Assembly (NCBI GenBank): GCA_965116885.1
Contig: OZ220741.1
Location: 3,104,001 to 3,168,000, forward strand
Length of the DNA: 64,000 nucleotides
Reading direction: 5' to 3'
Source: Candidatus Latescibacterota bacterium
Lineage (GTDB): Bacteria; Latescibacterota; UBA2968
The notes beneath the pieces were generated by a model. It had not been told where the DNA came from. It searched no databases and worked only from the letters and a program-made list of their open reading frames with translations. The translations under genes and the position numbers were made by a program. This document shows positions 1 through 64,000 of the stretch, one piece after another (the stretch's first letter is position 1; each line of letters opens with the position of its first letter).

Positions 1-285
1 CTGATTACGGGAGATTTTGAGCATCTCGCCGTTGGCATGCAGGACCGATTGCATCACCCCTATCGGGCAAAACTCATTCCGGGCTTTGATCAGATACTCG
101 CAGAAGCGATCAAAGCAGGTGCCTGGGGTGCCGCGCTTTCGGGCGCGGGACCGACTCTCATCGCGCTTACAACCCAAAATGCCGACGCTATTGGGCGGGC
201 TATGATCGCTATTTGGGCAGAGAAAAATATACAAGCGCGTTATCGCATCCTCAAAGTTGATCCGTCGGGGGCCACCGTCACATGA
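1..285 (+). CDS. thrB: Homoserine kinase, C-terminal part (5' end outside window)
   Basis: MQDRLHHPYR...GAALSGAGPT, the GHMP kinase C-terminal motif typical of ThrB. Confidence 0.85.
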   Translation: MITGDFEHLAVGMQDRLHHPYRAKLIPGFDQILAEAIKAGAWGAALSGAGPTLIALTTQNADAIGRAMIAIWAEKNIQARYRILKVDPSGATVT

Positions 286-1949
286 TTATTTTTATGGCAT
301 ATCCAGGGCGCTATATGCGTCTTTTTTATATCGCGCTTGTGGGCTTGCTCATTTTTGACTTTGCGTTTTACCCTTTTGCTGCACACGCGCAATCTCGCCG
401 TGATAATACGTCTCGGGAATCAGCAAAAGAAAATACGCAACCGATTGAAATCAAAAGCATTGGCAAAGCGGCCTACGACGCGGTTATCGCCTCGGGGCAC
501 TATATTGTTGGGCCGGGCGATATCTTTGCCGTTGTGGTAAGTAGCGGGGAAGATATCGAAGCCTTTGAAGTTCCCGTGGGTGTGAGCGGCAGTTTGCTCC
601 TTCCGTCTATCGGCTCGGTTTCAGTGGCGTTTTTATCGCTTGCAGAAGCCAATCAGGCCATCCAATCGACGATAAAAAAACGCTTTCATCAACTCGATAT
701 TTCCATCGGTCTTACGCGCCTGCGGATATTTCCCATCAACGTGGTTGGCGAAGTGAATCTGCCAGGGGCTGTTGAGGTTGAGGGTGTCGAACATGCATCG
801 CAACTCATCACCAAAGCCGGGGGCCTTATTGACAACCTCAATCGCAGAGGATCGAGACGCAATATCCAGATCATGTGTCTCGATGAAAATGGACAGTGGC
901 ACAATACGGGACGCAGGGTCGATCTCGAGCTATGGAATCGCACGGGCAAAGCACAGTACAATCCCTTCATACTCGACGGGGAACAAATTTTTGTGCCCGT
1001 TGCCCAAAGCGATTCCGTCTATGTCACGGGCGCAGTACAATACCCGGGCAGTTATGAATTTGCGCCCGGTGATCGCGTGTCCGATCTCATTGTTCTTGGG
1101 AATGGTTTGCGCGGCCATTCTCCTCCAAAGCGCGCCGATCTTTTGCGCCTGTCGGATGATGGTGAGTGGAGATCCATACACATCGATCTTTCCGGTGTTC
1201 TTGCAGGTGATCCCGAGGCGAACCTCCCTTTGCAAGTGGGTGACAAACTCTATGTTATCGGCGAAACAAAGTGGGTTTATGTCGAAGGCGAGGTAAAATT
1301 TCCCGGTCCTTTTCTTTTAAAAGAGGGGCTTCGCCTCAAAGAATTATTAAAACAGGCCGAACTCACACCCGAAGCATCCGTGGTTCAGGCGTCTCTTATT
1401 CGCAAAGTCAATTTTGGAGAACAGGCCATCGAAGGTGATCCCGCGCTCAGGTTGCTCGGTATCCCTCGCTCACAGCGCACCGATGCCAAAGAAGCCCTTA
1501 TTGCCCTCAAAACCCAGCAGCTTTCAGGGCGTTTGCCCGTTGACTTTGTAGCCCTCATGGCTGGCGACGAGCGGCACAATATCATCCTGCAAGATGGCGA
1601 TGTGGTTCGCATTCCCCGATTTGTGCCTTCTGTTCGCGTGACAGGTGCTGTCATCGCGCCGGCAAATATTCCTTATGACGCGGTGCTTACGGTGGGTGAT
1701 TATATCGACCTCGCCGGCGGTTTTAACACGCGTGCAAAGCGGAAAGACATCATCATTGTTGAGGGCAATACGGGCAATGCCATAGACGCCACCGCAGAAT
1801 CGCTCGTGCGTCCCGGCGATGCGATTTTTGTCCCTCCACAAGAGCCCGGGCAGGGCTATCGGATTTTGAGAGAAGCTATTGCGATGATCGGTTCTGCTGC
1901 ATCGGTTGTTCTGACTATATTTGTCATTGCCAGGGAAGTGACTAACTGA
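282..1949 (+). CDS. SLBB-repeat polysaccharide export protein (Wza/KpsD-like)
   Basis: Signal peptide, YIVGPGD Poly_export motif, several V.GEV..PG SLBB repeats, C-terminal helix; start may be ATG 315. Confidence 0.85.
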   Translation: MIIFMAYPGRYMRLFYIALVGLLIFDFAFYPFAAHAQSRRDNTSRESAKENTQPIEIKSIGKAAYDAVIASGHYIVGPGDIFAVVVSSGEDIEAFEVPVGVSGSLLLPSIGSVSVAFLSLAEANQAIQSTIKKRFHQLDISIGLTRLRIFPINVVGEVNLPGAVEVEGVEHASQLITKAGGLIDNLNRRGSRRNIQIMCLDENGQWHNTGRRVDLELWNRTGKAQYNPFILDGEQIFVPVAQSDSVYVTGAVQYPGSYEFAPGDRVSDLIVLGNGLRGHSPPKRADLLRLSDDGEWRSIHIDLSGVLAGDPEANLPLQVGDKLYVIGETKWVYVEGEVKFPGPFLLKEGLRLKELLKQAELTPEASVVQASLIRKVNFGEQAIEGDPALRLLGIPRSQRTDAKEALIALKTQQLSGRLPVDFVALMAGDERHNIILQDGDVVRIPRFVPSVRVTGAVIAPANIPYDAVLTVGDYIDLAGGFNTRAKRKDIIIVEGNTGNAIDATAESLVRPGDAIFVPPQEPGQGYRILREAIAMIGSAASVVLTIFVIAREVTN

Positions 1950-1951
1950 AT

Positions 1952-3133
1952 ATGGAATCTGAACGCAATATCCTCGATCACATTTATGTTCTCGTGCGCT
2001 GGCGGCGCATGATTCTCACGTGCTTCTTTGCCGTCACGCTGGCGACCGCGGGCATTTCTCTAATTTTGCCCAAAGCCTACCGCGCGTATGCCAGAGTTTA
2101 TCCACCGCAAGATACCAACGGCAGTCTCGGGGGACTGTCTAATCTTTTGCAAGAGCTACCTCTTAACTTGATGGGACTGGGTAGTGAGGCCATATCTGCC
2201 ACAGAATTTGTTCCGGTCGTTGAAAGCGAAAGCGTGCGCTTTTCCGTTGCCAGGCGGTTTGATCTCGCCACGCGGTATGGTGCCAACCATCAAAGTGAAT
2301 TGCTCGATATGATATCCAATCGCCTGCAAGTCGATCTCTCTCGCGAGCAATTTCTCACGATTTCCTACGAAGCCGATACCCCAGAACTAGCGGCAGAATT
2401 GACCAATGCTTTTGTTGAAGAGCTCAAAAATGCGCTTGAACGACGCAATCAAGACAAAACGCGTGTCTATCTGGCCTATCTCACAGAGAGGCTCAAAGAA
2501 GCCGAACAGGACATGCTCGAAGCCGAGCGGCGCTATCGGGATTTTCAGAACGAGCACATGGTATTGGATGTTGAAACTCAGGTCAAAACGCAGTTGGAAA
2601 CGACTTCCAATCTTTTCGGCTTGCTGGCAGAACTGATTATCAAGCGCGATGTTCAGGCCAAACTGATGACCGCAGACAATCCCGAACTGAAAAAACTCGA
2701 TATGGAGATCCAGACCACGCGCGAAGTTCTCGACAATTTACTTATGGGCCAATTTCCCGATAGCTTGCACAAGGGCGATTCGAGCAAACGATTGCCAGAG
2801 ATTTTCAAACCCTTCCGACAATTGCCCGAATTGGGCCTGGGCGCGTTGGCACTCATCCGCGATGTTGAAATACAAAATGCCATCTATCAGTTTATCAAAC
2901 AGGAATATGAAAAAACGCGATTTGAAGATGAAAAAGGCACACACACTGTCACGGTCCTGGATTATGCGCGACCGCCTGACACGCGTAGCTATCCGCGCCG
3001 TAGCCTCATGGTCGCTGTTGCGGGAGGCCTCAGCCTGGTATTGAGTTGCTTGTTTGCCTTTGTATTTGAAGCTTTGAGGAATCTGACTCCGGAGAATCGT
3101 GTCAAAATAGATGCCATATCAGAGGAATTGTGA
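1952..3133 (+). CDS. Wzz/GumC-like polysaccharide co-polymerase (chain-length determinant)
   Basis: N- and C-terminal TM helices, central coiled coil, VLDYARPP..RSYPRR proline-rich motif; follows the SLBB gene. Confidence 0.85.
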   Translation: MESERNILDHIYVLVRWRRMILTCFFAVTLATAGISLILPKAYRAYARVYPPQDTNGSLGGLSNLLQELPLNLMGLGSEAISATEFVPVVESESVRFSVARRFDLATRYGANHQSELLDMISNRLQVDLSREQFLTISYEADTPELAAELTNAFVEELKNALERRNQDKTRVYLAYLTERLKEAEQDMLEAERRYRDFQNEHMVLDVETQVKTQLETTSNLFGLLAELIIKRDVQAKLMTADNPELKKLDMEIQTTREVLDNLLMGQFPDSLHKGDSSKRLPEIFKPFRQLPELGLGALALIRDVEIQNAIYQFIKQEYEKTRFEDEKGTHTVTVLDYARPPDTRSYPRRSLMVAVAGGLSLVLSCLFAFVFEALRNLTPENRVKIDAISEEL

Positions 3134-3150
3134 GTAAGCGAGGTATTTCC

Positions 3151-4188
3151 ATGTCTGAAAACCTGGATACAATTCTCACCACTACAGTGGGGTCTTATCC
3201 ACTGCCCGACTGGCTCGTGGCAGCGCCGAGTGAAACCGCTGTTGTGGATGCCACGCGCGTTATCTTCGATACGCAGCGTCAGGCTGGAATTGATCTGCCT
3301 ACCGATGGCGAACTCTACCGATTTGACATCAACCATCCCGAGACCAATGGCATGATCGAATATTTTGTGCGCCCTATGGGCGGTACGCGCGCCGATTTTG
3401 GGCGTACTGAGGTCGAGACATTTCGCCAACGACAATCCATGGACTTTCGCGCCAAACCCGCTGCTGTTGTCGATGACGTGCTCTCAGAGGGGTCGCTCGA
3501 CCTGTTATCCGACTGTTTGCGCGCAGCAACCGTCGCAGGTGGTCCCTTCAAATTTACGCTTACCAGCCCCTATATGCTTGCCCGCACCTTGCTCGACAAT
3601 TACTACGGCGATTTTGAAGCCCTGCTCATGGGGGTGGCCGATGTGTTGGCCGATCAGGTACGCGGCCTGCCATGTGCCTGTGTACAGATCGATGAAGCCA
3701 ATATTCCGGGTAATCCTGAAGACGCGCCCATCGCAGCGAAGGCGATTAATACGGTACTCGATGCGATTGATTCCGATACTGAAAAAGCCGTTCATTTTTG
3801 TTTTGGAAATTACGGTGGGCAAACCATTCAACGCGGCACATGGCGCGCGCTTATCGATTTCCTCAACGATCTGCACACCGATCACCTCGTTCTCGAACTC
3901 GCCCATCGCCCGGATGATGATCTGGTTGCTCTGAAAGAAATTGATCCGCGCATCAAACTCGGCATTGGCGTGGTTGACATCAAAATCAATCACGTTGAAA
4001 CTGCTGAACAGATTGCCCGACGCCTCGATCACGCCGAAAAAGAACTCGGCCCGGGGCGCATCGCATTTATTCATCCCGATTGCGGGTTCTGGATGCTCAA
4101 ACGCTCGGTAGCTGATCTCAAGGTCGCAGCTCTCGTACAGGGTAGAGATCTCTATTTGGGAAGTGTGAAGTGTGAAGATCGGGAGTAG
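3151..4188 (+). CDS. Cobalamin-independent methionine synthase II family protein (single-barrel MetE-like)
   Basis: TTTVGSYP, TDGE, QIDE, HFCFGN and PDCG Zn-binding motifs. Confidence 0.85.
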   Translation: MSENLDTILTTTVGSYPLPDWLVAAPSETAVVDATRVIFDTQRQAGIDLPTDGELYRFDINHPETNGMIEYFVRPMGGTRADFGRTEVETFRQRQSMDFRAKPAAVVDDVLSEGSLDLLSDCLRAATVAGGPFKFTLTSPYMLARTLLDNYYGDFEALLMGVADVLADQVRGLPCACVQIDEANIPGNPEDAPIAAKAINTVLDAIDSDTEKAVHFCFGNYGGQTIQRGTWRALIDFLNDLHTDHLVLELAHRPDDDLVALKEIDPRIKLGIGVVDIKINHVETAEQIARRLDHAEKELGPGRIAFIHPDCGFWMLKRSVADLKVAALVQGRDLYLGSVKCEDRE

Positions 4189-4210
4189 TATTCCGTCCTA
4201 TAATTTTACC

Positions 4211-7200
4211 ATGCGATATATTTATATATTTTTTTTTAGTTTTCTGATCTTGGACGCAGGTGTTTTCGCTCAGGCACGCGGTACGATTGTCACGATTGCC
4301 GGTGGTGGCCTGGAAGATGGCGATAATGTGCTGGCAACGGATGTTGCGCTCAATCGTCCGCTCGGAATTGCGCTCGATATACAGGGCAATCTCTATATCG
4401 CGGATACGGATAATCACCGCATTCGACGGGTGGATGCGATAACGGGTATCATCACTACGGTCGCGGGTACTGGGGAACCGGGATTCTCGGGCGATGGTGG
4501 ACCGGCGACAAGTGCGTTGCTCAATACCCCTAATGCTATTGCGATCGATAGCGCGGGCAATATTTATGTCAGCAGCGGTGGCGCGAGTGAAAGTGATGTT
4601 CACAATCGACGCATTCGGCGCATCGATGCTTTTGGTATCATCACTACGGTCGCGGGTACGGGCGCAGGTGGTTTCAACGATCTGGTCCCTGCACTACAAG
4701 CTACGTTCCACGAAATTGTCGCACTGACGATGTTGGGCGATATAGCTCTTTTAATCTCCGATAGTCTCGATGAGGATGGACAGGGCAACAATCGCGTGCG
4801 GCAATTTAACTTTGCGAATAATACCATAGGTACAATCGCGGGCAACGGCAGTGCCCAGGCGTCGAGTATTCAGGATCGCGGGCTGGCAACTCGGGCGGGT
4901 TTGACTCCTGGACAATTGGCTGTGACGGGTAATGGCGATCTCTTGATTGCGGATTTTAATAATGGACGCATTCGCCGCATTAGCAGGGCAACGCGAGATA
5001 CGACGGTTGTTGCCGAGATCAATACTGTGGCCGGGCGGGGAGCGACCTCTGCGGAAAATCTATCAGAAGATCTCTACAAGGGCGATGGTGGGCCAGCGAC
5101 AGGTGCTTTATTTTTTTCTCCTTCGGGCGTTGCTGTCGATGAAGCTGGCAATATCTATATCGGCGATACGGGCAATAATCGCATTCGCGTGGTCGAAGCG
5201 GAAACGGACACTGTGTTGACTATCGCGGGAACGGGTATTGCGGGCGCGGGGCCTGAAGGTACACTCGGTCTTCTGTCTGATCTGGGGCAGCCCACGCACT
5301 TGCTAATTGATGGCGATGGGGATCTCATTTTTATTGATGCCGCCAACAATCGCATCCGCAAATTGCGCGATCCCACATTCCGCATGCCCTTGTTCAATGT
5401 TCTCTCCGAGAATATCGATTTTGGCGAGGTTAGCGTTGGCGATCCCACCGTGAGCCGTTTGCGCGTTGAAAATCGGGGCAATGTGCCCGTTCGCGTTGAA
5501 ACAGCGATTTCCGATAACTCCGCATTTCGCGTTTTGTCGGCATTGCCCCTCGAAATCGGCATTGCCCAAACCGCTGATATTGAAATTGTGTTTGATCCTG
5601 TACAAGCTGGCTCTATAGAAGGGGTTATCACTTTCACCACCGATGATTCGCGCACCCCTACTGTCGCTGTAACGGTGCGAGGTCTGGGGGCTGAACCCAG
5701 TATCGGACTTTTTCCTGCGGATGTCTTAATTTTTGATCCCACGTTTATGGGGCGATCTCAAGTATTGTCGGTTCGCATTGACAACCTCGGCGCCGGTGTG
5801 CTGATCGTTCCCAACGCCACGACAACCGACTCGCAATTTGTGGTGGAACAAACCGATATCTTACGGATTGACGCGGGGCAAAGCCAGCAGCTTTCCATCG
5901 CATTTCGCCCGCAAGCCGAGGGCCAGCAAGAAGCCACGCTCACCATTTTTAGCAACGCACCTGCCAACCCCGCGGCCACACTCCAATTACAGGGCATTGG
6001 GGAAAGTGCCCAACCCGGTGGGTTTGTCGATGAGGCCCCCAACGCGGGTTTGGGCGATACGGGTGCGGGATTTGGCGCGGCGTGGGCAGATTATGACAAC
6101 GACAATGATCTCGATCTCTACCTCGTGCGTAGCAGAGAACCGAATCGGTTATATCGCAACGATGGGACTGGATTTACAGATGTGGCGTCAGCGATGGGTG
6201 TTGGCGATTCCGGCGATGGCAGCGCGGGCGTCTGGGGCGATTACGACCGCGATGGCGATCTCGACCTCTACGTCACCAATTTTGGTGAACCGAATCGGTT
6301 ATATCGCAACGATGGGACTGGATTTACAGATGTGGCGTCAGCGATGGGTGTTGACGATTCCGGCGATGGATATGGCGCGGCCTGGGGCGATTATGACCGC
6401 GATGGCGATCTCGACCTTTACGTCGCCAACTTTGGCGCGAATCGCTTTTTCCAGAACAATGGCAACCGTTTTTCCGAACTGGCGGATAGCCTGGGCCTGA
6501 GCGATACAGAAAGTGGGATTCAACCTGCCTGGAGCGATTTTGACAACGATGGCGATCTCGATCTGTTTTTGGCAAATAGCGGTCCCAACCGTCTCTTTCG
6601 CAATGATGGCGAACAATTCACGTCCATAGAAAATATTTTTAATCCCATCGATGAAGGGCCGAGTTTTGGCGCGGCCTGGGGTGATTTTGACAACGATGGC
6701 GATCTCGATCTGTTTATTCCCTATTTTGGCGCAAATAACAGGTGTTATACAAACGAGGGCAATGGCACGTTCAGAGATCGCGCGACGGAGTTGGGCCTTG
6801 CCCACGATGGACGCAGCCGCGGCGCGGTATGGGGTGATTTTGACAACGATGGCGATCTCGATCTCTATGTCACCAATAGCGATCAGCCCAATTTGTATTA
6901 CAAGAATGTGGATGGGCATTTCGCCGACATATCCGATTCTTTGGGCGTTGCCTTGAATGCGAACAGCCGCGGCGTTGCCCTTGCCGATTACGATAACGAT
7001 GGGAGACTCGATTTTTATGTCGCCGTGCAAAATGGCCCCGATGCACTTTTTCGCAATCGCGAGGCCAATGGCAACTGGCTCGCAATTCGGCTTCGCGGTA
7101 CAGAAAGTAGCCCCGATGCGATTGGCACGCGTCTCGAAATTGCGTTCAGAGACAGAGATGGCAATAACCGCCGCGCCATTCGAGAAATCACAGGCGGCGC

Positions 7201-7546
7201 GTCCTTTTTGTCGCAAGACGCGCTCACGCCCGTGTTTGGTGTGGGCAGAGCCGAATATGTCGAGGTACTCACCCTGCGCTGGCCCAGTGGCATTGTCCAG
7301 GAATTTCGCAGTGAGACCGACGATTTGTCGGTCAATCGCGTTCTCCACATTGTCGAACAACCACTTGCGTCTGCAATATCCTTCGATTTTAATGCCGATG
7401 GTCGGTTCGATTTCAACGATTTTCGGATTTTTGTCAGTGCTTTTGATTCTGCTGATATGCGCTTTGACCTCAATGCCGATGGTCGGGTTGATTTCGGCGA
7501 TTTTCTGCACTTTGCCAGGGTTTATGAAGTGAGTAGTGTGAAGTGA
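4211..7546 (+). CDS. Secreted multidomain protein: NHL repeats, two Ig-like (ASH-type) domains, FG-GAP/CRTAC1 propeller, ASPIC/UnbV domain and paired EF-hand (dockerin-like) tail
   Basis: GNLYIADTDNHRIR NHL repeats; WGDYDRDGDLDLYV repeats; DAIGTRL...FGVG...RWPSG UnbV motif; DFNADG/DLNADG tail. Confidence 0.85.
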   Translation: MRYIYIFFFSFLILDAGVFAQARGTIVTIAGGGLEDGDNVLATDVALNRPLGIALDIQGNLYIADTDNHRIRRVDAITGIITTVAGTGEPGFSGDGGPATSALLNTPNAIAIDSAGNIYVSSGGASESDVHNRRIRRIDAFGIITTVAGTGAGGFNDLVPALQATFHEIVALTMLGDIALLISDSLDEDGQGNNRVRQFNFANNTIGTIAGNGSAQASSIQDRGLATRAGLTPGQLAVTGNGDLLIADFNNGRIRRISRATRDTTVVAEINTVAGRGATSAENLSEDLYKGDGGPATGALFFSPSGVAVDEAGNIYIGDTGNNRIRVVEAETDTVLTIAGTGIAGAGPEGTLGLLSDLGQPTHLLIDGDGDLIFIDAANNRIRKLRDPTFRMPLFNVLSENIDFGEVSVGDPTVSRLRVENRGNVPVRVETAISDNSAFRVLSALPLEIGIAQTADIEIVFDPVQAGSIEGVITFTTDDSRTPTVAVTVRGLGAEPSIGLFPADVLIFDPTFMGRSQVLSVRIDNLGAGVLIVPNATTTDSQFVVEQTDILRIDAGQSQQLSIAFRPQAEGQQEATLTIFSNAPANPAATLQLQGIGESAQPGGFVDEAPNAGLGDTGAGFGAAWADYDNDNDLDLYLVRSREPNRLYRNDGTGFTDVASAMGVGDSGDGSAGVWGDYDRDGDLDLYVTNFGEPNRLYRNDGTGFTDVASAMGVDDSGDGYGAAWGDYDRDGDLDLYVANFGANRFFQNNGNRFSELADSLGLSDTESGIQPAWSDFDNDGDLDLFLANSGPNRLFRNDGEQFTSIENIFNPIDEGPSFGAAWGDFDNDGDLDLFIPYFGANNRCYTNEGNGTFRDRATELGLAHDGRSRGAVWGDFDNDGDLDLYVTNSDQPNLYYKNVDGHFADISDSLGVALNANSRGVALADYDNDGRLDFYVAVQNGPDALFRNREANGNWLAIRLRGTESSPDAIGTRLEIAFRDRDGNNRRAIREITGGASFLSQDALTPVFGVGRAEYVEVLTLRWPSGIVQEFRSETDDLSVNRVLHIVEQPLASAISFDFNADGRFDFNDFRIFVSAFDSADMRFDLNADGRVDFGDFLHFARVYEVSSVK
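6137..6420 (+). repeat. 150-bp tandem intragenic repeat (two FG-GAP units)
   Basis: 6137-6203 is identical to 6287-6353, and similarity continues beyond. Confidence 0.9.
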
Positions 7547-7552
7547 GATGCC

Positions 7553-8167
7553 ATGATCGCACTGCCAACTCCTCAAAATATCAATCAGGCTGCCAATAGC
7601 ATTAAAAACGGCGGCCTGATTGCCTATCCGACCGAGACTGTGTATGGCCTGGGGGCTGATCCCCATAACGATGAGGCTGTTCAGAAAATTTTCACTGCCA
7701 AAGGGCGTGCAGAGGATAAGGGGATTATTCTCTTGATTCGCGGTGCAGATGATCTTTCAACGCTTGTTCGCACTGTCCCTCCGACAGCTCAAATACTTAT
7801 TGAGGCATTTTGGCCAGGACCTCTTACCCTTGTTTTGCGCGCCAATCCCGATCTTTCTCCCGCCTTGCTCGGTGGACGCGATACAATAGCGCTTCGCCAT
7901 TCGAGTTCGTCCATTGCCTCCCAATTGCTCACGGCACTCGGCGGTCCCCTTACGAGCACGAGTGCCAATCGCTCTACAGAGCCTCCGGCGCGTTCGGCTT
8001 ATGAGGTGGAAAACGCGCTGGGCGAGCATCTCGATCTCATTCTCGACGGTGGGCCTTCCGACACTACGCTCCCTTCCACGCTTGTCGATGTTTCTTCCGA
8101 CCGCGCAATTCTCCTGCGCGAAGGTGCTGTTTCTGCCCAAAAACTCAGGGCGTATATTCATATTTAA
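7553..8167 (+). CDS. tsaC: L-threonylcarbamoyladenylate synthase (YrdC/Sua5)
   Basis: AYPTETVYGLG, KGR, FWPGPLT and STSAN motifs. Confidence 0.92.
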   Translation: MIALPTPQNINQAANSIKNGGLIAYPTETVYGLGADPHNDEAVQKIFTAKGRAEDKGIILLIRGADDLSTLVRTVPPTAQILIEAFWPGPLTLVLRANPDLSPALLGGRDTIALRHSSSSIASQLLTALGGPLTSTSANRSTEPPARSAYEVENALGEHLDLILDGGPSDTTLPSTLVDVSSDRAILLREGAVSAQKLRAYIHI

Positions 8168-8229
8168 AAAATAACGTGTTGGACAATAGAAATAATTCAA
8201 AAAATGGAAACTGGGACAAATTTTCGATC

Positions 8230-8259
8230 TTGACATTATATAAGATTCTGGATTATCCT
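8230..8259 (+). promoter_or_regulatory. Putative sigma70 promoter of the WD40 gene
   Basis: TTGACA-N18-TATCCT in an AT-rich intergenic region. Confidence 0.45.
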
Positions 8260-8380
8260 AAAAACCAAATTATATACAATCGTTTGTAGCATTTATCACA
8301 AACTCCCTGCTGCGTTGCTCGCGCGGCGGTGCAGAGAAGCCGTGCAACCATAAATCTTCCATAAATAGGAGAATCATCAG

Positions 8381-9274
8381 ATGAAAAAGCTCTGGTTATT
8401 CAACCTCATATTCTTTCTGGCTCTATTTATACAGGAAATCCGCGCCGAGGACACGCTTCGTGGGCATACGACTAATGTCGAGTCTGTGTCATTTTCACCT
8501 GGCGCAGGAACGCTGTCTGACGACGTGCTGAAAATGGAGGGGCATTACCGGACGTGGCATGTCCCCAATGGTGTAATCGCACGTCTGGGAAAAGGAACAC
8601 TTGGGGGAATCGACAGGCCGATAGCATTCTCGCCAGATGGTCAATATCTCGCTGTGGCAAGTGACATCGGCATCTGGCTTTATGATGTGGCGACGTCTCG
8701 TGAGCGCGCGTTGATACCCACGGCGAGTTCTATCAGATCGGTGTCATTTTCACCCGATGGGAGGCTATTGGCCTCCGGGTCAGATGATAACACAGTGAAG
8801 CTGTGGGAAGTGAGCACGGGTCAGGAGCGAGCCACCCTCACAGGGCATATGCGTGCGGTCTATTCCGTGTCATTTTCACCTGATGGTACGCTGTTGGCAT
8901 CAGGGTCATTTGATAACGCGGTGAAGCTATGGGATGTGAGCACGGGTCAGGAGAGAGCCACCCTCACAGGGTATACGAATGGTGTCAATTCCATGTCATT
9001 TTCACCTGATGGAACGCTATTGGCATCAGGATCATTAGATGGCACGGTTCTGCTGTGGGATATGTCGCCATATGGCACAGTTCAACCGCAAACTCCCAAT
9101 CCCGACTTCGATGGCGATGGGATCGTTGGCTTTGCCGACTTTTTGCTATTTGTGGCACAGTTCGGGTTAAGGCGTGGCGATGCGGGATATGATGCGCGGT
9201 ATGATCTGGATGGGGATGGCACCATTGGATTTGCTGATTTTCTGATCTTTGCCAGTGCCTTTGGGGAGACCTAA
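8381..9274 (+). CDS. Secreted WD40-repeat protein with paired EF-hand (dockerin-like) tail
   Basis: Signal peptide; SVSFSPDG.LLASGS.DNTVKLW repeats; DFDGDGIVGFADF...DLDGDGTIGFADF tail; AGGAG RBS. Confidence 0.88.
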   Translation: MKKLWLFNLIFFLALFIQEIRAEDTLRGHTTNVESVSFSPGAGTLSDDVLKMEGHYRTWHVPNGVIARLGKGTLGGIDRPIAFSPDGQYLAVASDIGIWLYDVATSRERALIPTASSIRSVSFSPDGRLLASGSDDNTVKLWEVSTGQERATLTGHMRAVYSVSFSPDGTLLASGSFDNAVKLWDVSTGQERATLTGYTNGVNSMSFSPDGTLLASGSLDGTVLLWDMSPYGTVQPQTPNPDFDGDGIVGFADFLLFVAQFGLRRGDAGYDARYDLDGDGTIGFADFLIFASAFGET

Positions 9275-9295
9275 ATAATCAGGAAAAACAGGACG

Positions 9296-10495
9296 TTAAA
9301 ATGAAACATTGCTCATCACATACGCCCAGTGCATGTTCTCGTTCAATCGGCCCAATGCCTTGATGGCATCTCGCGCCAGGGCAATTGTATAACCGGTGAC
9401 AAAGGTTACATTCTCGCTGTATTGATACGATAGTGTTAAGTCGAGTTCGTCTGCCAGATGACCCGATTCCAAATTGCCTTTTTGGGCGAGGAAGAACACA
9501 TGTCCGTCTGCTGCCAAACGCACCTGCTCTGCCTCATCCAGCGGTACGGATACTTTTATCGCAAAGTCCTGAAGGCCCAGATTTTGAGTGTGGACGGGTA
9601 TGTTGAGAAATAGATCGGCAAAACCGTAGTATTTGTGATTGGTTGCAAAGAGCGTGTCAAATGATTTCCATTTGCTGTCTTTCTCATTGCCATCGCCAGA
9701 TAAATAATCGTACCACAGGGTCAGGCTGCCATTGCCCAGTGTTGTGCCCAGCCTGCCGCCAAACATAAATGCCGAGCCATTCGGCCCACGCCGTTCGCCC
9801 GTTTGGAACGAGCCTTCTGCGCGGTAGGTCCAGTTAGATTTTTCGCCGTAAATGCGTGCGCCGAGTGTCCATAGCCGCGTATTGTCACTTCTATTGAAGC
9901 CTTTGGGAGATACATGGTGGTAGATGCTGTAAAAATCTGCTGATGTGTTCGTTCCGGCCGCAGTAGCATACACAGCAGCCAGATAGGCATTGCCGCTTAT
10001 ACCTTCGGCTGTGGTATCGGAGAGGCGAACACCAACGCCTTTAACTGTACCCCATTGGGGTCTGGCGGTCGCGATAACACCGTCGAATGCACGCCCTTGT
10101 TGTGCCCATTCAACTGCGCCGATTATTCGCTGCCCGCCCAGTCCTATTGCCTGTCGTCCAATGCGGAGAGATAGGGCTGTGTCGCCCATGTCTTTGATAT
10201 CCATATATGCCTGATGAAAGTCGAAATTATCGGCATTATAATCGGTGAAGGTATTGGTTTCTTCACCCCACAATCGCACATCTTGCAACTGGATAAACAC
10301 ATTCACATCTTGATCTAAATTCGCTGTGATATTCAGCCGGGCACGCATGGATGTGAATACGTCGTGCCCATTGCCAACGGGATCTCGAAATTCCGTGCGA
10401 GGTCGAATTTGTCCTCCAAACTCGATATCTGTAGCTTCAACACCACTTGCTATAACGACAATTATCGCTATACCAACCAACCATCTCGATAGCAT
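9296..10495 (-). CDS. Alginate-export family outer-membrane beta-barrel
   Basis: Signal peptide, RIGRQ...QRIIGAVEW.QQGRAFDG, SGD, HKYYGFADLF, C-terminal Phe. Confidence 0.75.
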   Translation of the reverse strand: MLSRWLVGIAIIVVIASGVEATDIEFGGQIRPRTEFRDPVGNGHDVFTSMRARLNITANLDQDVNVFIQLQDVRLWGEETNTFTDYNADNFDFHQAYMDIKDMGDTALSLRIGRQAIGLGGQRIIGAVEWAQQGRAFDGVIATARPQWGTVKGVGVRLSDTTAEGISGNAYLAAVYATAAGTNTSADFYSIYHHVSPKGFNRSDNTRLWTLGARIYGEKSNWTYRAEGSFQTGERRGPNGSAFMFGGRLGTTLGNGSLTLWYDYLSGDGNEKDSKWKSFDTLFATNHKYYGFADLFLNIPVHTQNLGLQDFAIKVSVPLDEAEQVRLAADGHVFFLAQKGNLESGHLADELDLTLSYQYSENVTFVTGYTIALARDAIKALGRLNENMHWAYVMSNVSF

Positions 10496-10538
10496 ACCAG
10501 CCTCCTGGATACAAATCTTTCAATCGGAGATCACATCA

Positions 10539-10567
10539 AGTATAATATACTAAAAAAATTTAGACAA
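10539..10567 (-). promoter_or_regulatory. Putative sigma70 promoter of the porin gene
   Basis: TTGTCT-N17-TATACT on the minus strand. Confidence 0.5.
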
Positions 10568-10609
10568 TGAATGAGTATCGACATAGATACAAGGTAATAA
10601 CACCTTATT

Positions 10610-10636
10610 GTAGGGGCGGTGCCCCTGTGCCCGCCC
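10610..10636 (+). repeat. GTAG-type REP-like palindrome
   Basis: GTAG followed by the imperfect palindrome GGGCGG...CCGCCC; related copy at 49258. Confidence 0.6.
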
Positions 10637-10677
10637 GTCATCATAGAGATGGTGTCTCTAAGCCAAAAATTTGTTTA

Positions 10678-12852
10678 TCACAACAAATTTCCCTGAACGG
10701 GTTCTTCGACAATTCCAGTTCGAATACGCTGAGATAGGGTCGTGTGTCGCTCTGCAACCCGATTGTTGCGAACTGCCATTCCCAGAGCCTGTTTTGTGCC
10801 TACCAGCACGACCAGTTCTCGCGCCCGCGTAATGGCTGTGTACAGCAAATTGCGCTGTAACATCATATAGTGCTGCGTAGTCAAAGGCATGACTACGGCG
10901 CGAAATTCTGCACCCTGGCTCTTGTGGACACTCATGGCATAGGCCAGCACCAACTCGTCTAATTCCGAAAACTCGTATTCTAAGACGCGGTCCTGAAATC
11001 GCACGCGCAATATATCATCCTCTATTCCCTGAACACGCCCAATATCCCCATTAAAAACATCGCGATCATAGTTATTTCGCACCTGCATTACTTTGTCGCC
11101 CACCCGAAATCGGATACCGCCTCGCATCATCTCCTGTCCTTTGTGATTCAACTTATCTTGCAAGACCCGGTTGAGATTGTTTGCGCCGGTCTCTCCGCGA
11201 TACATCGGCACGAGTACTTGAATATCTTCAATACTGTCCAGACGATATGTGCGCGGCAAACGTGCAGCACACAATCCACAAACCATCTCGACGACGTGGT
11301 CGGGTTCCGAGGCTTCAAGAAAAAAGAAATCCGCCTCGCGATCATTTTGTACGTATGGCATTTCGCCGCGATTGATCGCGTGGGCATTGGTAATGATGCG
11401 GCTCGTTTGTGCCTGCCGGAATATCTCGTTGAGTTCCACGACTTCGACAATGCCAGACGTTATCACATCTTTCAACACATTCCCCGCGCCAACCGATGGC
11501 AACTGATCGACGTCGCCTACCAGGACTACCGAAGCGCTGATTGGTACAGCGCGTAATAGACTGTTCATCAGAAACGTATCGACCATGGATATTTCATCGA
11601 CAATCAGGGCTTCGATCTCCAGGGGGTTCTCACGGTTTTTCTTAAACGCCATTTCAGACGGGCTAAACTCCAGCAATCTGTGGATGGTTTTGGCCTCATG
11701 CCCGGTCGCCTCAGACATCCGCTTGGCCGCGCGTCCCGTTGGTGCCGCCAGGGCGATTTTTTTGTTTCGCGCCTCTAAAAGTGCGATCAGCCCTTTAATG
11801 GTTGTTGTTTTACCCGTTCCCGGGCCACCGGTCAATACCAGCAAATTGTGCGATAATGCTTTTTCCAATGCCAATTTTTGACGGGGCGCAAATGTTACTC
11901 CATCGCGCTGTTCTATGGCTCTGATCTCCGCAGGGATATTACCCAGTTCAATGCGTTGCACTTGAGATAATTGATAGCACCGCGTTGCCGCGCCCTGTTC
12001 GGCGCGGTACAAATCTCGCAAATACACCCGCTCGTCATCGACGATTATCGATTCTTCGGAGAACAATTGCGCCACGCACGGTGCGATTGCATCAACGGGT
12101 ACATCGAGTGCTTCGGCACACGATTCAATGAGCGCGTCTTCGGGTAAGAAAACATGCCCTTCTTTGTCTGCGGCTTCATTGAGTACATGCAAAAGACCGG
12201 CCTGGATGCGCCGGTTTGAATGTGCGGGTATGCCCATTTTTTGTGCGATGCGGTCTGCTGTCAAAAATCCAATGCCCCATACATCTACCGATAGGCGATA
12301 GGGGTTTTCTCGAATCAATTCAACGGCTTTCTGCCCGTACTTCTTCCATATTTTTACGGCGTATCCGGTGCCCACTTCGTGCGATTGCAAGAATAGCATG
12401 ACATTGTGGATCTCGCGTTGGTCTTCCCAGGCTTTGATAATCCACTCTGCGCGTTTTGCTCCCAATCCCTCGACTTCGACCAGTCGTTTGGGCTCTCTTT
12501 CAATGACATCGAGTGCTTCTTTGCCAAAGTGATCCACAATCCGCTTTGCCGTGACGGGTCCGATGCCTTTGATCAATCCCGAACCCAAATATCGCCGCAT
12601 TCCCTCTACTGTAGATGGATGCACGGTCTGGTAGGATTCAATTTTGAACTGTGCCCCATATTGCTTATGGGTTGTCCATTCGCCTTCCAAAATCACGGTC
12701 TCGCCCGGGTTGATCGACAGCATTTCGCCCACAATGGTCGCCAGACGGTTGTTGTAGGCTATAGATCCCTCTACCTGCAAACGGGCAACCGTGTATCCAT
12801 TCTCTTCGTTTTGAAATGTAATGCGATCCACAATTCCGCGAAGCTGAGCCAT
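10678..12852 (-). CDS. recD2: RecD2-type ATP-dependent 5'-3' DNA helicase
   Basis: N-terminal OB-like and HhH domains (IKGIGP), TGGPGTGKTT, DEISM, VGDVDQLPSVG, HKSQG; start placed at MAQLRG. Confidence 0.95.
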   Translation of the reverse strand: MAQLRGIVDRITFQNEENGYTVARLQVEGSIAYNNRLATIVGEMLSINPGETVILEGEWTTHKQYGAQFKIESYQTVHPSTVEGMRRYLGSGLIKGIGPVTAKRIVDHFGKEALDVIEREPKRLVEVEGLGAKRAEWIIKAWEDQREIHNVMLFLQSHEVGTGYAVKIWKKYGQKAVELIRENPYRLSVDVWGIGFLTADRIAQKMGIPAHSNRRIQAGLLHVLNEAADKEGHVFLPEDALIESCAEALDVPVDAIAPCVAQLFSEESIIVDDERVYLRDLYRAEQGAATRCYQLSQVQRIELGNIPAEIRAIEQRDGVTFAPRQKLALEKALSHNLLVLTGGPGTGKTTTIKGLIALLEARNKKIALAAPTGRAAKRMSEATGHEAKTIHRLLEFSPSEMAFKKNRENPLEIEALIVDEISMVDTFLMNSLLRAVPISASVVLVGDVDQLPSVGAGNVLKDVITSGIVEVVELNEIFRQAQTSRIITNAHAINRGEMPYVQNDREADFFFLEASEPDHVVEMVCGLCAARLPRTYRLDSIEDIQVLVPMYRGETGANNLNRVLQDKLNHKGQEMMRGGIRFRVGDKVMQVRNNYDRDVFNGDIGRVQGIEDDILRVRFQDRVLEYEFSELDELVLAYAMSVHKSQGAEFRAVVMPLTTQHYMMLQRNLLYTAITRARELVVLVGTKQALGMAVRNNRVAERHTTLSQRIRTGIVEEPVQGNLL

Positions 12853-12904
12853 GTAAAACCTCGGCGAACATGTTCTTCCATCACGCAATCGGAGGGGTAG
12901 AGGA

Positions 12905-12933
12905 ATTATACGACACTTGCCGCGGTTTTACAA
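12905..12933 (-). promoter_or_regulatory. Putative sigma70 promoter of recD2
   Basis: TTGTAA-N17-TATAAT on the minus strand, about 50 bp upstream of the ATG. Confidence 0.6.
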
Positions 12934-12984
12934 GTTGTATCAAATTTGCAGTACACAAAATGTATAAAATCCGTATATTGTTGA

Positions 12985-13120
12985 AACACAACATTTAACG
13001 GCTACGTCACAACGGAAAAGAGGTTGGCCCAAAAGCATTGACACACCGCATGTACCTGTCGGTGTGATCTGGGGTCCTCGCGCCGTCCCGCCAAGAACTC
13101 GCGCGAGGGCCTTTCTTTTT
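12985..13120 (+). ncRNA. Candidate small RNA (plus strand), family unknown
   Basis: Hairpin CACACCG/CGGTGTG and terminal hairpin GGTCCTCGCGC/GCGCGAGGGCC + TTTCTTTTT; no plus-strand CDS ends here; 5' end approximate. Confidence 0.35.
13073..13120 (+). terminator. Intrinsic terminator-like hairpin
   Basis: 11-bp stem whose G-U pair forms only on the plus strand, followed by a U-tract. Confidence 0.6.
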
Positions 13121-13173
13121 GGTACACGAGATGGTTGCCCTCGGGCCAACCGCATCACAACTTAAATTTTCCC

Positions 13174-13315
13174 AAAAAACAAAAAGCACCTACCCGTCCC
13201 TCCACCAAATCGCCAAATTCGACGTAAGGAACAAGCAGGTGCCTCGTGGACTGGTATGGCAACGCTGCTGAAACGCTGTGCGTTTCAAAAATATTGTTTT
13301 TTCACAGGCCAGTCG
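13174..13315 (-). ncRNA. Candidate ~140-nt structured small RNA (minus strand), family unknown
   Basis: Own promoter; stems GACTGG/CCAGTC and TGAAACGC/GCGTTTCA; terminal stem GCACCTGCTTG/CGGGTAGGTGC + TTTTTGTTTTTT. Confidence 0.5.
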
Positions 13316-13321
13316 GCGAAA

Positions 13322-13350
13322 AATATACCCAATCTTATATTTGGGGTCAA
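13322..13350 (-). promoter_or_regulatory. Putative sigma70 promoter pointing into the non-coding region
   Basis: TTGACC-N17-TATATT on the minus strand; CCCAA...TTGGG dyad across the spacer. Confidence 0.55.
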
Positions 13351-13460
13351 GGGAGAAAATGTGAAGTGTGAAGGAAGAAGTGTGAAGGGCGAAAATTCCG
13401 CCGTTGGAGCGGCATCCCTGCCGCGAATTTGAGAAAATAAGTAAAAATATGAGGAAAAAA

Positions 13461-14081
13461 ATGAAGCGTTTTCTTGTCGTTGTTTTACTCGGATTGATAT
13501 GGACAGCTCATGCTGAAGAAGACCGCAAGACGGTTTTGTTTTTGGGGGATAGCCTGACTGCAGGTTATGGTCTGGATAAAACACAGGCTTTTCCCGCGTT
13601 GATTCAGGCAAAGATCGATTCGCTCGGGTGGGCGTTTGATGTGGTCAATGGCGGACTGAGTGGCGAGACATCGGCGGGCGGTTTGCGGCGGGTCAACTGG
13701 TTGCTGCGGCGAAAAATCGATGTGCTGGTGCTGGCATTGGGGGGCAACGATGGCTTGCGGGGGATTCCCACGGCTGAAATGCAGCAAAATTTGCAGGGGA
13801 TTATAGATCGCGCAAAAGAGAAGTATCCAGATATTCAGATCATACTTATGGGTATTGAAGCACCGCCAAATTTGGGAGATATATATACGACGGCTTTCCG
13901 TGCGGTGTTCCCTGCTCTATCTGAAAAGAATCGCGTGCTTTTGATACCCTTTTTGTTAGAAGGGGTTGGTGGAATTCCGGAACTGAATCTGCCAGACCGC
14001 ATTCATCCCAATGCTGCGGGACATCGGATTATCGCAGAAACCGTGTGGCGCGTGCTTAAACCGATTCTGGAAAAGAAGTGA
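13461..14081 (+). CDS. tesA: Arylesterase / acyl-CoA thioesterase I (SGNH hydrolase)
   Basis: GDSL, GLSGETSAGG, GGNDGLRG and DRIHPN motifs; signal peptide. Confidence 0.9.
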   Translation: MKRFLVVVLLGLIWTAHAEEDRKTVLFLGDSLTAGYGLDKTQAFPALIQAKIDSLGWAFDVVNGGLSGETSAGGLRRVNWLLRRKIDVLVLALGGNDGLRGIPTAEMQQNLQGIIDRAKEKYPDIQIILMGIEAPPNLGDIYTTAFRAVFPALSEKNRVLLIPFLLEGVGGIPELNLPDRIHPNAAGHRIIAETVWRVLKPILEKK

Positions 14082-14086
14082 GAAAC

Positions 14087-16648
14087 TCACACTTCGCTTC
14101 GCAAAATTTCGAGTGGAGGGCGGTCGGCTATGCCGCGGCTGTTGAGCATGCCGACAAAGATGGTGAGCGCGGTGACGAGAGCAAAGACGCTGGCTATGGC
14201 CGCAGTGGGCAGGGCAAAGTGGATGTCGAAAATAAAGATGGTGACAGCCCAGGCACCGCCAATAGAGAGTATGAGTCCAGTCAGGGTAGCGAGTGCGCCC
14301 AGGAAGGTGTATTCCAGCAAGAGTATGCGGCGAATCTGTTTTTGAGAAGCCCCCAAAGTGCGCAGCAAAACGGCTTCACGAATGCGTTGATAGCGGCTGG
14401 TAGTGACTGCGGCAGTTAGCACAATGAGTCCGGTAATTACACTAAAGAGTGCCATGAAGCGCACGACAAAGGCGATTTGCGAGAGTACATCGTCAACGGT
14501 TTTGAGAATGAGACCGAGGTCAACAGCCGAGACATTGGGGTATTGTTGAACCAGCGTGCGTTGCAACATAGCGGATTGTTCCGTTGTGTTGATGCGCGTG
14601 GTCAAGACGTGAAACTGGGGAGCGGTTTCGAGTACGCCTTTGGGAAAGACGATAAAAAAGTTTGGCTGGATGCGCTGCCAATCAACTTCTCGCAGGCTTT
14701 GTACTGTGGTCTGAACGGGCACACCTTGAATGTCGAAGGTCAGGGTATCGCTGAGCGAGACGCGAAGCGAGCGGGCAATGTCGCGTTCAAAAGAAATGGG
14801 GATGGGTTCTTCTGTTCGTTCTACATCGATCCAGGTGCCGCCTACGAGGCGTTCTGAATCAAAGAGGTGATTGCGATAGGTCGAGCGGTATTCGCGTTGG
14901 ATTGCCCAGCGACGCACGTCGTGTATTCTGCCGTAGGAACGCGCCTCTTGACCTTTGATGCTCTTCAGGCGCATGGTAACGACGGGCGCATGGTGGATGA
15001 CGGGCAGATTCTGTTTGCGAAGCAACGCGCTCACGCCTTCAATCTGATCGGTTTGCACATCGACGAGTACAAAGTTGGGGCGGTTGTCGCTCCCCGCGAT
15101 GGCAATCTGAGCGAGCAGGGCGTGTTGTACAATATAGAGCGTGGTGATGAGAAAGGTGCCGAGGCCCAGTGCGAGCATGAGAATTACGGTCTGATTGTGC
15201 GGACGGTAGAGATTGGCCAGGCCCTGTCGCCACACGTATTGCCAGGTTGTGGGAAAGAAGCGGCGAACGGTTTTGATGATGAGCCACGATGCGCCTATGA
15301 GTAGTCCAAAGGCAATGCCAAACCCGATGGCAATGCCAATTCCAATGAGGATACTGCGGGTTTGCAAAATGCCCAATCCCGCGACTATGAGGCAAATTCC
15401 ACCGATGGTCATCAGTTGCAGGGGATCTATTTTGGATCGCACATTTTCAAAAGATGCCCGCAAGGTGTGCAGGGGCGATGTGCGGCGAATGGGCAACAGG
15501 GGGAGCAATGCGAAGAGTAGCGATAGACTCAGGCCAATGCCGGTGCCTTGAATGATCGCCCAATAGGAAAACTGAATATCGAGTTCAACGGGGAGGATTT
15601 GTGCGAGAACACCGGGTAAGAGATACTGAATACCCACACCGAGAAGAGAACCGCATCCCGTGCCAATAAGACCCAGTGCAATGGCCTGGATGGCGTAAAT
15701 ACAGAGGATCTGATTCGATTGCGCGCCCATGCAGCGCAGGATGGCGACGGTTGTTATTTTTTGGCGCGTATAGACGTGAATGGCACTGGCAACGCCGATG
15801 CATCCGAGCAAGAGGGCGGCAAAGGCGACAAGACTGAGGAAGATGTAGAGATTATCCAATATGCGATTGAGGCGTCTTTGACGGCTGGCAACGGTTTCGG
15901 TACGTAGATTTTGATCCCCGCGATAGGGGCGAAGTTCGCGCTGGATGGATTCGATTCTCGTGCTGCTATCAAACTTAAAATAGGCCATATAAGACGCCAG
16001 GCTGCCAAATTTGATGAGGCCCGTTTTATCGAGATGCGATAAGGGGATGTACACACGCGGTGCCACTGTGGCAAAGGCCATGGCCTCGCCCGATATGTTT
16101 GTGATTCGTCCGCCTATGACAAAGGTGTGGTTGCCAATTCGCACGGAATCGCCGACCTGAACCCCAAATTGGACGAGCAAGCCGTCGTCGAGTAGCGCGT
16201 GATGGGTTTGCTGAAAGGTCTTCGCCGCTTCTGATGGATTGGTTTCAAATGTGCCGTAATAGGGAAAGTCGCCTTGTAATGCGCGCACCTGTACCAGGCG
16301 AGTTCCGCCGTTTTTGGGAAAGAAGACCATCGAGGCAAAGCGCACTTCTCGGGATTGCTCCCCACCCCATGAGTTGAATAGGGAGTCAACCGCAGGCGCA
16401 AAAGCGCGCTGGCTGCTGACGCGCAAATCAGCGCCTAAAAGTGTGCGCGCTTCGTTTTCGACAACGCGTTGCAGGTTATCGCCCAGGGCGCGAATAGCTA
16501 CGAGGCCACCCACACCGAGCAATATGCAGGAAATAAAGAGCAACAGTCGACGGCGATACGTGCGGCTATCGCGCCAGGCCATGCGCCAGGTCCATGCGTT
16601 GAAGAGTGGGCTGGAGGTCTGATTTTTAATGCTGGTGATTCGATCCAT
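14087..16648 (-). CDS. YbbP-like ABC transporter permease (FtsX/MacB family)
   Basis: WRDSR start, two FtsX halves, PNF.LVDVQ and REVDW motifs; neighbours tesA and the ATPase. Confidence 0.88.
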   Translation of the reverse strand: MDRITSIKNQTSSPLFNAWTWRMAWRDSRTYRRRLLLFISCILLGVGGLVAIRALGDNLQRVVENEARTLLGADLRVSSQRAFAPAVDSLFNSWGGEQSREVRFASMVFFPKNGGTRLVQVRALQGDFPYYGTFETNPSEAAKTFQQTHHALLDDGLLVQFGVQVGDSVRIGNHTFVIGGRITNISGEAMAFATVAPRVYIPLSHLDKTGLIKFGSLASYMAYFKFDSSTRIESIQRELRPYRGDQNLRTETVASRQRRLNRILDNLYIFLSLVAFAALLLGCIGVASAIHVYTRQKITTVAILRCMGAQSNQILCIYAIQAIALGLIGTGCGSLLGVGIQYLLPGVLAQILPVELDIQFSYWAIIQGTGIGLSLSLLFALLPLLPIRRTSPLHTLRASFENVRSKIDPLQLMTIGGICLIVAGLGILQTRSILIGIGIAIGFGIAFGLLIGASWLIIKTVRRFFPTTWQYVWRQGLANLYRPHNQTVILMLALGLGTFLITTLYIVQHALLAQIAIAGSDNRPNFVLVDVQTDQIEGVSALLRKQNLPVIHHAPVVTMRLKSIKGQEARSYGRIHDVRRWAIQREYRSTYRNHLFDSERLVGGTWIDVERTEEPIPISFERDIARSLRVSLSDTLTFDIQGVPVQTTVQSLREVDWQRIQPNFFIVFPKGVLETAPQFHVLTTRINTTEQSAMLQRTLVQQYPNVSAVDLGLILKTVDDVLSQIAFVVRFMALFSVITGLIVLTAAVTTSRYQRIREAVLLRTLGASQKQIRRILLLEYTFLGALATLTGLILSIGGAWAVTIFIFDIHFALPTAAIASVFALVTALTIFVGMLNSRGIADRPPLEILRSEV

Positions 16649-16731
16649 GAGGCAAATTAAGAATTAAGAATGGGGCTGTTTGGGTGGACTGACCACTGAT
16701 TCTGGGTGGCGGGGTATCCTGTTCATCCTTT

Positions 16732-16769
16732 AATCCTGCACATCCTGATCAATCCTGCACATCCTGATC
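16732..16769. repeat. Exact 19-bp tandem duplication (AATCCTGCACATCCTGATC x2) within ATCCTG-rich repeats
   Basis: Directly visible; overlaps the stop codon of the ABC ATPase. Confidence 0.85.
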
Positions 16770-17438
16770 CACTTTGCCACCTTGCAGATGGATGATGCGC
16801 TGCGTGCGTGCGGCGAGGTCGTGATCGTGCGTGACGAGGATGAGGGTTGTGCCCGTTTCGCGGTTGAGGTCAAAGAGCAGATTGGCAATGGTATGGCTGG
16901 TGTCGGCATCGAGGTTGCCCGTAGGCTCGTCGGCAAATAAGATGCGTGGTTGGTTGATAAAGGCGCGTGCAATGCCCACGCGCTGCTGTTCGCCACCCGA
17001 TAGCTGGGTGGGATAATGCGTCAAGCGATCGCCCAATCCCACGCGGTCGAGCAATTCTCTCGCTTCGCCAAACACACCGTTTTTACCGCGTAGCTCAAGG
17101 GGAACCGCGACGTTTTCAATGGCGGTGAGGGTGGGGATGAGTTGAAAACTCTGAAAGACAAAGCCCACATATTCGTTTCGCACGGCTGCGCGTTGGTCTT
17201 CGTCGAGGCTGTCGAGGGCCATGCTGTGAAGGGTGACTGTGCCCGATGACGGTCGATCAAGGCCAGCACATAATCCGAGTAGCGTGGTCTTTCCGCTGCC
17301 CGAAGGCCCTACTATCGCACAGGTTTGGCCTTTGGGTATGGTGAATGTGACGTTGTCTAAAACGGTGAGTGGATGTCCTCCGCTCGCGTAGGTGCGGGTG
17401 AGGTTTTGAACTGCGAGGGCTGCGTTTGGATGGCTCAA
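16749..17438 (-). CDS. YbbA/LolD-like ABC transporter ATP-binding protein
   Basis: GPSGSGKTT, LSGGEQQR, FADEPTGNLD and VTHD motifs. Confidence 0.93.
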   Translation of the reverse strand: MSHPNAALAVQNLTRTYASGGHPLTVLDNVTFTIPKGQTCAIVGPSGSGKTTLLGLCAGLDRPSSGTVTLHSMALDSLDEDQRAAVRNEYVGFVFQSFQLIPTLTAIENVAVPLELRGKNGVFGEARELLDRVGLGDRLTHYPTQLSGGEQQRVGIARAFINQPRILFADEPTGNLDADTSHTIANLLFDLNRETGTTLILVTHDHDLAARTQRIIHLQGGKVDQDVQD

Positions 17439-17537
17439 CTGATTACCCCTTGCGTCTCTGGTTGTAATTCTTACCTTTGTGAGACTTCAAAACATAACAT
17501 AGAGTTCCATTATGTGCAAAAAATGAGTGGAGGAGAC

Positions 17538-18722
17538 ATGCAAGCTGAGATTGTGATGATTGGAACGGAATTGTTGTTGGGCGAAATTGTAGATACCAAT
17601 GCCACGATGTTTGCCAAAGCACTGCGCGATATTGGAATGGATTTGTTGTATAAAACGACTGTGGGGGACAATGAAGATCGGATTGCGAGCGTTTTGAATA
17701 TCGCGCTGGATCGGTCAGATGTGATTCTGACATCGGGGGGTATTGGTCCTACGGTGGATGATATGACGCGGCAATGTGTGGCGCGTGCAACGGGACGACA
17801 GTTGGTTTATAGTAAGATGCTGGAAGATCAGATTGCATCGCGGTTTCGCAATTTTGGCCGTGAGATGGCAGATAATAACAAGCGACAGGCGTATATTCCC
17901 GAAGGCGCAATGCCACTGGAAAATCCCATGGGCACGGCGCCCTGTTTTTTGAGTGAAGATGCTAAAGGGCGCGGCTGTGTGATTTCGCTTCCGGGTGTGC
18001 CGCGGGAATTGGATCATATGTTGCACAAGGTTGTGATTCCGATTTTGATCGACCGCATGGGCGGGAGCAAAATTACAAAGGTACGCGTGTTGCGAACTTG
18101 TGCGGTGGGCGAGAGCAATATTGATCGCACAATTGGGGATCTGATGAGTGAGAGCAATCCAACGGTGGGATTGGCGGCGCATGCTGGGCAGACTGATGTG
18201 CGCGTGGCGGCGAAAGCGGATACAGAGGAAGATGCCGATGCGTTGATCGCGCCGATGGAAGCGGAACTCAGGAAGCGGCTGGGGATCGCGATTTACGGTA
18301 CGGGGAAAGAGACCGTGGCCGAGGTTGTGGGCGGTTTGTTGCGGGAAAAAGGGTTGAAGATTGGGGTGGTGGATACGCTGACAGATGGCCAGGTCGTGCG
18401 GGAGTTCGAGGAGAATGGCGCAGGTGATGTGGTGATCGCGCAAGGGGAGGCTAATATGGATGGAAAGGATGATCCTCGTGCTTTGACCGAGGCGATGGCC
18501 CAGGCAGTTACGCCTGAAGGGGGTGTGGGACTGGCGATGGTTGGTCCTTATGAAAGTGGCGCGACGTTTATGGCTGTTTATGGCTCTGATCCACGAGCGC
18601 GAACATGTATTGAGAGTCGCCGCTTTCAGGATTCAGATCACATCCGCCGATGGTTGGTGATTCAGGGGTTGGATCTGGTTCGCCGTGCAGTGTTGGGCAA
18701 GTTGGCTTCGCCAGCAGATTGA
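17538..18722 (+). CDS. cinA: CinA-family protein (MocF domain plus degenerate PncC domain)
   Basis: IGTELLLGEIVDTN, SGGIGPT.DDMT and LPGVPRE motifs; AGGAG RBS. Confidence 0.85.
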   Translation: MQAEIVMIGTELLLGEIVDTNATMFAKALRDIGMDLLYKTTVGDNEDRIASVLNIALDRSDVILTSGGIGPTVDDMTRQCVARATGRQLVYSKMLEDQIASRFRNFGREMADNNKRQAYIPEGAMPLENPMGTAPCFLSEDAKGRGCVISLPGVPRELDHMLHKVVIPILIDRMGGSKITKVRVLRTCAVGESNIDRTIGDLMSESNPTVGLAAHAGQTDVRVAAKADTEEDADALIAPMEAELRKRLGIAIYGTGKETVAEVVGGLLREKGLKIGVVDTLTDGQVVREFEENGAGDVVIAQGEANMDGKDDPRALTEAMAQAVTPEGGVGLAMVGPYESGATFMAVYGSDPRARTCIESRRFQDSDHIRRWLVIQGLDLVRRAVLGKLASPAD

Positions 18723-18746
18723 GTTTGAACAAATGGGAGGGCTGTA

Positions 18747-19790
18747 GTGCAAAACGATGAGTCTTTGTCTTATTCGAAGAGTGGCGTCAATATCGATGAA
18801 ACAGATGCTGTTAAAAGAGATATGGCTTCAAATATCGGGCGTGGGGATTCGAGAGTGCTCAATAAATTAGGGGCTTTTGGAAGTCTGGTCGATGGTCAGT
18901 TTGAGGGGTATGACCACCCCATTCTCGTGCTAAAAACCGAGGAGCCTGGTTCAAAGCAAAAGTTGGCGTTTGAACACGGAAGCGTAAAGTCTATTGCTTA
19001 TGATCTGGTCAATCATTTGATCAACGATATTATCGTTATGGGTGCTGATCCTTTTTATGTGCAAGATTGTATCGTTTGCGGCAAACTCGATCCCCCTGTT
19101 GTCAAAGCGCTCGTTGGGGGAATTTCCGATGCTTGTGAGGCACAGGGATGTGCATTGACGGGTGGAGAAACATCCGTTCAGCCAGGGGTTGTGGAAGATG
19201 GGGTGTATATTCTCAGTGCTTCGGCTATTGGGGTTGTCGATAAGGACAATATTATTGATGGCTCTGCGATTGAGGAGGGGGACGCGGTTCTCGCGCTTGC
19301 ATCCAATGGGCTTCATACCAATGGCTATACGCTTGTCAGGGCATTGTTGAATAATAAGCCAGAGTTGATAGATCGGGATATTCAAGGGGTGTCTTTTCTC
19401 GATATGATTTTGCGCCCACACCAGTGTTATTATCAGCCCCTGAAGGGTTTGTTTAAGGACGAGAGTTTGAAGGGTCTGGCACATATTACAGGTGGCGGTA
19501 TCCAGGATAATTTATCCCGCATTCTTCCCGAGACCTGTCAGGCTGTGATTGACCTTTCGTTACTCCAGGTCCTTCCCATCTTCAAAACGATTCGCGCAGA
19601 GGGCCTGGTTCCAGAAGACGATATGCTGCGGACTTTTAATATGGGTGTGGGGATGACGCTTGTATGCGCCCAAAATTCTGTGGCGAGGATTAACGCACAC
19701 CTGCAAAGCGTGGGATGCCAGGCGTATCCAATTGGGCGTATTATCAAAGGCGAGAAAGGCGTTGCGTTCACGGGAAAAATTAGGTGGTGA
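18747..19790 (+). CDS. purM: Phosphoribosylaminoimidazole (AIR) synthetase
   Basis: YSKSGVNID, GGET, SNGLHTNGY, AHITGGG and RTFNMGVG motifs; GTG start. Confidence 0.9.
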   Translation: MQNDESLSYSKSGVNIDETDAVKRDMASNIGRGDSRVLNKLGAFGSLVDGQFEGYDHPILVLKTEEPGSKQKLAFEHGSVKSIAYDLVNHLINDIIVMGADPFYVQDCIVCGKLDPPVVKALVGGISDACEAQGCALTGGETSVQPGVVEDGVYILSASAIGVVDKDNIIDGSAIEEGDAVLALASNGLHTNGYTLVRALLNNKPELIDRDIQGVSFLDMILRPHQCYYQPLKGLFKDESLKGLAHITGGGIQDNLSRILPETCQAVIDLSLLQVLPIFKTIRAEGLVPEDDMLRTFNMGVGMTLVCAQNSVARINAHLQSVGCQAYPIGRIIKGEKGVAFTGKIRW

Positions 19791-19803
19791 AAGGATATAA
19801 ATC

Positions 19804-20658
19804 ATGGATACACCATATCGTACCATCAGTGTAAAACCACTATCTGGAGCACTCGGTGCTGAAATTGAAGGCGTTGACATTGCGTCGGGGCTTAATGAGG
19901 AACAATTCGTTGAAATTCATCGGGCCTTTGCGGATTATAGCGTGATTCTCTTTCGCAATCAGTCCCTCACGCAGGAGCAACACATCGCATTTGCCCGACG
20001 CTGGGGGGATATCAATGTCAACCGATTTTTTACGGGCGTAGCGGAAAATCCCATTATTGCCGAGGTGAGAAAAGAACCCGATCAGGAAACCAATATTGGT
20101 CGCAACTGGCATACCGATCATTCTTACGATACCATTCCCGCACTCGGCTCGATTCTCTACGCACATGAAGTTCCCGAGTTTGGTGGCGATACGATGTTTG
20201 CCAGTATGTACAGGGCTTACGAAACCCTCTCGCCGGGGATGCGGAAGACGCTTGAAAACTTAAATGCTCTACACTCCAGCCGACATGTTTTTGGCGCAAT
20301 GAACGGCAGAAAGCCCGATCAAAGCGGTCGCATTGGCAATCCCGAACTCGCCACGCAAGACGCTATTCATCCTATAATCATAGAGCATCCCATCTCAGGT
20401 CGCAAAGCACTTTACGTAAATTCCACATTCACCGTTCAAATTGAGGGGTGGACAAAAGAGGAATCTCAACCTCTGCTTCAGTATTTGTACCGACACGCTT
20501 CCCAACCGGATTTTACATGCCGCATTCGCTGGGAAAAAAATGCCCTCGCTATCTGGGATAACCGCGCCACCTGGCATTGTGCCCTCAATGATTATCAGGG
20601 ACAGCGACGCCTCATGCACCGCATCACGATTGAAGGCGTGCCGTTGAAGGGTGTATAA
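19804..20658 (+). CDS. TauD/TfdA family Fe(II)/2-oxoglutarate dioxygenase
   Basis: WHTD, GGDT.FASM, WDNRATWH and RLMHR motifs. Confidence 0.92.
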   Translation: MDTPYRTISVKPLSGALGAEIEGVDIASGLNEEQFVEIHRAFADYSVILFRNQSLTQEQHIAFARRWGDINVNRFFTGVAENPIIAEVRKEPDQETNIGRNWHTDHSYDTIPALGSILYAHEVPEFGGDTMFASMYRAYETLSPGMRKTLENLNALHSSRHVFGAMNGRKPDQSGRIGNPELATQDAIHPIIIEHPISGRKALYVNSTFTVQIEGWTKEESQPLLQYLYRHASQPDFTCRIRWEKNALAIWDNRATWHCALNDYQGQRRLMHRITIEGVPLKGV

Positions 20659-20686
20659 CTGCTTAGCAGTTCAATAGGAGTAGCTC

Positions 20687-22075
20687 ATGCAAACGCGCCG
20701 CGATTTTTTATGTACTACCTTCACGAGTACTGCTGTACTCGCCACAAGTGCTTTTCCCTCATCGCTTTTCGCACAACAAAAATCCAATGTGCTCTTTATC
20801 GCAGTGGATGATCTCAATGATTGGATTGGCTGTTTGGGAGGGCACCCGGATTCTGTAACGCCCAATTTAGATCGTCTGGCGAGTCGTAGTACCTTATTTA
20901 CCCGTGCGTATTGCAACGCGCCTGCGTGCAATCCCTCGCGTGGAAGCCTGGTGACGGGTAAATTGCCCACAACAACGGGGGTGTATGAAAATGCCCATTC
21001 GTTTCGGCAACAGGATCCAGATGCCGTGACTCTGATGCAGCATTTTATGGGTAATGGATATTATGTTGCGGGTAGAGGCAAAATCACGCGGCAAGGGAGA
21101 CCTGCCGATGTGGTATCTTATCACGACTATGTTCCTCAGGGGCAGGACCCAATTCCTCCCAATCCACCGCTGAATGGTTTTTCACAAAGCCGGTTCGATT
21201 GGGGACCAATAGATGTGCCGGTGGAGGAGATGGACGATTGGAAAGTGGTGCAGTGGGGCAAGGAGGTGCTGAATAAGAAGCACGACAAACCCTTCTTTTT
21301 GGCCTGTGGTCTCTATCGCCCGCACTTGCCGTGGTACGTGCCCCGAAAGTATTTTGATTTGTATCCCCCAGACGAGATCACATTGCCCAATATAGACGAA
21401 AACGATCTCGACGATGTGCCTCCTATCGGGCGATCATTTGTCGCGCGGCGGGATGATCACAAAAATGTGACTGAGACGGACAATTGGCGGAGGGCTGTCG
21501 CAGGGTATCTCGCCTGTATTCGATTCGCCGATGATATGATTGGGGAGTTATTGGATGCGCTCGACAGTAGTTCTTATGCCGACAACACGATGATTGTGCT
21601 GTGGGGAGATCACGGCTGGCATCTGGGGGAAAAACTCCATTGGCGCAAATTTGCCCTTTGGGAAGAGGCAACGCGCGTACCGCTCATGGTTTCAGCACCG
21701 GGTATGGCACCTGGACGATGTGACCGCACGGTGAGTCTGGTCGATCTGTATCCAACATTTATTGACGTCTGCGGTTTGCCCCAAAGAGATGGTCTGGATG
21801 GCGTGAGCTTAAAACCCCTGATGGCGCAGCCCGACCGCGAATGGGACCGACCCGCGCTGACCACGCATATTCGAGGCAATCACAGTGTGCGCTCTGAACG
21901 ATGGCGATATATTCGCTATTCAGATGGCACAGAAGAACTCTACGATCACGAAAATGACAGTCTCGAATGGACAAATCTCGCGGAAGATGCGCAGTACAGA
22001 GATATCATAGCTGCTCATGCCGCCTGGATACCCAAAGTGGAAGCACCCACCGCAGAACCTCTGCGCCGTCGGTAG
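20687..22075 (+). CDS. Tat-exported S1 sulfatase (choline/iduronate sulfatase-like)
   Basis: TRRDFL Tat signal, VDDLN, CNPSR formylglycine motif, RPHLPW, GDHGWHLGEK. Confidence 0.92.
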   Translation: MQTRRDFLCTTFTSTAVLATSAFPSSLFAQQKSNVLFIAVDDLNDWIGCLGGHPDSVTPNLDRLASRSTLFTRAYCNAPACNPSRGSLVTGKLPTTTGVYENAHSFRQQDPDAVTLMQHFMGNGYYVAGRGKITRQGRPADVVSYHDYVPQGQDPIPPNPPLNGFSQSRFDWGPIDVPVEEMDDWKVVQWGKEVLNKKHDKPFFLACGLYRPHLPWYVPRKYFDLYPPDEITLPNIDENDLDDVPPIGRSFVARRDDHKNVTETDNWRRAVAGYLACIRFADDMIGELLDALDSSSYADNTMIVLWGDHGWHLGEKLHWRKFALWEEATRVPLMVSAPGMAPGRCDRTVSLVDLYPTFIDVCGLPQRDGLDGVSLKPLMAQPDREWDRPALTTHIRGNHSVRSERWRYIRYSDGTEELYDHENDSLEWTNLAEDAQYRDIIAAHAAWIPKVEAPTAEPLRRR

Positions 22076-22122
22076 GGATTGAGCGATGGACAATTCATTC
22101 CAAAACCCGGAGAAAATCCGTC

Positions 22123-23373
22123 ATGAAAATCGCAAATGCAACCCGTCACAGCCTCAATATTCCCTTTTACTGCAAACGGGTCGAGCGCGCTATGCACCGC
22201 GCTCAGACTCACGACGAACGGGTCTATCTCTACCGCATTGAAACCGATGAGGGTATCGTGGGCTATGGAGATAGCCTGTCTGTTAGCGATGTACATACAC
22301 TGATCGGTCAGAACCCCTTCCAGATCATGCACAACGACGCCATTGGCTTTGGCCCACAGCTCGCTGTTTTGGACGCTGTTGGAAAAGCCGCTGATGTGCC
22401 CGTCCATGCTCTGCTCGGTACCAAATTGCGCGACCGATGCCCCATCTCCTGGTGGGACATTGACATGTCACCTGACGATTGGGTTGCAGAAGCCAGAGAA
22501 TCTCTCAAACGCGGGTACACTTCCTTCAAAATGAAAGCCCGCCCCTGGCGAGACATCCTCCAGCAGGTCGAAGCCGTTGGCAAAGTCGTACCTGCAGATT
22601 ACAAATTCGACATAGATTTCAACGGTTTTCTGCTCAATCAGGCAAAAGCGGAGATTATCCTCCAGCAGCTCGACAATCATCCCAATGTCGGCATCTACGA
22701 AAGTCCCTTCTACCTTTATGGCGATCTTACCGGCGCGCGGATTCTTCGCGAACGCGTATGCAAACCCGTCGTCGAACATTTCCGGGAAGAATATTTGCAC
22801 GCCCACGCCTGCGATGGCTTTGTCATTGGCGGCGGCGTCACAGAAGTCCGCCGGCAGGCCGCGCTCGCCGCCGCTTTCAACAAACCCTTCTGGTTGCAAC
22901 TGGTCGGCACTGGAATTACCACTGCCTTCGCCGTACATCTCGGCTCTGTTCTTTCTCACGCTCAGTTGCCCTACATTACCTGTCACGAACTCTGGAAACA
23001 CGACTTGCTCAAAAGACGCCTCGACGTGATCGACGGTCACATCCAGGTCTCCGATGCTCCTGGCCTGGGCATTGAAGTCGATGAAAAAGCCGTCGAAAAA
23101 TATACGGTTGATCCCGACACACCCACACCTAAAAGGCTCTACCGCAGCAAAAAACGCATCCTGCGCATCTCGTGGCCCGGTGCGGGCAAACAGAAACGCA
23201 TCTGGGAATTTACCGATGAAGCCATCTACCAGAAGACCTTCTACGCAGGTAGCATCCCCGGATTTGAACGTGGCGTTACCCTGGAAGTTATCGAAGACGA
23301 CGATAGCGCGACTTTTAAAAAAGCCCATGCCACGCTGGCAAAATGCGAGGCAACTATACCCGCCCTGACGTGA
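22123..23373 (+). CDS. Mandelate racemase/muconate lactonizing enzyme (enolase superfamily)
   Basis: IETDEGIVGYG, KMK, DFN, YESP and PGLGIEVD motifs. Confidence 0.85.
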   Translation: MKIANATRHSLNIPFYCKRVERAMHRAQTHDERVYLYRIETDEGIVGYGDSLSVSDVHTLIGQNPFQIMHNDAIGFGPQLAVLDAVGKAADVPVHALLGTKLRDRCPISWWDIDMSPDDWVAEARESLKRGYTSFKMKARPWRDILQQVEAVGKVVPADYKFDIDFNGFLLNQAKAEIILQQLDNHPNVGIYESPFYLYGDLTGARILRERVCKPVVEHFREEYLHAHACDGFVIGGGVTEVRRQAALAAAFNKPFWLQLVGTGITTAFAVHLGSVLSHAQLPYITCHELWKHDLLKRRLDVIDGHIQVSDAPGLGIEVDEKAVEKYTVDPDTPTPKRLYRSKKRILRISWPGAGKQKRIWEFTDEAIYQKTFYAGSIPGFERGVTLEVIEDDDSATFKKAHATLAKCEATIPALT

Positions 23374-23396
23374 ATTAAAGTTAGGAGGATTCTATC

Positions 23397-24611
23397 ATGA
23401 AAATCATCGATATCGACATCATCCCCATCTACCCCAAAATCGCCGACCGGAATGCCGATCAGCAAGCCCGGTTTTTCAATATAAACCATCGTACCATTTT
23501 TAAAATTACGACTGACAATGGCATTGTGGGCTATGGTGACGCACGCTGCGAGGCCCCTCTCAAGTCCACTGTAAATCACCTGATCGACCGCGATCCGTTT
23601 GACTTTATCAACGCCGATCTCAACAGCGGTCTGATGGGCGCTCTCTACGATACCATGGGCAAATACCTTGAAATTCCCGCATACAAACTCATGGGGCAGA
23701 AAATACGCGACCGCGTACCTGTAGCTGCCTGGACCCGCCCGGCCTCCCCGGAAGACCTGGCCAAAGAGGTTCAGCGAGCCGTGGAAGAAGGGTATATGAT
23801 CTTTAAAATCCACACCTGCGCCTATTACGATGTGTACGAACAAACCAGAGCTGTTGAGGAGGTTGCTCCGCCCGGTTTCAAAATGCATTACGACTTCAAT
23901 CACAATCGGCCGCTTGCCGCTGTCCTGCGGATCTTGCAGGAACTGGAGAAGTCCCCCGTCGTAGGTATGATCGAAGATCCTCTGGTCTTATCCGATGTCG
24001 AAGGCTGGCGCATTCTGAGGGAGAAAACCAGTTTGCCGCTGCTCATGCACGTCCCTCAACTCGGCGGCGGTCAGGAGATTATTCACGGTTGCGCCGATGC
24101 CTACATGATCGGCGAAGGCGGCATTGGCTCTACCCTCGTGCGTGGATTTGCTGCTGCCCTGGCCAATATCTCCTCTGTCATCCAGCTCACAGGCGGTACC
24201 CTCACCAAAGCCCTGGCTCTTCATATGGGCGCCGTGATTCCCAATGTGGCTCATTCTACCAACCTGGACGACCAGTACGGTGAAGACGTTGTCAAACAGC
24301 GCATTGAAGTCGCAGGCGGTTCCTCTCCGGTACCCAAAGGCCCCGGCCTCGGCGCAGATGTTGACGAAGACGCGCTGGCCAGATGCGCCGCCAACAAACC
24401 CACTGTTATTCCCCCCACTATTGGCATCCTGCATTTACCCGATGGCCACAAGTTCTATACCAGAGGATTCCCAAACGTTGCTCGCCTCACTGGTTTCCCC
24501 GAAGGCAACATCCGGGGTATTCGCCTGGATGTCTGGGAAGACGACGGTTCCGACGAGTTCAGGCAAACTCTGCAACGCATCGATCAGCAGGGTCCGTTTA
24601 TGGAAAAATAG
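23397..24611 (+). CDS. Mandelate racemase/muconate lactonizing enzyme (second paralogue)
   Basis: TTDNGIVGYG, KIH, DFN, IEDP and PGLGADVD motifs. Confidence 0.85.
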   Translation: MKIIDIDIIPIYPKIADRNADQQARFFNINHRTIFKITTDNGIVGYGDARCEAPLKSTVNHLIDRDPFDFINADLNSGLMGALYDTMGKYLEIPAYKLMGQKIRDRVPVAAWTRPASPEDLAKEVQRAVEEGYMIFKIHTCAYYDVYEQTRAVEEVAPPGFKMHYDFNHNRPLAAVLRILQELEKSPVVGMIEDPLVLSDVEGWRILREKTSLPLLMHVPQLGGGQEIIHGCADAYMIGEGGIGSTLVRGFAAALANISSVIQLTGGTLTKALALHMGAVIPNVAHSTNLDDQYGEDVVKQRIEVAGGSSPVPKGPGLGADVDEDALARCAANKPTVIPPTIGILHLPDGHKFYTRGFPNVARLTGFPEGNIRGIRLDVWEDDGSDEFRQTLQRIDQQGPFMEK

Positions 24612-24651
24612 ATGTTCTGTGTGGCGTAAACTTTCTATCAGGTCTCTTATT

Positions 24652-25410
24652 ATGCACACCAGCACCCTCTTAGTGTCTCAGGATTTTGAATACTGGCAAT
24701 CTGGCGAAAACGGCCTCACTTGTGTCGATTTTGAGACCTTCTGTCCGGACTACCACGAATTGGACCGCACGGGTGTGATCTCTCCCCATCTTGAAGACGG
24801 CATACTGCACGCCGGATATGCACTTCTGGCATTGACCACCGCCTTTTACGATATCTGGCGCGCACGCACGGATGATTTTTTTATCTATCCCCAGCACTTT
24901 GCCATCCTGGACATCACCAGAGAAGGCGTCAATACGGGGTGCGGGCGCCTGCCACTTGAGAAAAATACACTGGGTGGTCCATGGGGCAACTTAGACGTCT
25001 GGCCCAACTCGAAATGGATTCCCGCCCAAGGGAGCGTTTCCGGCATGCTCAAGAAAGCGTTTGACCTTCAGATCAACCGCCTATTCTGGCCTGAGACCTT
25101 CCGCCCAAACCGCGAAGAAAAATCTCTACCTGCTTATGCGGTCAAAATGCTCCGTACCCACTTGAAAACTGTCTATTATTACAATACCTCCGAACCCAAT
25201 ATCGAAATCCATACCGCTCAAAACGTGCAGGATCTCCTTCTGACGAGCCTCGATAGACTGTCTGACATAGATGGCCTATCAATACAGCATTTTCTTCGGC
25301 GACAGATTCTCGAAAACCCTCAGACCGATTATTGTTACGTCGAACAGTATCGCAAAGTAGATCTGGATCATTTTCTCAACGACATGGCAGATTGCTTTGA
25401 AAATGCCTGA
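24652..25410 (+). CDS. Hypothetical protein
   Basis: 252-codon ORF filling the gap in a co-directional operon; no motif recognised. Confidence 0.65.
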   Translation: MHTSTLLVSQDFEYWQSGENGLTCVDFETFCPDYHELDRTGVISPHLEDGILHAGYALLALTTAFYDIWRARTDDFFIYPQHFAILDITREGVNTGCGRLPLEKNTLGGPWGNLDVWPNSKWIPAQGSVSGMLKKAFDLQINRLFWPETFRPNREEKSLPAYAVKMLRTHLKTVYYYNTSEPNIEIHTAQNVQDLLLTSLDRLSDIDGLSIQHFLRRQILENPQTDYCYVEQYRKVDLDHFLNDMADCFENA

Positions 25411-25446
25411 TTGAGACTCGCATAATTTTTTCCTGGGGGGAATTCT

Positions 25447-26808
25447 TTGGCTAAAGGTCAACTCCTACACCTGCTAACCGCCCGCGCCGAGTCTAAAAAT
25501 CCCCTTCGCGTGGGCCTCATCGGCGCTGGAAAGTTCGGCACCATGTTTCTGGCTCAGGCCCGCCGCGTTGCGGGTCTGCACGTCCTGGGTGTGGCCGATT
25601 TATCCCTGCACCGAGCGCGTGAATCCCTCACGCGTGCTGAGTGGCCGCCCGAACAATTTGACGCAACCCACTTTGATCACGCCCTAAAAACCGGCGCCAC
25701 CTATCTCACCGATGACGGCGATGCCCTCATCCGGGCGGACGGTCTGGACGTTCTGGTCGAAGCCACTGGCAATCCTCTCGCGGGTATCCACCACGCCCTT
25801 CAGGCCATCGAACACGGGCGCCACCTGGTCATGGTCAATGTCGAAGCAGATGTTCTGGTCGGCCCTATCCTGGCTCAACGTGCAGCATCCGCTGGCCTCG
25901 TGTACACCCTCGCCTATGGCGACCAACCGGCTTTGATCTGTGAATTGGTTGAATGGGCACAGACCAACGGCTTCGACATTGTCTGCGCTGGCAAGGGCAC
26001 CAAATACCGGCCCGCGTACCACACATCCACTCCTGATACTGTCTGGGATCATTATGGTTTTGATGCTGAAACCGCTGCAAAAGACGGTTTGAACCCCCGT
26101 ATGTTCAACTCCTTTTTGGACGGTACAAAATCCGCCATTGAAATGGCCGCTGTCTCAAATGCCACCGGCCTGAATCCTCAGCCCGAAGGCCTGAAGTTCC
26201 CACCCTGCGGCATTGACCAGCTATCCGATATTTGCCGGCCTCATAGCGACGGGGGGCAGCTTTCTCACAAGGGAACCGTCGAAGTCGTCTCCAGCCTGCA
26301 ACCAGACGGAACGCCTGTAGATCGGGATCTGCGCTGGGGGGTTTATGTCACCATCGAAGCCCCCGGCGACTACATCCGCCGCTGTTTCTCCGAGTACGGC
26401 CTTCCCACTGATTCCACTGGGCGTTATACGGCCATCTACCGTCCCTACCATCTGGTTGGCATGGAACTCACCACCAGCGTCTTGCGCGCTGGCTTGCGCG
26501 GCGAAGCCAGCGGCGTGCCCGTTGTTTTTAATGCAGACGTTGTCGCCACTGCAAAACGCGATCTCTCTCAGGGAGAAGTCCTGGACGGCGAAGGTGGCTA
26601 TCGGGTGTACGGCAAGCTCAAACCAGCGGATCAGGCTCTCTTTTCCAACACCCTGCCCATCGGCCTGGCTCACGATCTCAAGCTAAAACACAAAATCGCC
26701 GCGGGGCAACCCATACACCAATCCGATGTCGAATTTGACAAAGACAACGCCATTCTCCGCCTCCGCCGGGAAATGGTACAACGCTTTGTGGGAAGGAACG
26801 AATTTTGA
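25447..26808 (+). CDS. NAD(P)-dependent oxidoreductase, homoserine-dehydrogenase-like, with C-terminal SAF domain
   Basis: GLIGAGKFG, VNVEAD, GDQP, DGTK, RPYHL and AKRDL..GEVLDGEGG motifs. Confidence 0.88.
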   Translation: MAKGQLLHLLTARAESKNPLRVGLIGAGKFGTMFLAQARRVAGLHVLGVADLSLHRARESLTRAEWPPEQFDATHFDHALKTGATYLTDDGDALIRADGLDVLVEATGNPLAGIHHALQAIEHGRHLVMVNVEADVLVGPILAQRAASAGLVYTLAYGDQPALICELVEWAQTNGFDIVCAGKGTKYRPAYHTSTPDTVWDHYGFDAETAAKDGLNPRMFNSFLDGTKSAIEMAAVSNATGLNPQPEGLKFPPCGIDQLSDICRPHSDGGQLSHKGTVEVVSSLQPDGTPVDRDLRWGVYVTIEAPGDYIRRCFSEYGLPTDSTGRYTAIYRPYHLVGMELTTSVLRAGLRGEASGVPVVFNADVVATAKRDLSQGEVLDGEGGYRVYGKLKPADQALFSNTLPIGLAHDLKLKHKIAAGQPIHQSDVEFDKDNAILRLRREMVQRFVGRNEF

Positions 26809-26817
26809 ACAGTGGGC

Positions 26818-26918
26818 CCGCACGGTGAATCTGGTTGATCTGTATCCTACATTTATTGATATTTGTGTTTTGCTCCAAAGGGATGATCTGGACGGCGTGA
26901 GCTTAAAACCCCTGATGG
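26818..26918 (+). pseudogene. Decayed 101-bp fragment of the sulfatase gene (copy of 21724-21824)
   Basis: About 89/101 nt identical by manual alignment; RTVNLVDLYPTFIDICVLLQRDDLDGVSLKPLM versus RTVSLVDLYPTFIDVCGLPQRDGLDGVSLKPLM. Confidence 0.9.
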
Positions 26919-26960
26919 GCAACTCGATTGCGGCGTGAATGATGAATAGGGAGTAAAACA

Positions 26961-27281
26961 ATGCACAATGAACAGTCGCTTTTGCCACCGAAAATTTCAT
27001 TTTTTGAAAAACGATTGACAATAATTCTCGCTCGAGATGGCGCGATGGTATGCGCTTTCTGTCCCGAATTGGATTTGGTGACTGAAATGGCAACGCCCGA
27101 TGAAGCACTGGAAGATATGCTGGAAGCCATGCAGGATTATGCTGAGGAATATTTAGAGGACTTAGAAATTTATGAAAACAGTCCCAATCGCGCCCATCAT
27201 TTGCCTTATATCCAGGCGATTGCTGCATGTAAAGATGTCTGGGATATAGGAGAACCCATCGATGGCATCCGTAACCTTTAA
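26961..27281 (+). CDS. HicB-like antitoxin-fold protein (orphan)
   Basis: AFCPELDLVTEMATPDEALEDMLEAM pattern; acidic; GGAG RBS. Confidence 0.6.
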   Translation: MHNEQSLLPPKISFFEKRLTIILARDGAMVCAFCPELDLVTEMATPDEALEDMLEAMQDYAEEYLEDLEIYENSPNRAHHLPYIQAIAACKDVWDIGEPIDGIRNL

Positions 27282-28218
27282 AGGCGTCTTTCCAATCCTC
27301 GTCACTCCATTCGATGACCAGGGCAACCTCGATCTGGAATCCTTTGATCGAACGGTACGCTTTATGGCGGATATCGGTGTAAACGGCGTTACCATCATTG
27401 GTGTACTCGGTGAATCCAATCGAATGCTGGATGCCGAAAGGGAGCAGCTTATTAAAACCGCTGTGGATGCTGCAGGCGGGCGCATTCCCGTTATTGTGGG
27501 CACGAGCTACAGCGGCACACGGGCGACCCGTGAACTCAGCCGGATGGCTGAGTCTCTCGGCGCCGCCGGTGTGATGGTCACCCCTTCGCGCGAATCCGTG
27601 CCCAACGAAGACCGCATTTTCGAATTTTTCCAGCAGGTGGCCGAAGGCATTTCCATTCCCATCGTCGTACAGGACCACCCCGCTTCCACCCAAGTTCACA
27701 TGTCCGTCCCTCTTATCTTGCGTCTCATCCGCGAAATTCCGCTCGTCGCCTGTATTAAAGAAGAGGCCGTGCCCACCCCGCCCAGGATTACCGCCCTCTT
27801 GAACGGCATTGGAGACCGTGCGGTCACCATTCTCACTGGCCTCGGCGCTCTCTACGGTGCCTTTGATCTTGCCCGCGGCGCACACGGTTTTATGACCGGC
27901 TTTGCCTTCCCCGAAGTTCTGCTCGCCCTGGTCCGGAGCGCTCAAAATAAAGACTTTGACACCGTACACGACATCTATCACCGATTCCTGCCGCTCATGC
28001 ACAAAATGCTGCCCGGCATGGATATTACGAGACCTATGTACGAACAACAGCCGGGGGTGGCTATCCGCAAAGAGATCTTCCGCCTGCGTGGCCTTATCGC
28101 CAGCAGCTACGTGCGCCATCCCGGCGCACATATCGACCCAACCACTGCCGACCACTTGAAATCACTCTTGCACAAAATGCTGCCCGGCATGGATATTACG
28201 AGACCTATTGAGGTGTGA
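27262..28218 (+). CDS. Dihydrodipicolinate synthase/N-acetylneuraminate lyase family protein
   Basis: GVFPILVTPF, GVLGE, IPVIVG and IKEE motifs; carries an internal duplication. Confidence 0.88.
   Translation: MASVTFKGVFPILVTPFDDQGNLDLESFDRTVRFMADIGVNGVTIIGVLGESNRMLDAEREQLIKTAVDAAGGRIPVIVGTSYSGTRATRELSRMAESLGAAGVMVTPSRESVPNEDRIFEFFQQVAEGISIPIVVQDHPASTQVHMSVPLILRLIREIPLVACIKEEAVPTPPRITALLNGIGDRAVTILTGLGALYGAFDLARGAHGFMTGFAFPEVLLALVRSAQNKDFDTVHDIYHRFLPLMHKMLPGMDITRPMYEQQPGVAIRKEIFRLRGLIASSYVRHPGAHIDPTTADHLKSLLHKMLPGMDITRPIEV
27998..28208 (+). repeat. Exact 40-bp direct repeat (27998-28037 and 28169-28208)
   Basis: TGCACAAAATGCTGCCCGGCATGGATATTACGAGACCTAT occurs twice. Confidence 0.92.
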
Positions 28219-28274
28219 TAGGTGTGCTGTTATGGAATAAGAAAAACCCCTCAAGGAAAGAGACACGTTTCTAC

Positions 28275-29174
28275 CTACGACACCTCTGTGCGGAATAGGG
28301 GGCGAAGTTTTGCAAGGATGGCGTCGAGTTCGCGGTGGTCGTCTTCATCCATTTTTGTGGTGCCGGGCGCGCGCATGCCGCTTGTTTTGAAGATGCCCCG
28401 ACGAATGAGTACTTCTTTGACCAGGCGGAGACCGAGGATTTGGATCAGGTTGGTGAGTGGAAGGAGTTGATCGAAAAGATCGCGTGCTCTGTCTTCATCG
28501 CCTGCTTGAAAGGCATCCCATATGTCAACATGAATATCGACAACCGGGGCGCCGGGCATAAAGCCACTGGCGCCTCGTCGCATTTCTGAGATCATCCAGC
28601 GGCACCAGGCCCCGCCAAAAACGCCCTGACAGTGATCACCTGCTTCGGCGACAATGGCACTGATGTGATGTGCGCTGGGGTTGGCTTCTTCTTTGACGTA
28701 GATGAGGTGCTCAACTTCGGTGAGCAGGCGAACGAGTGCGGGAGGTTGCATGCCAGCACCTGCGTTCTGGATGAAAATGGGCAATTGTCCCGCGCTGGAA
28801 ATGGCCTCGAAGTAGCGGAGGTTTTCATCGGGTCCACCGCTGCCCATATAGGGGGGCATGGCGATGACGGCGTCGGCACCTGCGCGCCCGGCATGGGCGG
28901 CGTGTTCGGTGGCTGTGGAGATATTGGTACCGGCCACACCGGTGATGACGGGCGTGCGTTTGTCGGTTTTTTTGACGACGATTTCGACCAGGGTTTGTCG
29001 CTCTCGGTCGGAGAGATATTGAAATTCACCTCCGAGCACGGGAAAAACCAGGCCACCTGCACCTGCGGCGATGCAGAAGTCGATTTGCCGCTCCAGGCTT
29101 TCGATGTCGAAGTCACCGGATTCGGCAACGGGTGTTTGTAATACGGGCAAGATACCGCGGATGGGATCGCTCAC
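28275..29174 (-). CDS. DHDPS-family aldolase/dehydratase
   Basis: GILPVLQTP, GEFQYLSD.ER and YVKEE motifs; GTG start with AGGAG RBS. Confidence 0.88.
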   Translation of the reverse strand: MSDPIRGILPVLQTPVAESGDFDIESLERQIDFCIAAGAGGLVFPVLGGEFQYLSDRERQTLVEIVVKKTDKRTPVITGVAGTNISTATEHAAHAGRAGADAVIAMPPYMGSGGPDENLRYFEAISSAGQLPIFIQNAGAGMQPPALVRLLTEVEHLIYVKEEANPSAHHISAIVAEAGDHCQGVFGGAWCRWMISEMRRGASGFMPGAPVVDIHVDIWDAFQAGDEDRARDLFDQLLPLTNLIQILGLRLVKEVLIRRGIFKTSGMRAPGTTKMDEDDHRELDAILAKLRPLFRTEVS

Positions 29175-29206
29175 GGTGGTCTCCTGTAGGTTAGAATTGC
29201 TGGCTG

Positions 29207-31876
29207 CTAATAATCGTACGATAGCGAAATATTCCAGCGGCGCGATAGGCCGAGGAATACGCGGGCACTCGCTGCGTCGTGATTGTTGCCGTCATCTGCA
29301 TCGGACACGTAGCGTTCGTCGAGCAAATTGAAGACGTGTAATTGCAGTTTCACTTTGCCATTGCCAAATGTATTGCCGGGCAGGGTGTAGCCCGCATGCA
29401 GATTTACCAGGTTGTAATTTGGGAGTTGCCAGGATTGTTTTCGGTCGTTGGCATCTGTTCGATTGGCGGGATCAAATTTGGCGTAGTGATCCATAAAACG
29501 CCGCAGATTCAGCGAGGCGTAGAGGCCGCGTGTGGGAAATATTGTGCCGCTCAGCGCAAGGGTTTTTTGTGCCGAGTCGCCCACTTTTAGCCCTTTGGCA
29601 TAGACTTGAAAGTTGCCGATAACAGATGGGTCTTCTTCGGGGGAAAATGTGACATTGGCATCGTTGAGCCATTCCCAGTTGCCCAGCGATAACATACCGC
29701 GCACTTCCAGCATGGAATGGGGGCGCGCTTTCAGGTCGAACTCTATACCTGTGTGCCGCGCGTCGATGCCGTTTAGCAAAAATCGGAAGCTCTGGTCGAG
29801 TTTTTCGCTGTAAATGCTCTTGGGCCACGAGCGGTCTATCCATCTGGTGTAATAGAAATTTGTGTTTGCTGTCACTACGCCGCGCTTGAAATAACCAGTG
29901 CCCAGTTCAAAAGAAGCGACTTTTTCATTGAATGTGGGATCGTAGAGGCTGTTGTCATAGTGATAAACAGAGTCGAATTTGGGGGCTGTTGAAAGCCAGC
30001 CGATGTTGGCATATACATTGATTGCGGGGGTTGCGTTGTAGTTGCCGCCCACTTTTGCGGTGTAGCCTTTGAAGTTTTCCCAGTCTGTCTGATCCCAGTC
30101 GCCATTGACCTTTGCACGGAAATAGTCGATGCGTTTATAACCGGTTATGGATCCCGATGTGCTCAAAAATGCCGTAAAGTTGTTAAACCGACCTTCGAGT
30201 TGCGCAAAACCACCGCCCCAGCGCGTGAGACCGTCGTTGTGGTAGGATACTTTGTCACCGAGCCGTTTGACGGCGGTGGTGGCATTTCTATCCCAGGGAA
30301 AGACGTAATAATCGGCACCGAGCAGATTGCGTACTTCGCGCCAGTGTTGCCCTCTGTAATAGCGCAAATCTATGCCAAAGGCCAGCGTGTAGATGTCGCT
30401 CAAACGGTGTTCAGCGGTGCCCAAATATCCATACCAGAAGTGCTGGTTGACCGAGTTGCGGATGACGGTTCTTGCCGCAATTTCACTGCTGCCCACTTCA
30501 CCTGCACCTACCAGGTCGGGATGGGCTTCCGACGCTGTTTGGGTGTTTAATTCATCGGCAACGCGTTGCCAGTTGATGCTGCCATCGGGTAACGAGCGCG
30601 GGTTGGTGCCCAAACGTCCTGTGCCACCGCCTTTGCCGCGCGAGAAATAAAATACGTTGGACAGGATGAATTGTTCGTTGGGTGTCCAGTACCAGTTCAA
30701 ATTGATCTGGGGTTTGTGGTAAAAATTCTCGCGTTCCATGATGATTTCGCTGTCGCGTGCGTCGTGTACCTGGCCGTTGTAGTACTCTTGATAGGTTGAA
30801 AAAGGCGAGCGTCCCCAGTTGGGGTTGTAATCGATACCGTAGTTTCTCGCATCCGAAACATCAATGCCCAGGGATCGGGCGTAATCGGCATCAAAGGTTG
30901 CGATAGATTGCTTGTAGAGGCGATGCCCGTGGCGTTGCGGTGCGCCTACGACAAACAGGTCAATTTTTTGTGTCTCAGATGCTAAAAAGCTCAGTGCGCC
31001 AAAATAGGACCACGCCGATGTCCATGCTTGATCGGGCAGACCGTCGCCGATTTTGCGCGTGAGACCGAGAGTGAAAGCGGTTTTGTCGTTCATCAAACCC
31101 GATGAAAAATTGACTGTGGTTTTGTAAAAGGCGTTGTTCCCCGCCTCCTGTTTGATTTTGAACCCGCGCTGTTGACGGGCGATGTCGGTGACAATGTTCA
31201 TGGTGCCACCCACTGAGGCTATTGCCAGATTTGAGGCTCCCAATCCGCGCTGGACCTGGATTGATGACGTGACGTCGCTCAGCCCATCCCAGTTGGACCA
31301 ATAGACCCAGCCGTTTTCCATATCGTTGACTGGTACGCCGTTGATCATGACGGCGACGTTGCGCTGGTCAAATCCCCTCACATTGATGCGAGAATCACCA
31401 GGGCCTCCACCTTGCTCGGTTGCATAAACGCCCGGCGTATCATTCAAAATCATCGGGAGGTCGCGCGAGCCGAGTTTGCGCTCCATATCGGCTTTTGGAA
31501 CGTCTGAGAAGGCAACGGGTGTTTCGCGCAATTTGGCGCGGTCGGCAACGACGGTGACTTCTTTGCCTCGAAATGCTTCGGGTATGAGTTCTATAAATAA
31601 CTCGGCAGCATCCGCTTTTACAACGATGGCGTTGCGATATTCTTTGTATCCTACAAAACTTATGACGAGTGTATAGTTGCCTTCGCCGACTCTGCTAATC
31701 TCAAATTGCCCATCGAGATCAGCAGTAGTTCCTCGCCCAACACCTTCTAAATACACGTTTGCGCCCGGCAGGGCTTCACCGGTTTCGGCATCGCGCACTT
31801 TGCCTGTTAACTCGGCGGCAGACAGGGTTGAATGGGCCAGGAATAATAGAGCCAAAAACATAATCAGTTGCTTCAT
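29207..31876 (-). CDS. TonB-dependent receptor with N-terminal carboxypeptidase-regulatory-like domain
   Basis: GKVRDAETGEALPGANV, plug motif RGFDQRNVAVMINGVP..IQVQRG, C-terminal NLLDERY...LSYDY. Confidence 0.92.
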   Translation of the reverse strand: MKQLIMFLALLFLAHSTLSAAELTGKVRDAETGEALPGANVYLEGVGRGTTADLDGQFEISRVGEGNYTLVISFVGYKEYRNAIVVKADAAELFIELIPEAFRGKEVTVVADRAKLRETPVAFSDVPKADMERKLGSRDLPMILNDTPGVYATEQGGGPGDSRINVRGFDQRNVAVMINGVPVNDMENGWVYWSNWDGLSDVTSSIQVQRGLGASNLAIASVGGTMNIVTDIARQQRGFKIKQEAGNNAFYKTTVNFSSGLMNDKTAFTLGLTRKIGDGLPDQAWTSAWSYFGALSFLASETQKIDLFVVGAPQRHGHRLYKQSIATFDADYARSLGIDVSDARNYGIDYNPNWGRSPFSTYQEYYNGQVHDARDSEIIMERENFYHKPQINLNWYWTPNEQFILSNVFYFSRGKGGGTGRLGTNPRSLPDGSINWQRVADELNTQTASEAHPDLVGAGEVGSSEIAARTVIRNSVNQHFWYGYLGTAEHRLSDIYTLAFGIDLRYYRGQHWREVRNLLGADYYVFPWDRNATTAVKRLGDKVSYHNDGLTRWGGGFAQLEGRFNNFTAFLSTSGSITGYKRIDYFRAKVNGDWDQTDWENFKGYTAKVGGNYNATPAINVYANIGWLSTAPKFDSVYHYDNSLYDPTFNEKVASFELGTGYFKRGVVTANTNFYYTRWIDRSWPKSIYSEKLDQSFRFLLNGIDARHTGIEFDLKARPHSMLEVRGMLSLGNWEWLNDANVTFSPEEDPSVIGNFQVYAKGLKVGDSAQKTLALSGTIFPTRGLYASLNLRRFMDHYAKFDPANRTDANDRKQSWQLPNYNLVNLHAGYTLPGNTFGNGKVKLQLHVFNLLDERYVSDADDGNNHDAASARVFLGLSRRWNISLSYDY

Positions 31877-31960
31877 ATTGTATCTCCTTAAAAAATGGGA
31901 CACATACGCTATGTGCGGCGTATTGGACGCTGTTGTTGTGCTAATATATACAATTTTATA

Positions 31961-32860
31961 TTAAAATTCACGATCTGGTACTTTCCAGTTGGCGTACCAG
32001 ACAGAGTTTTCCGGGAGCGTGGCGTCGTCCGACCAGGCTGTTTGCATGGTGCGGAAGTTGGGCAGTTCGGGACGGATAACGGTTTCCCAGATGTGTTCGA
32101 CCTGGTCAAAGGTGCGTAGTTTTTGTGTGGGTTTTTCCGATTCATACGCGGCGAGTAATTCCCTAACTTTGTTGCCGAGCCACTCGGTTTCATCATTGAC
32201 CATGCGTTCGCCAATTTTGCGGTTGGATTCGCGGGCGTTTTTGCCCATGGCAAAGTGCGGACCGGGTTCGCTTTCGGACGGTAAACGCGAGATATCGACA
32301 CAGTCGGGTTCAATGGCCCATAGAAGTGAGGTTTCGACTTTTCCCGCGTGGTCGCCACCGCTGTTGTTGTCATTGTCAAAGCCGGGTTGGTTGGCTTCAA
32401 AGTCGGGCAGGCTATACAAGCGCAGGCCTACATGGGGTTGGATGAGTTCACAGAGGATTTTCAGGTCTTGCCAGTTGGGCCCGTAGTGCCCGGTGAGGAA
32501 GATGGCCGCGTGAAAGCCGAGGATGTCGGCCTGACGGATGTGATAGCAGATGTTTTTGAAGTGTTGCCAGGGCGGCATACAGGTTAGCCAGGATCGTTCG
32601 GGTTGGCCGACCGAGCGTTCTGACCAGAGGGCATAGCCCCCAATTTCGTGGATATGCCAGTAGTCGGGCGGGGCGACGATGCCGCCGTGTTTATGCGCGG
32701 TGCGAACGGCAATGCCGTGGGCTTTGAGGGCGTCGAGTCCCACGGCATTTTGTGGGCCGTGTGGTTCGCACAGGCCATAGGGGAAATAGACGACTGGACA
32801 GGTTTTGAATGCGGCTTCGAGTTCATCGGGGAACATGCGCTCCCAGCGTACGTCTCTCAC
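31961..32860 (-). CDS. Creatininase/creatinine amidohydrolase family protein
   Basis: EPHGP...GLD, TGHYG and DHAGKVETS motifs. Confidence 0.85.
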   Translation of the reverse strand: MRDVRWERMFPDELEAAFKTCPVVYFPYGLCEPHGPQNAVGLDALKAHGIAVRTAHKHGGIVAPPDYWHIHEIGGYALWSERSVGQPERSWLTCMPPWQHFKNICYHIRQADILGFHAAIFLTGHYGPNWQDLKILCELIQPHVGLRLYSLPDFEANQPGFDNDNNSGGDHAGKVETSLLWAIEPDCVDISRLPSESEPGPHFAMGKNARESNRKIGERMVNDETEWLGNKVRELLAAYESEKPTQKLRTFDQVEHIWETVIRPELPNFRTMQTAWSDDATLPENSVWYANWKVPDREF

Positions 32861-32894
32861 GGCGGAGTACTCCTTTTGAAAAATTGGAATGAAG

Positions 32895-35258
32895 CTATAA
32901 TTCCAAATCGTGGTGCAGTTTTAGTTGGGCGATAAATTCTGGTGTGAGTGTGGTTCCCGAGTTTTTGAGATGGTTTATGACATCGTTACCGAGTGTTGTG
33001 TTGAGATGGTAGTGCTGTACAGATTCGTTGATTTTGACAAAGCCCATGTGGTTCATCAGGTCCGGGTTCATTGTGCCGTTGACGATAGGCGCGTGGAGAG
33101 TGCAGTTGGTGAAGCGCGTGCCCAACGTGCTTTGCAAAATGTAAAATTGCTCTGGAACCTTTGCCACATCGGGTTGGAGATGGCACTCGGTAAATACGAG
33201 TTCGCCTCGCAAATTTAGCGCGGTTATGGTATTCAGACTACACCGTTCAAAAGTCGCGCTGGCAATGCAGTTGCCCAGATATGCGCTAATATTTTCACAG
33301 TCGGTAAATCGCATTTTGGGATAGAGGGCGAGTGCATCGGCATAGTCGGTCGCCGATGTTCCACCGATGAGGATATGCACCTGTTCGTCATCGTCGGCAA
33401 TTTCCTGGGTGAATTTTTCGAGTTGGACATTGTCGCAGATGATGCTGCTGTTGGCGTGGAGTCGCGTGCCATCATAGCTGCCATTGCGGCGCAGGTCGTA
33501 GTGGTGGGGATTGGGTATGCGGATGAGGCGGACGCCCTGTTTTCTGCCTTCGACGGTGATGTTGCGAAATTCAATGCGATGGGGAAAGAAGAGGCGGGCA
33601 TTGTTTTTGGTTTTGGAAAAGGAAACGGTGTCCATGAGCCAGCACGGTGCATTTGATTTAGATGCAGCGCTGTAATCGATGAGCAGGTCTTCGATGGTGA
33701 CGGTGCGTGCAAAGCCTATGGGATACTGGTAGTCGAAATCGGACGGACGACAGGATAGGACAGAAACGCGGCCATTGCCACTGGGCATTAACCGACAGCC
33801 GCGGATGCGTATGTGCCCGTCCCATTTGGCTCCATAGTCGCGTCGAAAATTGACAAAATAGTTGCCGTGGCGTGTGGTGTTTTCGATTACCAATTCACCG
33901 CCGCCTGTCAGGGCGATGCCTTTGAAGCCAATGGTGCAGTTGCTGATGTAGAGGTTCCAGCAGTGAAAATGCACATCGATGCGGTTGAGGCGGCAGTTTT
34001 CAAAGCGGAAGTTTTTGTTGAGGTTGGTGCCAAAAACACCCCAGGCAACCCAGCCACCTTCTGCGGTGATGTTGCGAAAGGTGCAATTGAGCATCCGCGC
34101 ACCGCCAATACCATAGGTGCCCGCACCGAGCACTTTACCTTCTTCTTCGCGATTTTTCTCCCAGGGCATTGCGCGGATATTTTCCAGTGTGACATCGTAA
34201 ACACCGCTGAATACGTAAAAGCCGCGACGGGGATGCATGGAGATATCGCGTTTCCCCTTTTCCAGACCCATCCATTGTTCGCGGATAATGGTTCGGCTGC
34301 GTTTTACGGAGATACCGTGGTGGTGATACCGCCAGGACCTACCGCTTCCGCTGTCGCCAGAAAAGTAAAATCCGCCGCCTTCGACGATGAGGTAATTGTC
34401 GTTGCAGGGTATGGCGGTGATGTCGGTAAAGTTTTTGAATTCCCAGGCTATATCGCCAATGATGCGGCCCTCTTCTTCAACATAGAATAGTTCTTCGCGC
34501 CCCCATCCCGCCTTTGAATAATTGCCTGCCCGGATACCTATGCGATCATCGTCATCTTCGGCGATGATGAGGTGGCCTGCATATTGTGCCAGTTCGGGAA
34601 TGAGTTGCACGCCGGGTTTTAATTTTTCCAATAAAGCGGCTTTAATAGTTTCGTCTCGCGTGAGTTTTTTTGACGGGTGATCATTGAGAATTTCAAAGCG
34701 CGGCTCCCTTTGGCTGTTGTACTGTTCATCTATGTGAAAAGTGGTTTGTCCCCATGAGACGTTGGTTTTGATGGGTATATCATTGGTTTGCAAGATCCAA
34801 TATTCGCCGTTTAAATTCACAATTGGGACTTTGTGTGCATTGGCGTATTTATGCGCCAGGGTTATTTGGACGCCATCGTCGTTTTTACCGTCGCCAATCG
34901 CCCCAAACATTTTGTAGTTCACGGCTTTGTTTTCGTGTAAAATGGCGACTAATCCATTGTCCAATGCCATAACGTCGGCATCGTTTGGTTGGATATTTGT
35001 ATCTGTTTTTTTGATGTGATACAGGGCTGCGCCTCCATCGCCAGGGGTGTAAAAACCCGCGGTTTCTACCCATTCGCCTTCGCGGATTTCGGGCGAGGAT
35101 TTCATAGCTTGTACGGTGGGGTAGCGCGTTATGGTTGCACTATTTGTTGTGTTCACGGCGACCTCCTGAGACAATGCGTGCTGTGTGAGGACAATGCCAC
35201 TGATACCAATGCCAGCGAGTGCTTTGCGTCTGGATAATTTATTTGGTTGTTCAGGCAT
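32895..35258 (-). CDS. Tat-exported protein with tailspike/pectate-lyase-like N-terminus and predicted beta-helix
   Basis: SRRKAL Tat signal; TAGFYTPGDGGAALY and VNYKMFGAIGDGKNDD motifs; repeated F.N/ENC beta-helix-like segments. Confidence 0.6.
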   Translation of the reverse strand: MPEQPNKLSRRKALAGIGISGIVLTQHALSQEVAVNTTNSATITRYPTVQAMKSSPEIREGEWVETAGFYTPGDGGAALYHIKKTDTNIQPNDADVMALDNGLVAILHENKAVNYKMFGAIGDGKNDDGVQITLAHKYANAHKVPIVNLNGEYWILQTNDIPIKTNVSWGQTTFHIDEQYNSQREPRFEILNDHPSKKLTRDETIKAALLEKLKPGVQLIPELAQYAGHLIIAEDDDDRIGIRAGNYSKAGWGREELFYVEEEGRIIGDIAWEFKNFTDITAIPCNDNYLIVEGGGFYFSGDSGSGRSWRYHHHGISVKRSRTIIREQWMGLEKGKRDISMHPRRGFYVFSGVYDVTLENIRAMPWEKNREEEGKVLGAGTYGIGGARMLNCTFRNITAEGGWVAWGVFGTNLNKNFRFENCRLNRIDVHFHCWNLYISNCTIGFKGIALTGGGELVIENTTRHGNYFVNFRRDYGAKWDGHIRIRGCRLMPSGNGRVSVLSCRPSDFDYQYPIGFARTVTIEDLLIDYSAASKSNAPCWLMDTVSFSKTKNNARLFFPHRIEFRNITVEGRKQGVRLIRIPNPHHYDLRRNGSYDGTRLHANSSIICDNVQLEKFTQEIADDDEQVHILIGGTSATDYADALALYPKMRFTDCENISAYLGNCIASATFERCSLNTITALNLRGELVFTECHLQPDVAKVPEQFYILQSTLGTRFTNCTLHAPIVNGTMNPDLMNHMGFVKINESVQHYHLNTTLGNDVINHLKNSGTTLTPEFIAQLKLHHDLEL

Positions 35259-35278
35259 GATTTTTCCCTATATGTTTT

Positions 35279-36325
35279 TTATTGCACTTTACCGCGTCCA
35301 GCAACTTTCCATACGTGTTCTACATTGCCATTTCGCACGGCATAGACTTTGTCGTGGAGGTTGGTGGTCATGCCCTGATGCAAGGGGATGACGGAGATGC
35401 GGTCGCCTACGGTGAAGGTGTGGTTGCATTCTGATATATCGACGTGACCGTGTTCGACGGACATGCCGTAGATTTTGGCATTGGGGTGTTCAACGATGTG
35501 TCCATAAGGGGTGGGGGCATAACTGGTGAATGTTTTTTGGCCGCCATCGATGATGACGCGGTCGGGTGTGGGTGTGCTGACGATGGTGACTATCATGCGT
35601 TCGGCACAGGTGATGGGGTTGGGCGGGTTGTGTTCGCGGTTGATACGACGCAGACCTTCAAAGACGTAGGATCCAATGCGGGTTTCGGTGCAGCCTATGG
35701 CTTTGGAAACTTCGGCAGTGCCCGTGCCGCCTCCGCTGATGGTGTTGAGTGCGATGCCCGCGCTTTGAAGCAGGTCGCGCGTTTGGCCGATGAAGGCTTT
35801 GGCGCGTTCGTTGCTGGGATAGGTCATGATGCCCTGAAACTGAAGGCCGGGCATGGTTGTCACTTTCTGCGCGAGTTCAAGCGCGGCTTTGGGCGATTGT
35901 ACGCCGCAGCGATTGCCTCCGGTGTCGCATTCGATGAGGATGTTGATGGTGGCGTTGTTTTCTGTTGCGCCATCGGATAGACCACGCGCGGTGATTTCCG
36001 AATCGACGGCGACGGTCATGGTGGCGCGTTTACACAGTTCGGCGAGGCGTTTGACTTTGATGGGTCCGACGATATTGTAGGGAATGAGGATGTCGGAAAT
36101 GCCCGCTTCAACCATGGCTTCGGCTTCGCCCACTTTTTGGCAGACTATGCCAATGGCTCCCGCAGCGAGTTGCATTCTGGCGATTTCGGGGATTTTGTGC
36201 GTTTTGGTGTGTACGCGCAGGGGAATGTCGCATTTGTCACACGCTTCTTGCGTTTCTCGAATATTTTTTTCGAGGATATCGAGGTCGATGGTGAGCGCGG
36301 GCGTGTCGAGGTCGTGTATGGTCAT
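35279..36325 (-). CDS. Fold-type III PLP enzyme (D-threonine aldolase/D-serine dehydratase-like)
   Basis: DTPAL.IDLD, RVHTKTHK, RCGV, SGGGT and SVEHG motifs. Confidence 0.88.
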   Translation of the reverse strand: MTIHDLDTPALTIDLDILEKNIRETQEACDKCDIPLRVHTKTHKIPEIARMQLAAGAIGIVCQKVGEAEAMVEAGISDILIPYNIVGPIKVKRLAELCKRATMTVAVDSEITARGLSDGATENNATINILIECDTGGNRCGVQSPKAALELAQKVTTMPGLQFQGIMTYPSNERAKAFIGQTRDLLQSAGIALNTISGGGTGTAEVSKAIGCTETRIGSYVFEGLRRINREHNPPNPITCAERMIVTIVSTPTPDRVIIDGGQKTFTSYAPTPYGHIVEHPNAKIYGMSVEHGHVDISECNHTFTVGDRISVIPLHQGMTTNLHDKVYAVRNGNVEHVWKVAGRGKVQ

Positions 36326-36544
36326 GGCAATATCTGTTATTACAGGGTGAGAGATGGTGTTGTGCATGAAGAGGCAATGTACGTTGGTCTGAACAGGGCG
36401 TCAAGCGATTGTAAATATGTTTAATCTCACCGATAGCGAAAGAGGTCTGCGTTGACAAGGTGAAAGACGTTGTGTTATTTATGTGGTCAAGATTTACTGG
36501 CGTTGTAATGTTGGGTTGATCGTTAACTTAATTGAGGAGGCAAA

Positions 36545-37624
36545 ATGGCAGATAAATTGAAGGTGGGTATTGTCGGGGTGGGAGGTATTGCGCGGACGCA
36601 TATTCCGGGTTGGCAGGCTTCGGAACACGCCGAATTGGTGGCCGGAAGCGATATTAGCGAAGATGTGTTGAATACGTGGGGCGAACAATACGGTGTGAAA
36701 AAGCTGTATGTGAATCCTGAAGATTTGTTTGCCGATCCAGAGATCGATATCGTGGATGTGTGTACACCAAATAATTATCATGCGCCACTATCTATCGGCG
36801 CGCTGAATGCGGGTAAACACGTGATTTGTGAAAAGCCACTGGCACCCAGCCCCCAATTGGTGAAAGATATGCTTGCTGCACGCGACCGGTCGGGCAAGTT
36901 GTTGATGTGCGCGCAGTCGTCGCGGTTTGCGGGGTCATCTCTGGCGATGAAGAGGGAATTGGATACCGGGGTTTTGGGAAATGTGTATCACGCGCGATGC
37001 TGGATGTTGCGGCGGTCAGGGGTGCCCGCGCGACCGGGTTTTATTATGAAAAAGCACAGTGGTGGCGGGCCGTGTATCGATATTGGGGTTCACGTTTTGG
37101 ATTTGACTCTGTGGTTGATGGGCAATCCCAATCCCGTAGCTGTAACGGGTGTGGCGAAGGCGGAGTTGGCGCATCAGGAAGGTGCGTTCAGTACGATGGG
37201 GCGCAGCGGTGGTGCGATTCCCGAAGAATTTGATGTGGAGGATTTTGCAGCGGCTTTTGTGCGGTTTGAAAATGGGGCTTCGCTTATTCTGGAGACGAGC
37301 TGGATGTTGCATCAAGGTCCCCCGTCAGAACGGCAGATATGGCTTTACGGTACGAAGGGTGGAGCGCATTTGCCCAGTTGTGAGATTTATTATTCGGATT
37401 CCAGGACACAGCAACATCAGAAATACGCATTGCAAGATACGGGAGATATCGCCAAAGCGCATGCGCTGGAATGTATGACGTTTGCCGAGGCGATTGTAGA
37501 GGGCAGACCGTCGCCAGTACCGGCTGAGCAGTCGCTGCAGGTGATGGCGATTTTGGATGGGATTTATCGCAGTGAGGAGGAGGGGCGCGAAGTGGATATA
37601 TCGGGAGATGCGACAGTTGATTAA
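36545..37624 (+). CDS. Gfo/Idh/MocA family oxidoreductase
   Basis: GIVGVGGIA, CEKPLA and GGGPCIDIGVH motifs. Confidence 0.92.
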   Translation: MADKLKVGIVGVGGIARTHIPGWQASEHAELVAGSDISEDVLNTWGEQYGVKKLYVNPEDLFADPEIDIVDVCTPNNYHAPLSIGALNAGKHVICEKPLAPSPQLVKDMLAARDRSGKLLMCAQSSRFAGSSLAMKRELDTGVLGNVYHARCWMLRRSGVPARPGFIMKKHSGGGPCIDIGVHVLDLTLWLMGNPNPVAVTGVAKAELAHQEGAFSTMGRSGGAIPEEFDVEDFAAAFVRFENGASLILETSWMLHQGPPSERQIWLYGTKGGAHLPSCEIYYSDSRTQQHQKYALQDTGDIAKAHALECMTFAEAIVEGRPSPVPAEQSLQVMAILDGIYRSEEEGREVDISGDATVD

Positions 37625-38937
37625 TAAACTTTGTCGTCTTTGTCTTTCTTTTTAAGGGTATTTTCCCATCGGCGTTCGGGAGATTGAGGCGCGCGATCGA
37701 TGAGTTTGTTGGGTCTGCCCATCTGTTTTACCAGAACAAAGGCATCGTAGAGTTCACCCACTGCGGTCATTGCGCGGTAGCTCAGGGTGTCGTCCGAGAC
37801 GGTGATAACCTGATAAAGTTGTGTGTTTTCTCCACCGCGCGTCATCCAGCGGTCTTTTCTGAGTTTGAGTTGTTTGGGTCCGCTGACCGATACGACATAA
37901 ACTGTACCTTTGGTTGAGTCGCGCACGGTTGCGCTGTTGCCGATGTTGTTTCCTCGGGCATACGTGTGATTGTGACCCTGGAGCACCAGATCGACGGCGT
38001 ATTTGTCAAAGATGGGTTTCCACGCTTCGCGCTGGTCTTTATTGGCGCGGCCTCCCGCCGAAAAGATGGGATGATGGAATGTGACAAAGGTCCATTTATT
38101 GGGATTGTTTTTCAGTACTTGTTCCAACCAGGGTGCCTGTTCTTTGTAGCGTTCATTGGAATTGAGCGAGATGATGCGGGCACCCTGATAGTCTGTGTAA
38201 TAGGTCGTTTCCGCAAAGCCTTTGGGACCATTTTGGGGCAGGGTGAATTGTGGACGCCATAGAACAGATAGGCGACGTTTGCTCACATCTTGATAGTTAG
38301 AGTATTCGTTATTCCCCGGCGTAGGAATGCTGGGGATTTTTGCATGGATCCAGTTACCAGATTCAAACCATTCATGCCAGGCGCTATCTTTGTTGGGATA
38401 ATCGACGAGATCGCCTGCGTGGATGATGAAATCAGCGTAGGGTGCGTCGAGCACAGCGGTCCGGATGGTGCGTGCCCACAGGGACAGCAGGTTGTTTTGT
38501 GCATCGCCAAGGTAGATGAAGGTGAATTTATCTGGTTCGGCAGAGGCTGTGCGAAATTGATACCAGGAACTCCAGATGTCGCCACTGCCCACGCGATAGG
38601 CATAGAGGGTGTTGGGTTTGAGGTCCTTGAATATGACCGAATGGAAATGGGCGACAAGTCTGTTGCGTTTCCATTTTTCAGTGTGCGCTGTTTCGCTCCT
38701 GGCCCATGTGGTAAAATTGGCCGAGGCATTGGCTTCTGCGATCTGGCCTTCAGCTTGTGTGATGCTCGTGTCGGTGCGCCATGTGACCGATGCCGTGGTG
38801 GCGGGGTCTCCCGACCAGGTGAGTACTATGCGGTCGGGGATTTTTTTAGGCGCGCGATCTACGGCAGCACGGTGATGTTCGTTTGCATAAGTCGGGGCTG
38901 TGAACAGGAGCAGAAGGATGATACAGACCAGGCGCAT
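37621..38937 (-). CDS. Purple-acid-phosphatase-like metallophosphoesterase with FN3 domain (paralogue with altered active site)
   Basis: GDAQ, HAGDLV, GNNE, FHHP and GHNH motifs; signal peptide. Confidence 0.88.
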   Translation of the reverse strand: MRLVCIILLLLFTAPTYANEHHRAAVDRAPKKIPDRIVLTWSGDPATTASVTWRTDTSITQAEGQIAEANASANFTTWARSETAHTEKWKRNRLVAHFHSVIFKDLKPNTLYAYRVGSGDIWSSWYQFRTASAEPDKFTFIYLGDAQNNLLSLWARTIRTAVLDAPYADFIIHAGDLVDYPNKDSAWHEWFESGNWIHAKIPSIPTPGNNEYSNYQDVSKRRLSVLWRPQFTLPQNGPKGFAETTYYTDYQGARIISLNSNERYKEQAPWLEQVLKNNPNKWTFVTFHHPIFSAGGRANKDQREAWKPIFDKYAVDLVLQGHNHTYARGNNIGNSATVRDSTKGTVYVVSVSGPKQLKLRKDRWMTRGGENTQLYQVITVSDDTLSYRAMTAVGELYDAFVLVKQMGRPNKLIDRAPQSPERRWENTLKKKDKDDKVY

Positions 38938-38979
38938 GGAGTTCTCTGAGTGAGAATTTTTACAAAGACCACTAATTGA

Positions 38980-40293
38980 TTAATAAACCTTGTCGTCTTC
39001 GTTTTTCTTTTCAAGGGTATTTTCCCAACGGCGTTCGGGAGATTGGGGCGCGCGATCGATGAGTTTGTTGGGTTTGCCCATCTGTTTGACCAGGTCAAAA
39101 GCGTCGTAGAGTTCGCCCACTGCGGTCATTGCGCGATAGCTCAGGGTGTCGTCCGAGACGGTGATGACCTGATAAAGTTGTGTATTTTCCGCACCGCGCG
39201 TCATCCAGCGGTCTTTTCTGAGTTTGTATTGTTTGGGACCGCTGACCGATACGACGTACACTGTGCCTTTGGTTGAGTCGCGCACGGTTACGCCGTTGCC
39301 GATGTTGTTTCCTCTGGCATACGTATGGTCGTGCCCCTGGAGCACCAGATCGACAGCGTATTTGTCAAAGACGGGTTTCCACGCTTCGCGCAGGTCTTTG
39401 TTGTCGCGGCCATCGGATGCGGAATAGACCGGGTGATGGAATGTGACAAAGGTCCATTTATTGGGGTTGTTTTTGAGCACTTGTTCCAACCAGGGGACCT
39501 GTTCTTCACGGCCTTCATTGGAATTGAGCGAGATGATGCGCGCCCCCTGATAGTCTGTGTAATAGATGGTTTCCTCAAAGCCTTTGGGTCCATTTTCTGG
39601 CAGGGTGAAATGCGGACGCCATAGAACAGATAGATGGCGTGTGACCCCATTTTTATAGTATTCGTGATTCCCCGGCGTGGGAATGCTGGGGATTTTTGCA
39701 TGGATCCAGTCGCCAGATTCAAACCATTCTTCCCATTCGCTGTCCCTGTTTGCACGGTTGACGAGGTCGCCAGCGTGGATGATAAAATCGGCGTGGGGGG
39801 CGTCGAGCACAGCAGTTCGGATGGTGCGTGCCCACAGGGCGAGCAAATTGTTTTGTGCATCGCCAAAATAGATGAAGGTGAATTCATCTGGTTCGACTGA
39901 GGCCGTGCGAAATTGATACCAGGAACTCCAGATGTCGCCACTGCCTACGCGATAGGCGTAGAGGGTATTGGGCTTGAGGTCCTTGAATGTGACCGAATGG
40001 AAATGGGCAGTATTGCCATCGTGTTCCCATTTTTCAGTGCGCGCGTTTTCGCTTTTGGCCCATGTGACAAAATTGGCCGAGGCTTTGGCCTCTGCGATCT
40101 GGCCTTCGGCTTGTGTGATACTCGTATCGGTGCGCCATGTGACCGATGCCGTGGTGGTGGGATCTCCCGACCAGTTGAGTACAATGCGGTCGGGGATTTT
40201 TGAGGGTATGGAATCTACGGCAGCACGGTAATGCTCGTTTGCATAAGCCGGGACTGTGAATAGGAGCAGAAGGATGAGACAGATCGGGCGCAT
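38980..40293 (-). CDS. Purple-acid-phosphatase-like metallophosphoesterase with FN3 domain
   Basis: GDAQ, HAGDLV, GNHE, FHHP and GHDH motifs; start at MRPICL after a GGAG RBS. Confidence 0.9.
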   Translation of the reverse strand: MRPICLILLLLFTVPAYANEHYRAAVDSIPSKIPDRIVLNWSGDPTTTASVTWRTDTSITQAEGQIAEAKASANFVTWAKSENARTEKWEHDGNTAHFHSVTFKDLKPNTLYAYRVGSGDIWSSWYQFRTASVEPDEFTFIYFGDAQNNLLALWARTIRTAVLDAPHADFIIHAGDLVNRANRDSEWEEWFESGDWIHAKIPSIPTPGNHEYYKNGVTRHLSVLWRPHFTLPENGPKGFEETIYYTDYQGARIISLNSNEGREEQVPWLEQVLKNNPNKWTFVTFHHPVYSASDGRDNKDLREAWKPVFDKYAVDLVLQGHDHTYARGNNIGNGVTVRDSTKGTVYVVSVSGPKQYKLRKDRWMTRGAENTQLYQVITVSDDTLSYRAMTAVGELYDAFDLVKQMGKPNKLIDRAPQSPERRWENTLEKKNEDDKVY

Positions 40294-40384
40294 GGTGGTC
40301 TCCAGGTGAGAATGTGGGATTGATGTTTCTCTTACAAAGATATACAATGCGTTCCAAATTAAAAAGGCGAAACGCAACTTTTAT

Positions 40385-41134
40385 TCAATCAATTTCAAGA
40401 GAGATTTCGTTGTTGAGTTGTTCGCGTTCGGAGCGAGAATCGGTTGTGGCATAGTGGAGGATGAGGGCTTTGCGCCATGTGTCTGTGTGATTGATTTCGC
40501 TGTGGTGCAGGGTGCAGCCGTGGTGAAAGATGACAGATCCTGCTGGCACGGGACAGGCGACGGATTCGGGGAGTTCGATATTTTTTGTATCGGGTATGTG
40601 ATGTACGGGGCGGTCCGGATCATGGGTGATGTCAAAGATGCCGTGTCTGTGTGAGCCGGGTACATAACGCATACAGCCATTGGTATTTGTGGACTCGTCT
40701 AAGGCAATCCAGGCGGTGACGAGACCATTGATGGGTTGTACGCGAAAATAGCTCTGGTCCTGATGCGGTGGTTTTGCCTGACCGCCCGGTGGTTTGAGCA
40801 GCATTTGATCGCGAAAAACGCGAATGCGCGGTCCGATCAGGCCGCGCACGAGTGCGAGTAATTTGGGGTGTTTGGCAATGGGGTGATAGGTGGGGTCAAA
40901 GCGCACGACAAATGCGAGAACGCGTACACTGTGATTTTCCGCTTCTGGGTCTGATTTGTCTGTTACGGTATTGCCTTCATGTCCAATCGAGATACCTTCG
41001 GGTGCTCGATCCGGGTCGGCTACAATCTCGTCGGTGCGATGAATAACGTCGGCGAGTTCTTCTTTTTGAAAGAGGCTTTTTACGACGAGATAGCCGTGGG
41101 TGTCGTAAAATGTTTTCATCTTGGATTCAAACAC
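40385..41134 (-). CDS. Phytanoyl-CoA dioxygenase (PhyH) family protein
   Basis: KPPGG..KPPHQD, WIALD, NGCMRYVPGSH and LHHS motifs. Confidence 0.9.
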   Translation of the reverse strand: MFESKMKTFYDTHGYLVVKSLFQKEELADVIHRTDEIVADPDRAPEGISIGHEGNTVTDKSDPEAENHSVRVLAFVVRFDPTYHPIAKHPKLLALVRGLIGPRIRVFRDQMLLKPPGGQAKPPHQDQSYFRVQPINGLVTAWIALDESTNTNGCMRYVPGSHRHGIFDITHDPDRPVHHIPDTKNIELPESVACPVPAGSVIFHHGCTLHHSEINHTDTWRKALILHYATTDSRSEREQLNNEISLEID

Positions 41135-41260
41135 GGTGTTCTCCTTTAGATGCGGAAAATACAGGTTTGAACCCAGGATGTCAAGCGTGTGAATCGGGGG
41201 CTGGAGGCTGGTTGGGTAGTCCTCTCACCTCTTACGTCTTACGTCTCCCCTTTTACTTCA

Positions 41261-43657
41261 TTACTCATACCGCAATGCTTCCACGGGATTTGCTCGTGCA
41301 GCTTTGATGGCTTGATAGCTGACGGTCAGAATTGCGATGAGCAAGGCGATGAGGCCGCTCAGGATAAATGTGCTGATGCCCAGGTCGATGCGGTACGCGA
41401 AGCTCTGTAGCCACTGGTTCATCGCGTAGTATGCAATTGGCCATGCGATGAGATTGGCAATGAGGACGAGTTTGAGAAAGTCTTTGGAGAGCAGGCACAC
41501 AATGCCTGAGACAGAGGCACCGAGGATTTTGCGAATGCCGATTTCTTTGGTGCGCTGTTGGGTGGTAAATGCAGCCAGACCAAAGAGACCGAGGCAGGCG
41601 ATGAGGATGGCGAGGCCGGAAAAGATTTGGAATACATGGGACATTTGTTGTTCGCGATTGTAGAGTCTGGCGTAATCCTGGTCTAAGAATGTGTAGTTGA
41701 ACGGCTGATTTGGGGCGAGCTTTTTCCAGGTTTCTTCAACAGCAGAAATGGCTTCTGCGACATTGCCTGGATGGAGGCGAATGGCGAGGTACATTGGAAA
41801 CCAGCGTAGATAGGGCAATACGAGCGGTTTGATTTCCTGCTTGAGTGAGCCGATGTGGAAATCGGAGACCACGCCGATAATTGGGCCTTCCATTCTGCCG
41901 CCTATGCTGAGTTTTTTTCCAAGTGCGGTTTGCCACCCCAGTGCTTTGACAGCGGATTGGTTGACGAGAAATGCAGAGACATCTGTTGCATGTTCTGTGG
42001 GGGAAAAGTTGCGGCCCTCTACAATTTCTATATTCAGTGCCTCGACGTATTTTTCATCTGCCATTGTGTATGTGAGGGATGTTTCTTCGTAGTTTGCCGG
42101 TTGTTCCGGTTTGAAGCGCATAGAATCAAAAGTTCGCCCCGGTACGCCCGTATTGAGTGAGGCTGTAGCTACCTGCGGCAGCGTTTCGAATTGGTCTCTG
42201 AATGTGATCAAATTTTGGAAAACTCGTTTGGGTGTGGTCTGCTGGGTGCGCGGCACACCCTGAAGAACAAGGACGTGTTCTTTGTCAAATCCGAGATGTT
42301 TATTTTGCGCGAAATGAAGCTGGTTGCGAACGACGAGGGTGCCGACCAGGAGACTGATGGAAATGCAAAACTGTGCGATGACCAATCCGTTGCGAAGATA
42401 GGCTTTGCTCGATGATATATATCCTTTGAGCGCTGTAACAGGCCAGAATGAGGAGAGGTAAAGAGCTGGATACATGCCGGATAGGAGGCCGACGACGATG
42501 ATGAGGGAAAATAATCCAATGAGCACCTGGGGCGCGATCAGGCTGCCCATTGTGAGGTGTTTGCTGGCAAGACTGTTGAGGAGTGGTAGCCCCAATTCAC
42601 ACATACCAATTGCCAGAAGACTTGAAAAGGCGACGCATATGGTGGATTCAGAGAAGAATTGGCGAATGAGTTGCGAGCGGTGAGAGCCGAGGACTTTTCT
42701 AACGCCGACTTCGCGGGCACGGGTTGCTGAACGCGCTGTGGAGAGGTTGACGAAGTTAATACAGGCGAGTAGAAGGACAAAAATTGCGATGAGTGAGAAG
42801 ATATAGATATACATGATGTTGCTATTTGCAGTGATCTCGTGTCTGAGGTTGGAATATAGATGGATGTCTGTGAGGGGCTGGATGAGGTAGTTGGTGTGGT
42901 AGCCGGGCATGGATGGCATTTTGCTCAAGATGTGTTCGTGAACGTAAGCTGTAAATTTGGTTTGCAATTCAGAGGCAGATGCCCCGTTTTTTAATAAGAG
43001 GTACGTGTAAACAGTGGCCGATCCCCAGTCTGATTTTCTGCGCTCGATAATGGGGAGTGTTTTGAGGGGGGCGAGAAAGTCGAAGTGAAAGTGGGATTGG
43101 GGTGGGAATGCTTTGACTATGCCCGTGACCTGGAGCGATGTACCATTGTTGAGTTCAAGGGTTTGTCCCATTGGATCGCGATTGGGAAAGTAACGCTGCG
43201 CGCTTTGTTCGGTGAGGATGACTGCATTGGGGGCATTGAGTGCTGTTGCGGGATCTCCCGCGATGAAGGGGACGGTAAAGATGTCGAAAAAGCTGCTTTC
43301 TGCGTAGTAGAAATTTTTCTCGATGACGTAATTCGACTCTTGACGGATTGTTTGGCTTTCTCGTCTCAATCGCGTGCTGTAGGTTACCTCCGGATATCGT
43401 TCTTTCAGTGTTTCAGATATGGGTACCGATACATAGGGCGTGGTCCATTCGTTGTCGCCGTATCGGGCATCCCACAAAACGCGATAGATTTGATCGGCAT
43501 TTTTGTGAAATTTATCGTAGCTCAGTTCATCCTGTACAAAGAGCATGATCAACATGCAGCACGCAATACCAACGGCGAGTCCAGAGATGTTGACAAAAGA
43601 ATAGACTTTGTGACGCAAGAGTGTGCGGATGGCGACGGTGATGTGGTTTTTGAACAT
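41261..43657 (-). CDS. MacB/FtsX-type ABC transporter permease
   Basis: INFVNLSTARS..RAREVGVRK and RTKEIGIRKILGAS motifs, NPVEALRYE terminus. Confidence 0.92.
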   Translation of the reverse strand: MFKNHITVAIRTLLRHKVYSFVNISGLAVGIACCMLIMLFVQDELSYDKFHKNADQIYRVLWDARYGDNEWTTPYVSVPISETLKERYPEVTYSTRLRRESQTIRQESNYVIEKNFYYAESSFFDIFTVPFIAGDPATALNAPNAVILTEQSAQRYFPNRDPMGQTLELNNGTSLQVTGIVKAFPPQSHFHFDFLAPLKTLPIIERRKSDWGSATVYTYLLLKNGASASELQTKFTAYVHEHILSKMPSMPGYHTNYLIQPLTDIHLYSNLRHEITANSNIMYIYIFSLIAIFVLLLACINFVNLSTARSATRAREVGVRKVLGSHRSQLIRQFFSESTICVAFSSLLAIGMCELGLPLLNSLASKHLTMGSLIAPQVLIGLFSLIIVVGLLSGMYPALYLSSFWPVTALKGYISSSKAYLRNGLVIAQFCISISLLVGTLVVRNQLHFAQNKHLGFDKEHVLVLQGVPRTQQTTPKRVFQNLITFRDQFETLPQVATASLNTGVPGRTFDSMRFKPEQPANYEETSLTYTMADEKYVEALNIEIVEGRNFSPTEHATDVSAFLVNQSAVKALGWQTALGKKLSIGGRMEGPIIGVVSDFHIGSLKQEIKPLVLPYLRWFPMYLAIRLHPGNVAEAISAVEETWKKLAPNQPFNYTFLDQDYARLYNREQQMSHVFQIFSGLAILIACLGLFGLAAFTTQQRTKEIGIRKILGASVSGIVCLLSKDFLKLVLIANLIAWPIAYYAMNQWLQSFAYRIDLGISTFILSGLIALLIAILTVSYQAIKAARANPVEALRYE

Positions 43658-43707
43658 GGTTCCTCCTGTTGAAATATAAGATAGGCGATCAAGTGGTATT
43701 TTTTAAT

Positions 43708-43724
43708 AGCAATAACCGTGCCAA
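43708..43724 (-). promoter_or_regulatory. Sigma-54 (-24/-12) promoter of the ABC permease
   Basis: TTGGCACGGTTATTGCT matches TGGCACG-N4-TTGC. Confidence 0.85.
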
Positions 43725-43787
43725 AAACCCTTTGTGTATATTTTTCAATAGTTTAAGAGAAAACAGAAATTTGACACCCTCACACAA

Positions 43788-43826
43788 GTGTCCGATAATG
43801 ATACAGTAGTGTCCGTTTTCGGACAC
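43788..43826. promoter_or_regulatory. Tandem enhancer (UAS) sites for a sigma-54 activator
   Basis: Palindrome GTGTCCG-TTTT-CGGACAC plus the degenerate copy GTGTCCGATAATGATACA 21 bp away. Confidence 0.7.
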
Positions 43827-43857
43827 TTGGGCATAAATAATCTATGTCTTGACATTA

Positions 43858-43900
43858 AACTATTTTGAAGTAAATTCCAAAATAGTTCAACTAATTTGGA
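43858..43900. promoter_or_regulatory. Operator-like inverted repeats upstream of the AAA ATPase
   Basis: AACTATTTTG-N10-CAAAATAGTT followed by a third half-site AACTAATTTGG next to the RBS. Confidence 0.55.
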
Positions 43901-43912
43901 GGAAAGTTCAAA

Positions 43913-45079
43913 ATGGTACACTATTCTCGGCGTTTAAAAATCGATTTGCCCAACCGGCAATCGGCTTTTTTGTGGGGACCGCGAAAAACGGGTAAATCTA
44001 CATATCTCAAACAGGTGTTTCCCAACAGTCTGGTCTATGATTTCCTGAAGACGGATTTGATGCTGGATTTCAATCGGCGGCCAGCCATGTTGCGCGAGCA
44101 AGTTCTTGCACAGTCTGAAGCATTATTGAAACATCCGATTATCCTGGACGAGGTGCAGCGCGTGCCGCTTTTATTGGATGAGGTGCATTGGCTGATAGAA
44201 AATCGGGGATTGCGTTTTATTTTATGTGGTTCCAGTGCGCGAAAACTCAAGCGGGGACGGGCCAATTTGCTCGGTGGACGTGCCTGGCGATATGAAATGT
44301 TTCCATTGGTGACAGATGAGTTGCCTGACGTCGATATAGATCTCTTGAGGATTTTGAATCGCGGCCTGATTCCCGATCATTTTGCCAGCACGCAATATCG
44401 CCGTTCTCTAAATGCTTATGTGCAAGATTACTTAAAAGAAGAAGTTTTTGACGAGGGGTTGACGCGCAATATCCCGGCATTTTCCAGATTTTTTGATGCG
44501 ATGGGATACTCTCACGGCGAGTTGACTAATTTTTCGAATATTGCACGGGAATGTGGCGTGAGTTCCAAGACTGTGAAGGAGTATTATCAAATTCTCGTCG
44601 ATACACTTTTGGGTAAAATGGTTGAACCTTTTAAGAGACGACAAAGCAGGCAGGTTATTTCCAGAGCGTCCAAGTTTTATTTATTTGATGTGGGTGTGGC
44701 TGGTGTACTTGCAAAACGGCATTTGGAGGATGCCCAGGGCATAACTTTTGGCAAAGCGTTTGAGCATTTTATTTTTTCCGAATTGATGGCACACGCTTCT
44801 TATAGTGCGTTACATTACGATGTTCATTTTTGGCGCACGAAGTCGGGGTTAGAGGTTGATTTTGTACTGGGCAATGGCGAGGTGGCAATTGAGGCCAAAG
44901 GTACAAGTCGGGTAGATAACAGGGTGCTTCAACCTATGCGTGCATTTATCGATGAATTTGCGCCCAGTAAAGCTATAGTTGTTTGCAATGAAACGGCGGA
45001 ACGCGTTGTTGGCCCAATTCGCATTGTGCCCTGGAAGATGTTTCTCCAATCTCTATGGGCAGGTGATGTGATTTCATGA
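43913..45079 (+). CDS. AAA_14/DUF4143 ATPase with C-terminal PD-(D/E)xK-like domain
   Basis: GPRKTGKST, ILDEVQ, CGSSA, KFYLFDVG and EVDFV...IEAK motifs. Confidence 0.88.
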   Translation: MVHYSRRLKIDLPNRQSAFLWGPRKTGKSTYLKQVFPNSLVYDFLKTDLMLDFNRRPAMLREQVLAQSEALLKHPIILDEVQRVPLLLDEVHWLIENRGLRFILCGSSARKLKRGRANLLGGRAWRYEMFPLVTDELPDVDIDLLRILNRGLIPDHFASTQYRRSLNAYVQDYLKEEVFDEGLTRNIPAFSRFFDAMGYSHGELTNFSNIARECGVSSKTVKEYYQILVDTLLGKMVEPFKRRQSRQVISRASKFYLFDVGVAGVLAKRHLEDAQGITFGKAFEHFIFSELMAHASYSALHYDVHFWRTKSGLEVDFVLGNGEVAIEAKGTSRVDNRVLQPMRAFIDEFAPSKAIVVCNETAERVVGPIRIVPWKMFLQSLWAGDVIS

Positions 45080-46420
45080 TGGGCGCAGGCTTCCCAGTTG
45101 AAACCGGCGGGGATCACCGAGGCGTTTTTCCAGTGCTTTGGGTGTCCAGTTGGTGTGTGTGAGTGCCCAGTCGATTTCGCTGGCGAGCGGACTGTCGAAG
45201 ATGCCGGGGTCGTCTGCGCCGATGACGAGGTTGACATTTGATTTGAGGAATGTGTGGATGGGGTGATGGGCGGGATCGGGTACGCCGCCGATGCGGAGGT
45301 TGGAGGTGGGGCACGTTTCTATGACTGTGCCGAGTTGTGTGAGGCGGTTGAGAACAAATTGCTGGCGGTTGCGGATTTCTTCGAGGCGTTGGGGATTATA
45401 TGGGCGCTCGACTATTTCGTCAGGTGCTTGATTTTCCAGAGTTTGTCGTTCGGTTTGGAGCGCGCTGGCGTTCACTTCGATATCGAAAGCCGAAAGTTCT
45501 GAAGCGTGCGTGAGATCGTAGGCGATCTGGTCGAGGCGTTCGCTGACCCGTTCTTTTGTGTGTGCATCGGGGCGGCGCGCAATCGCCACTGCCGGGTCGA
45601 GTCCGAGTGCCGTAGCATGGCCCAATCGCCTGACACCCATTTCGGCAGCTTCGTGACACCAGCGTATCGCGCTTTCGAGGGATTTGTCAAAATAACTTTC
45701 GCCTACGTGATAGGTGATTTCGAGGGCGCGTTCAGGGCGTTGCTGGTTGTCTTTGTGTACGCGTTGGAAGAGTGCGCGGTTGTCTTTGGGGGGGTAGCCT
45801 TCTTCGATGTCGGCAAAGTCAATGCCGACGATGGTGGGTATGAGTTCGGGGTTTTCATCTATGAGTTCTTGCACCCATTCGTATTCTTGTTGCGCGGTTG
45901 ATCGGCGCAGGGTGACGATGTAACGCGCGGTTGTGTTGTTTTGCGATGCGTTTGAGAGGATTTGGGCATTTGTGCTGTGAAAGTCGATGAATGACGCTCG
46001 CGTTTCCCCACCACCGCTACAACGGTATTCGATAAAGGTGATACCTTCTTTGCGATGCCGTTCATGTGCTTTGAAAAACGCCTTGATCAGGAGTTCCTGT
46101 CTTTGGGGTGGGTGTCTCAAAAGGCTGCTGATGAGGTTGAATTTGGCTTTAAACCGACCGAAGTCGCCCCCGTCTTTTTCGGTGTAGATGTAGTGTTCTT
46201 TAAATTTGGCCAGTCCCTCGGTTGGATTGGATAGAGCATCGCGATAGAGCGCTATGGGATCCGGGCGAATACCATAAGCTGCTTCGTAGGCGTCTGTAAA
46301 TAGCGTCCAGTCAATGTCTTCGTAAAAGTCTTTGCCGAGTTCTATGAGGTCTTCGGCGGTCAAGCATCCGCCGGGATGGACATGGAGTTCGCAAGTTTTG
46401 GCTAAGTGGAGTGGGGGCAT
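45074..46420 (-). CDS. Adenosine deaminase-like amidohydrolase
   Basis: ELHVHPGG, HVGES, RLGHA, CPTSN and ADDPG motifs. Confidence 0.82.
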   Translation of the reverse strand: MPPLHLAKTCELHVHPGGCLTAEDLIELGKDFYEDIDWTLFTDAYEAAYGIRPDPIALYRDALSNPTEGLAKFKEHYIYTEKDGGDFGRFKAKFNLISSLLRHPPQRQELLIKAFFKAHERHRKEGITFIEYRCSGGGETRASFIDFHSTNAQILSNASQNNTTARYIVTLRRSTAQQEYEWVQELIDENPELIPTIVGIDFADIEEGYPPKDNRALFQRVHKDNQQRPERALEITYHVGESYFDKSLESAIRWCHEAAEMGVRRLGHATALGLDPAVAIARRPDAHTKERVSERLDQIAYDLTHASELSAFDIEVNASALQTERQTLENQAPDEIVERPYNPQRLEEIRNRQQFVLNRLTQLGTVIETCPTSNLRIGGVPDPAHHPIHTFLKSNVNLVIGADDPGIFDSPLASEIDWALTHTNWTPKALEKRLGDPRRFQLGSLRPS

Positions 46421-46556
46421 GTATTATTCCTCTGGATTCGCGCGTTTTGAGCCTGTTGCACACAGAAAAGTTAAGAGAATTTGCAGATTGAGACAATAAG
46501 GAAAGACATACCTATTTTCAGATTAAAAAATGTCTCAAACTGGGACAATTCACCGC

Positions 46557-46585
46557 TTGACGCGGCTTACTATTTGTGATATTTT
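46557..46585 (+). promoter_or_regulatory. Putative sigma70 promoter of the small membrane protein gene
   Basis: TTGACG-N17-TATTTT with an extended -10 TG. Confidence 0.5.
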
Positions 46586-46607
46586 ATGAAGTGAAATAAT
46601 CGCGCAA

Positions 46608-46850
46608 ATGGAGGCTTACATGACCGCACAGTTGTTGATTTTTATGGGTGCAATGGTTTACCTGGGTTGGGTGTTTGTTCGATATTGGAAACGTCGCAAT
46701 CGCAAAGATGTCCCGTTTATTGAAGTGGTTGAAGATAAGCCCGTGAGTAAGCCGTATAGACAAAGGCGTATGCAAAAGAAAAAAGAGTCCGATGCCGACC
46801 GCGAGTGGCGCAAGCGCGTGCAAGACGAAATTGAAGATATGACAAAATAA
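46608..46850 (+). CDS. Small single-pass membrane protein
   Basis: N-terminal TM helix and charged tail; flanked by promoter and terminator; start may be ATG 46620 after GGAGG. Confidence 0.6.
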   Translation: MEAYMTAQLLIFMGAMVYLGWVFVRYWKRRNRKDVPFIEVVEDKPVSKPYRQRRMQKKKESDADREWRKRVQDEIEDMTK

Positions 46851-46895
46851 AGTCGCGGATTCATTAGTTCACGACAAACGCGGTCTATTACAAAT

Positions 46896-46927
46896 AAACC
46901 TCATCCTATTGGGTGGGGTTTTTATTT
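46896..46927 (+). terminator. Intrinsic terminator
   Basis: AAACCTCATCC-TATT-GGGTGGGGTTT followed by a T-rich tract. Confidence 0.7.
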
Positions 46928-47000
46928 GTACTTGCTCTTGAGCGATTTGCTTGCTACGTTACTCGTGAGCGAGCAAACCCTTTGAATTGGAATATTGGAT

Positions 47001-48128
47001 ATGCGCGAATATTTGATTATTGATGGACATCTCGATATGGCGTTTAACGCGCTGTTTTATCGCCGGGATCTCACGCAGTCTGTATATGTGTTGCGCGAGC
47101 GCGAAGACAGTATGGTGGGAGGATTGTCAAACCATCCGGATTCGCTGGAGAAACGACGGGGGCCACAACCCAAGCGGTTTACGCCAACTGTTTGTTTGCC
47201 CGAGATGCGCAAAGGGCGCGTGGGGATTATGCTTTCGACCATTATGTGTCGCGTGCAAAACCCACATGATAATACGCACAATGCGGTGCGCACACAGGAT
47301 GTGGCTTATGCGCGGGGGCAATCTCATCTGGCGTATTATCGGGCGTTGGAACGGTGTGGAGAAATTCGGTTTATCAAGTCTGTTGCAGATCTCAATACAT
47401 GTGTTGCAGACTGGGAAAATCCGTCTGACGATACACCTGTGGGGCTTATTTTGTCGATGGAAAGTGCCGATCCGATTCTGGGTCCTGACCAGGTGGGTGA
47501 ATGGTATGAGGCTGGCTTGAGATCGGTGTCTTTGACGCATTTTGGCGCCAATACGTATGGGCACGGTACGGGTACGGTGGGCGGGCTATATCCACCGGTT
47601 TACGCGCTGATGGATGCACTGTCGGAGACCGATATTGCGCTGGATCTGACGCATGCGGCAGACCTGACCTTCTGGCATATTCTCGATTATTGGAAGGGAC
47701 CCGTGCATGCCAGCCATTGCAATTGTCGCGCATTGGTGCCGGGGCAGAGGCATTTGTCGGACGATATGATCCGCGCGATCACAGACCGGGGTGGTGTAAT
47801 CGGGATGGTTTTTGCCGAGCAGATGCTGTCTCCAGCCTGGAATTGGGATGATCCGAGTACGCATTATACCACGGCAACCCGGCCGATGAAGGCGGTACTC
47901 GAACACATTGATCACATCTGCGAACTGACTGGCAGTACGGATCACGTGGCTTATGGCACAGATCTGGATGGTGGATTTGGTCTGGAGCTTTCGCCCACAG
48001 ATTATCATACGATTGACGATTTGCAGCGCTTTCTAAATCTCATGCGCGATCACGGCTATGGAGAAGACGACGTGAAGGGTTTTGCGCATGGGAATTTGGT
48101 TCGATTTTTTAATACAGCCTGGGGATGA
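47001..48128 (+). CDS. Membrane dipeptidase (peptidase M19) family protein
   Basis: DGHLD, MESAD, DLTH, ASHCNCR and GTDLDGG motifs. Confidence 0.88.
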   Translation: MREYLIIDGHLDMAFNALFYRRDLTQSVYVLREREDSMVGGLSNHPDSLEKRRGPQPKRFTPTVCLPEMRKGRVGIMLSTIMCRVQNPHDNTHNAVRTQDVAYARGQSHLAYYRALERCGEIRFIKSVADLNTCVADWENPSDDTPVGLILSMESADPILGPDQVGEWYEAGLRSVSLTHFGANTYGHGTGTVGGLYPPVYALMDALSETDIALDLTHAADLTFWHILDYWKGPVHASHCNCRALVPGQRHLSDDMIRAITDRGGVIGMVFAEQMLSPAWNWDDPSTHYTTATRPMKAVLEHIDHICELTGSTDHVAYGTDLDGGFGLELSPTDYHTIDDLQRFLNLMRDHGYGEDDVKGFAHGNLVRFFNTAWG

Positions 48129-48129
48129 C

Positions 48130-49215
48130 ATGGCCGATCATACTTACTTCATTGTCGATAGCCACTTAGATCTCGCCTTTTGCGCCATTCAGGTCAATCG
48201 CGACCTCACGCAACCTGCGGCAACCGTGCGGGTACACGATTCGGAACTGACTACGCGCAGTTTTGGGTCGTGTACGACGACGTTTCCCGAGTTGCACAAG
48301 GGGCGTGTGGGGATTGTGTTTGGCACGGTGATGTCGCGTATTGATACCAATGATCGCTGGACGCGCACGGGGATGTGGGATCAGACGCAGTGTTATGGTG
48401 TCGGGAGGGGGCATTATGCTTTTTACAAGGCGATGGAACGGCGTGGGATTATTCGGCAGATTCATACGGTTGAGGATTTGGACGCCTGTGTTGCGGCGTG
48501 GACGCAGCCTTCGGCAGATACCCCCATCGGGTTGGTGCTGGCAATGGAAAGCGCCGATCCGATTCTCGATCCAGAGCAGGTGTCCGAATGGCGCGATTTG
48601 GGCTTGAAAATGGTGAGTATTTCGCATTATGGCGTGAGTTCTTATTGCCACGGAACAGGGACAGAAGGGGGATTGCTGGATCGGGGCAGGCCGTTGCTGG
48701 ACGCGCTCAAAGACGCTGGTATTATTGTGGATTTGACGCATACCACGGATCAGGCTTTCTGGGAAATTCTCGATTATTACGACGGGCCGGTGGCTGCAAG
48801 CCATCACAATTGCCGGGCACTGACGCCGGGGCAGCGGCAGTTGACTGATGATATGATCCGCGCGATTGTTGAACGCGATGGAGTTATTGGCGCGGCTTTT
48901 GATGTATGGATGCTCGATCCAGAGTGGAAGCGGGGGGTGCCGTGTTATGAGCAGACGACAAAGGCGACGCTCGATACTGTGGTCGATCACATCGATCATG
49001 TGTGTCAGCTTGCTGGTAATGCGAATCATTCGGGTATTGGGACGGATCTGGATGGGGGGTATGGCCAGGAACAGTCGCCGAGAGATTTAAATACAATTGC
49101 CGATTTGCAGAATCTGGTGCCCATTTTTGAACGGCGCGGATATTCACCAGAAGATATTCAAAAGGTGTTGTCGGGGAATTGGGTGCGGTTGTTGAAGTCG
49201 GTGTGGAAAGATTGA
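48130..49215 (+). CDS. Membrane dipeptidase (peptidase M19) family protein, second paralogue
   Basis: DSHLD, MESAD, DLTH, ASHHNCR and GTDLDGG motifs. Confidence 0.88.
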   Translation: MADHTYFIVDSHLDLAFCAIQVNRDLTQPAATVRVHDSELTTRSFGSCTTTFPELHKGRVGIVFGTVMSRIDTNDRWTRTGMWDQTQCYGVGRGHYAFYKAMERRGIIRQIHTVEDLDACVAAWTQPSADTPIGLVLAMESADPILDPEQVSEWRDLGLKMVSISHYGVSSYCHGTGTEGGLLDRGRPLLDALKDAGIIVDLTHTTDQAFWEILDYYDGPVAASHHNCRALTPGQRQLTDDMIRAIVERDGVIGAAFDVWMLDPEWKRGVPCYEQTTKATLDTVVDHIDHVCQLAGNANHSGIGTDLDGGYGQEQSPRDLNTIADLQNLVPIFERRGYSPEDIQKVLSGNWVRLLKSVWKD

Positions 49216-49217
49216 TC

Positions 49218-49282
49218 CGCAGATGAACGCAGATGAACGCAGATAAAACGCGAATGTGTAGGGGCGATCCTCGTGGTCGCCC
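49218..49282 (+). repeat. (CGCAGATRAA)x3 short tandem repeat followed by a GTAG-type REP-like palindrome
   Basis: Directly visible; GTAG-GGGCGATC-CTCGT-GGTCGCCC at 49258-49282. Confidence 0.7.
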
Positions 49283-49301
49283 GCTTTCAAAGGATAAAAA
49301 T

Positions 49302-50759
49302 ATGTCAGAGAGACCAAATTTGTTGTTGATTACAACAGATCAACAGCGCGGAGATTGCCTCGGGTGTGATGGGCATCCGGCGCTGGAGACGCCGTATCTC
49401 GATGAAATGGCCGAGCGGGGGGCGCATTTCCCCCACGCATATACGTCGGTGCCGTCGTGTACGCCTGCACGCGCGGGGATTATCACGGGGATGGATCAAT
49501 GGAATCACGGGCGGTTGACGATGACAGGAGGCGATCCGCTGGAATATTCGGCGACATTGCCGGGGGAACTCGCAGCGGCGGGATATCACACGCAAGCCGT
49601 GGGTAAGATGCATCACGCCCCGCAGCGCAGGTTGTATGGCTTTCACCACATGGTATTGGATGAAAGTGGGCGGCGGATGGGAAATTTTGTCAGTGATTAT
49701 CATTTGTTTTTTGATCAGCACAAGGAAGGTGCTTACGGGTATCGGGATCACAGTATCGATTGGAATTCATGGATGGCTCGGCCCAGCCATTTGCCAGAGC
49801 ATTTGCATCCGACGCACTGGACGGCGAGCGAAGGGATTAAATTTTTGGAGCAACGCGATCCGACCAAACCATTTTTTATGTGGCTTTCATTTGCGCGGCC
49901 CCATTCGCCTTATGATGCGCCCCAGGCGTATTGGGATATGTATATCGACAATGATAATATCCCAAAAGCCGCTGTGGGAGACTGGGCTGCTGAGTTCGAC
50001 AAAAAAATCGCAGATGTCAATGCGCCGCGTTCGCACCGTTCCGATGCTGAAACGCACAGGGGACGTGCGGGGTATTACGGCAATATCACGTTTATCGATC
50101 ACCAGATTGGGCGCGTGTTGTACGAGTTGCGCCACCGGGATCCGCAAGCATACCGCAATACCCTGATTATTTTTACATCTGATCACGGCGATATGATGGG
50201 CGACCATCACCACTGGCGGAAGACGTATGCATACGAAGGGTCTGCGCGCATTCCATTTATTGTGAAGTATCCCGATACATGGCGGGATGTGGCGCGAGGG
50301 GTGAAGTACGATCATCCCGTGGAGTTGCGCGATGTGATGCCCACATTGCTCGATGCTGCCGGAGTCGATATACCAGCGTCTGTAGATGGGCGGTCTCTTC
50401 TGGATATTGCGCGGGGGGATGACGAGGGATGGCGCGCGTTTGTGCAGGGCGAGCATACGTCGTGTTATACAAGAGAACACGGCATGCAATATGTGACTGA
50501 TGGGCACGAGAAGTATATCTGGTTTCATCACACGGGAGAAGAACAGTTTTTTAATCTGGATGACGATCCATTGGAATGCTGCGAGTTGTCCAAAGATCCG
50601 GCGTATGAAACGCGCATTGCGATGTGGCGCAGGCGATTGGCAGAGGTGAATGAAAACCGGGGCGATCCGAGGGGGCAAAATGGAGAACTCGTGCCGCAGC
50701 CCGATGGCGCGCTGAGTCTGTCGCCAAATTATCAGAAATGGAAAGAAGCCGCACAATAA
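49302..50759 (+). CDS. Cytoplasmic S1 sulfatase (arylsulfatase-like)
   Basis: PNLLLITTDQQR, CTPAR, GKMH, RPHSP and SDHGDMMGDH motifs. Confidence 0.92.
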   Translation: MSERPNLLLITTDQQRGDCLGCDGHPALETPYLDEMAERGAHFPHAYTSVPSCTPARAGIITGMDQWNHGRLTMTGGDPLEYSATLPGELAAAGYHTQAVGKMHHAPQRRLYGFHHMVLDESGRRMGNFVSDYHLFFDQHKEGAYGYRDHSIDWNSWMARPSHLPEHLHPTHWTASEGIKFLEQRDPTKPFFMWLSFARPHSPYDAPQAYWDMYIDNDNIPKAAVGDWAAEFDKKIADVNAPRSHRSDAETHRGRAGYYGNITFIDHQIGRVLYELRHRDPQAYRNTLIIFTSDHGDMMGDHHHWRKTYAYEGSARIPFIVKYPDTWRDVARGVKYDHPVELRDVMPTLLDAAGVDIPASVDGRSLLDIARGDDEGWRAFVQGEHTSCYTREHGMQYVTDGHEKYIWFHHTGEEQFFNLDDDPLECCELSKDPAYETRIAMWRRRLAEVNENRGDPRGQNGELVPQPDGALSLSPNYQKWKEAAQ

Positions 50760-50772
50760 TTGTGAGGATGTT

Positions 50773-51243
50773 ATGGCCCAAAAATACTGGCTTGTAAAGT
50801 GCGAGTACGATGTGTGCTCTTTTGAAGAACTGAGCAATCGTCCCAGTGGGATTGGGTACTGGCGGGGGGTGCGCAATTATCAGGCGCGCAATTTTATTCG
50901 CGACGAAATGCAAAAAGGCGATCAGGCACTTTTTTATCAGTCGAATTGTAAAAATCCCGGTGTTGCCGGTATTGCGAATATTGTGCGTGCGGGATATCCC
51001 GATCCCTCTCAATTCGATGCGCGTCATGAGTATTACGATGAGAAGGCATCGAAAGAAGATCCGCGCTGGTTTTCTTTTGATGTGCAATGGTCAAAAGCAT
51101 TTGAGCCTTATGTCAGTCTGCAAGACCTCAAGAACAATCCCAGGCTCAAAGACATGAAGGTGGTTCAGCGCGGGCAGCGATTATCAATCCAGCCGGTGAC
51201 AAAGGAGGAGTTTGAGATTGTGTGCGAGATGGGGGGCATCTAG
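50773..51243 (+). CDS. EVE domain protein
   Basis: YWLVKCE, W.GVRNYQARNF, FYQSNC and RLSIQPV motifs. Confidence 0.9.
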   Translation: MAQKYWLVKCEYDVCSFEELSNRPSGIGYWRGVRNYQARNFIRDEMQKGDQALFYQSNCKNPGVAGIANIVRAGYPDPSQFDARHEYYDEKASKEDPRWFSFDVQWSKAFEPYVSLQDLKNNPRLKDMKVVQRGQRLSIQPVTKEEFEIVCEMGGI

Positions 51244-51310
51244 GGAGATAAGAAGACCAAAAGAAAATGAAATTCTTCAAAGACAATTCGTTGCAGAGAC
51301 AAGGTACATA

Positions 51311-51904
51311 ATGCCGCGTAAAAACAGGGTTCTTAGCATAGGCGATACCGCCCCCTTATTTACTCTCCCTTCGCATCAGTGGCAAGACGTATCGCTCGTA
51401 TCGTATCGAGGTAAAGAATATGTCATTCTGACGTTTTTTCGGGGGACCTGGTGAAAAAGAAGTCGTCGTCAGTTGGCGGCTGTGCAAGAACATATAGATG
51501 CTTATATGGAACATAATGCGATAGCGATCGCTATCGCAGCAGGACAGCAACTCTGTGAACTGCGCGAATATGCCGAACGAAGTGGTATCACCTATCCACT
51601 TCTGGCCGACGAAGACCGGGGTGCCATCAAAAGCTATGGGGTCTATCACTGGTACGGTCTGGCGTTTGCTCACAATCTCATTTACAACATTTTGCGTCCA
51701 GTGGAATTTTTCATCGACAAACTCGGCTATTCGTTATACAACTGGCTCGGTCTGCCAGACCACAGCCTTGTTCACAGTATTGCCCGTCCAGCGACGTTTA
51801 TCATCGATAAACTCGGCATTGTCAGATATATGTATATTGGTTCGAATCAGTTTGATTTAGCCGAACAGAAAGAAATTATCGAGCACTTGAAATTGCTACC
51901 ATAA
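51311..51904 (+). CDS. AhpC/TSA (peroxiredoxin-like) probable selenoprotein, UGA at 51452-51454
   Basis: GDTAPLFTL...FFRGTW-UGA-KRSRRQL reads in frame into YPLLAD...ARPATFIIDKLGIVRY; UGA sits at the redox Cys position; hairpin follows. Confidence 0.8.
51461..51481 (+). promoter_or_regulatory. Candidate bacterial SECIS hairpin
   Basis: AGTCGTC-GTCAGTT-GGCGGCT: 7-bp stem with G-U pairs and a G-initiated loop just after the UGA. Confidence 0.5.
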
Positions 51905-52044
51905 TTCAGGTTAAAAAATAAATAAAACTTGACAAAAAATAGGTGGTGTTCAAATATTCTTTTTATATTAAGGACTGTTTTTTCTCAGACTTAAGCAGGT
52001 GTCCTGTTACCTGTCGATAATTTGGATTAAAATGAGGTGATAGA

Positions 52045-53226
52045 GTGCAGATACAGATACCTTCTTCATATCAACCCGGGTATGAAAAAGCGCTTCTGAC
52101 CGATCCCGACCTCGCCAAAACGTACATCCAGCACACGCTTATTGGCGACCCCGATGCCGATGCTCTGATCAATGGATTAGCTGATATTGATGAGAAGCAA
52201 CAGGGCGAATTTATCAGGGCTGGGATGGACCTGGATGAGGAAAAACTGCGTGATGCGCCTCAGGAATTACGGGCGTTTTTTGAGAAGGTCGGGACGCCGC
52301 CCGCGTGGTTTGATCCCGAGTCAGTATATCCCGGATGCCGTGGCTTCCAGGCCTATTCAGATCTGTTTCTTACCTCGTTTGTCGTGGATATTATTGTACA
52401 GGGTTTCACGACGCTAATCAGCCAATCGTTTTTTACCACAGGAAGGCTGACCGATCAGGGGGTGCGGCGGCTAAAGCAAAATATACTTCACCTCTTAGAG
52501 ATTATGTTGCCGGGTGGCCTGGAGCGATACGGCGAGGGCTGGAAATTGTCTGTCCGTCTGCGGCTGGTGCATGCACAGGTCAGGCGGCATCTTCTCGCTT
52601 CTGAGGAGTGGGACTATGAAGCCCACGGCATGCCGATCAGTACTGCCCACATCGCGCTCGCGTCCTGTAATTTCTCCGGAATGCTGTTGCGGTCAGCCAC
52701 GCGAATTGGCGCACGTCTAAACGATGAAGAACGCGACAGTTTTATGCAGATATGGCGCTATACCGCTCACCTGATGGGTGTGCCCGAGGCACTCTTGTTC
52801 AGCAATGAGACCGAAGCCTGTGAAATATACCGCGTGGGTTACATCTGCGAGCCGCCTCCCGGTCTGGAAGCTATTGCTATGGCAAACTCGGTGATTGCCT
52901 CGGCTCCTTACGTGATCGGTATTAAAGACGAGAAAGAGCGAGATAATCTATCTGGTTTTGGGTACCGCCTTTCCCGAGCGTTGATTGGAGACGAACTCGC
53001 CGATCAACTCATGTTCCCCAAAAGTCGGACATCTGGGCCTGGGACACTGGTATATTTGCGGCTGAGGCGCAGAATCCAGGAGATCCTCGATGTCCTGCTG
53101 TGGTGGAGACCGAGTCATCGTACCCAAAGCTTCATGGCCTTGCTCGACGTATCTACGCTCGAAGAGCATAAAATCAGTTACCGATTACCCGACAAGCTAC
53201 ACGCAGACGAGGCGAAGCCGTGGTGA
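52045..53226 (+). CDS. Lcp/MpaB-family (DUF2236) heme oxygenase
   Basis: GDPDAD, PAWFD, TGRL...RRL, RLVHAQVR, GMPIS and WRYTAHLMGVP motifs. Confidence 0.82.
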   Translation: MQIQIPSSYQPGYEKALLTDPDLAKTYIQHTLIGDPDADALINGLADIDEKQQGEFIRAGMDLDEEKLRDAPQELRAFFEKVGTPPAWFDPESVYPGCRGFQAYSDLFLTSFVVDIIVQGFTTLISQSFFTTGRLTDQGVRRLKQNILHLLEIMLPGGLERYGEGWKLSVRLRLVHAQVRRHLLASEEWDYEAHGMPISTAHIALASCNFSGMLLRSATRIGARLNDEERDSFMQIWRYTAHLMGVPEALLFSNETEACEIYRVGYICEPPPGLEAIAMANSVIASAPYVIGIKDEKERDNLSGFGYRLSRALIGDELADQLMFPKSRTSGPGTLVYLRLRRRIQEILDVLLWWRPSHRTQSFMALLDVSTLEEHKISYRLPDKLHADEAKPW

Positions 53227-53304
53227 GGTATGACGGTCTTTATCCACCAACATATAATGAGGAAATCATTCGCTCGGTGAACGCGTCGTCGCACTTAATC
53301 CGAA

Positions 53305-55608
53305 ATGGTCGAAGGAGTGACTCTTTTGCAATTGGAACGCTACACCGCTGTCATTTTGCGCTATCGATGGTTGGTCGTTGCGCTTACAACACTGGTCATG
53401 CTGGCATTGACGGCAGGTGTTCGCTTCATCACCGTTACGAACGATTACCGCATTCTGTTTGGCGAAGACAATCCACAACTCCTCGCTTTTGACGCTCTGG
53501 AGAACACGTATTCGGCCTCCAATGCGGCACTGATTGCCATTGCGCCCCGACATGGCTCGGTGTTTACCCGCGAGGCGCTTGGCGCGGTTGAGGAATTGAC
53601 CGAAGCCGCGTGGCGAGCGCCATATTCCAGCCGCGTCAATTCCCTGACCAATTATACCCATAGCGAAGCACTCAATGACGATTTGGTGGTCGCTCCGCTC
53701 GTTGATGACGCATCTTCTCTGAGCGATGCCGATGTGGTGCGAATTGAGAAGACCGCGCTGGATGCAATTGAAATTGCCGGGCGTCTGGTGTCTCATGATG
53801 GGCGCACTGCCGGGGTGGCTATTAATTTTATCCTGCCCGAAAATCAGGACCAGGCAGTGATCGAAATTACCGATTATCTCAATTCGGTCCTGAGTCAAGC
53901 CCGCACGAGCCATCCGGATATCGATTATTACCTGACCGGCGATGTCGTCATGCATCGGACTTTTGCCGATGTCACGAAGAACGACATGGAGACTCTGACA
54001 CCTGTTGTGTTTCTCATCATTGTGGGTGCCACAATTCTTCTCCTGCGTTCGATTCTCAGCACTTTGGCCATTGTCGCCATGCTCGTGTTTGTCATCAATA
54101 CGACTATGGGATTTGCCGGCTGGAATGGCGTGGTGTTCAGCCCCACCAATGCCGGTGTGCCGATTATTGTCATGGTGATCGCCATCGCGGATTCGATCCA
54201 CGTTGTCACGAGTGTTTTATTGGGTATGAGGCGCGGTCTGGACAGAAATGCGGCGATTGTCGAGTCGATCCGCATCAATGCCTATCCGGTATTTATTACT
54301 TCGGTCACGACGGCGATTGGATTTCTCAGTCTGAATGCCTCAGATTCGCCACCTTTTCACGTTCTGGGCAATTACGTGGCATTTGGCGTTTTGTGCGCGC
54401 TTGTTTACACTATGACGCTATTGCCGGCATTGCTTTCGATTTTGCCGTTGCGCGCGTCTTCTGCCCAGTCCGAGGGGACGGCTTTTTTCGACCGTTTTGC
54501 CGACTTTGTCATCGCCCGTCGCAAATTTCTGCTCTGGTTCGTCACTGCGGTTGTCGTTGTCCTGATACTCGGCGTCCCCCGCATTGAGTTGAGCGATAAC
54601 ATGGCGCAGTATTTTGACGATCGCTACGAGTTCCGGCGCGATACGGATTATATTATTGATAATCTGACTGGTCTGGATAAGCTGGAATATTCGCTGAGTG
54701 CAGGGCGCGAAGGGGGTATTACCGATCCGGATTATCTGCGCCAGGTCGATGCTTTTGCCGAGTGGTACCGGGAACAACCCGAAGTGACCCATGTCCAGGC
54801 ATTTTCGGATATTATGAAACGTCTCAATAAAAATATGCACGGCGACGATCCAGCTTTTTATCGCTTGCCCAAAGATCCGGACCTCGCGGCGCAGTATCTG
54901 TTGCTCTACGAGTTTTCTCTTCCGTTTGGCAGCGATCTCAATGACCGCATAGATGTCGCGAAATCCGCTACGCGCCTGAGTGTCGTGACTAAGAATGCGT
55001 GGTCGCGAGATTTGCGTGAACTCGATAAGCGCGCACAGGTCTGGCTCCAGGCGAATGCACCCGCTTTTGCCAATGAAGCATCGGGTTTGAGCATTGTCTT
55101 TGCCCACTTATCTCTACGAAATATCAATAGCATGTTGCGCGGTACGATCACTGCGATGGCACTTATTTCGTTCATCCTGATCTGGATTTTCAAGAGTGTT
55201 CGGGTCGGTCTGCTCAGCTTGTTGCCCAATTTTATCCCCGCAATTATGAGCTTCGGTCTGTGGGGCTATCTCGTCGGTCATGTGGGCATTGCATCTTCGG
55301 TGGTGATCGCCGTTGTTTTTGGAATTGTCGTGGATGATACGATTCATTTTTTGAGCAAATATTTGAAGGCCCGGCGCGATGGCCTTCCCGCACCCGAGGC
55401 CGTGCGCTATACTTTTAACACGGTGGGCCATGCGTTATGGACGACGACCGCAGTGTTGTCAGTGGGCTTTCTGGTGTTCGCCACATCGGGATTTGAGGTT
55501 AGTTGGGCACTCGGCCTTTTGGTCACGGTTACGATTGTCTTCGCGCTTGTTGCCGACTTTTTACTTTTGCCAACTCTGCTGATTGCTATTGATCGGAGAA
55601 ATTCATGA
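53305..55608 (+). CDS. MMPL/RND-family lipid transporter
   Basis: Two RND halves; IADSIH, ITSVTTAIGFLSL and GIVVDDTIHF motifs. Confidence 0.9.
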   Translation: MVEGVTLLQLERYTAVILRYRWLVVALTTLVMLALTAGVRFITVTNDYRILFGEDNPQLLAFDALENTYSASNAALIAIAPRHGSVFTREALGAVEELTEAAWRAPYSSRVNSLTNYTHSEALNDDLVVAPLVDDASSLSDADVVRIEKTALDAIEIAGRLVSHDGRTAGVAINFILPENQDQAVIEITDYLNSVLSQARTSHPDIDYYLTGDVVMHRTFADVTKNDMETLTPVVFLIIVGATILLLRSILSTLAIVAMLVFVINTTMGFAGWNGVVFSPTNAGVPIIVMVIAIADSIHVVTSVLLGMRRGLDRNAAIVESIRINAYPVFITSVTTAIGFLSLNASDSPPFHVLGNYVAFGVLCALVYTMTLLPALLSILPLRASSAQSEGTAFFDRFADFVIARRKFLLWFVTAVVVVLILGVPRIELSDNMAQYFDDRYEFRRDTDYIIDNLTGLDKLEYSLSAGREGGITDPDYLRQVDAFAEWYREQPEVTHVQAFSDIMKRLNKNMHGDDPAFYRLPKDPDLAAQYLLLYEFSLPFGSDLNDRIDVAKSATRLSVVTKNAWSRDLRELDKRAQVWLQANAPAFANEASGLSIVFAHLSLRNINSMLRGTITAMALISFILIWIFKSVRVGLLSLLPNFIPAIMSFGLWGYLVGHVGIASSVVIAVVFGIVVDDTIHFLSKYLKARRDGLPAPEAVRYTFNTVGHALWTTTAVLSVGFLVFATSGFEVSWALGLLVTVTIVFALVADFLLLPTLLIAIDRRNS

Positions 55609-56414
55609 TACCAATACGACCAATACACCTGTTTTTCGCGTTTTGTCCAATTATTTTGTTTTGTCTCGGCGTGTCATCACCCGCTCGTTCCGAAACCGCA
55701 GAGGAAACCGGGTTGAAAATCGCTCAGGATTCCCAGGATCGCGAGAAGGGTTTTGGTAATTTTACAGCCCAACAAACCATGGTGTTGCGCAACAAACACG
55801 GGCAAGAGAGCCGTCGCCAACTCCGGGTAAAGGTTCTCGAGGTCTCCGAAGATGGCGACAAGAGCCTGTTTGTGTTCGATGAACCGCGCGATGTCAAGGG
55901 AACGGCGTTGCTTATTCACGCGCATAGGGAAAGCGCGGACGACCAATGGCTTTATTTGCCTGCTCTGAAACGCGTCAAGCGCATTAGTTCGTCCAACCAG
56001 TCCGGCTCTTTTATGGGAAGTGAATTTGCTTATGAGGACCTGACCCCTCAGGCTGTGGAGAAATTTACCTATCGTTACCTGCGCGACGAGGCATATAGCG
56101 ATTTGACATGCACGGTCTCAGAACGCTTTCCCGTGGATAAGAAATCGGGCTATAGCCGCCAGGTGGTCTGGAGGGATAAGGACGAACTTCGCGTCTGGAA
56201 AGTGGAGTATTACGATCGCAAGAATTCACATCTGAAGACGCTTACTCTGGAGAATTACGCGCAGTATCTGGATCGTTACTGGCGCGCTGGGGAGATGACG
56301 ATGGTCAATCATTTAACCGGGAAAAGTACGGTTCTGACCTGGACGGATTTTGAGTTTCAGACAGACCTCAATGATCGTGATTTCACACAAACTGGGCTGA
56401 AACGGGTGCGTTGA
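55605..56414 (+). CDS. LolA-like periplasmic outer-membrane sorting/carrier protein
   Basis: Signal peptide; PRDVKGTALL and DDQWLYLPALKRVKRISS...SFMGSEFAYEDL motifs. Confidence 0.88.
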   Translation: MIPIRPIHLFFAFCPIILFCLGVSSPARSETAEETGLKIAQDSQDREKGFGNFTAQQTMVLRNKHGQESRRQLRVKVLEVSEDGDKSLFVFDEPRDVKGTALLIHAHRESADDQWLYLPALKRVKRISSSNQSGSFMGSEFAYEDLTPQAVEKFTYRYLRDEAYSDLTCTVSERFPVDKKSGYSRQVVWRDKDELRVWKVEYYDRKNSHLKTLTLENYAQYLDRYWRAGEMTMVNHLTGKSTVLTWTDFEFQTDLNDRDFTQTGLKRVR

Positions 56415-57682
56415 TGTTACGTCGTACCGCTCTTCATATTTTAACTTTCGACGCTGTCTGGATTTTGTCCCTGGTCTTTGCCATTAGCGCAGGTGCCGAA
56501 ATTGGGATTGACCGCGATTTTTCCGGGCGCGTGAATATCGAAAGCCGATGGTTTCCCCAAGCCGGTGCCTTTTCCGGCCAGGGGGCTCATGCCATCGGTT
56601 TTTTTGTGGAACCCAAACTCTATCTTGCAGACGCTAAGGGTCGAAGCCTCACGCTATCGCCGTTCTTTCGCTACGACAATGCGGACTCACGCCGCACCCA
56701 TGCCGATCTGCGCGAAGCCTATTTTCTGATATTCGGCGAGATCGGCGATGGTGAATGGGAGTTGCGCGTGGGTATTGACCAGGTTTTCTGGGGCGTTACG
56801 GAATCGCAACATCTGGTCGATATTGTCAATCAGATCGATCTGGTTGAACATCCAAATGGAGAGACAAAGCTGGGACAACCGATGGTGAATATCACCTATT
56901 CCAGCGATTGGGGGATAGTGGAGTTTTTTGTTTTGCCGTATCACCGGGTGCGCACGTTTCCGGGGCAATCTGGCCGCCTGCGCCTTCCGCTCGTGGTGGA
57001 AGATGAGCAGGTCGAGTACGAGAGCGAAGGGGGGGAGTGGCATCTGGATTTCGCAGCCCGGTACAGTCAAAGTTTTGGGGTTGTCGATGTTGGCCTGAGT
57101 GTGTTCAACGGTACCAGCCGGGAGCCTTTTCTAATGCCGGGTTCGGACCGTAGTGGTGCGCCGGTATTGGTTCAGCACTACGATCAGATCCGTCAGTTTG
57201 GGCTGGATGCGCAACTCACTGTTGGCTCGTGGTTGTTCAAGCTCGAGGCTATTCAGCGTGCTGGTGCTCGCAATCTGCTCGGGATAAAAGAAGATTATGT
57301 GGCTTCCGTTTTTGGCGGCGAATACGCGTTTTATTCCGTCTTTGGCTCTGCAGTTGATGTCAGCTTGCTCGGCGAATGGAATTACGATGGGCGAGGGCGA
57401 AATGCGACGCCGAGTCGCTCGCCCAATACGCTCGAAAACGACTTCTTTTTTGCTACGCGCCTCGCGTTCAACGATGTTCAGAGTACTGAAATTGTCGCCA
57501 GTATTCTGGGAGATGTAGATCGCGCGACACGCGCACTATCTATGGAATTGGATCGACGCATCTCAGATCTGTTGTCTTTAAACCTGGAGGCGATTCACCT
57601 TCTCAGTATTGATAAAGCGGATATCCACTACGATACGCGGCGCGATAGTTTTATTGATCTGAGGCTGATTTACCATTTTTAG
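56411..57682 (+). CDS. Outer-membrane beta-barrel partner of the MMPL/LolA-like module
   Basis: Signal peptide, DLREAY, VFWGVTES.HLVDIVNQ.D, amphipathic strands, C-terminal YHF. Confidence 0.75.
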   Translation: MMLRRTALHILTFDAVWILSLVFAISAGAEIGIDRDFSGRVNIESRWFPQAGAFSGQGAHAIGFFVEPKLYLADAKGRSLTLSPFFRYDNADSRRTHADLREAYFLIFGEIGDGEWELRVGIDQVFWGVTESQHLVDIVNQIDLVEHPNGETKLGQPMVNITYSSDWGIVEFFVLPYHRVRTFPGQSGRLRLPLVVEDEQVEYESEGGEWHLDFAARYSQSFGVVDVGLSVFNGTSREPFLMPGSDRSGAPVLVQHYDQIRQFGLDAQLTVGSWLFKLEAIQRAGARNLLGIKEDYVASVFGGEYAFYSVFGSAVDVSLLGEWNYDGRGRNATPSRSPNTLENDFFFATRLAFNDVQSTEIVASILGDVDRATRALSMELDRRISDLLSLNLEAIHLLSIDKADIHYDTRRDSFIDLRLIYHF

Positions 57683-57702
57683 TTATTGCACAATCTCTAA
57701 TT

Positions 57703-57745
57703 AAAAAACAACCCCACCCGGAATACCCTGGCGGGGTTGTTTGGT
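57703..57745. terminator. Bidirectional terminator between convergent operons
   Basis: AAAAAACAACCCC...GGGGTTGTTTGGTT. Confidence 0.7.
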
Positions 57746-57794
57746 TGTATGAAGAAGCGATCACATTACCACAGGTGACATACCCGGTTCGCCT

Positions 57795-57828
57795 TGTGAA
57801 CTGCACGCATACGCCGAACGAATTGGTA
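57795..57828 (+). pseudogene. Decayed fragment of the AhpC/TSA gene (copy of 51554-51587)
   Basis: 30/34 nt identical; CELHAYAERIG versus CELREYAERSG. Confidence 0.7.
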
Positions 57829-57850
57829 GTCCTTCGGTCTAAGACGCACT

Positions 57851-59278
57851 TTACGCGTGACGCTTTGACACGGTCATGGGAACGGGAGCTTTCACCATGG
57901 AAAGCAGGAAGAGAGCGCTGACCCGTTCCTTGAGCGGACCGGGAGAGACAGTATCAAGTCGCAACCGCTGGGCGGTGCTCGCCAAAAAATAAACGCAGAC
58001 GCGCATGGCAAATTCCCTTCCTGTACATTGGCGGGTATCATAACCGAACGGCATGTAGGCACACGGAGGGCGCTCCGGCTGTGGGTCCTTCAGCCAGCGC
58101 TCTGGCCGAAATTCTTCGGGTTGATCCCAATATTGCGGGTTCCGATTGTGGGCGTCTATAACGCTCAACACCATCGTCCCTTTGGGAATACTATAGCCAC
58201 CGAGATCATAATCCTGCCTTGTGACCCGGTTCAGCACAGGTGCGGGAGCCCCAAGTCGCAGAGTCTCTGACATAATGGCCCTGGTATAGGAGAGCTTATC
58301 ATAATCTTCGACCATGATCTGACGATCACCCAGGACATCATCGACCTCCTCTTCCAAACGCCTGCGCACTTCGGGATAATAGGCGATGTGGCCCACCGCC
58401 TTCGTGAGCGCAATCAGCGTTGGATCGATCGGAATCGTGATGTTTTCGACCAGCAGATCGTGAACCTCAAGGTCGCTGAGAAGTCCCTCTCCATCCTCCC
58501 TGGTATTCGCATCTATCAGACGCGAAGCCATGCTGTAGGGGGCATGGGACCCATTGCGGACTTGTTCGATGGTCTTGTAGATCAAGGCACTCAATTCCCA
58601 GAACGATTTTTTGGAACTTCTGCTCCTTGGCAGGGGGAACTTTCTAAGCAGCGATGTGCCCGGAAGAGCGCAGAGTATCATGTCCTGCTTGTATCCCTCC
58701 ATCGCATCCACGACGACGCTCGGCCGGATAGCGTCGAGTGCGTTTCCGAGATTCATGCGAATAACGCAATGCGCCTGGAGATCTCTCAATTCCTTCCAGA
58801 GGTGAATCATCTGGCCAGGCTTCCAGCGTGCGTGCAGTGCCTGGATATTCTCAATGATTCGCGCTGAATGTGCCTCCAGGAACTTACGGTCCAGGAGCCC
58901 TGGCCCCATCAGTTTGAGCGACCTTTCGTAAAACGCATCATCGCTCCCGTTCAGGCCCAAAGTACATTCGACAAAAAGACTCTTCTTTTCCGGGTTCATG
59001 TAGTCTATCGGGTTGAACTTGCGAAACGCCTGTACGGGTGGACCGTCTGGATTGTCTGGATCAGGGATTTTTGCTGTTAAAACTTCGTGTATGAGATCCA
59101 GATCATACACGATGCAGTAATTCAGGACCGGCATCTTGTAGTAGCTGATGTCACCGTATTTCTCGCGAAGCTCTTTCAGAAAACGGGAAAAATCCGACAT
59201 ATGTTTTATCAGATTGTACAGCTTGGGTCCCCTGGGACCGGGAGGCAATTTTGGGCTTTTTTTGATTGACTTTCGCAT
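57851..59278 (-). CDS. Cytochrome P450 with a non-canonical I-helix
   Basis: LPPGP, ETLR, FRPERW and PFGYDTRQCTG heme-thiolate motif; GAGGAGG RBS. Confidence 0.9.
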   Translation of the reverse strand: MRKSIKKSPKLPPGPRGPKLYNLIKHMSDFSRFLKELREKYGDISYYKMPVLNYCIVYDLDLIHEVLTAKIPDPDNPDGPPVQAFRKFNPIDYMNPEKKSLFVECTLGLNGSDDAFYERSLKLMGPGLLDRKFLEAHSARIIENIQALHARWKPGQMIHLWKELRDLQAHCVIRMNLGNALDAIRPSVVVDAMEGYKQDMILCALPGTSLLRKFPLPRSRSSKKSFWELSALIYKTIEQVRNGSHAPYSMASRLIDANTREDGEGLLSDLEVHDLLVENITIPIDPTLIALTKAVGHIAYYPEVRRRLEEEVDDVLGDRQIMVEDYDKLSYTRAIMSETLRLGAPAPVLNRVTRQDYDLGGYSIPKGTMVLSVIDAHNRNPQYWDQPEEFRPERWLKDPQPERPPCAYMPFGYDTRQCTGREFAMRVCVYFLASTAQRLRLDTVSPGPLKERVSALFLLSMVKAPVPMTVSKRHA

Positions 59279-59326
59279 ACGTCAATCCTCCTCATTTAGA
59301 TCTATGTCATAGCAATTCAAAAGCTA

Positions 59327-62300
59327 TTAGATTTGTGTCGCGTTTGCGCCGGGATGCCCGTTTTTTCGTTCCGAAAAATGGAAATACACCGTGGCCAGTG
59401 CGGGCACGATCATCATCAGAATCGCCGTTGCAAAGACGATTCCAAATCCCACTGACACGCCTAACGGGATTAAAAACTGCGCCTGAATACTTTGCTCGAG
59501 GATGAGTGGCGTGAAGCCGAGGAAGGTGGTCGCCGAGGTCACAAAAATCGGGCGAAAGCGCTCTTTGGCACCATTGATGATCGCATCTTGTATTGATACT
59601 TCCTCCTTCAACCGCTCGTTGATGAAATCGATCATCACGAGAGAATCATTCACGACGACTCCGCTGAGTCCGATGATTCCCCACATGGACGTAATGCTCA
59701 AATCAAGCCCCATGATCAGGTGGCCCAGGATGGCGCCGACGAGCCCGAAGGGGATGACGGCCATGATGATGAGGGGTTTGGTGTAGGAACCAAGAGGAAT
59801 CGCCAGCAACGCATATATCACCAGCAAAGCAAGGACCAGGCCGCGCCCGAGTGCGTCGAAGGATTCGAGTTGTTGCTGCTGCTCGCCTCCGAACGTATAG
59901 GTGAGGCCCGGGTGAATGTTCGCGAGATCAGGGAGGATCGTACTTGTGAGGATGTTGGTCACCTCCTCCCCCGTGATCACGGCAGGATCTACATCTGCAG
60001 TGACGATGACAACGCGCTGGCCGTTTTTCCGCCGAATTGACGAGGGTGAATCGCTCAAATTTACGGAAGCAACACGGCTCAGAGGCACTTCGGCTCCGGC
60101 CGGTGTACGGATCAGATAGCCCTCGACATCAGCGATTGCGTCTCGTTCCACCGCGGGAAGGCGCACGTACACACGCACATCTTCCTTGCCCCGTTGCACT
60201 CGAAGTGCTTCGTTGCCGAAGAACGCAGATCGCACCTGCCGGGCCAGTCCATCGAGCGTGAGACCGAGCGTTCGTGCTTCTGGCCGCAACTCAAGCTGGA
60301 TCTCCTGAAGGCCAGCGGCATGATCCGATTGAACATCGAAGACCCCCTGGAACCCGAGGAGACTTTCCACCACCGCGTCACCGATTGAACCGAGACGATC
60401 GGGGTCCGGATGGGAAAGCTCGATCTGGACAGAAGAGCCTAAGTCGATCAGATCTGCGGAGAACGTGAGGCTGCGAGCTACTGGTACAATGCCGACCTCT
60501 TCCCGCCATGCCTGTAGAAAGTCGCCCGAGGTAATATCCCTCCGCTCAGTTGGCTGCAGCTTGAACTCCACAGCGGCGATATGGGCCTGCGGCTTCAGGC
60601 TGGGTTCCTGTGCGATGCCTCCTCCGACCATCTGAGGTCTTGCGCCGACGGTCAAGTTCACCCCGACCACCAGCGGCTCGACATTCTCGGGCTGTCCTGC
60701 AGACAGCCGATTGATGGCCCGATGTCCCGCAGCTTCGATTTCCCTGGCCAGTCCGCCAGTCCGCTGAGCTAGCGTTCCTTCCGGCATTTCGAGGTTGGCC
60801 GTCACGATGTCGGCCTCAACAGGTTCGTTCAAGATCATTCCAATGATTCCCGCGGGGATCAGGGCGACGCAGAGAATGATCATTCCTACGCCACTTGCGA
60901 TCACCACGGCAGGTTGGCCTGTAGCCAGCCGTAGTATCCGGTCCAGGGGGCCTGCCACGAAGCGCTTCAACTCCCTATCCACGCGGTATTGGATGCGAGA
61001 GAAGAAGCGATCGAAGGGGTTGTTCGGTTTCCACTCAGGACCTGGCAAGTGGGACAAGTGATTTGGCAAGATCAACAGTGATTCCATCAGGGAAATCAAG
61101 AGTACGGTGATCAAGATCACCGGAACCGGACCCATCATACGTCCGATTGGCCCGGGTAGGAAAAGGAGAGGTGTGAAAGCAGCCACTGTCGTGAGGACTG
61201 CGAAGATCACAGGTCCCTTGATCCGTTGGGTACCGCGGATCGCCGCGAGGACCCCTGCCGTGCCCTTCTGCCGTTCGGCATGGATATACTCGGCCACGAC
61301 GATGGCGTCATCCACCACGATGCCAACTGCGAGAATGAAAGCGAATAGGGAGATCGTGTTGATGGAGACATTGAGGATCAGCATGACTGCCAACGCGCCA
61401 ACAAAGGAAATGCCAATTCCGGCGGCGACCCACAGGGCAAGCCGAATTTGTAGAAAGAGGGTTAGAGATACGAGGACAAGCATCAGCCCCAGAAAGCCGT
61501 TTTTGAGGAGCAGGTTGAGTCGGTCCTCGTAGATATCCGCGTCGTTATTCCAGATCTCTATCGTTACACCAGTGGGAAGCGAGGGGATCACGTACAGGTG
61601 CAAGTGTTCTTCTATGGCCTCCACGACATCCAGCACTTGTTCCCCTTCGGACCGGTACACCTCCACGAACGCGGCTCGCTGCCCGTTGTAGCGGGTGATC
61701 ATATCTATATCCTGGAAGCCATCGCGCACTTTGGCGATGTCGCCCAGACGAACCAGCGTACCGTCATCCCGGCTCAAGACTACGATATCCTCAAAATCCT
61801 GCTGGTCATAGTTCCGGCCCGTAGTTCGGACCCGCACTTCTGCATCCCTCGTCTCGATTCTGCCGGCTGATAGCTCAAGGGATTCGTTGCGAACTTCCCG
61901 CGAAATGTCCTCAAGGGTCAGTCTCAGAGCCTGCAGCCGGCGGAGAGGCACTTCGATCGAGATCTCGTAGTTGCGTACGCCACTCGTCTCGACATAAGAG
62001 ACCTCGGAAAGGGAGGAGAATTCGTCCTCAATTCGGTGGGCCAGTTCCTTGAGCGTGCGCTCGGATACGTCCCCGTAAAGAACCAGACGCATCACGCTCT
62101 GGCGATTAGTCATCTGTCTGATTTCTGGGCGCTCGGCCCCGATGGGAAAGGTCTGGATTCGGCTGATCGCAGACTCAATATCGTCCAGTGCACGGCTGAT
62201 GTTTGTGCCGATCTTCAATTCTGCCATGACGGATGCGTAGCCCTCCGTCGCGATAGCCGTGACCTCTTTCACTTCTTCAAGTGTTTCGACATGTTCCTCG

Positions 62301-62533
62301 ATCTTGAGGACAATCGACTCTTCCACTTCATCCGGGGTGGCGCCGGGGTAGGGCACCGATATCTCGATGTGGTCGAAAGAAAGCACTGGGAACGCTTCCT
62401 GCACCAGGCTATTCATCGAGATGAGTCCCGCCACCAGTATAAAGACCATCAGAAGATTGGCGGCGACGCCGTTCCTGACCATATAAGCTATGAGACCGCG
62501 CTGTTCTTGAGCGGAAATGTCGTCCTGGCTCAC
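59327..62533 (-). CDS. AcrB/AcrD/AcrF-family RND permease
   Basis: VAANLLM, YPGATP.EVEE, GIVVDDAIVV, GVVVNDS and RFRPI motifs. Confidence 0.93.
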   Translation of the reverse strand: MSQDDISAQEQRGLIAYMVRNGVAANLLMVFILVAGLISMNSLVQEAFPVLSFDHIEISVPYPGATPDEVEESIVLKIEEHVETLEEVKEVTAIATEGYASVMAELKIGTNISRALDDIESAISRIQTFPIGAERPEIRQMTNRQSVMRLVLYGDVSERTLKELAHRIEDEFSSLSEVSYVETSGVRNYEISIEVPLRRLQALRLTLEDISREVRNESLELSAGRIETRDAEVRVRTTGRNYDQQDFEDIVVLSRDDGTLVRLGDIAKVRDGFQDIDMITRYNGQRAAFVEVYRSEGEQVLDVVEAIEEHLHLYVIPSLPTGVTIEIWNNDADIYEDRLNLLLKNGFLGLMLVLVSLTLFLQIRLALWVAAGIGISFVGALAVMLILNVSINTISLFAFILAVGIVVDDAIVVAEYIHAERQKGTAGVLAAIRGTQRIKGPVIFAVLTTVAAFTPLLFLPGPIGRMMGPVPVILITVLLISLMESLLILPNHLSHLPGPEWKPNNPFDRFFSRIQYRVDRELKRFVAGPLDRILRLATGQPAVVIASGVGMIILCVALIPAGIIGMILNEPVEADIVTANLEMPEGTLAQRTGGLAREIEAAGHRAINRLSAGQPENVEPLVVGVNLTVGARPQMVGGGIAQEPSLKPQAHIAAVEFKLQPTERRDITSGDFLQAWREEVGIVPVARSLTFSADLIDLGSSVQIELSHPDPDRLGSIGDAVVESLLGFQGVFDVQSDHAAGLQEIQLELRPEARTLGLTLDGLARQVRSAFFGNEALRVQRGKEDVRVYVRLPAVERDAIADVEGYLIRTPAGAEVPLSRVASVNLSDSPSSIRRKNGQRVVIVTADVDPAVITGEEVTNILTSTILPDLANIHPGLTYTFGGEQQQQLESFDALGRGLVLALLVIYALLAIPLGSYTKPLIIMAVIPFGLVGAILGHLIMGLDLSITSMWGIIGLSGVVVNDSLVMIDFINERLKEEVSIQDAIINGAKERFRPIFVTSATTFLGFTPLILEQSIQAQFLIPLGVSVGFGIVFATAILMMIVPALATVYFHFSERKNGHPGANATQI

Positions 62534-63723
62534 GGATCTCCTCCATCCGCAATTCGCACCGACATGCCTTCCGTGGCGATCTGAATCCCACCCACGACGA
62601 CAGGTTGGCCCGCTTCGAGTGCTCCGATCACGAATACCTCATCGCCGGAACGTTGTAGGATGCGTACCGGGACTATAGTCACAGTGCTATTGCGTATCGC
62701 CCAGACTTCGTTGCCAGTCCTGAGCGCCGGGGGAGGCACTCTGTAATACCTATCTGGAGCGATTCCCTGAATTTGCACTTCCACGAACTTACCCACGAGA
62801 AGAGGCGGGACAGAACCCATGTCTGCCGCCTCGACCTGGGTCCCGCTCGTGAAAGGATCCGGAACGCGCACGATTACGTCGATGGTCCGCGTCTGTTTGT
62901 CCAGGGATGCCTCCGCCCGATCCACATAGCCTTTCCAGGCGTAGCTTCTATTACCGTATTCAGCTATGACACGAGCCTTGACCCGCCTATCTCCGTCGCC
63001 CGCTTCCAGCTTCCAAAGGTCGGGAATAAGGGCCGTATTGGCATCGGAGAGGGGAACCACCACCTCTACTGTATTGGTCGCATAAAGTCGCCCTACACTC
63101 TGACCGGCTACCACAAACTGCCCCATATCTATCGATTCTGCCTGCACGACACCTCTGAAAGGCGCGCGGACTTTTGTGCGTGCCAAAGCCAACTCGGCAT
63201 CGGCGAGCACAGCACTATCTCTCGCCACTGCGGCTCGGGCTGCCTCGAGCTGAGGCTCCCATAATGCAAGGGGATTGGCCTTGGCTATATCCGTTTGGCT
63301 GCGTCTGAATTGGGCGTACTCAGCGCGTGCGATCTGGGCTTCTTCATTCGTCCGGAGGAGTGCGACATGCTGTGCGACCACGTTGGCGCGGGCTTGCTTT
63401 ACTCTGTTGCGGTAGTCGGCGTCATTGATGCGAAAGAGAATTTGTCCCTTGCGGACTCGTCCACCGCTCTGAAAGGTAGGAGCGACCCAGATAATCTTAC
63501 CGTTGATTTCGGCGGCGACATCTATCTCTGCGACGGGCCGAACCGTTCCTGCCCCGTACACAGGGATGGCACCGGTACCGGCTATTACGGGAGTTGTGAC
63601 TGCGAAGGGAATTTGGGAGGGAAGAGGCCGGAGTTCTGGCTCGGGCCTTAACCAGACCATAAACCCGGCAAAAAACAGGGATATGAGGAGGATAGCACCG
63701 GCCGGGAACAAGCGTCGATTCAT
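62530..63723 (-). CDS. RND periplasmic adaptor (membrane fusion protein)
   Basis: N-terminal TM helix, GTVRP, lipoyl halves flanking a coiled coil, LARTKVRAPF. Confidence 0.9.
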   Translation of the reverse strand: MNRRLFPAGAILLISLFFAGFMVWLRPEPELRPLPSQIPFAVTTPVIAGTGAIPVYGAGTVRPVAEIDVAAEINGKIIWVAPTFQSGGRVRKGQILFRINDADYRNRVKQARANVVAQHVALLRTNEEAQIARAEYAQFRRSQTDIAKANPLALWEPQLEAARAAVARDSAVLADAELALARTKVRAPFRGVVQAESIDMGQFVVAGQSVGRLYATNTVEVVVPLSDANTALIPDLWKLEAGDGDRRVKARVIAEYGNRSYAWKGYVDRAEASLDKQTRTIDVIVRVPDPFTSGTQVEAADMGSVPPLLVGKFVEVQIQGIAPDRYYRVPPPALRTGNEVWAIRNSTVTIVPVRILQRSGDEVFVIGALEAGQPVVVGGIQIATEGMSVRIADGGDP

Positions 63724-63757
63724 CTCTTATCTCTCTTGGCTCATAGCGGTCGATGGG

Positions 63758-64000
63758 CTACCATTCTTGCGTTTCATCTTCGTCGTGGAGTGCCGTCGGT
63801 AGCTTGTATGAAATTTCATACTTGCCCAAATTCGACGTTTTCAGGATGATGTCGAAATGGGTGAAATCATGATGGTGAAACCAGCGCAGGTATAGCTTCT
63901 GAAGTACCCGCTCTACACGGTACTTTAATCGCATAAACGGAAGTATCCGAATTCGTTTCCCAGCTGGGAACCTGAATAAATCGGCCATATAGTTGCCGAT
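63758..64000 (-). CDS. C-terminus of a second Lcp/MpaB-family oxygenase (5' end outside window)
   Basis: IGNYMADLFRFP...ISYKLPTALHDEDETQEW aligns with IGDELADQLMFP...ISYRLPDKLHADEAKPW of 52045..53226; frame open to the window edge. Confidence 0.75.
   Translation of the reverse strand: MGNYMADLFRFPAGKRIRILPFMRLKYRVERVLQKLYLRWFHHHDFTHFDIILKTSNLGKYEISYKLPTALHDEDETQEW

Follow-up and report, generated by a model that had tools for sequence, protein, structure and literature searches.

In the MpaB/Lcp/t-anethole-oxygenase fold, the characterised enzymes split a C=C bond to give two carbonyls. Fungal MpaB/MpaB', an enzyme of mycophenolic acid biosynthesis, is intracellular and cleaves a prenyl-chain double bond within a biosynthetic pathway; it is eukaryotic, ER-bound and not known to have a coupled transporter. 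The t-anethole oxygenase is a further alkene-cleaving enzyme of this fold, and on the transport side the hopanoid transporter HpnN and the sterol transporter BstA, both of the RND superfamily, carry triterpenoid lipids out of the inner membrane and towards the outer one. According to the excerpts of PMC5522427, from which the residue roles used below are taken, Lcp K30 (PDB 5O1L/5O1M) acts outside the cell and depends on Arg164 as an essential residue. Sets of an HAE3-type RND protein, a LolA-superfamily periplasmic protein and a DUF1302-type outer-membrane protein are described in the excerpts on AmeABCD from Castellaniella defragrans (PMC6394551), with the same composition in the Pseudomonas DUF1302/DUF1329/BNR/RND genes (10.1101/2020.07.04.188060): both are tied there to hydrophobic compounds including monoterpenes. 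In Thalassolituus oleivorans the same three functions lie side by side in TOL_3187, an MMPL and LolA-like fusion, and its adjacent porin-like gene; TOL_3187 is induced on the very hydrophobic substrate n-C28, and the excerpts of that source report no oxygenase of the MpaB/Lcp family alongside (PMC6304351).

The window, by which we mean the whole 64,000-nucleotide stretch of DNA that was analysed, comes from an uncultured sponge-associated bacterium. Pfam and NCBIfam profile searches bore out the content and order of all eight genes that the first-pass annotation had assigned, with genes overlapping or nearly abutting inside each operon:

51929..51958, plus strand: promoter-like site TTGACA-18-AATATT in the gap 5' of oxy1 (consensus scan only; weak, such sites being rarer than in shuffles)
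52045..53226, plus strand: oxy1, predicted cytoplasmic MpaB/Lcp-family haem oxygenase, 393 aa (PF09995, 67.5 bits)
53305..55608, plus strand: MMPL/HAE3-type RND-superfamily inner-membrane transporter, 767 aa (PF03176, 101 bits)
55605..56414, plus strand: LolA-like periplasmic protein, 269 aa, overlapping the MMPL stop (PF17131, 206.5 bits; DUF1329, 35.6 bits)
56411..57682, plus strand: probable outer-membrane beta-barrel, 423 aa, distantly DUF1302-like (PF06980, weak at 31.3 bits, cut-off 23.2)
57687..57793, unstranded: imperfect direct repeat of about 110 bp, copy 1 (local alignment with copy 2)
57706..57742, unstranded: G+C-rich hairpin inside repeat copy 1, likely bidirectional terminator, with an A-run before and a T-rich run after
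57794..64000, minus strand: inserted 7.34-kb cassette oxy2-MFP-RND-P450, continuing to window-equivalent 65134 (alignments of relatives)
57851..59278, minus strand: cytochrome P450, 475 aa, non-canonical I-helix (PF00067, 188 bits)
59327..62533, minus strand: AcrB-type RND permease, 1068 aa (PF00873, 530 bits)
62530..63723, minus strand: periplasmic adaptor MFP, 397 aa (TIGR01730, 147.6 bits, cut-off 94.9)
63758..64000, minus strand: C-terminal 80 codons of oxy2, whole gene at window-equivalent 63758-64936, 392 aa (PF09995, 55.8 bits)
window-equivalent 65135-65248, outside the window: imperfect direct repeat, copy 2 (local alignment with copy 1)

The two oxygenases are members of the MpaB/Lcp family, whose Pfam title also names MpaB. 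At an identity of only about 17–18%, oxy1 matches Lcp (PDB 5o1l) with E 2e-9 as a single sequence and E 1e-32 as a profile, and its AF2 model (pLDDT 95) finds Lcp as best structural match (TM 0.66–0.74), followed by a weaker match to the shorter t-anethole oxygenase of Stenotrophomonas maltophilia (PDB 8S1J; about 300 aa, aryl-propenyl substrate; Foldseek probability 1.00, TM 0.45–0.57). In the profile alignment, His176, Arg173 and Arg180 of oxy1 align with Lcp His198, Arg195 and Arg202, and Asp35, Asp39 and Arg142 with Asp56, Asp60 and Arg164: oxy1 keeps the proximal His, both Arg-Asp salt-bridge pairs and the distal Arg, and the Arg164 equivalent is nearly invariant. The RLVHAQVR stretch, proposed earlier as the haem His motif, aligns with Lcp RMVHAAVR, which holds His198, and the suspected replacement of the catalytic Thr by Asn was also found, with Asn146 at the Thr168 position (E 1e-32) and Gln145 at that of Lys167. 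With Gln and Asn thus in place of the distal Lys and Thr of Lcp, oxy1 may catalyse something other than C=C cleavage. By eye, neither oxy1, as the first-pass annotation had remarked, nor oxy2 shows a signal peptide, so the oxygenases are probably cytoplasmic, unlike Lcp; they are single-domain proteins of about 390 aa without an output domain and, again unlike Lcp, are encoded with lipid transporters and outside any rubber-degradation setting. Biosynthetic prenyl-chain cleavage by MpaB/MpaB' would be the use closest in spirit to what we propose. Retrieval of the sequence past 64000 identified the open reading frame at 63758-64000 as the C-terminus of a full paralogue of oxy1, as had been supposed from the fragment (BLASTP of the fragment against oxy1, E 1e-11), with 40% identity over the full length for the whole protein.

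The remaining genes of the plus-strand operon (module 1) resemble the transport trios described above, which may be seen as uncharacterised precedents in the case of AmeABCD and of TOL_3187 with its porin, the function of TOL_3187 being putative. The MMPL protein scores 156 bits against TIGR00921 (HAE3), below the cut-off, and 89.7 and 37.2 bits against HpnN and BstA, whose equivalog cut-offs of 751 and 1400 are far higher; its sterol-sensing-domain matches are weak. The LolA-like protein has a hydrophobic N-terminus, and the barrel candidate has a signal-peptide-like N-terminus, ends in ...IYHF, finds DUF1302 as its nearest named ESM Atlas cluster and is modelled by AF2 with about 20 beta strands after an N-terminal helix, at a pLDDT of only 51. 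Module 1 differs from TOL_3187 in that MMPL and LolA-like proteins are separate, and from the AmeABCD and Pseudomonas sets in having a 269-aa PF17131 protein rather than a full DUF1329 of about 450 aa, a barrel of 423 rather than 605 aa, no AmeC/BNR-type fourth component and an MpaB oxygenase at the head of the operon.

In the minus-strand operon (module 2), the P450 finds CYP170A1-type terpenoid enzymes as best PDB match (3DBG/3EL3, E 2e-28) and albaflavenone monooxygenase as best NCBIfam match (NF051859, 145 against an equivalog cut-off of 700). It keeps the ExxR motif (ETLR) and the Cys loop (FGYDTRQCTG) but carries IPIDPT at the I-helix site of the usual acid-Thr pair, where the CYP170A1-type sequence has PGSET. 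P450s adjoining oxy2-clade genes elsewhere have a D-A/N-P motif in common at the same site. The RND permease has a 60% identical paralogue at genome positions 5096606-5099788. No outer-membrane factor gene is present in the cassette, which counts against our preferred reading; the rest of the genome has seven OEP-family genes.

The first-pass annotation had presented the two convergent operons as one twin system, a view that was not borne out: the second operon is a strain-specific insertion. Alignments of nine close relatives end at 57793 and their sequence resumes at 65134-65156 in all four relatives examined, both junctions are bridged by contigs of an independent DNA run, and a search of 40 related genomes returned no close match to the cassette P450. 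The two direct-repeat copies, about 82% identical in local alignment, bracket the cassette, and relatives carry a single copy. The bidirectional terminator postulated between the operons is likely the hairpin at 57706-57742, judging by sequence and by fold energy (–36.2 kcal/mol, z = –2.78, for the 118-nt stretch containing it); the consensus scan caught only its inner part. Module 1 is ancestral in this Latescibacterota lineage, and the cassette was horizontally acquired, inserting into the terminator region that follows module 1; the operons converge on a shared terminator because the cassette happened to land there, and the "twin" layout is a recent accident of gene insertion. The layout is no designed unit: close relatives lack the cassette at this site.

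The link between oxygenase and transporter is, by contrast with that layout, conserved across many bacterial phyla. An RND-superfamily transporter lies within 3 kb of the oxygenase at 55 of 84 homologous loci, from 8 of 12 taxon labels, whereas the 19 RND-superfamily genes found in the bacterium's own 5.56-Mb genome would place about 3% of that genome within this distance (our own estimate). These counts overstate the support because loci from related genomes are not independent, and the tally relied on HMMs of our own clusters, each named from one representative. The 29 loci with no RND-superfamily gene within 3 kb count against the preferred reading, and one Acidobacteriota subclade of eight lacked every scored neighbour. 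A quick tree was made of 101 oxygenases. In its oxy1 clade (27 rows, SH-aLRT 100), MMPL adjoins 26 rows; in its oxy2 clade (14 rows, SH-aLRT 100), RND/MFP and/or P450 adjoin 12, with MMPL plus P450 beside one of the others and SQS/CrtI-like genes beside the last. LolA-like genes accompany MMPL only in Latescibacterota- and Gemmatimonadetes-labelled loci (22/26; Chloroflexota 0/24). Since oxy2 is a true paralogue and the adjacency, as had been predicted, recurs in other genomes, the original reading holds on both points on which it had been staked.

The genes around such oxygenases elsewhere suggest an isoprenoid or triterpenoid/sterol-type lipid. Squalene/phytoene-synthase-like, HpnE/CrtI-like, sterol-methyltransferase-like, Rieske, P450 and sulfotransferase genes recur there: 16 of 84 loci have SQS_PSY or an HpnE/CrtI-like amine oxidase no more than 5 kb from the oxygenase, the amine oxidase being inside the operon in L015 and L018, and of the eight oxy2-clade loci from metagenomes, seven adjoin RND, P450, SQS-like, CrtI-like or sulfotransferase genes. 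An SQS-like gene abuts the oxygenase-MMPL-LolA-barrel operon in G021, and G028 holds in one block MFP, RND, oxygenase, P450::GPP34, sterol-methyltransferase-like, amine oxidase, Rieske/KshA_C and Fe-ADH genes. The bacterium's own genome encodes HpnC, HpnD and HpnE for squalene synthesis (above NCBIfam cut-offs), a sterol-methyltransferase-like and a KshA-like Rieske gene, and searches of it found no squalene or oxidosqualene cyclase domain, a further difference from HpnN/BstA systems. Against the preferred reading, neither module is adjoined by an isoprenoid-synthesis gene in the window, HpnCDE being 2.3 Mb away. The SQS-like, HpnE/CrtI-like and sulfotransferase neighbours together with HpnCDE speak for an endogenous lipid no less than for a host-derived one. 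The earlier proposal is supported in part: in the family of both oxygenases, in their conserved link to transporters and in the lipid type suggested by neighbourhoods elsewhere, but not in the built-in pairing of the two operons.

The reading that we prefer, and to which we give somewhat better than even chances, is that of two separate oxidise-and-transport modules, in which haem alkene-cleaving oxygenases tailor an isoprenoid lipid that RND-type machines move. Each module would begin with a cytoplasmic b-haem-type oxygenase of this fold acting on the lipid, which the RND-superfamily machine would then take out of the inner membrane: in module 1 by a relay from MMPL through a soluble periplasmic LolA-fold carrier to the outer-membrane barrel, in module 2 by an AcrAB-type pump that would need an unlinked outer-membrane factor, with the oxygenase also paired with a P450 in which the usual I-helix threonine is missing. 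The likeliest substrate class would be an acyclic triterpenoid (squalene-derived) or a sterol-like lipid with trisubstituted double bonds, and the likeliest direction outward, to the outer membrane or cell surface. Literature searches found no biochemical data on any member of either oxygenase clade, which counts against this reading, and no paper on the subfamily or the gene architecture, in agreement with the earlier remark that the architecture is undescribed.

Known-function RND-superfamily pumps are exporters, and this general knowledge speaks against the reverse route, in which barrel, LolA-like protein and MMPL would import a sponge sterol or terpenoid, the oxygenase open its side-chain double bond and the fragments be metabolised; this corresponds to the host-derived version of the first-pass annotation. 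Annotated loci also show no beta-oxidation, CoA-ligase or aldehyde-dehydrogenase genes beside the modules, the neighbours are of biosynthetic kinds (SQS-like, desaturase-like, sulfotransferase, acyltransferase), and the same oxygenase subfamily occurs in Methylovulum under a record title without a host. Uptake is nevertheless suggested by the presence of the stretch in runs labelled sponge metagenome from 10 studies, by the sterol-methyltransferase-like and KshA-like genes in a genome where no cyclase was found, and by the weak sterol-sensing-domain matches of MMPL; we hold it to be unlikely. In the excerpts of PMC6304351, PMC6394551 and 10.1101/2020.07.04.188060, external hydrophobic substrates induce MMPL/LolA-like/porin sets or require them for growth, which makes uptake or tolerance a real alternative. 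Tolerance would mean that the pumps expel toxic hydrophobics such as sponge terpenoids and that the oxygenases and P450 inactivate what enters, as proposed in monoterpene metabolism for AmeABCD, whose HAE3, LolA-superfamily and DUF1302 set confers monoterpene tolerance (excerpts of PMC6394551); the cassette shares its mobility and strain specificity with many resistance modules. It appears distinctly improbable, given the tight and specific pairing of oxygenase clade with transporter type in the tree of 101, and recurring SQS-like, HpnE-like and SMT-like neighbours that suit a dedicated pathway better than a broad detoxifying role.

That the MpaB-like proteins are haem-based sensors, or enzymes of other chemistry acting with the transporters, would suit the loss of Thr168 and Lys167 in oxy1 and the 3/3 globin fold of Lcp, similar to globin-coupled sensors (excerpts of PMC5522427). 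We regard this as very unlikely: every relative retrieved that has been solved or characterised is an oxygenase (Lcp and, going by its PDB title, t-anethole oxygenase), the Arg164 equivalent is kept, and an output domain is missing. Coincidental adjacency of genes that do not work together could draw on the accidental insertion that made the two operons neighbours, yet the tight packing inside each operon and the recurrence of the oxygenase-transporter pairing in several strongly supported clades and phyla make it scarcely credible.

For the two separate modules preferred here, presence in RNA libraries was also observed: two metatranscriptome runs, both of one study, yielded contigs that span the two operons. 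The same contigs give no cover over the adjacent sulfatase gene, except for 0.64 in one bin of one run, and this gene is covered by DNA runs.

The open reading frame listing and the Pfam and NCBIfam scans agree, for both operons, with the gene list of the first-pass annotation, which had been drawn up from the sequence of this part of the single-contig 5.56-Mb genome (G000:C1:3104001-3168000):

Genes of the two operons (domain scores in brackets)
52045-53226, plus strand: oxygenase oxy1 (PF09995, 67.5 bits against a cut-off of 23)
53305-55608, plus strand: MMPL/HAE3-like transporter (PF03176, over cut-off)
55605-56414, plus strand: LolA-like protein (PF17131, 206.5 bits; DUF1329, 35.6 bits; both over cut-offs)
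56411-57682, plus strand: 423-aa protein, probable barrel (weak DUF1302 match, 31.3 bits, over cut-off)
57851-59278, minus strand: P450 (PF00067, 188 bits)
59327-62533, minus strand: AcrB-type RND permease (PF00873, 530 bits)
62530-63723, minus strand: membrane-fusion adaptor, MFP (TIGR01730, 147.6 bits vs cut-off 94.9)
63758-64000 and past the window end, minus strand: C-terminal part of oxygenase oxy2 (continuation: full 392-aa PF09995 protein, 55.8 bits)

Every part of the locus is a member of a known family. NCBIfam held no matching model for oxy1, oxy2, the LolA-like protein or the barrel, and an Rfam scan of 51000-64000 gave no match at E up to 0.1. The N-terminus of the 423-aa protein resembles a signal sequence and its C-terminus is aromatic; its AlphaFold model, built from a shallow alignment of 12 rows, reached a pLDDT of 51. 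Only the end of oxy2 lies within the window, and its proposed kinship to oxy1 holds: the DNA past 64000 gives a complete PF09995 protein that shares 40% identity with oxy1 over the full length, so that the frame at 63758-64000 is indeed a DUF2236-type paralogue.

The AF2 model of oxy1 (pLDDT 95, pTM 0.93) displays an all-helical globin-like fold and its clear structural relatives are only latex clearing protein (Lcp; Foldseek against 5o1l/5o1m: E 1e-8, TM 0.66-0.74) and t-anethole oxygenase (8S1J). Lcp K30 (5O1L/5O1M) was also retrieved by the single oxy1 sequence (E 2e-9) and by a 62-sequence profile (E 1e-32). In the profile alignment, oxy1 His176 corresponds to the proximal haem ligand Lcp His198, which bears out the haem histidine assigned to the motif RLVHAQVR; Arg173 and Arg180 correspond to Lcp Arg195 and Arg202, Asp35 and Asp39 to Asp56 and Asp60, and Arg142 to the distal Arg164. 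Across the 62 sequences, His176, Arg173, Arg180, Asp35 and Asp39 show 90% conservation or more, up to invariance, and Arg142 is likewise kept in at least 90%. According to the Lcp study, the Arg-Asp pairs form structural salt bridges, His198, Arg164 and Thr168 are crucial to the active site, mutation of Thr168 leaves 2% activity, and Lys167 is only 59% conserved among Lcps (PMC5522427). It is at these last two positions that oxy1 departs from Lcp proper: Gln145 takes the place of Lys167 and Asn146, the Asn of RRLKQN, that of the catalytic Thr168, as had been suspected. A further difference is that Lcp is secreted and acts on an extracellular polymer, whereas neither oxy1 nor oxy2 has a hydrophobic or twin-arginine N-terminus; by eye, the lack of a signal peptide reported for the first oxygenase thus extends to the second.

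The oxy1 and oxy2 clades are both large, well conserved and without name or known function, and it is these two bacterial MpaB-family clades that are new here: among characterised family members, only a rubber-degrading enzyme, one of fungal natural-product synthesis and the anethole oxygenase turned up. For oxy1, we obtained 1,852 database matches at E ≤ 1e-5 and 140 clusters at E ≤ 1e-30 in a 50%-clustered library, with relatives of ~47-55% identity in records titled Acidobacteriota, Chloroflexota, Nitrospirales, Entotheonella, Paracoccaceae and Methylovulum. For oxy2, there was one 98% match and every other match was ≤64% identical; relatives in other phyla are ~57-64% identical and the few matches with a named source are from Acidobacteria, Holophagales or Gammaproteobacteria. 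The oxy2 clade is rare in Acidobacteriota, since only 4 of 301 sampled genomes carry such a gene at E ≤ 1e-100. Literature searches on DUF2236/MpaB-family oxygenases and on LolA-like proteins with MMPL found no study of the subfamily or the architecture, and one on trans-anethole oxygenase found no paper on the 8S1J enzyme. An extra oxygenase gene, ~80% identical to oxy1, lies in tandem directly upstream of the oxy1 orthologue in two close relatives (L006 8666-9850; L008 8650-9849), and tandem or double oxygenases occur in 11/84 loci.

The pairing of oxygenase and transporter was analysed in these 84 loci (78 around oxy1 relatives and six around oxy2 relatives), whose ORFs were clustered, recurrent clusters being named by Pfam from one representative each and cluster-built HMMs being searched in six frames. 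An RND-superfamily gene was found ≤3 kb from the oxygenase in 55/84 loci, which are kin and not independent; as a yardstick, we estimate that ~3% of the length of our own genome lies within 3 kb of one of its 19 RND-superfamily genes. The same 3-kb count is 20/23 in Latescibacterota, 19/24 in Chloroflexota, 9/22 in Acidobacteriota (13/22 with an adaptor within 5 kb counted), 2/3 each in Gemmatimonadetes-labelled and Paracoccaceae loci, 1/2 in unclassified loci, 1/1 each in Nitrospirales and Chlorobiota, 0/2 in Methylovulum and 0/1 each in Entotheonella, Thalassobaculaceae and Rhodospirillales. In a quick IQ-TREE of the oxygenases (frames <300 bits or <330 aa left out, frames >410 aa cut to the last 400 residues), MMPL adjoins 26 of the 27 rows of the oxy1 clade, while in the 14 rows of the oxy2 clade RND/MFP and/or P450 adjoin 12, MMPL plus P450 one and SQS/CrtI-like genes one. 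Among eight oxy2-clade metagenome loci, seven have RND, P450, SQS-like, CrtI-like or sulfotransferase genes adjoining and the eighth ends at the oxygenase. Because the pairing recurs in 55/84 loci and the transporter link is present in several strongly supported clades, the adjacency noticed in this one window is conserved in other genomes. MMPL is joined by LolA-like and barrel genes in 22/26 Latescibacterota- and Gemmatimonadetes-labelled loci and nowhere else (0/24 Chloroflexota loci). This distribution would, we infer, agree with a relay across the periplasm that only cells with an outer membrane require.

Other arrangements were seen as well. In three loci (L038, L050 and L053, at ~11.1-14.2 kb in each; one each Latescibacterota, Paracoccaceae and unclassified MAG), an oxygenase of a distinct clade is followed by an acyltransferase_3 plus ankyrin-repeat protein and then a P450. 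In five others (L052 and L069 [Methylovulum], L063, L072 and L029), a sulfotransferase and not a transporter comes after the oxygenase, followed in 4/5 by the gene for a conserved ~320-aa protein without Pfam match.

Comparison with known transport systems reveals partial likeness for both operons. Operon 1 shares the LolA-superfamily and DUF1302 proteins of the AmeABCD-type system. Its MMPL is a possible HAE3 protein, over the cut-off of PF03176 and at 156 bits against the HAE3 model TIGR00921 (cut-off 351.9), and none of the four genes of the operon carries the domain of the fourth, AmeC/BNR-type periplasmic protein. The cassette formed by P450, RND, MFP and oxy2 resembles an AcrAB-TolC-type pump in its permease and adaptor, but lacks an OEP gene for the outer-membrane factor; the 14 OEP domain matches of the genome fall into seven open frames outside the cassette, the nearest ~390 kb away.

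The first-pass annotation had treated the two convergent operons as one twin system, and this part of the claim falls: the second operon is an insertion. DNA alignments with nine relatives (~89-93% identity) all end at window 57793, and in all four relatives examined (L004-L007) the alignment picks up again at 65134-65156, in window numbering continued past 64000. The intervening 7.34 kb, which hold P450, RND, MFP, oxy2 and its upstream region, are missing from these four relatives and are bracketed by an imperfect direct repeat of ~110 bp (57687-57793 and 65135-65248, ~82% identical) that is single-copy in the relatives and contains the terminator hairpin. Searching 40 related genomes (20 of the same genus) with the P450 gave a best identity of ≤36%, and in the quick tree oxy2 clusters with Acidobacteriota, a Paracoccaceae MAG and metagenome genes, not with Latescibacterota. 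Base composition gave no foreign signature among the 7.3-kb windows of the genome: the G+C content of the cassette (54.1% vs a genome mean of 51.1%) is at the 88th percentile. The junctions are not an assembly artefact, because a DNA run of a separate study yielded contigs across both (fetched locus L106 1429-3160, six differences; 8918-9597, three differences). No contig joining across the cassette, i.e. an empty site, was found in four runs, which says little since contigs drop rare variants. As the second operon is an insertion, we dropped the idea of a single regulated twin unit; the cassette is a clean, datable example of lipid-module movement between phyla.

Around the insertion, the region upstream of oxy1 (window 46995-51243) holds two tandem M19 membrane dipeptidase genes, a sulfatase and an EVE-domain protein, and two further sulfatase genes come after the cassette, the block being syntenic in relatives. 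Within an A+T-rich gap, two exact copies of a 12-mer, 19 bp apart, lie at window-equivalent 65019-65049 (L106 9019-9049), 83-113 bp before the start of oxy2 and just upstream of the ends of the RNA-library contigs; the 12-mer had no match in the 64-kb window at up to one mismatch, and the pair could serve as an operator or as part of a promoter.

The usual oxygen-activation motif of the P450 I-helix is (A/G)Gx(D/E)T(T/S), and its threonine is typically missing where a P450 does not follow the standard route of O2 activation. The cassette P450 is without this motif: it reads IPIDPT, where its best solved relative CYP170A1 (3DBG/3EL3, E 2e-28) has PGSET at the aligned place. A D-A/N-P motif occupies this position in the P450s that adjoin oxy2-clade genes elsewhere, and with the threonine motif thus replaced the label "atypical" given to this enzyme is justified. 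The ExxR motif (ETLR) is present, as is a Cys loop, FGYDTRQCTG, with Asp where Gly is usual. The best NCBIfam matches are terpenoid P450s, far under cut-off, and a domain scan found no ferredoxin or reductase gene in the cassette.

The window itself holds nothing that indicates which lipid is concerned. In the 84 loci, an SQS_PSY or HpnE/CrtI-like amine oxidase gene lies within 5 kb of the oxygenase in 16, the amine oxidase being intra-operon in L015 and L018; other neighbours are P450s (8), sulfotransferases (6) and the acyltransferase-ankyrin protein (5). An SQS-like gene abuts an oxy-MMPL-LolA-barrel operon in a genome of the same family (G021). In a genome of the same order (G028), one contiguous stretch (locus L104, G028:C4:158001-177900) encodes Fe-ADH, Rieske/KshA_C, amine oxidase, SMT-like, P450::GPP34, MpaB, RND and MFP proteins, the SMT-like methyltransferase carrying a sterol-methyltransferase C-terminal domain. 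Our own genome has a second lipid locus outside the window (G000:C1:5096606-5104062; L102 6606-14062), in which an RND gene 60% identical to that of the cassette is followed by the gene of a 700-aa P450::GPP34 fusion and by an SMT-like gene whose sterol-methyltransferase C-terminal domain scores 53.9 bits, with a Rieske/KshA_C oxygenase gene in convergent orientation. At a distance of 19 kb there is also an MFP that shares 72% identity with the one in the cassette. NCBIfam gave nothing specific for the SMT-like, Rieske and P450::GPP34 genes. The G028 block joins the themes of the cassette and of this second locus.

An HpnC-HpnD-HpnE squalene-synthesis operon above NCBIfam cut-offs is present in our genome (G000:C1:823946-827353; L093 5946-9353) and a search for a squalene/oxidosqualene cyclase domain found none there: squalene is apparently made yet not cyclised. 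Across this genome and 40 relatives, SQS_PSY occurs in 39/41, PF09995 in 30/41, Sterol_MT_C in 17/41 and a cyclase domain over cut-off in 3/41; none of the 21 genomes of its genus has such a domain and 8/21 carry the SMT-like gene. Bacterial sterol methyltransferases are known in sponge microbiomes, and of the 24 metagenomic SMTs described there 13 shared a gene cluster or MAG with a cyclase (PMC10070321). Taken together, neighbours and squalene genes suggest, by guilt by association, an acyclic triterpenoid or sterol-like lipid.

The proposal that the locus oxidises and traffics a hydrophobic isoprenoid thus stands in part: enzyme family, conserved pairing and isoprenoid-type neighbours elsewhere speak for it, while the twin layout, being due to an insertion, does not. 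Judged from family chemistry, the predicted haem oxygenase would oxygenate or cleave a membrane-dissolved isoprenoid with trisubstituted double bonds at the cytoplasmic face. In module 1, domain families and analogues suggest that MMPL would take up the product and pass it to the LolA-fold carrier and then into or through the barrel, a relay comparable to AmeABCD of Castellaniella defragrans and the set around TOL_3187, an MMPL-LolA fusion of Thalassolituus oleivorans (PMC6394551; PMC6304351). In module 2, the atypical P450 might process the product further, with MFP-RND expelling it via one of the seven unlinked OEP-family proteins. The modules could also be read as a route for uptake and catabolism, or as a means of tolerance. 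For the oxidise-and-traffic reading, the gene neighbourhoods consistently point to isoprenoid-lipid tailoring and envelope transport.

A wider reading, which we hold to be possible but rather unlikely, would see MpaB-type haem dioxygenases as a widespread unrecognised class of bacterial triterpenoid-tailoring enzymes, in whole a mobile make-oxidise-export toolkit. Such enzymes would act in cyclase-less bacteria with HpnCDE squalene synthesis, where either the acyclic chain itself or, in sterol-like lipids, the delta-24 side chain would be cleaved or oxygenated. The carbonyl lipids so formed would reach the cell surface by dedicated routes of the MMPL-LolA-barrel or AcrAB type, and the SMT-like, Rieske and atypical P450 partners would belong to one pathway with them. 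The toolkit would have moved by horizontal transfer among Latescibacterota, Acidobacteriota, Chloroflexota, Paracoccaceae and others, this copy being the one met in many sponge-metagenome runs. Confirmation of the oxidise-and-traffic reading itself would bring a new enzymatic step and new export routes into bacterial triterpenoid biology, suggest what squalene is for in those squalene producers in which no cyclase is found, and bear on the debate about which sponge-holobiont members make or modify sterol-like biomarkers (PMC10070321). In the literature searched, neither the conserved association of this uncharacterised MpaB subfamily with genes for lipid transport and triterpenoid-type tailoring nor the movement of the cassette is described.

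The stretch is present in 20 of 24 listed runs from 10 studies, mostly labelled sponge metagenome. In two metatranscriptome runs of one study, contigs extend over the whole set of four cassette genes and, in operon 1, over the barrel end, and they end ~55 nt upstream of the oxy2 start; the adjacent sulfatase gene has no such contig cover (apart from a value of 0.64 in a single bin of one run) and is covered by the DNA runs. These contigs hint moderately at transcription; they give neither levels nor strands. The last 1,159 nt of one 4,703-nt RNA-library contig fall on the LolA-like and barrel genes (L106 1-1159, i.e. window 56001-57159); if collinear, this contig would extend as far as oxy1, a hint at co-transcription of operon 1.
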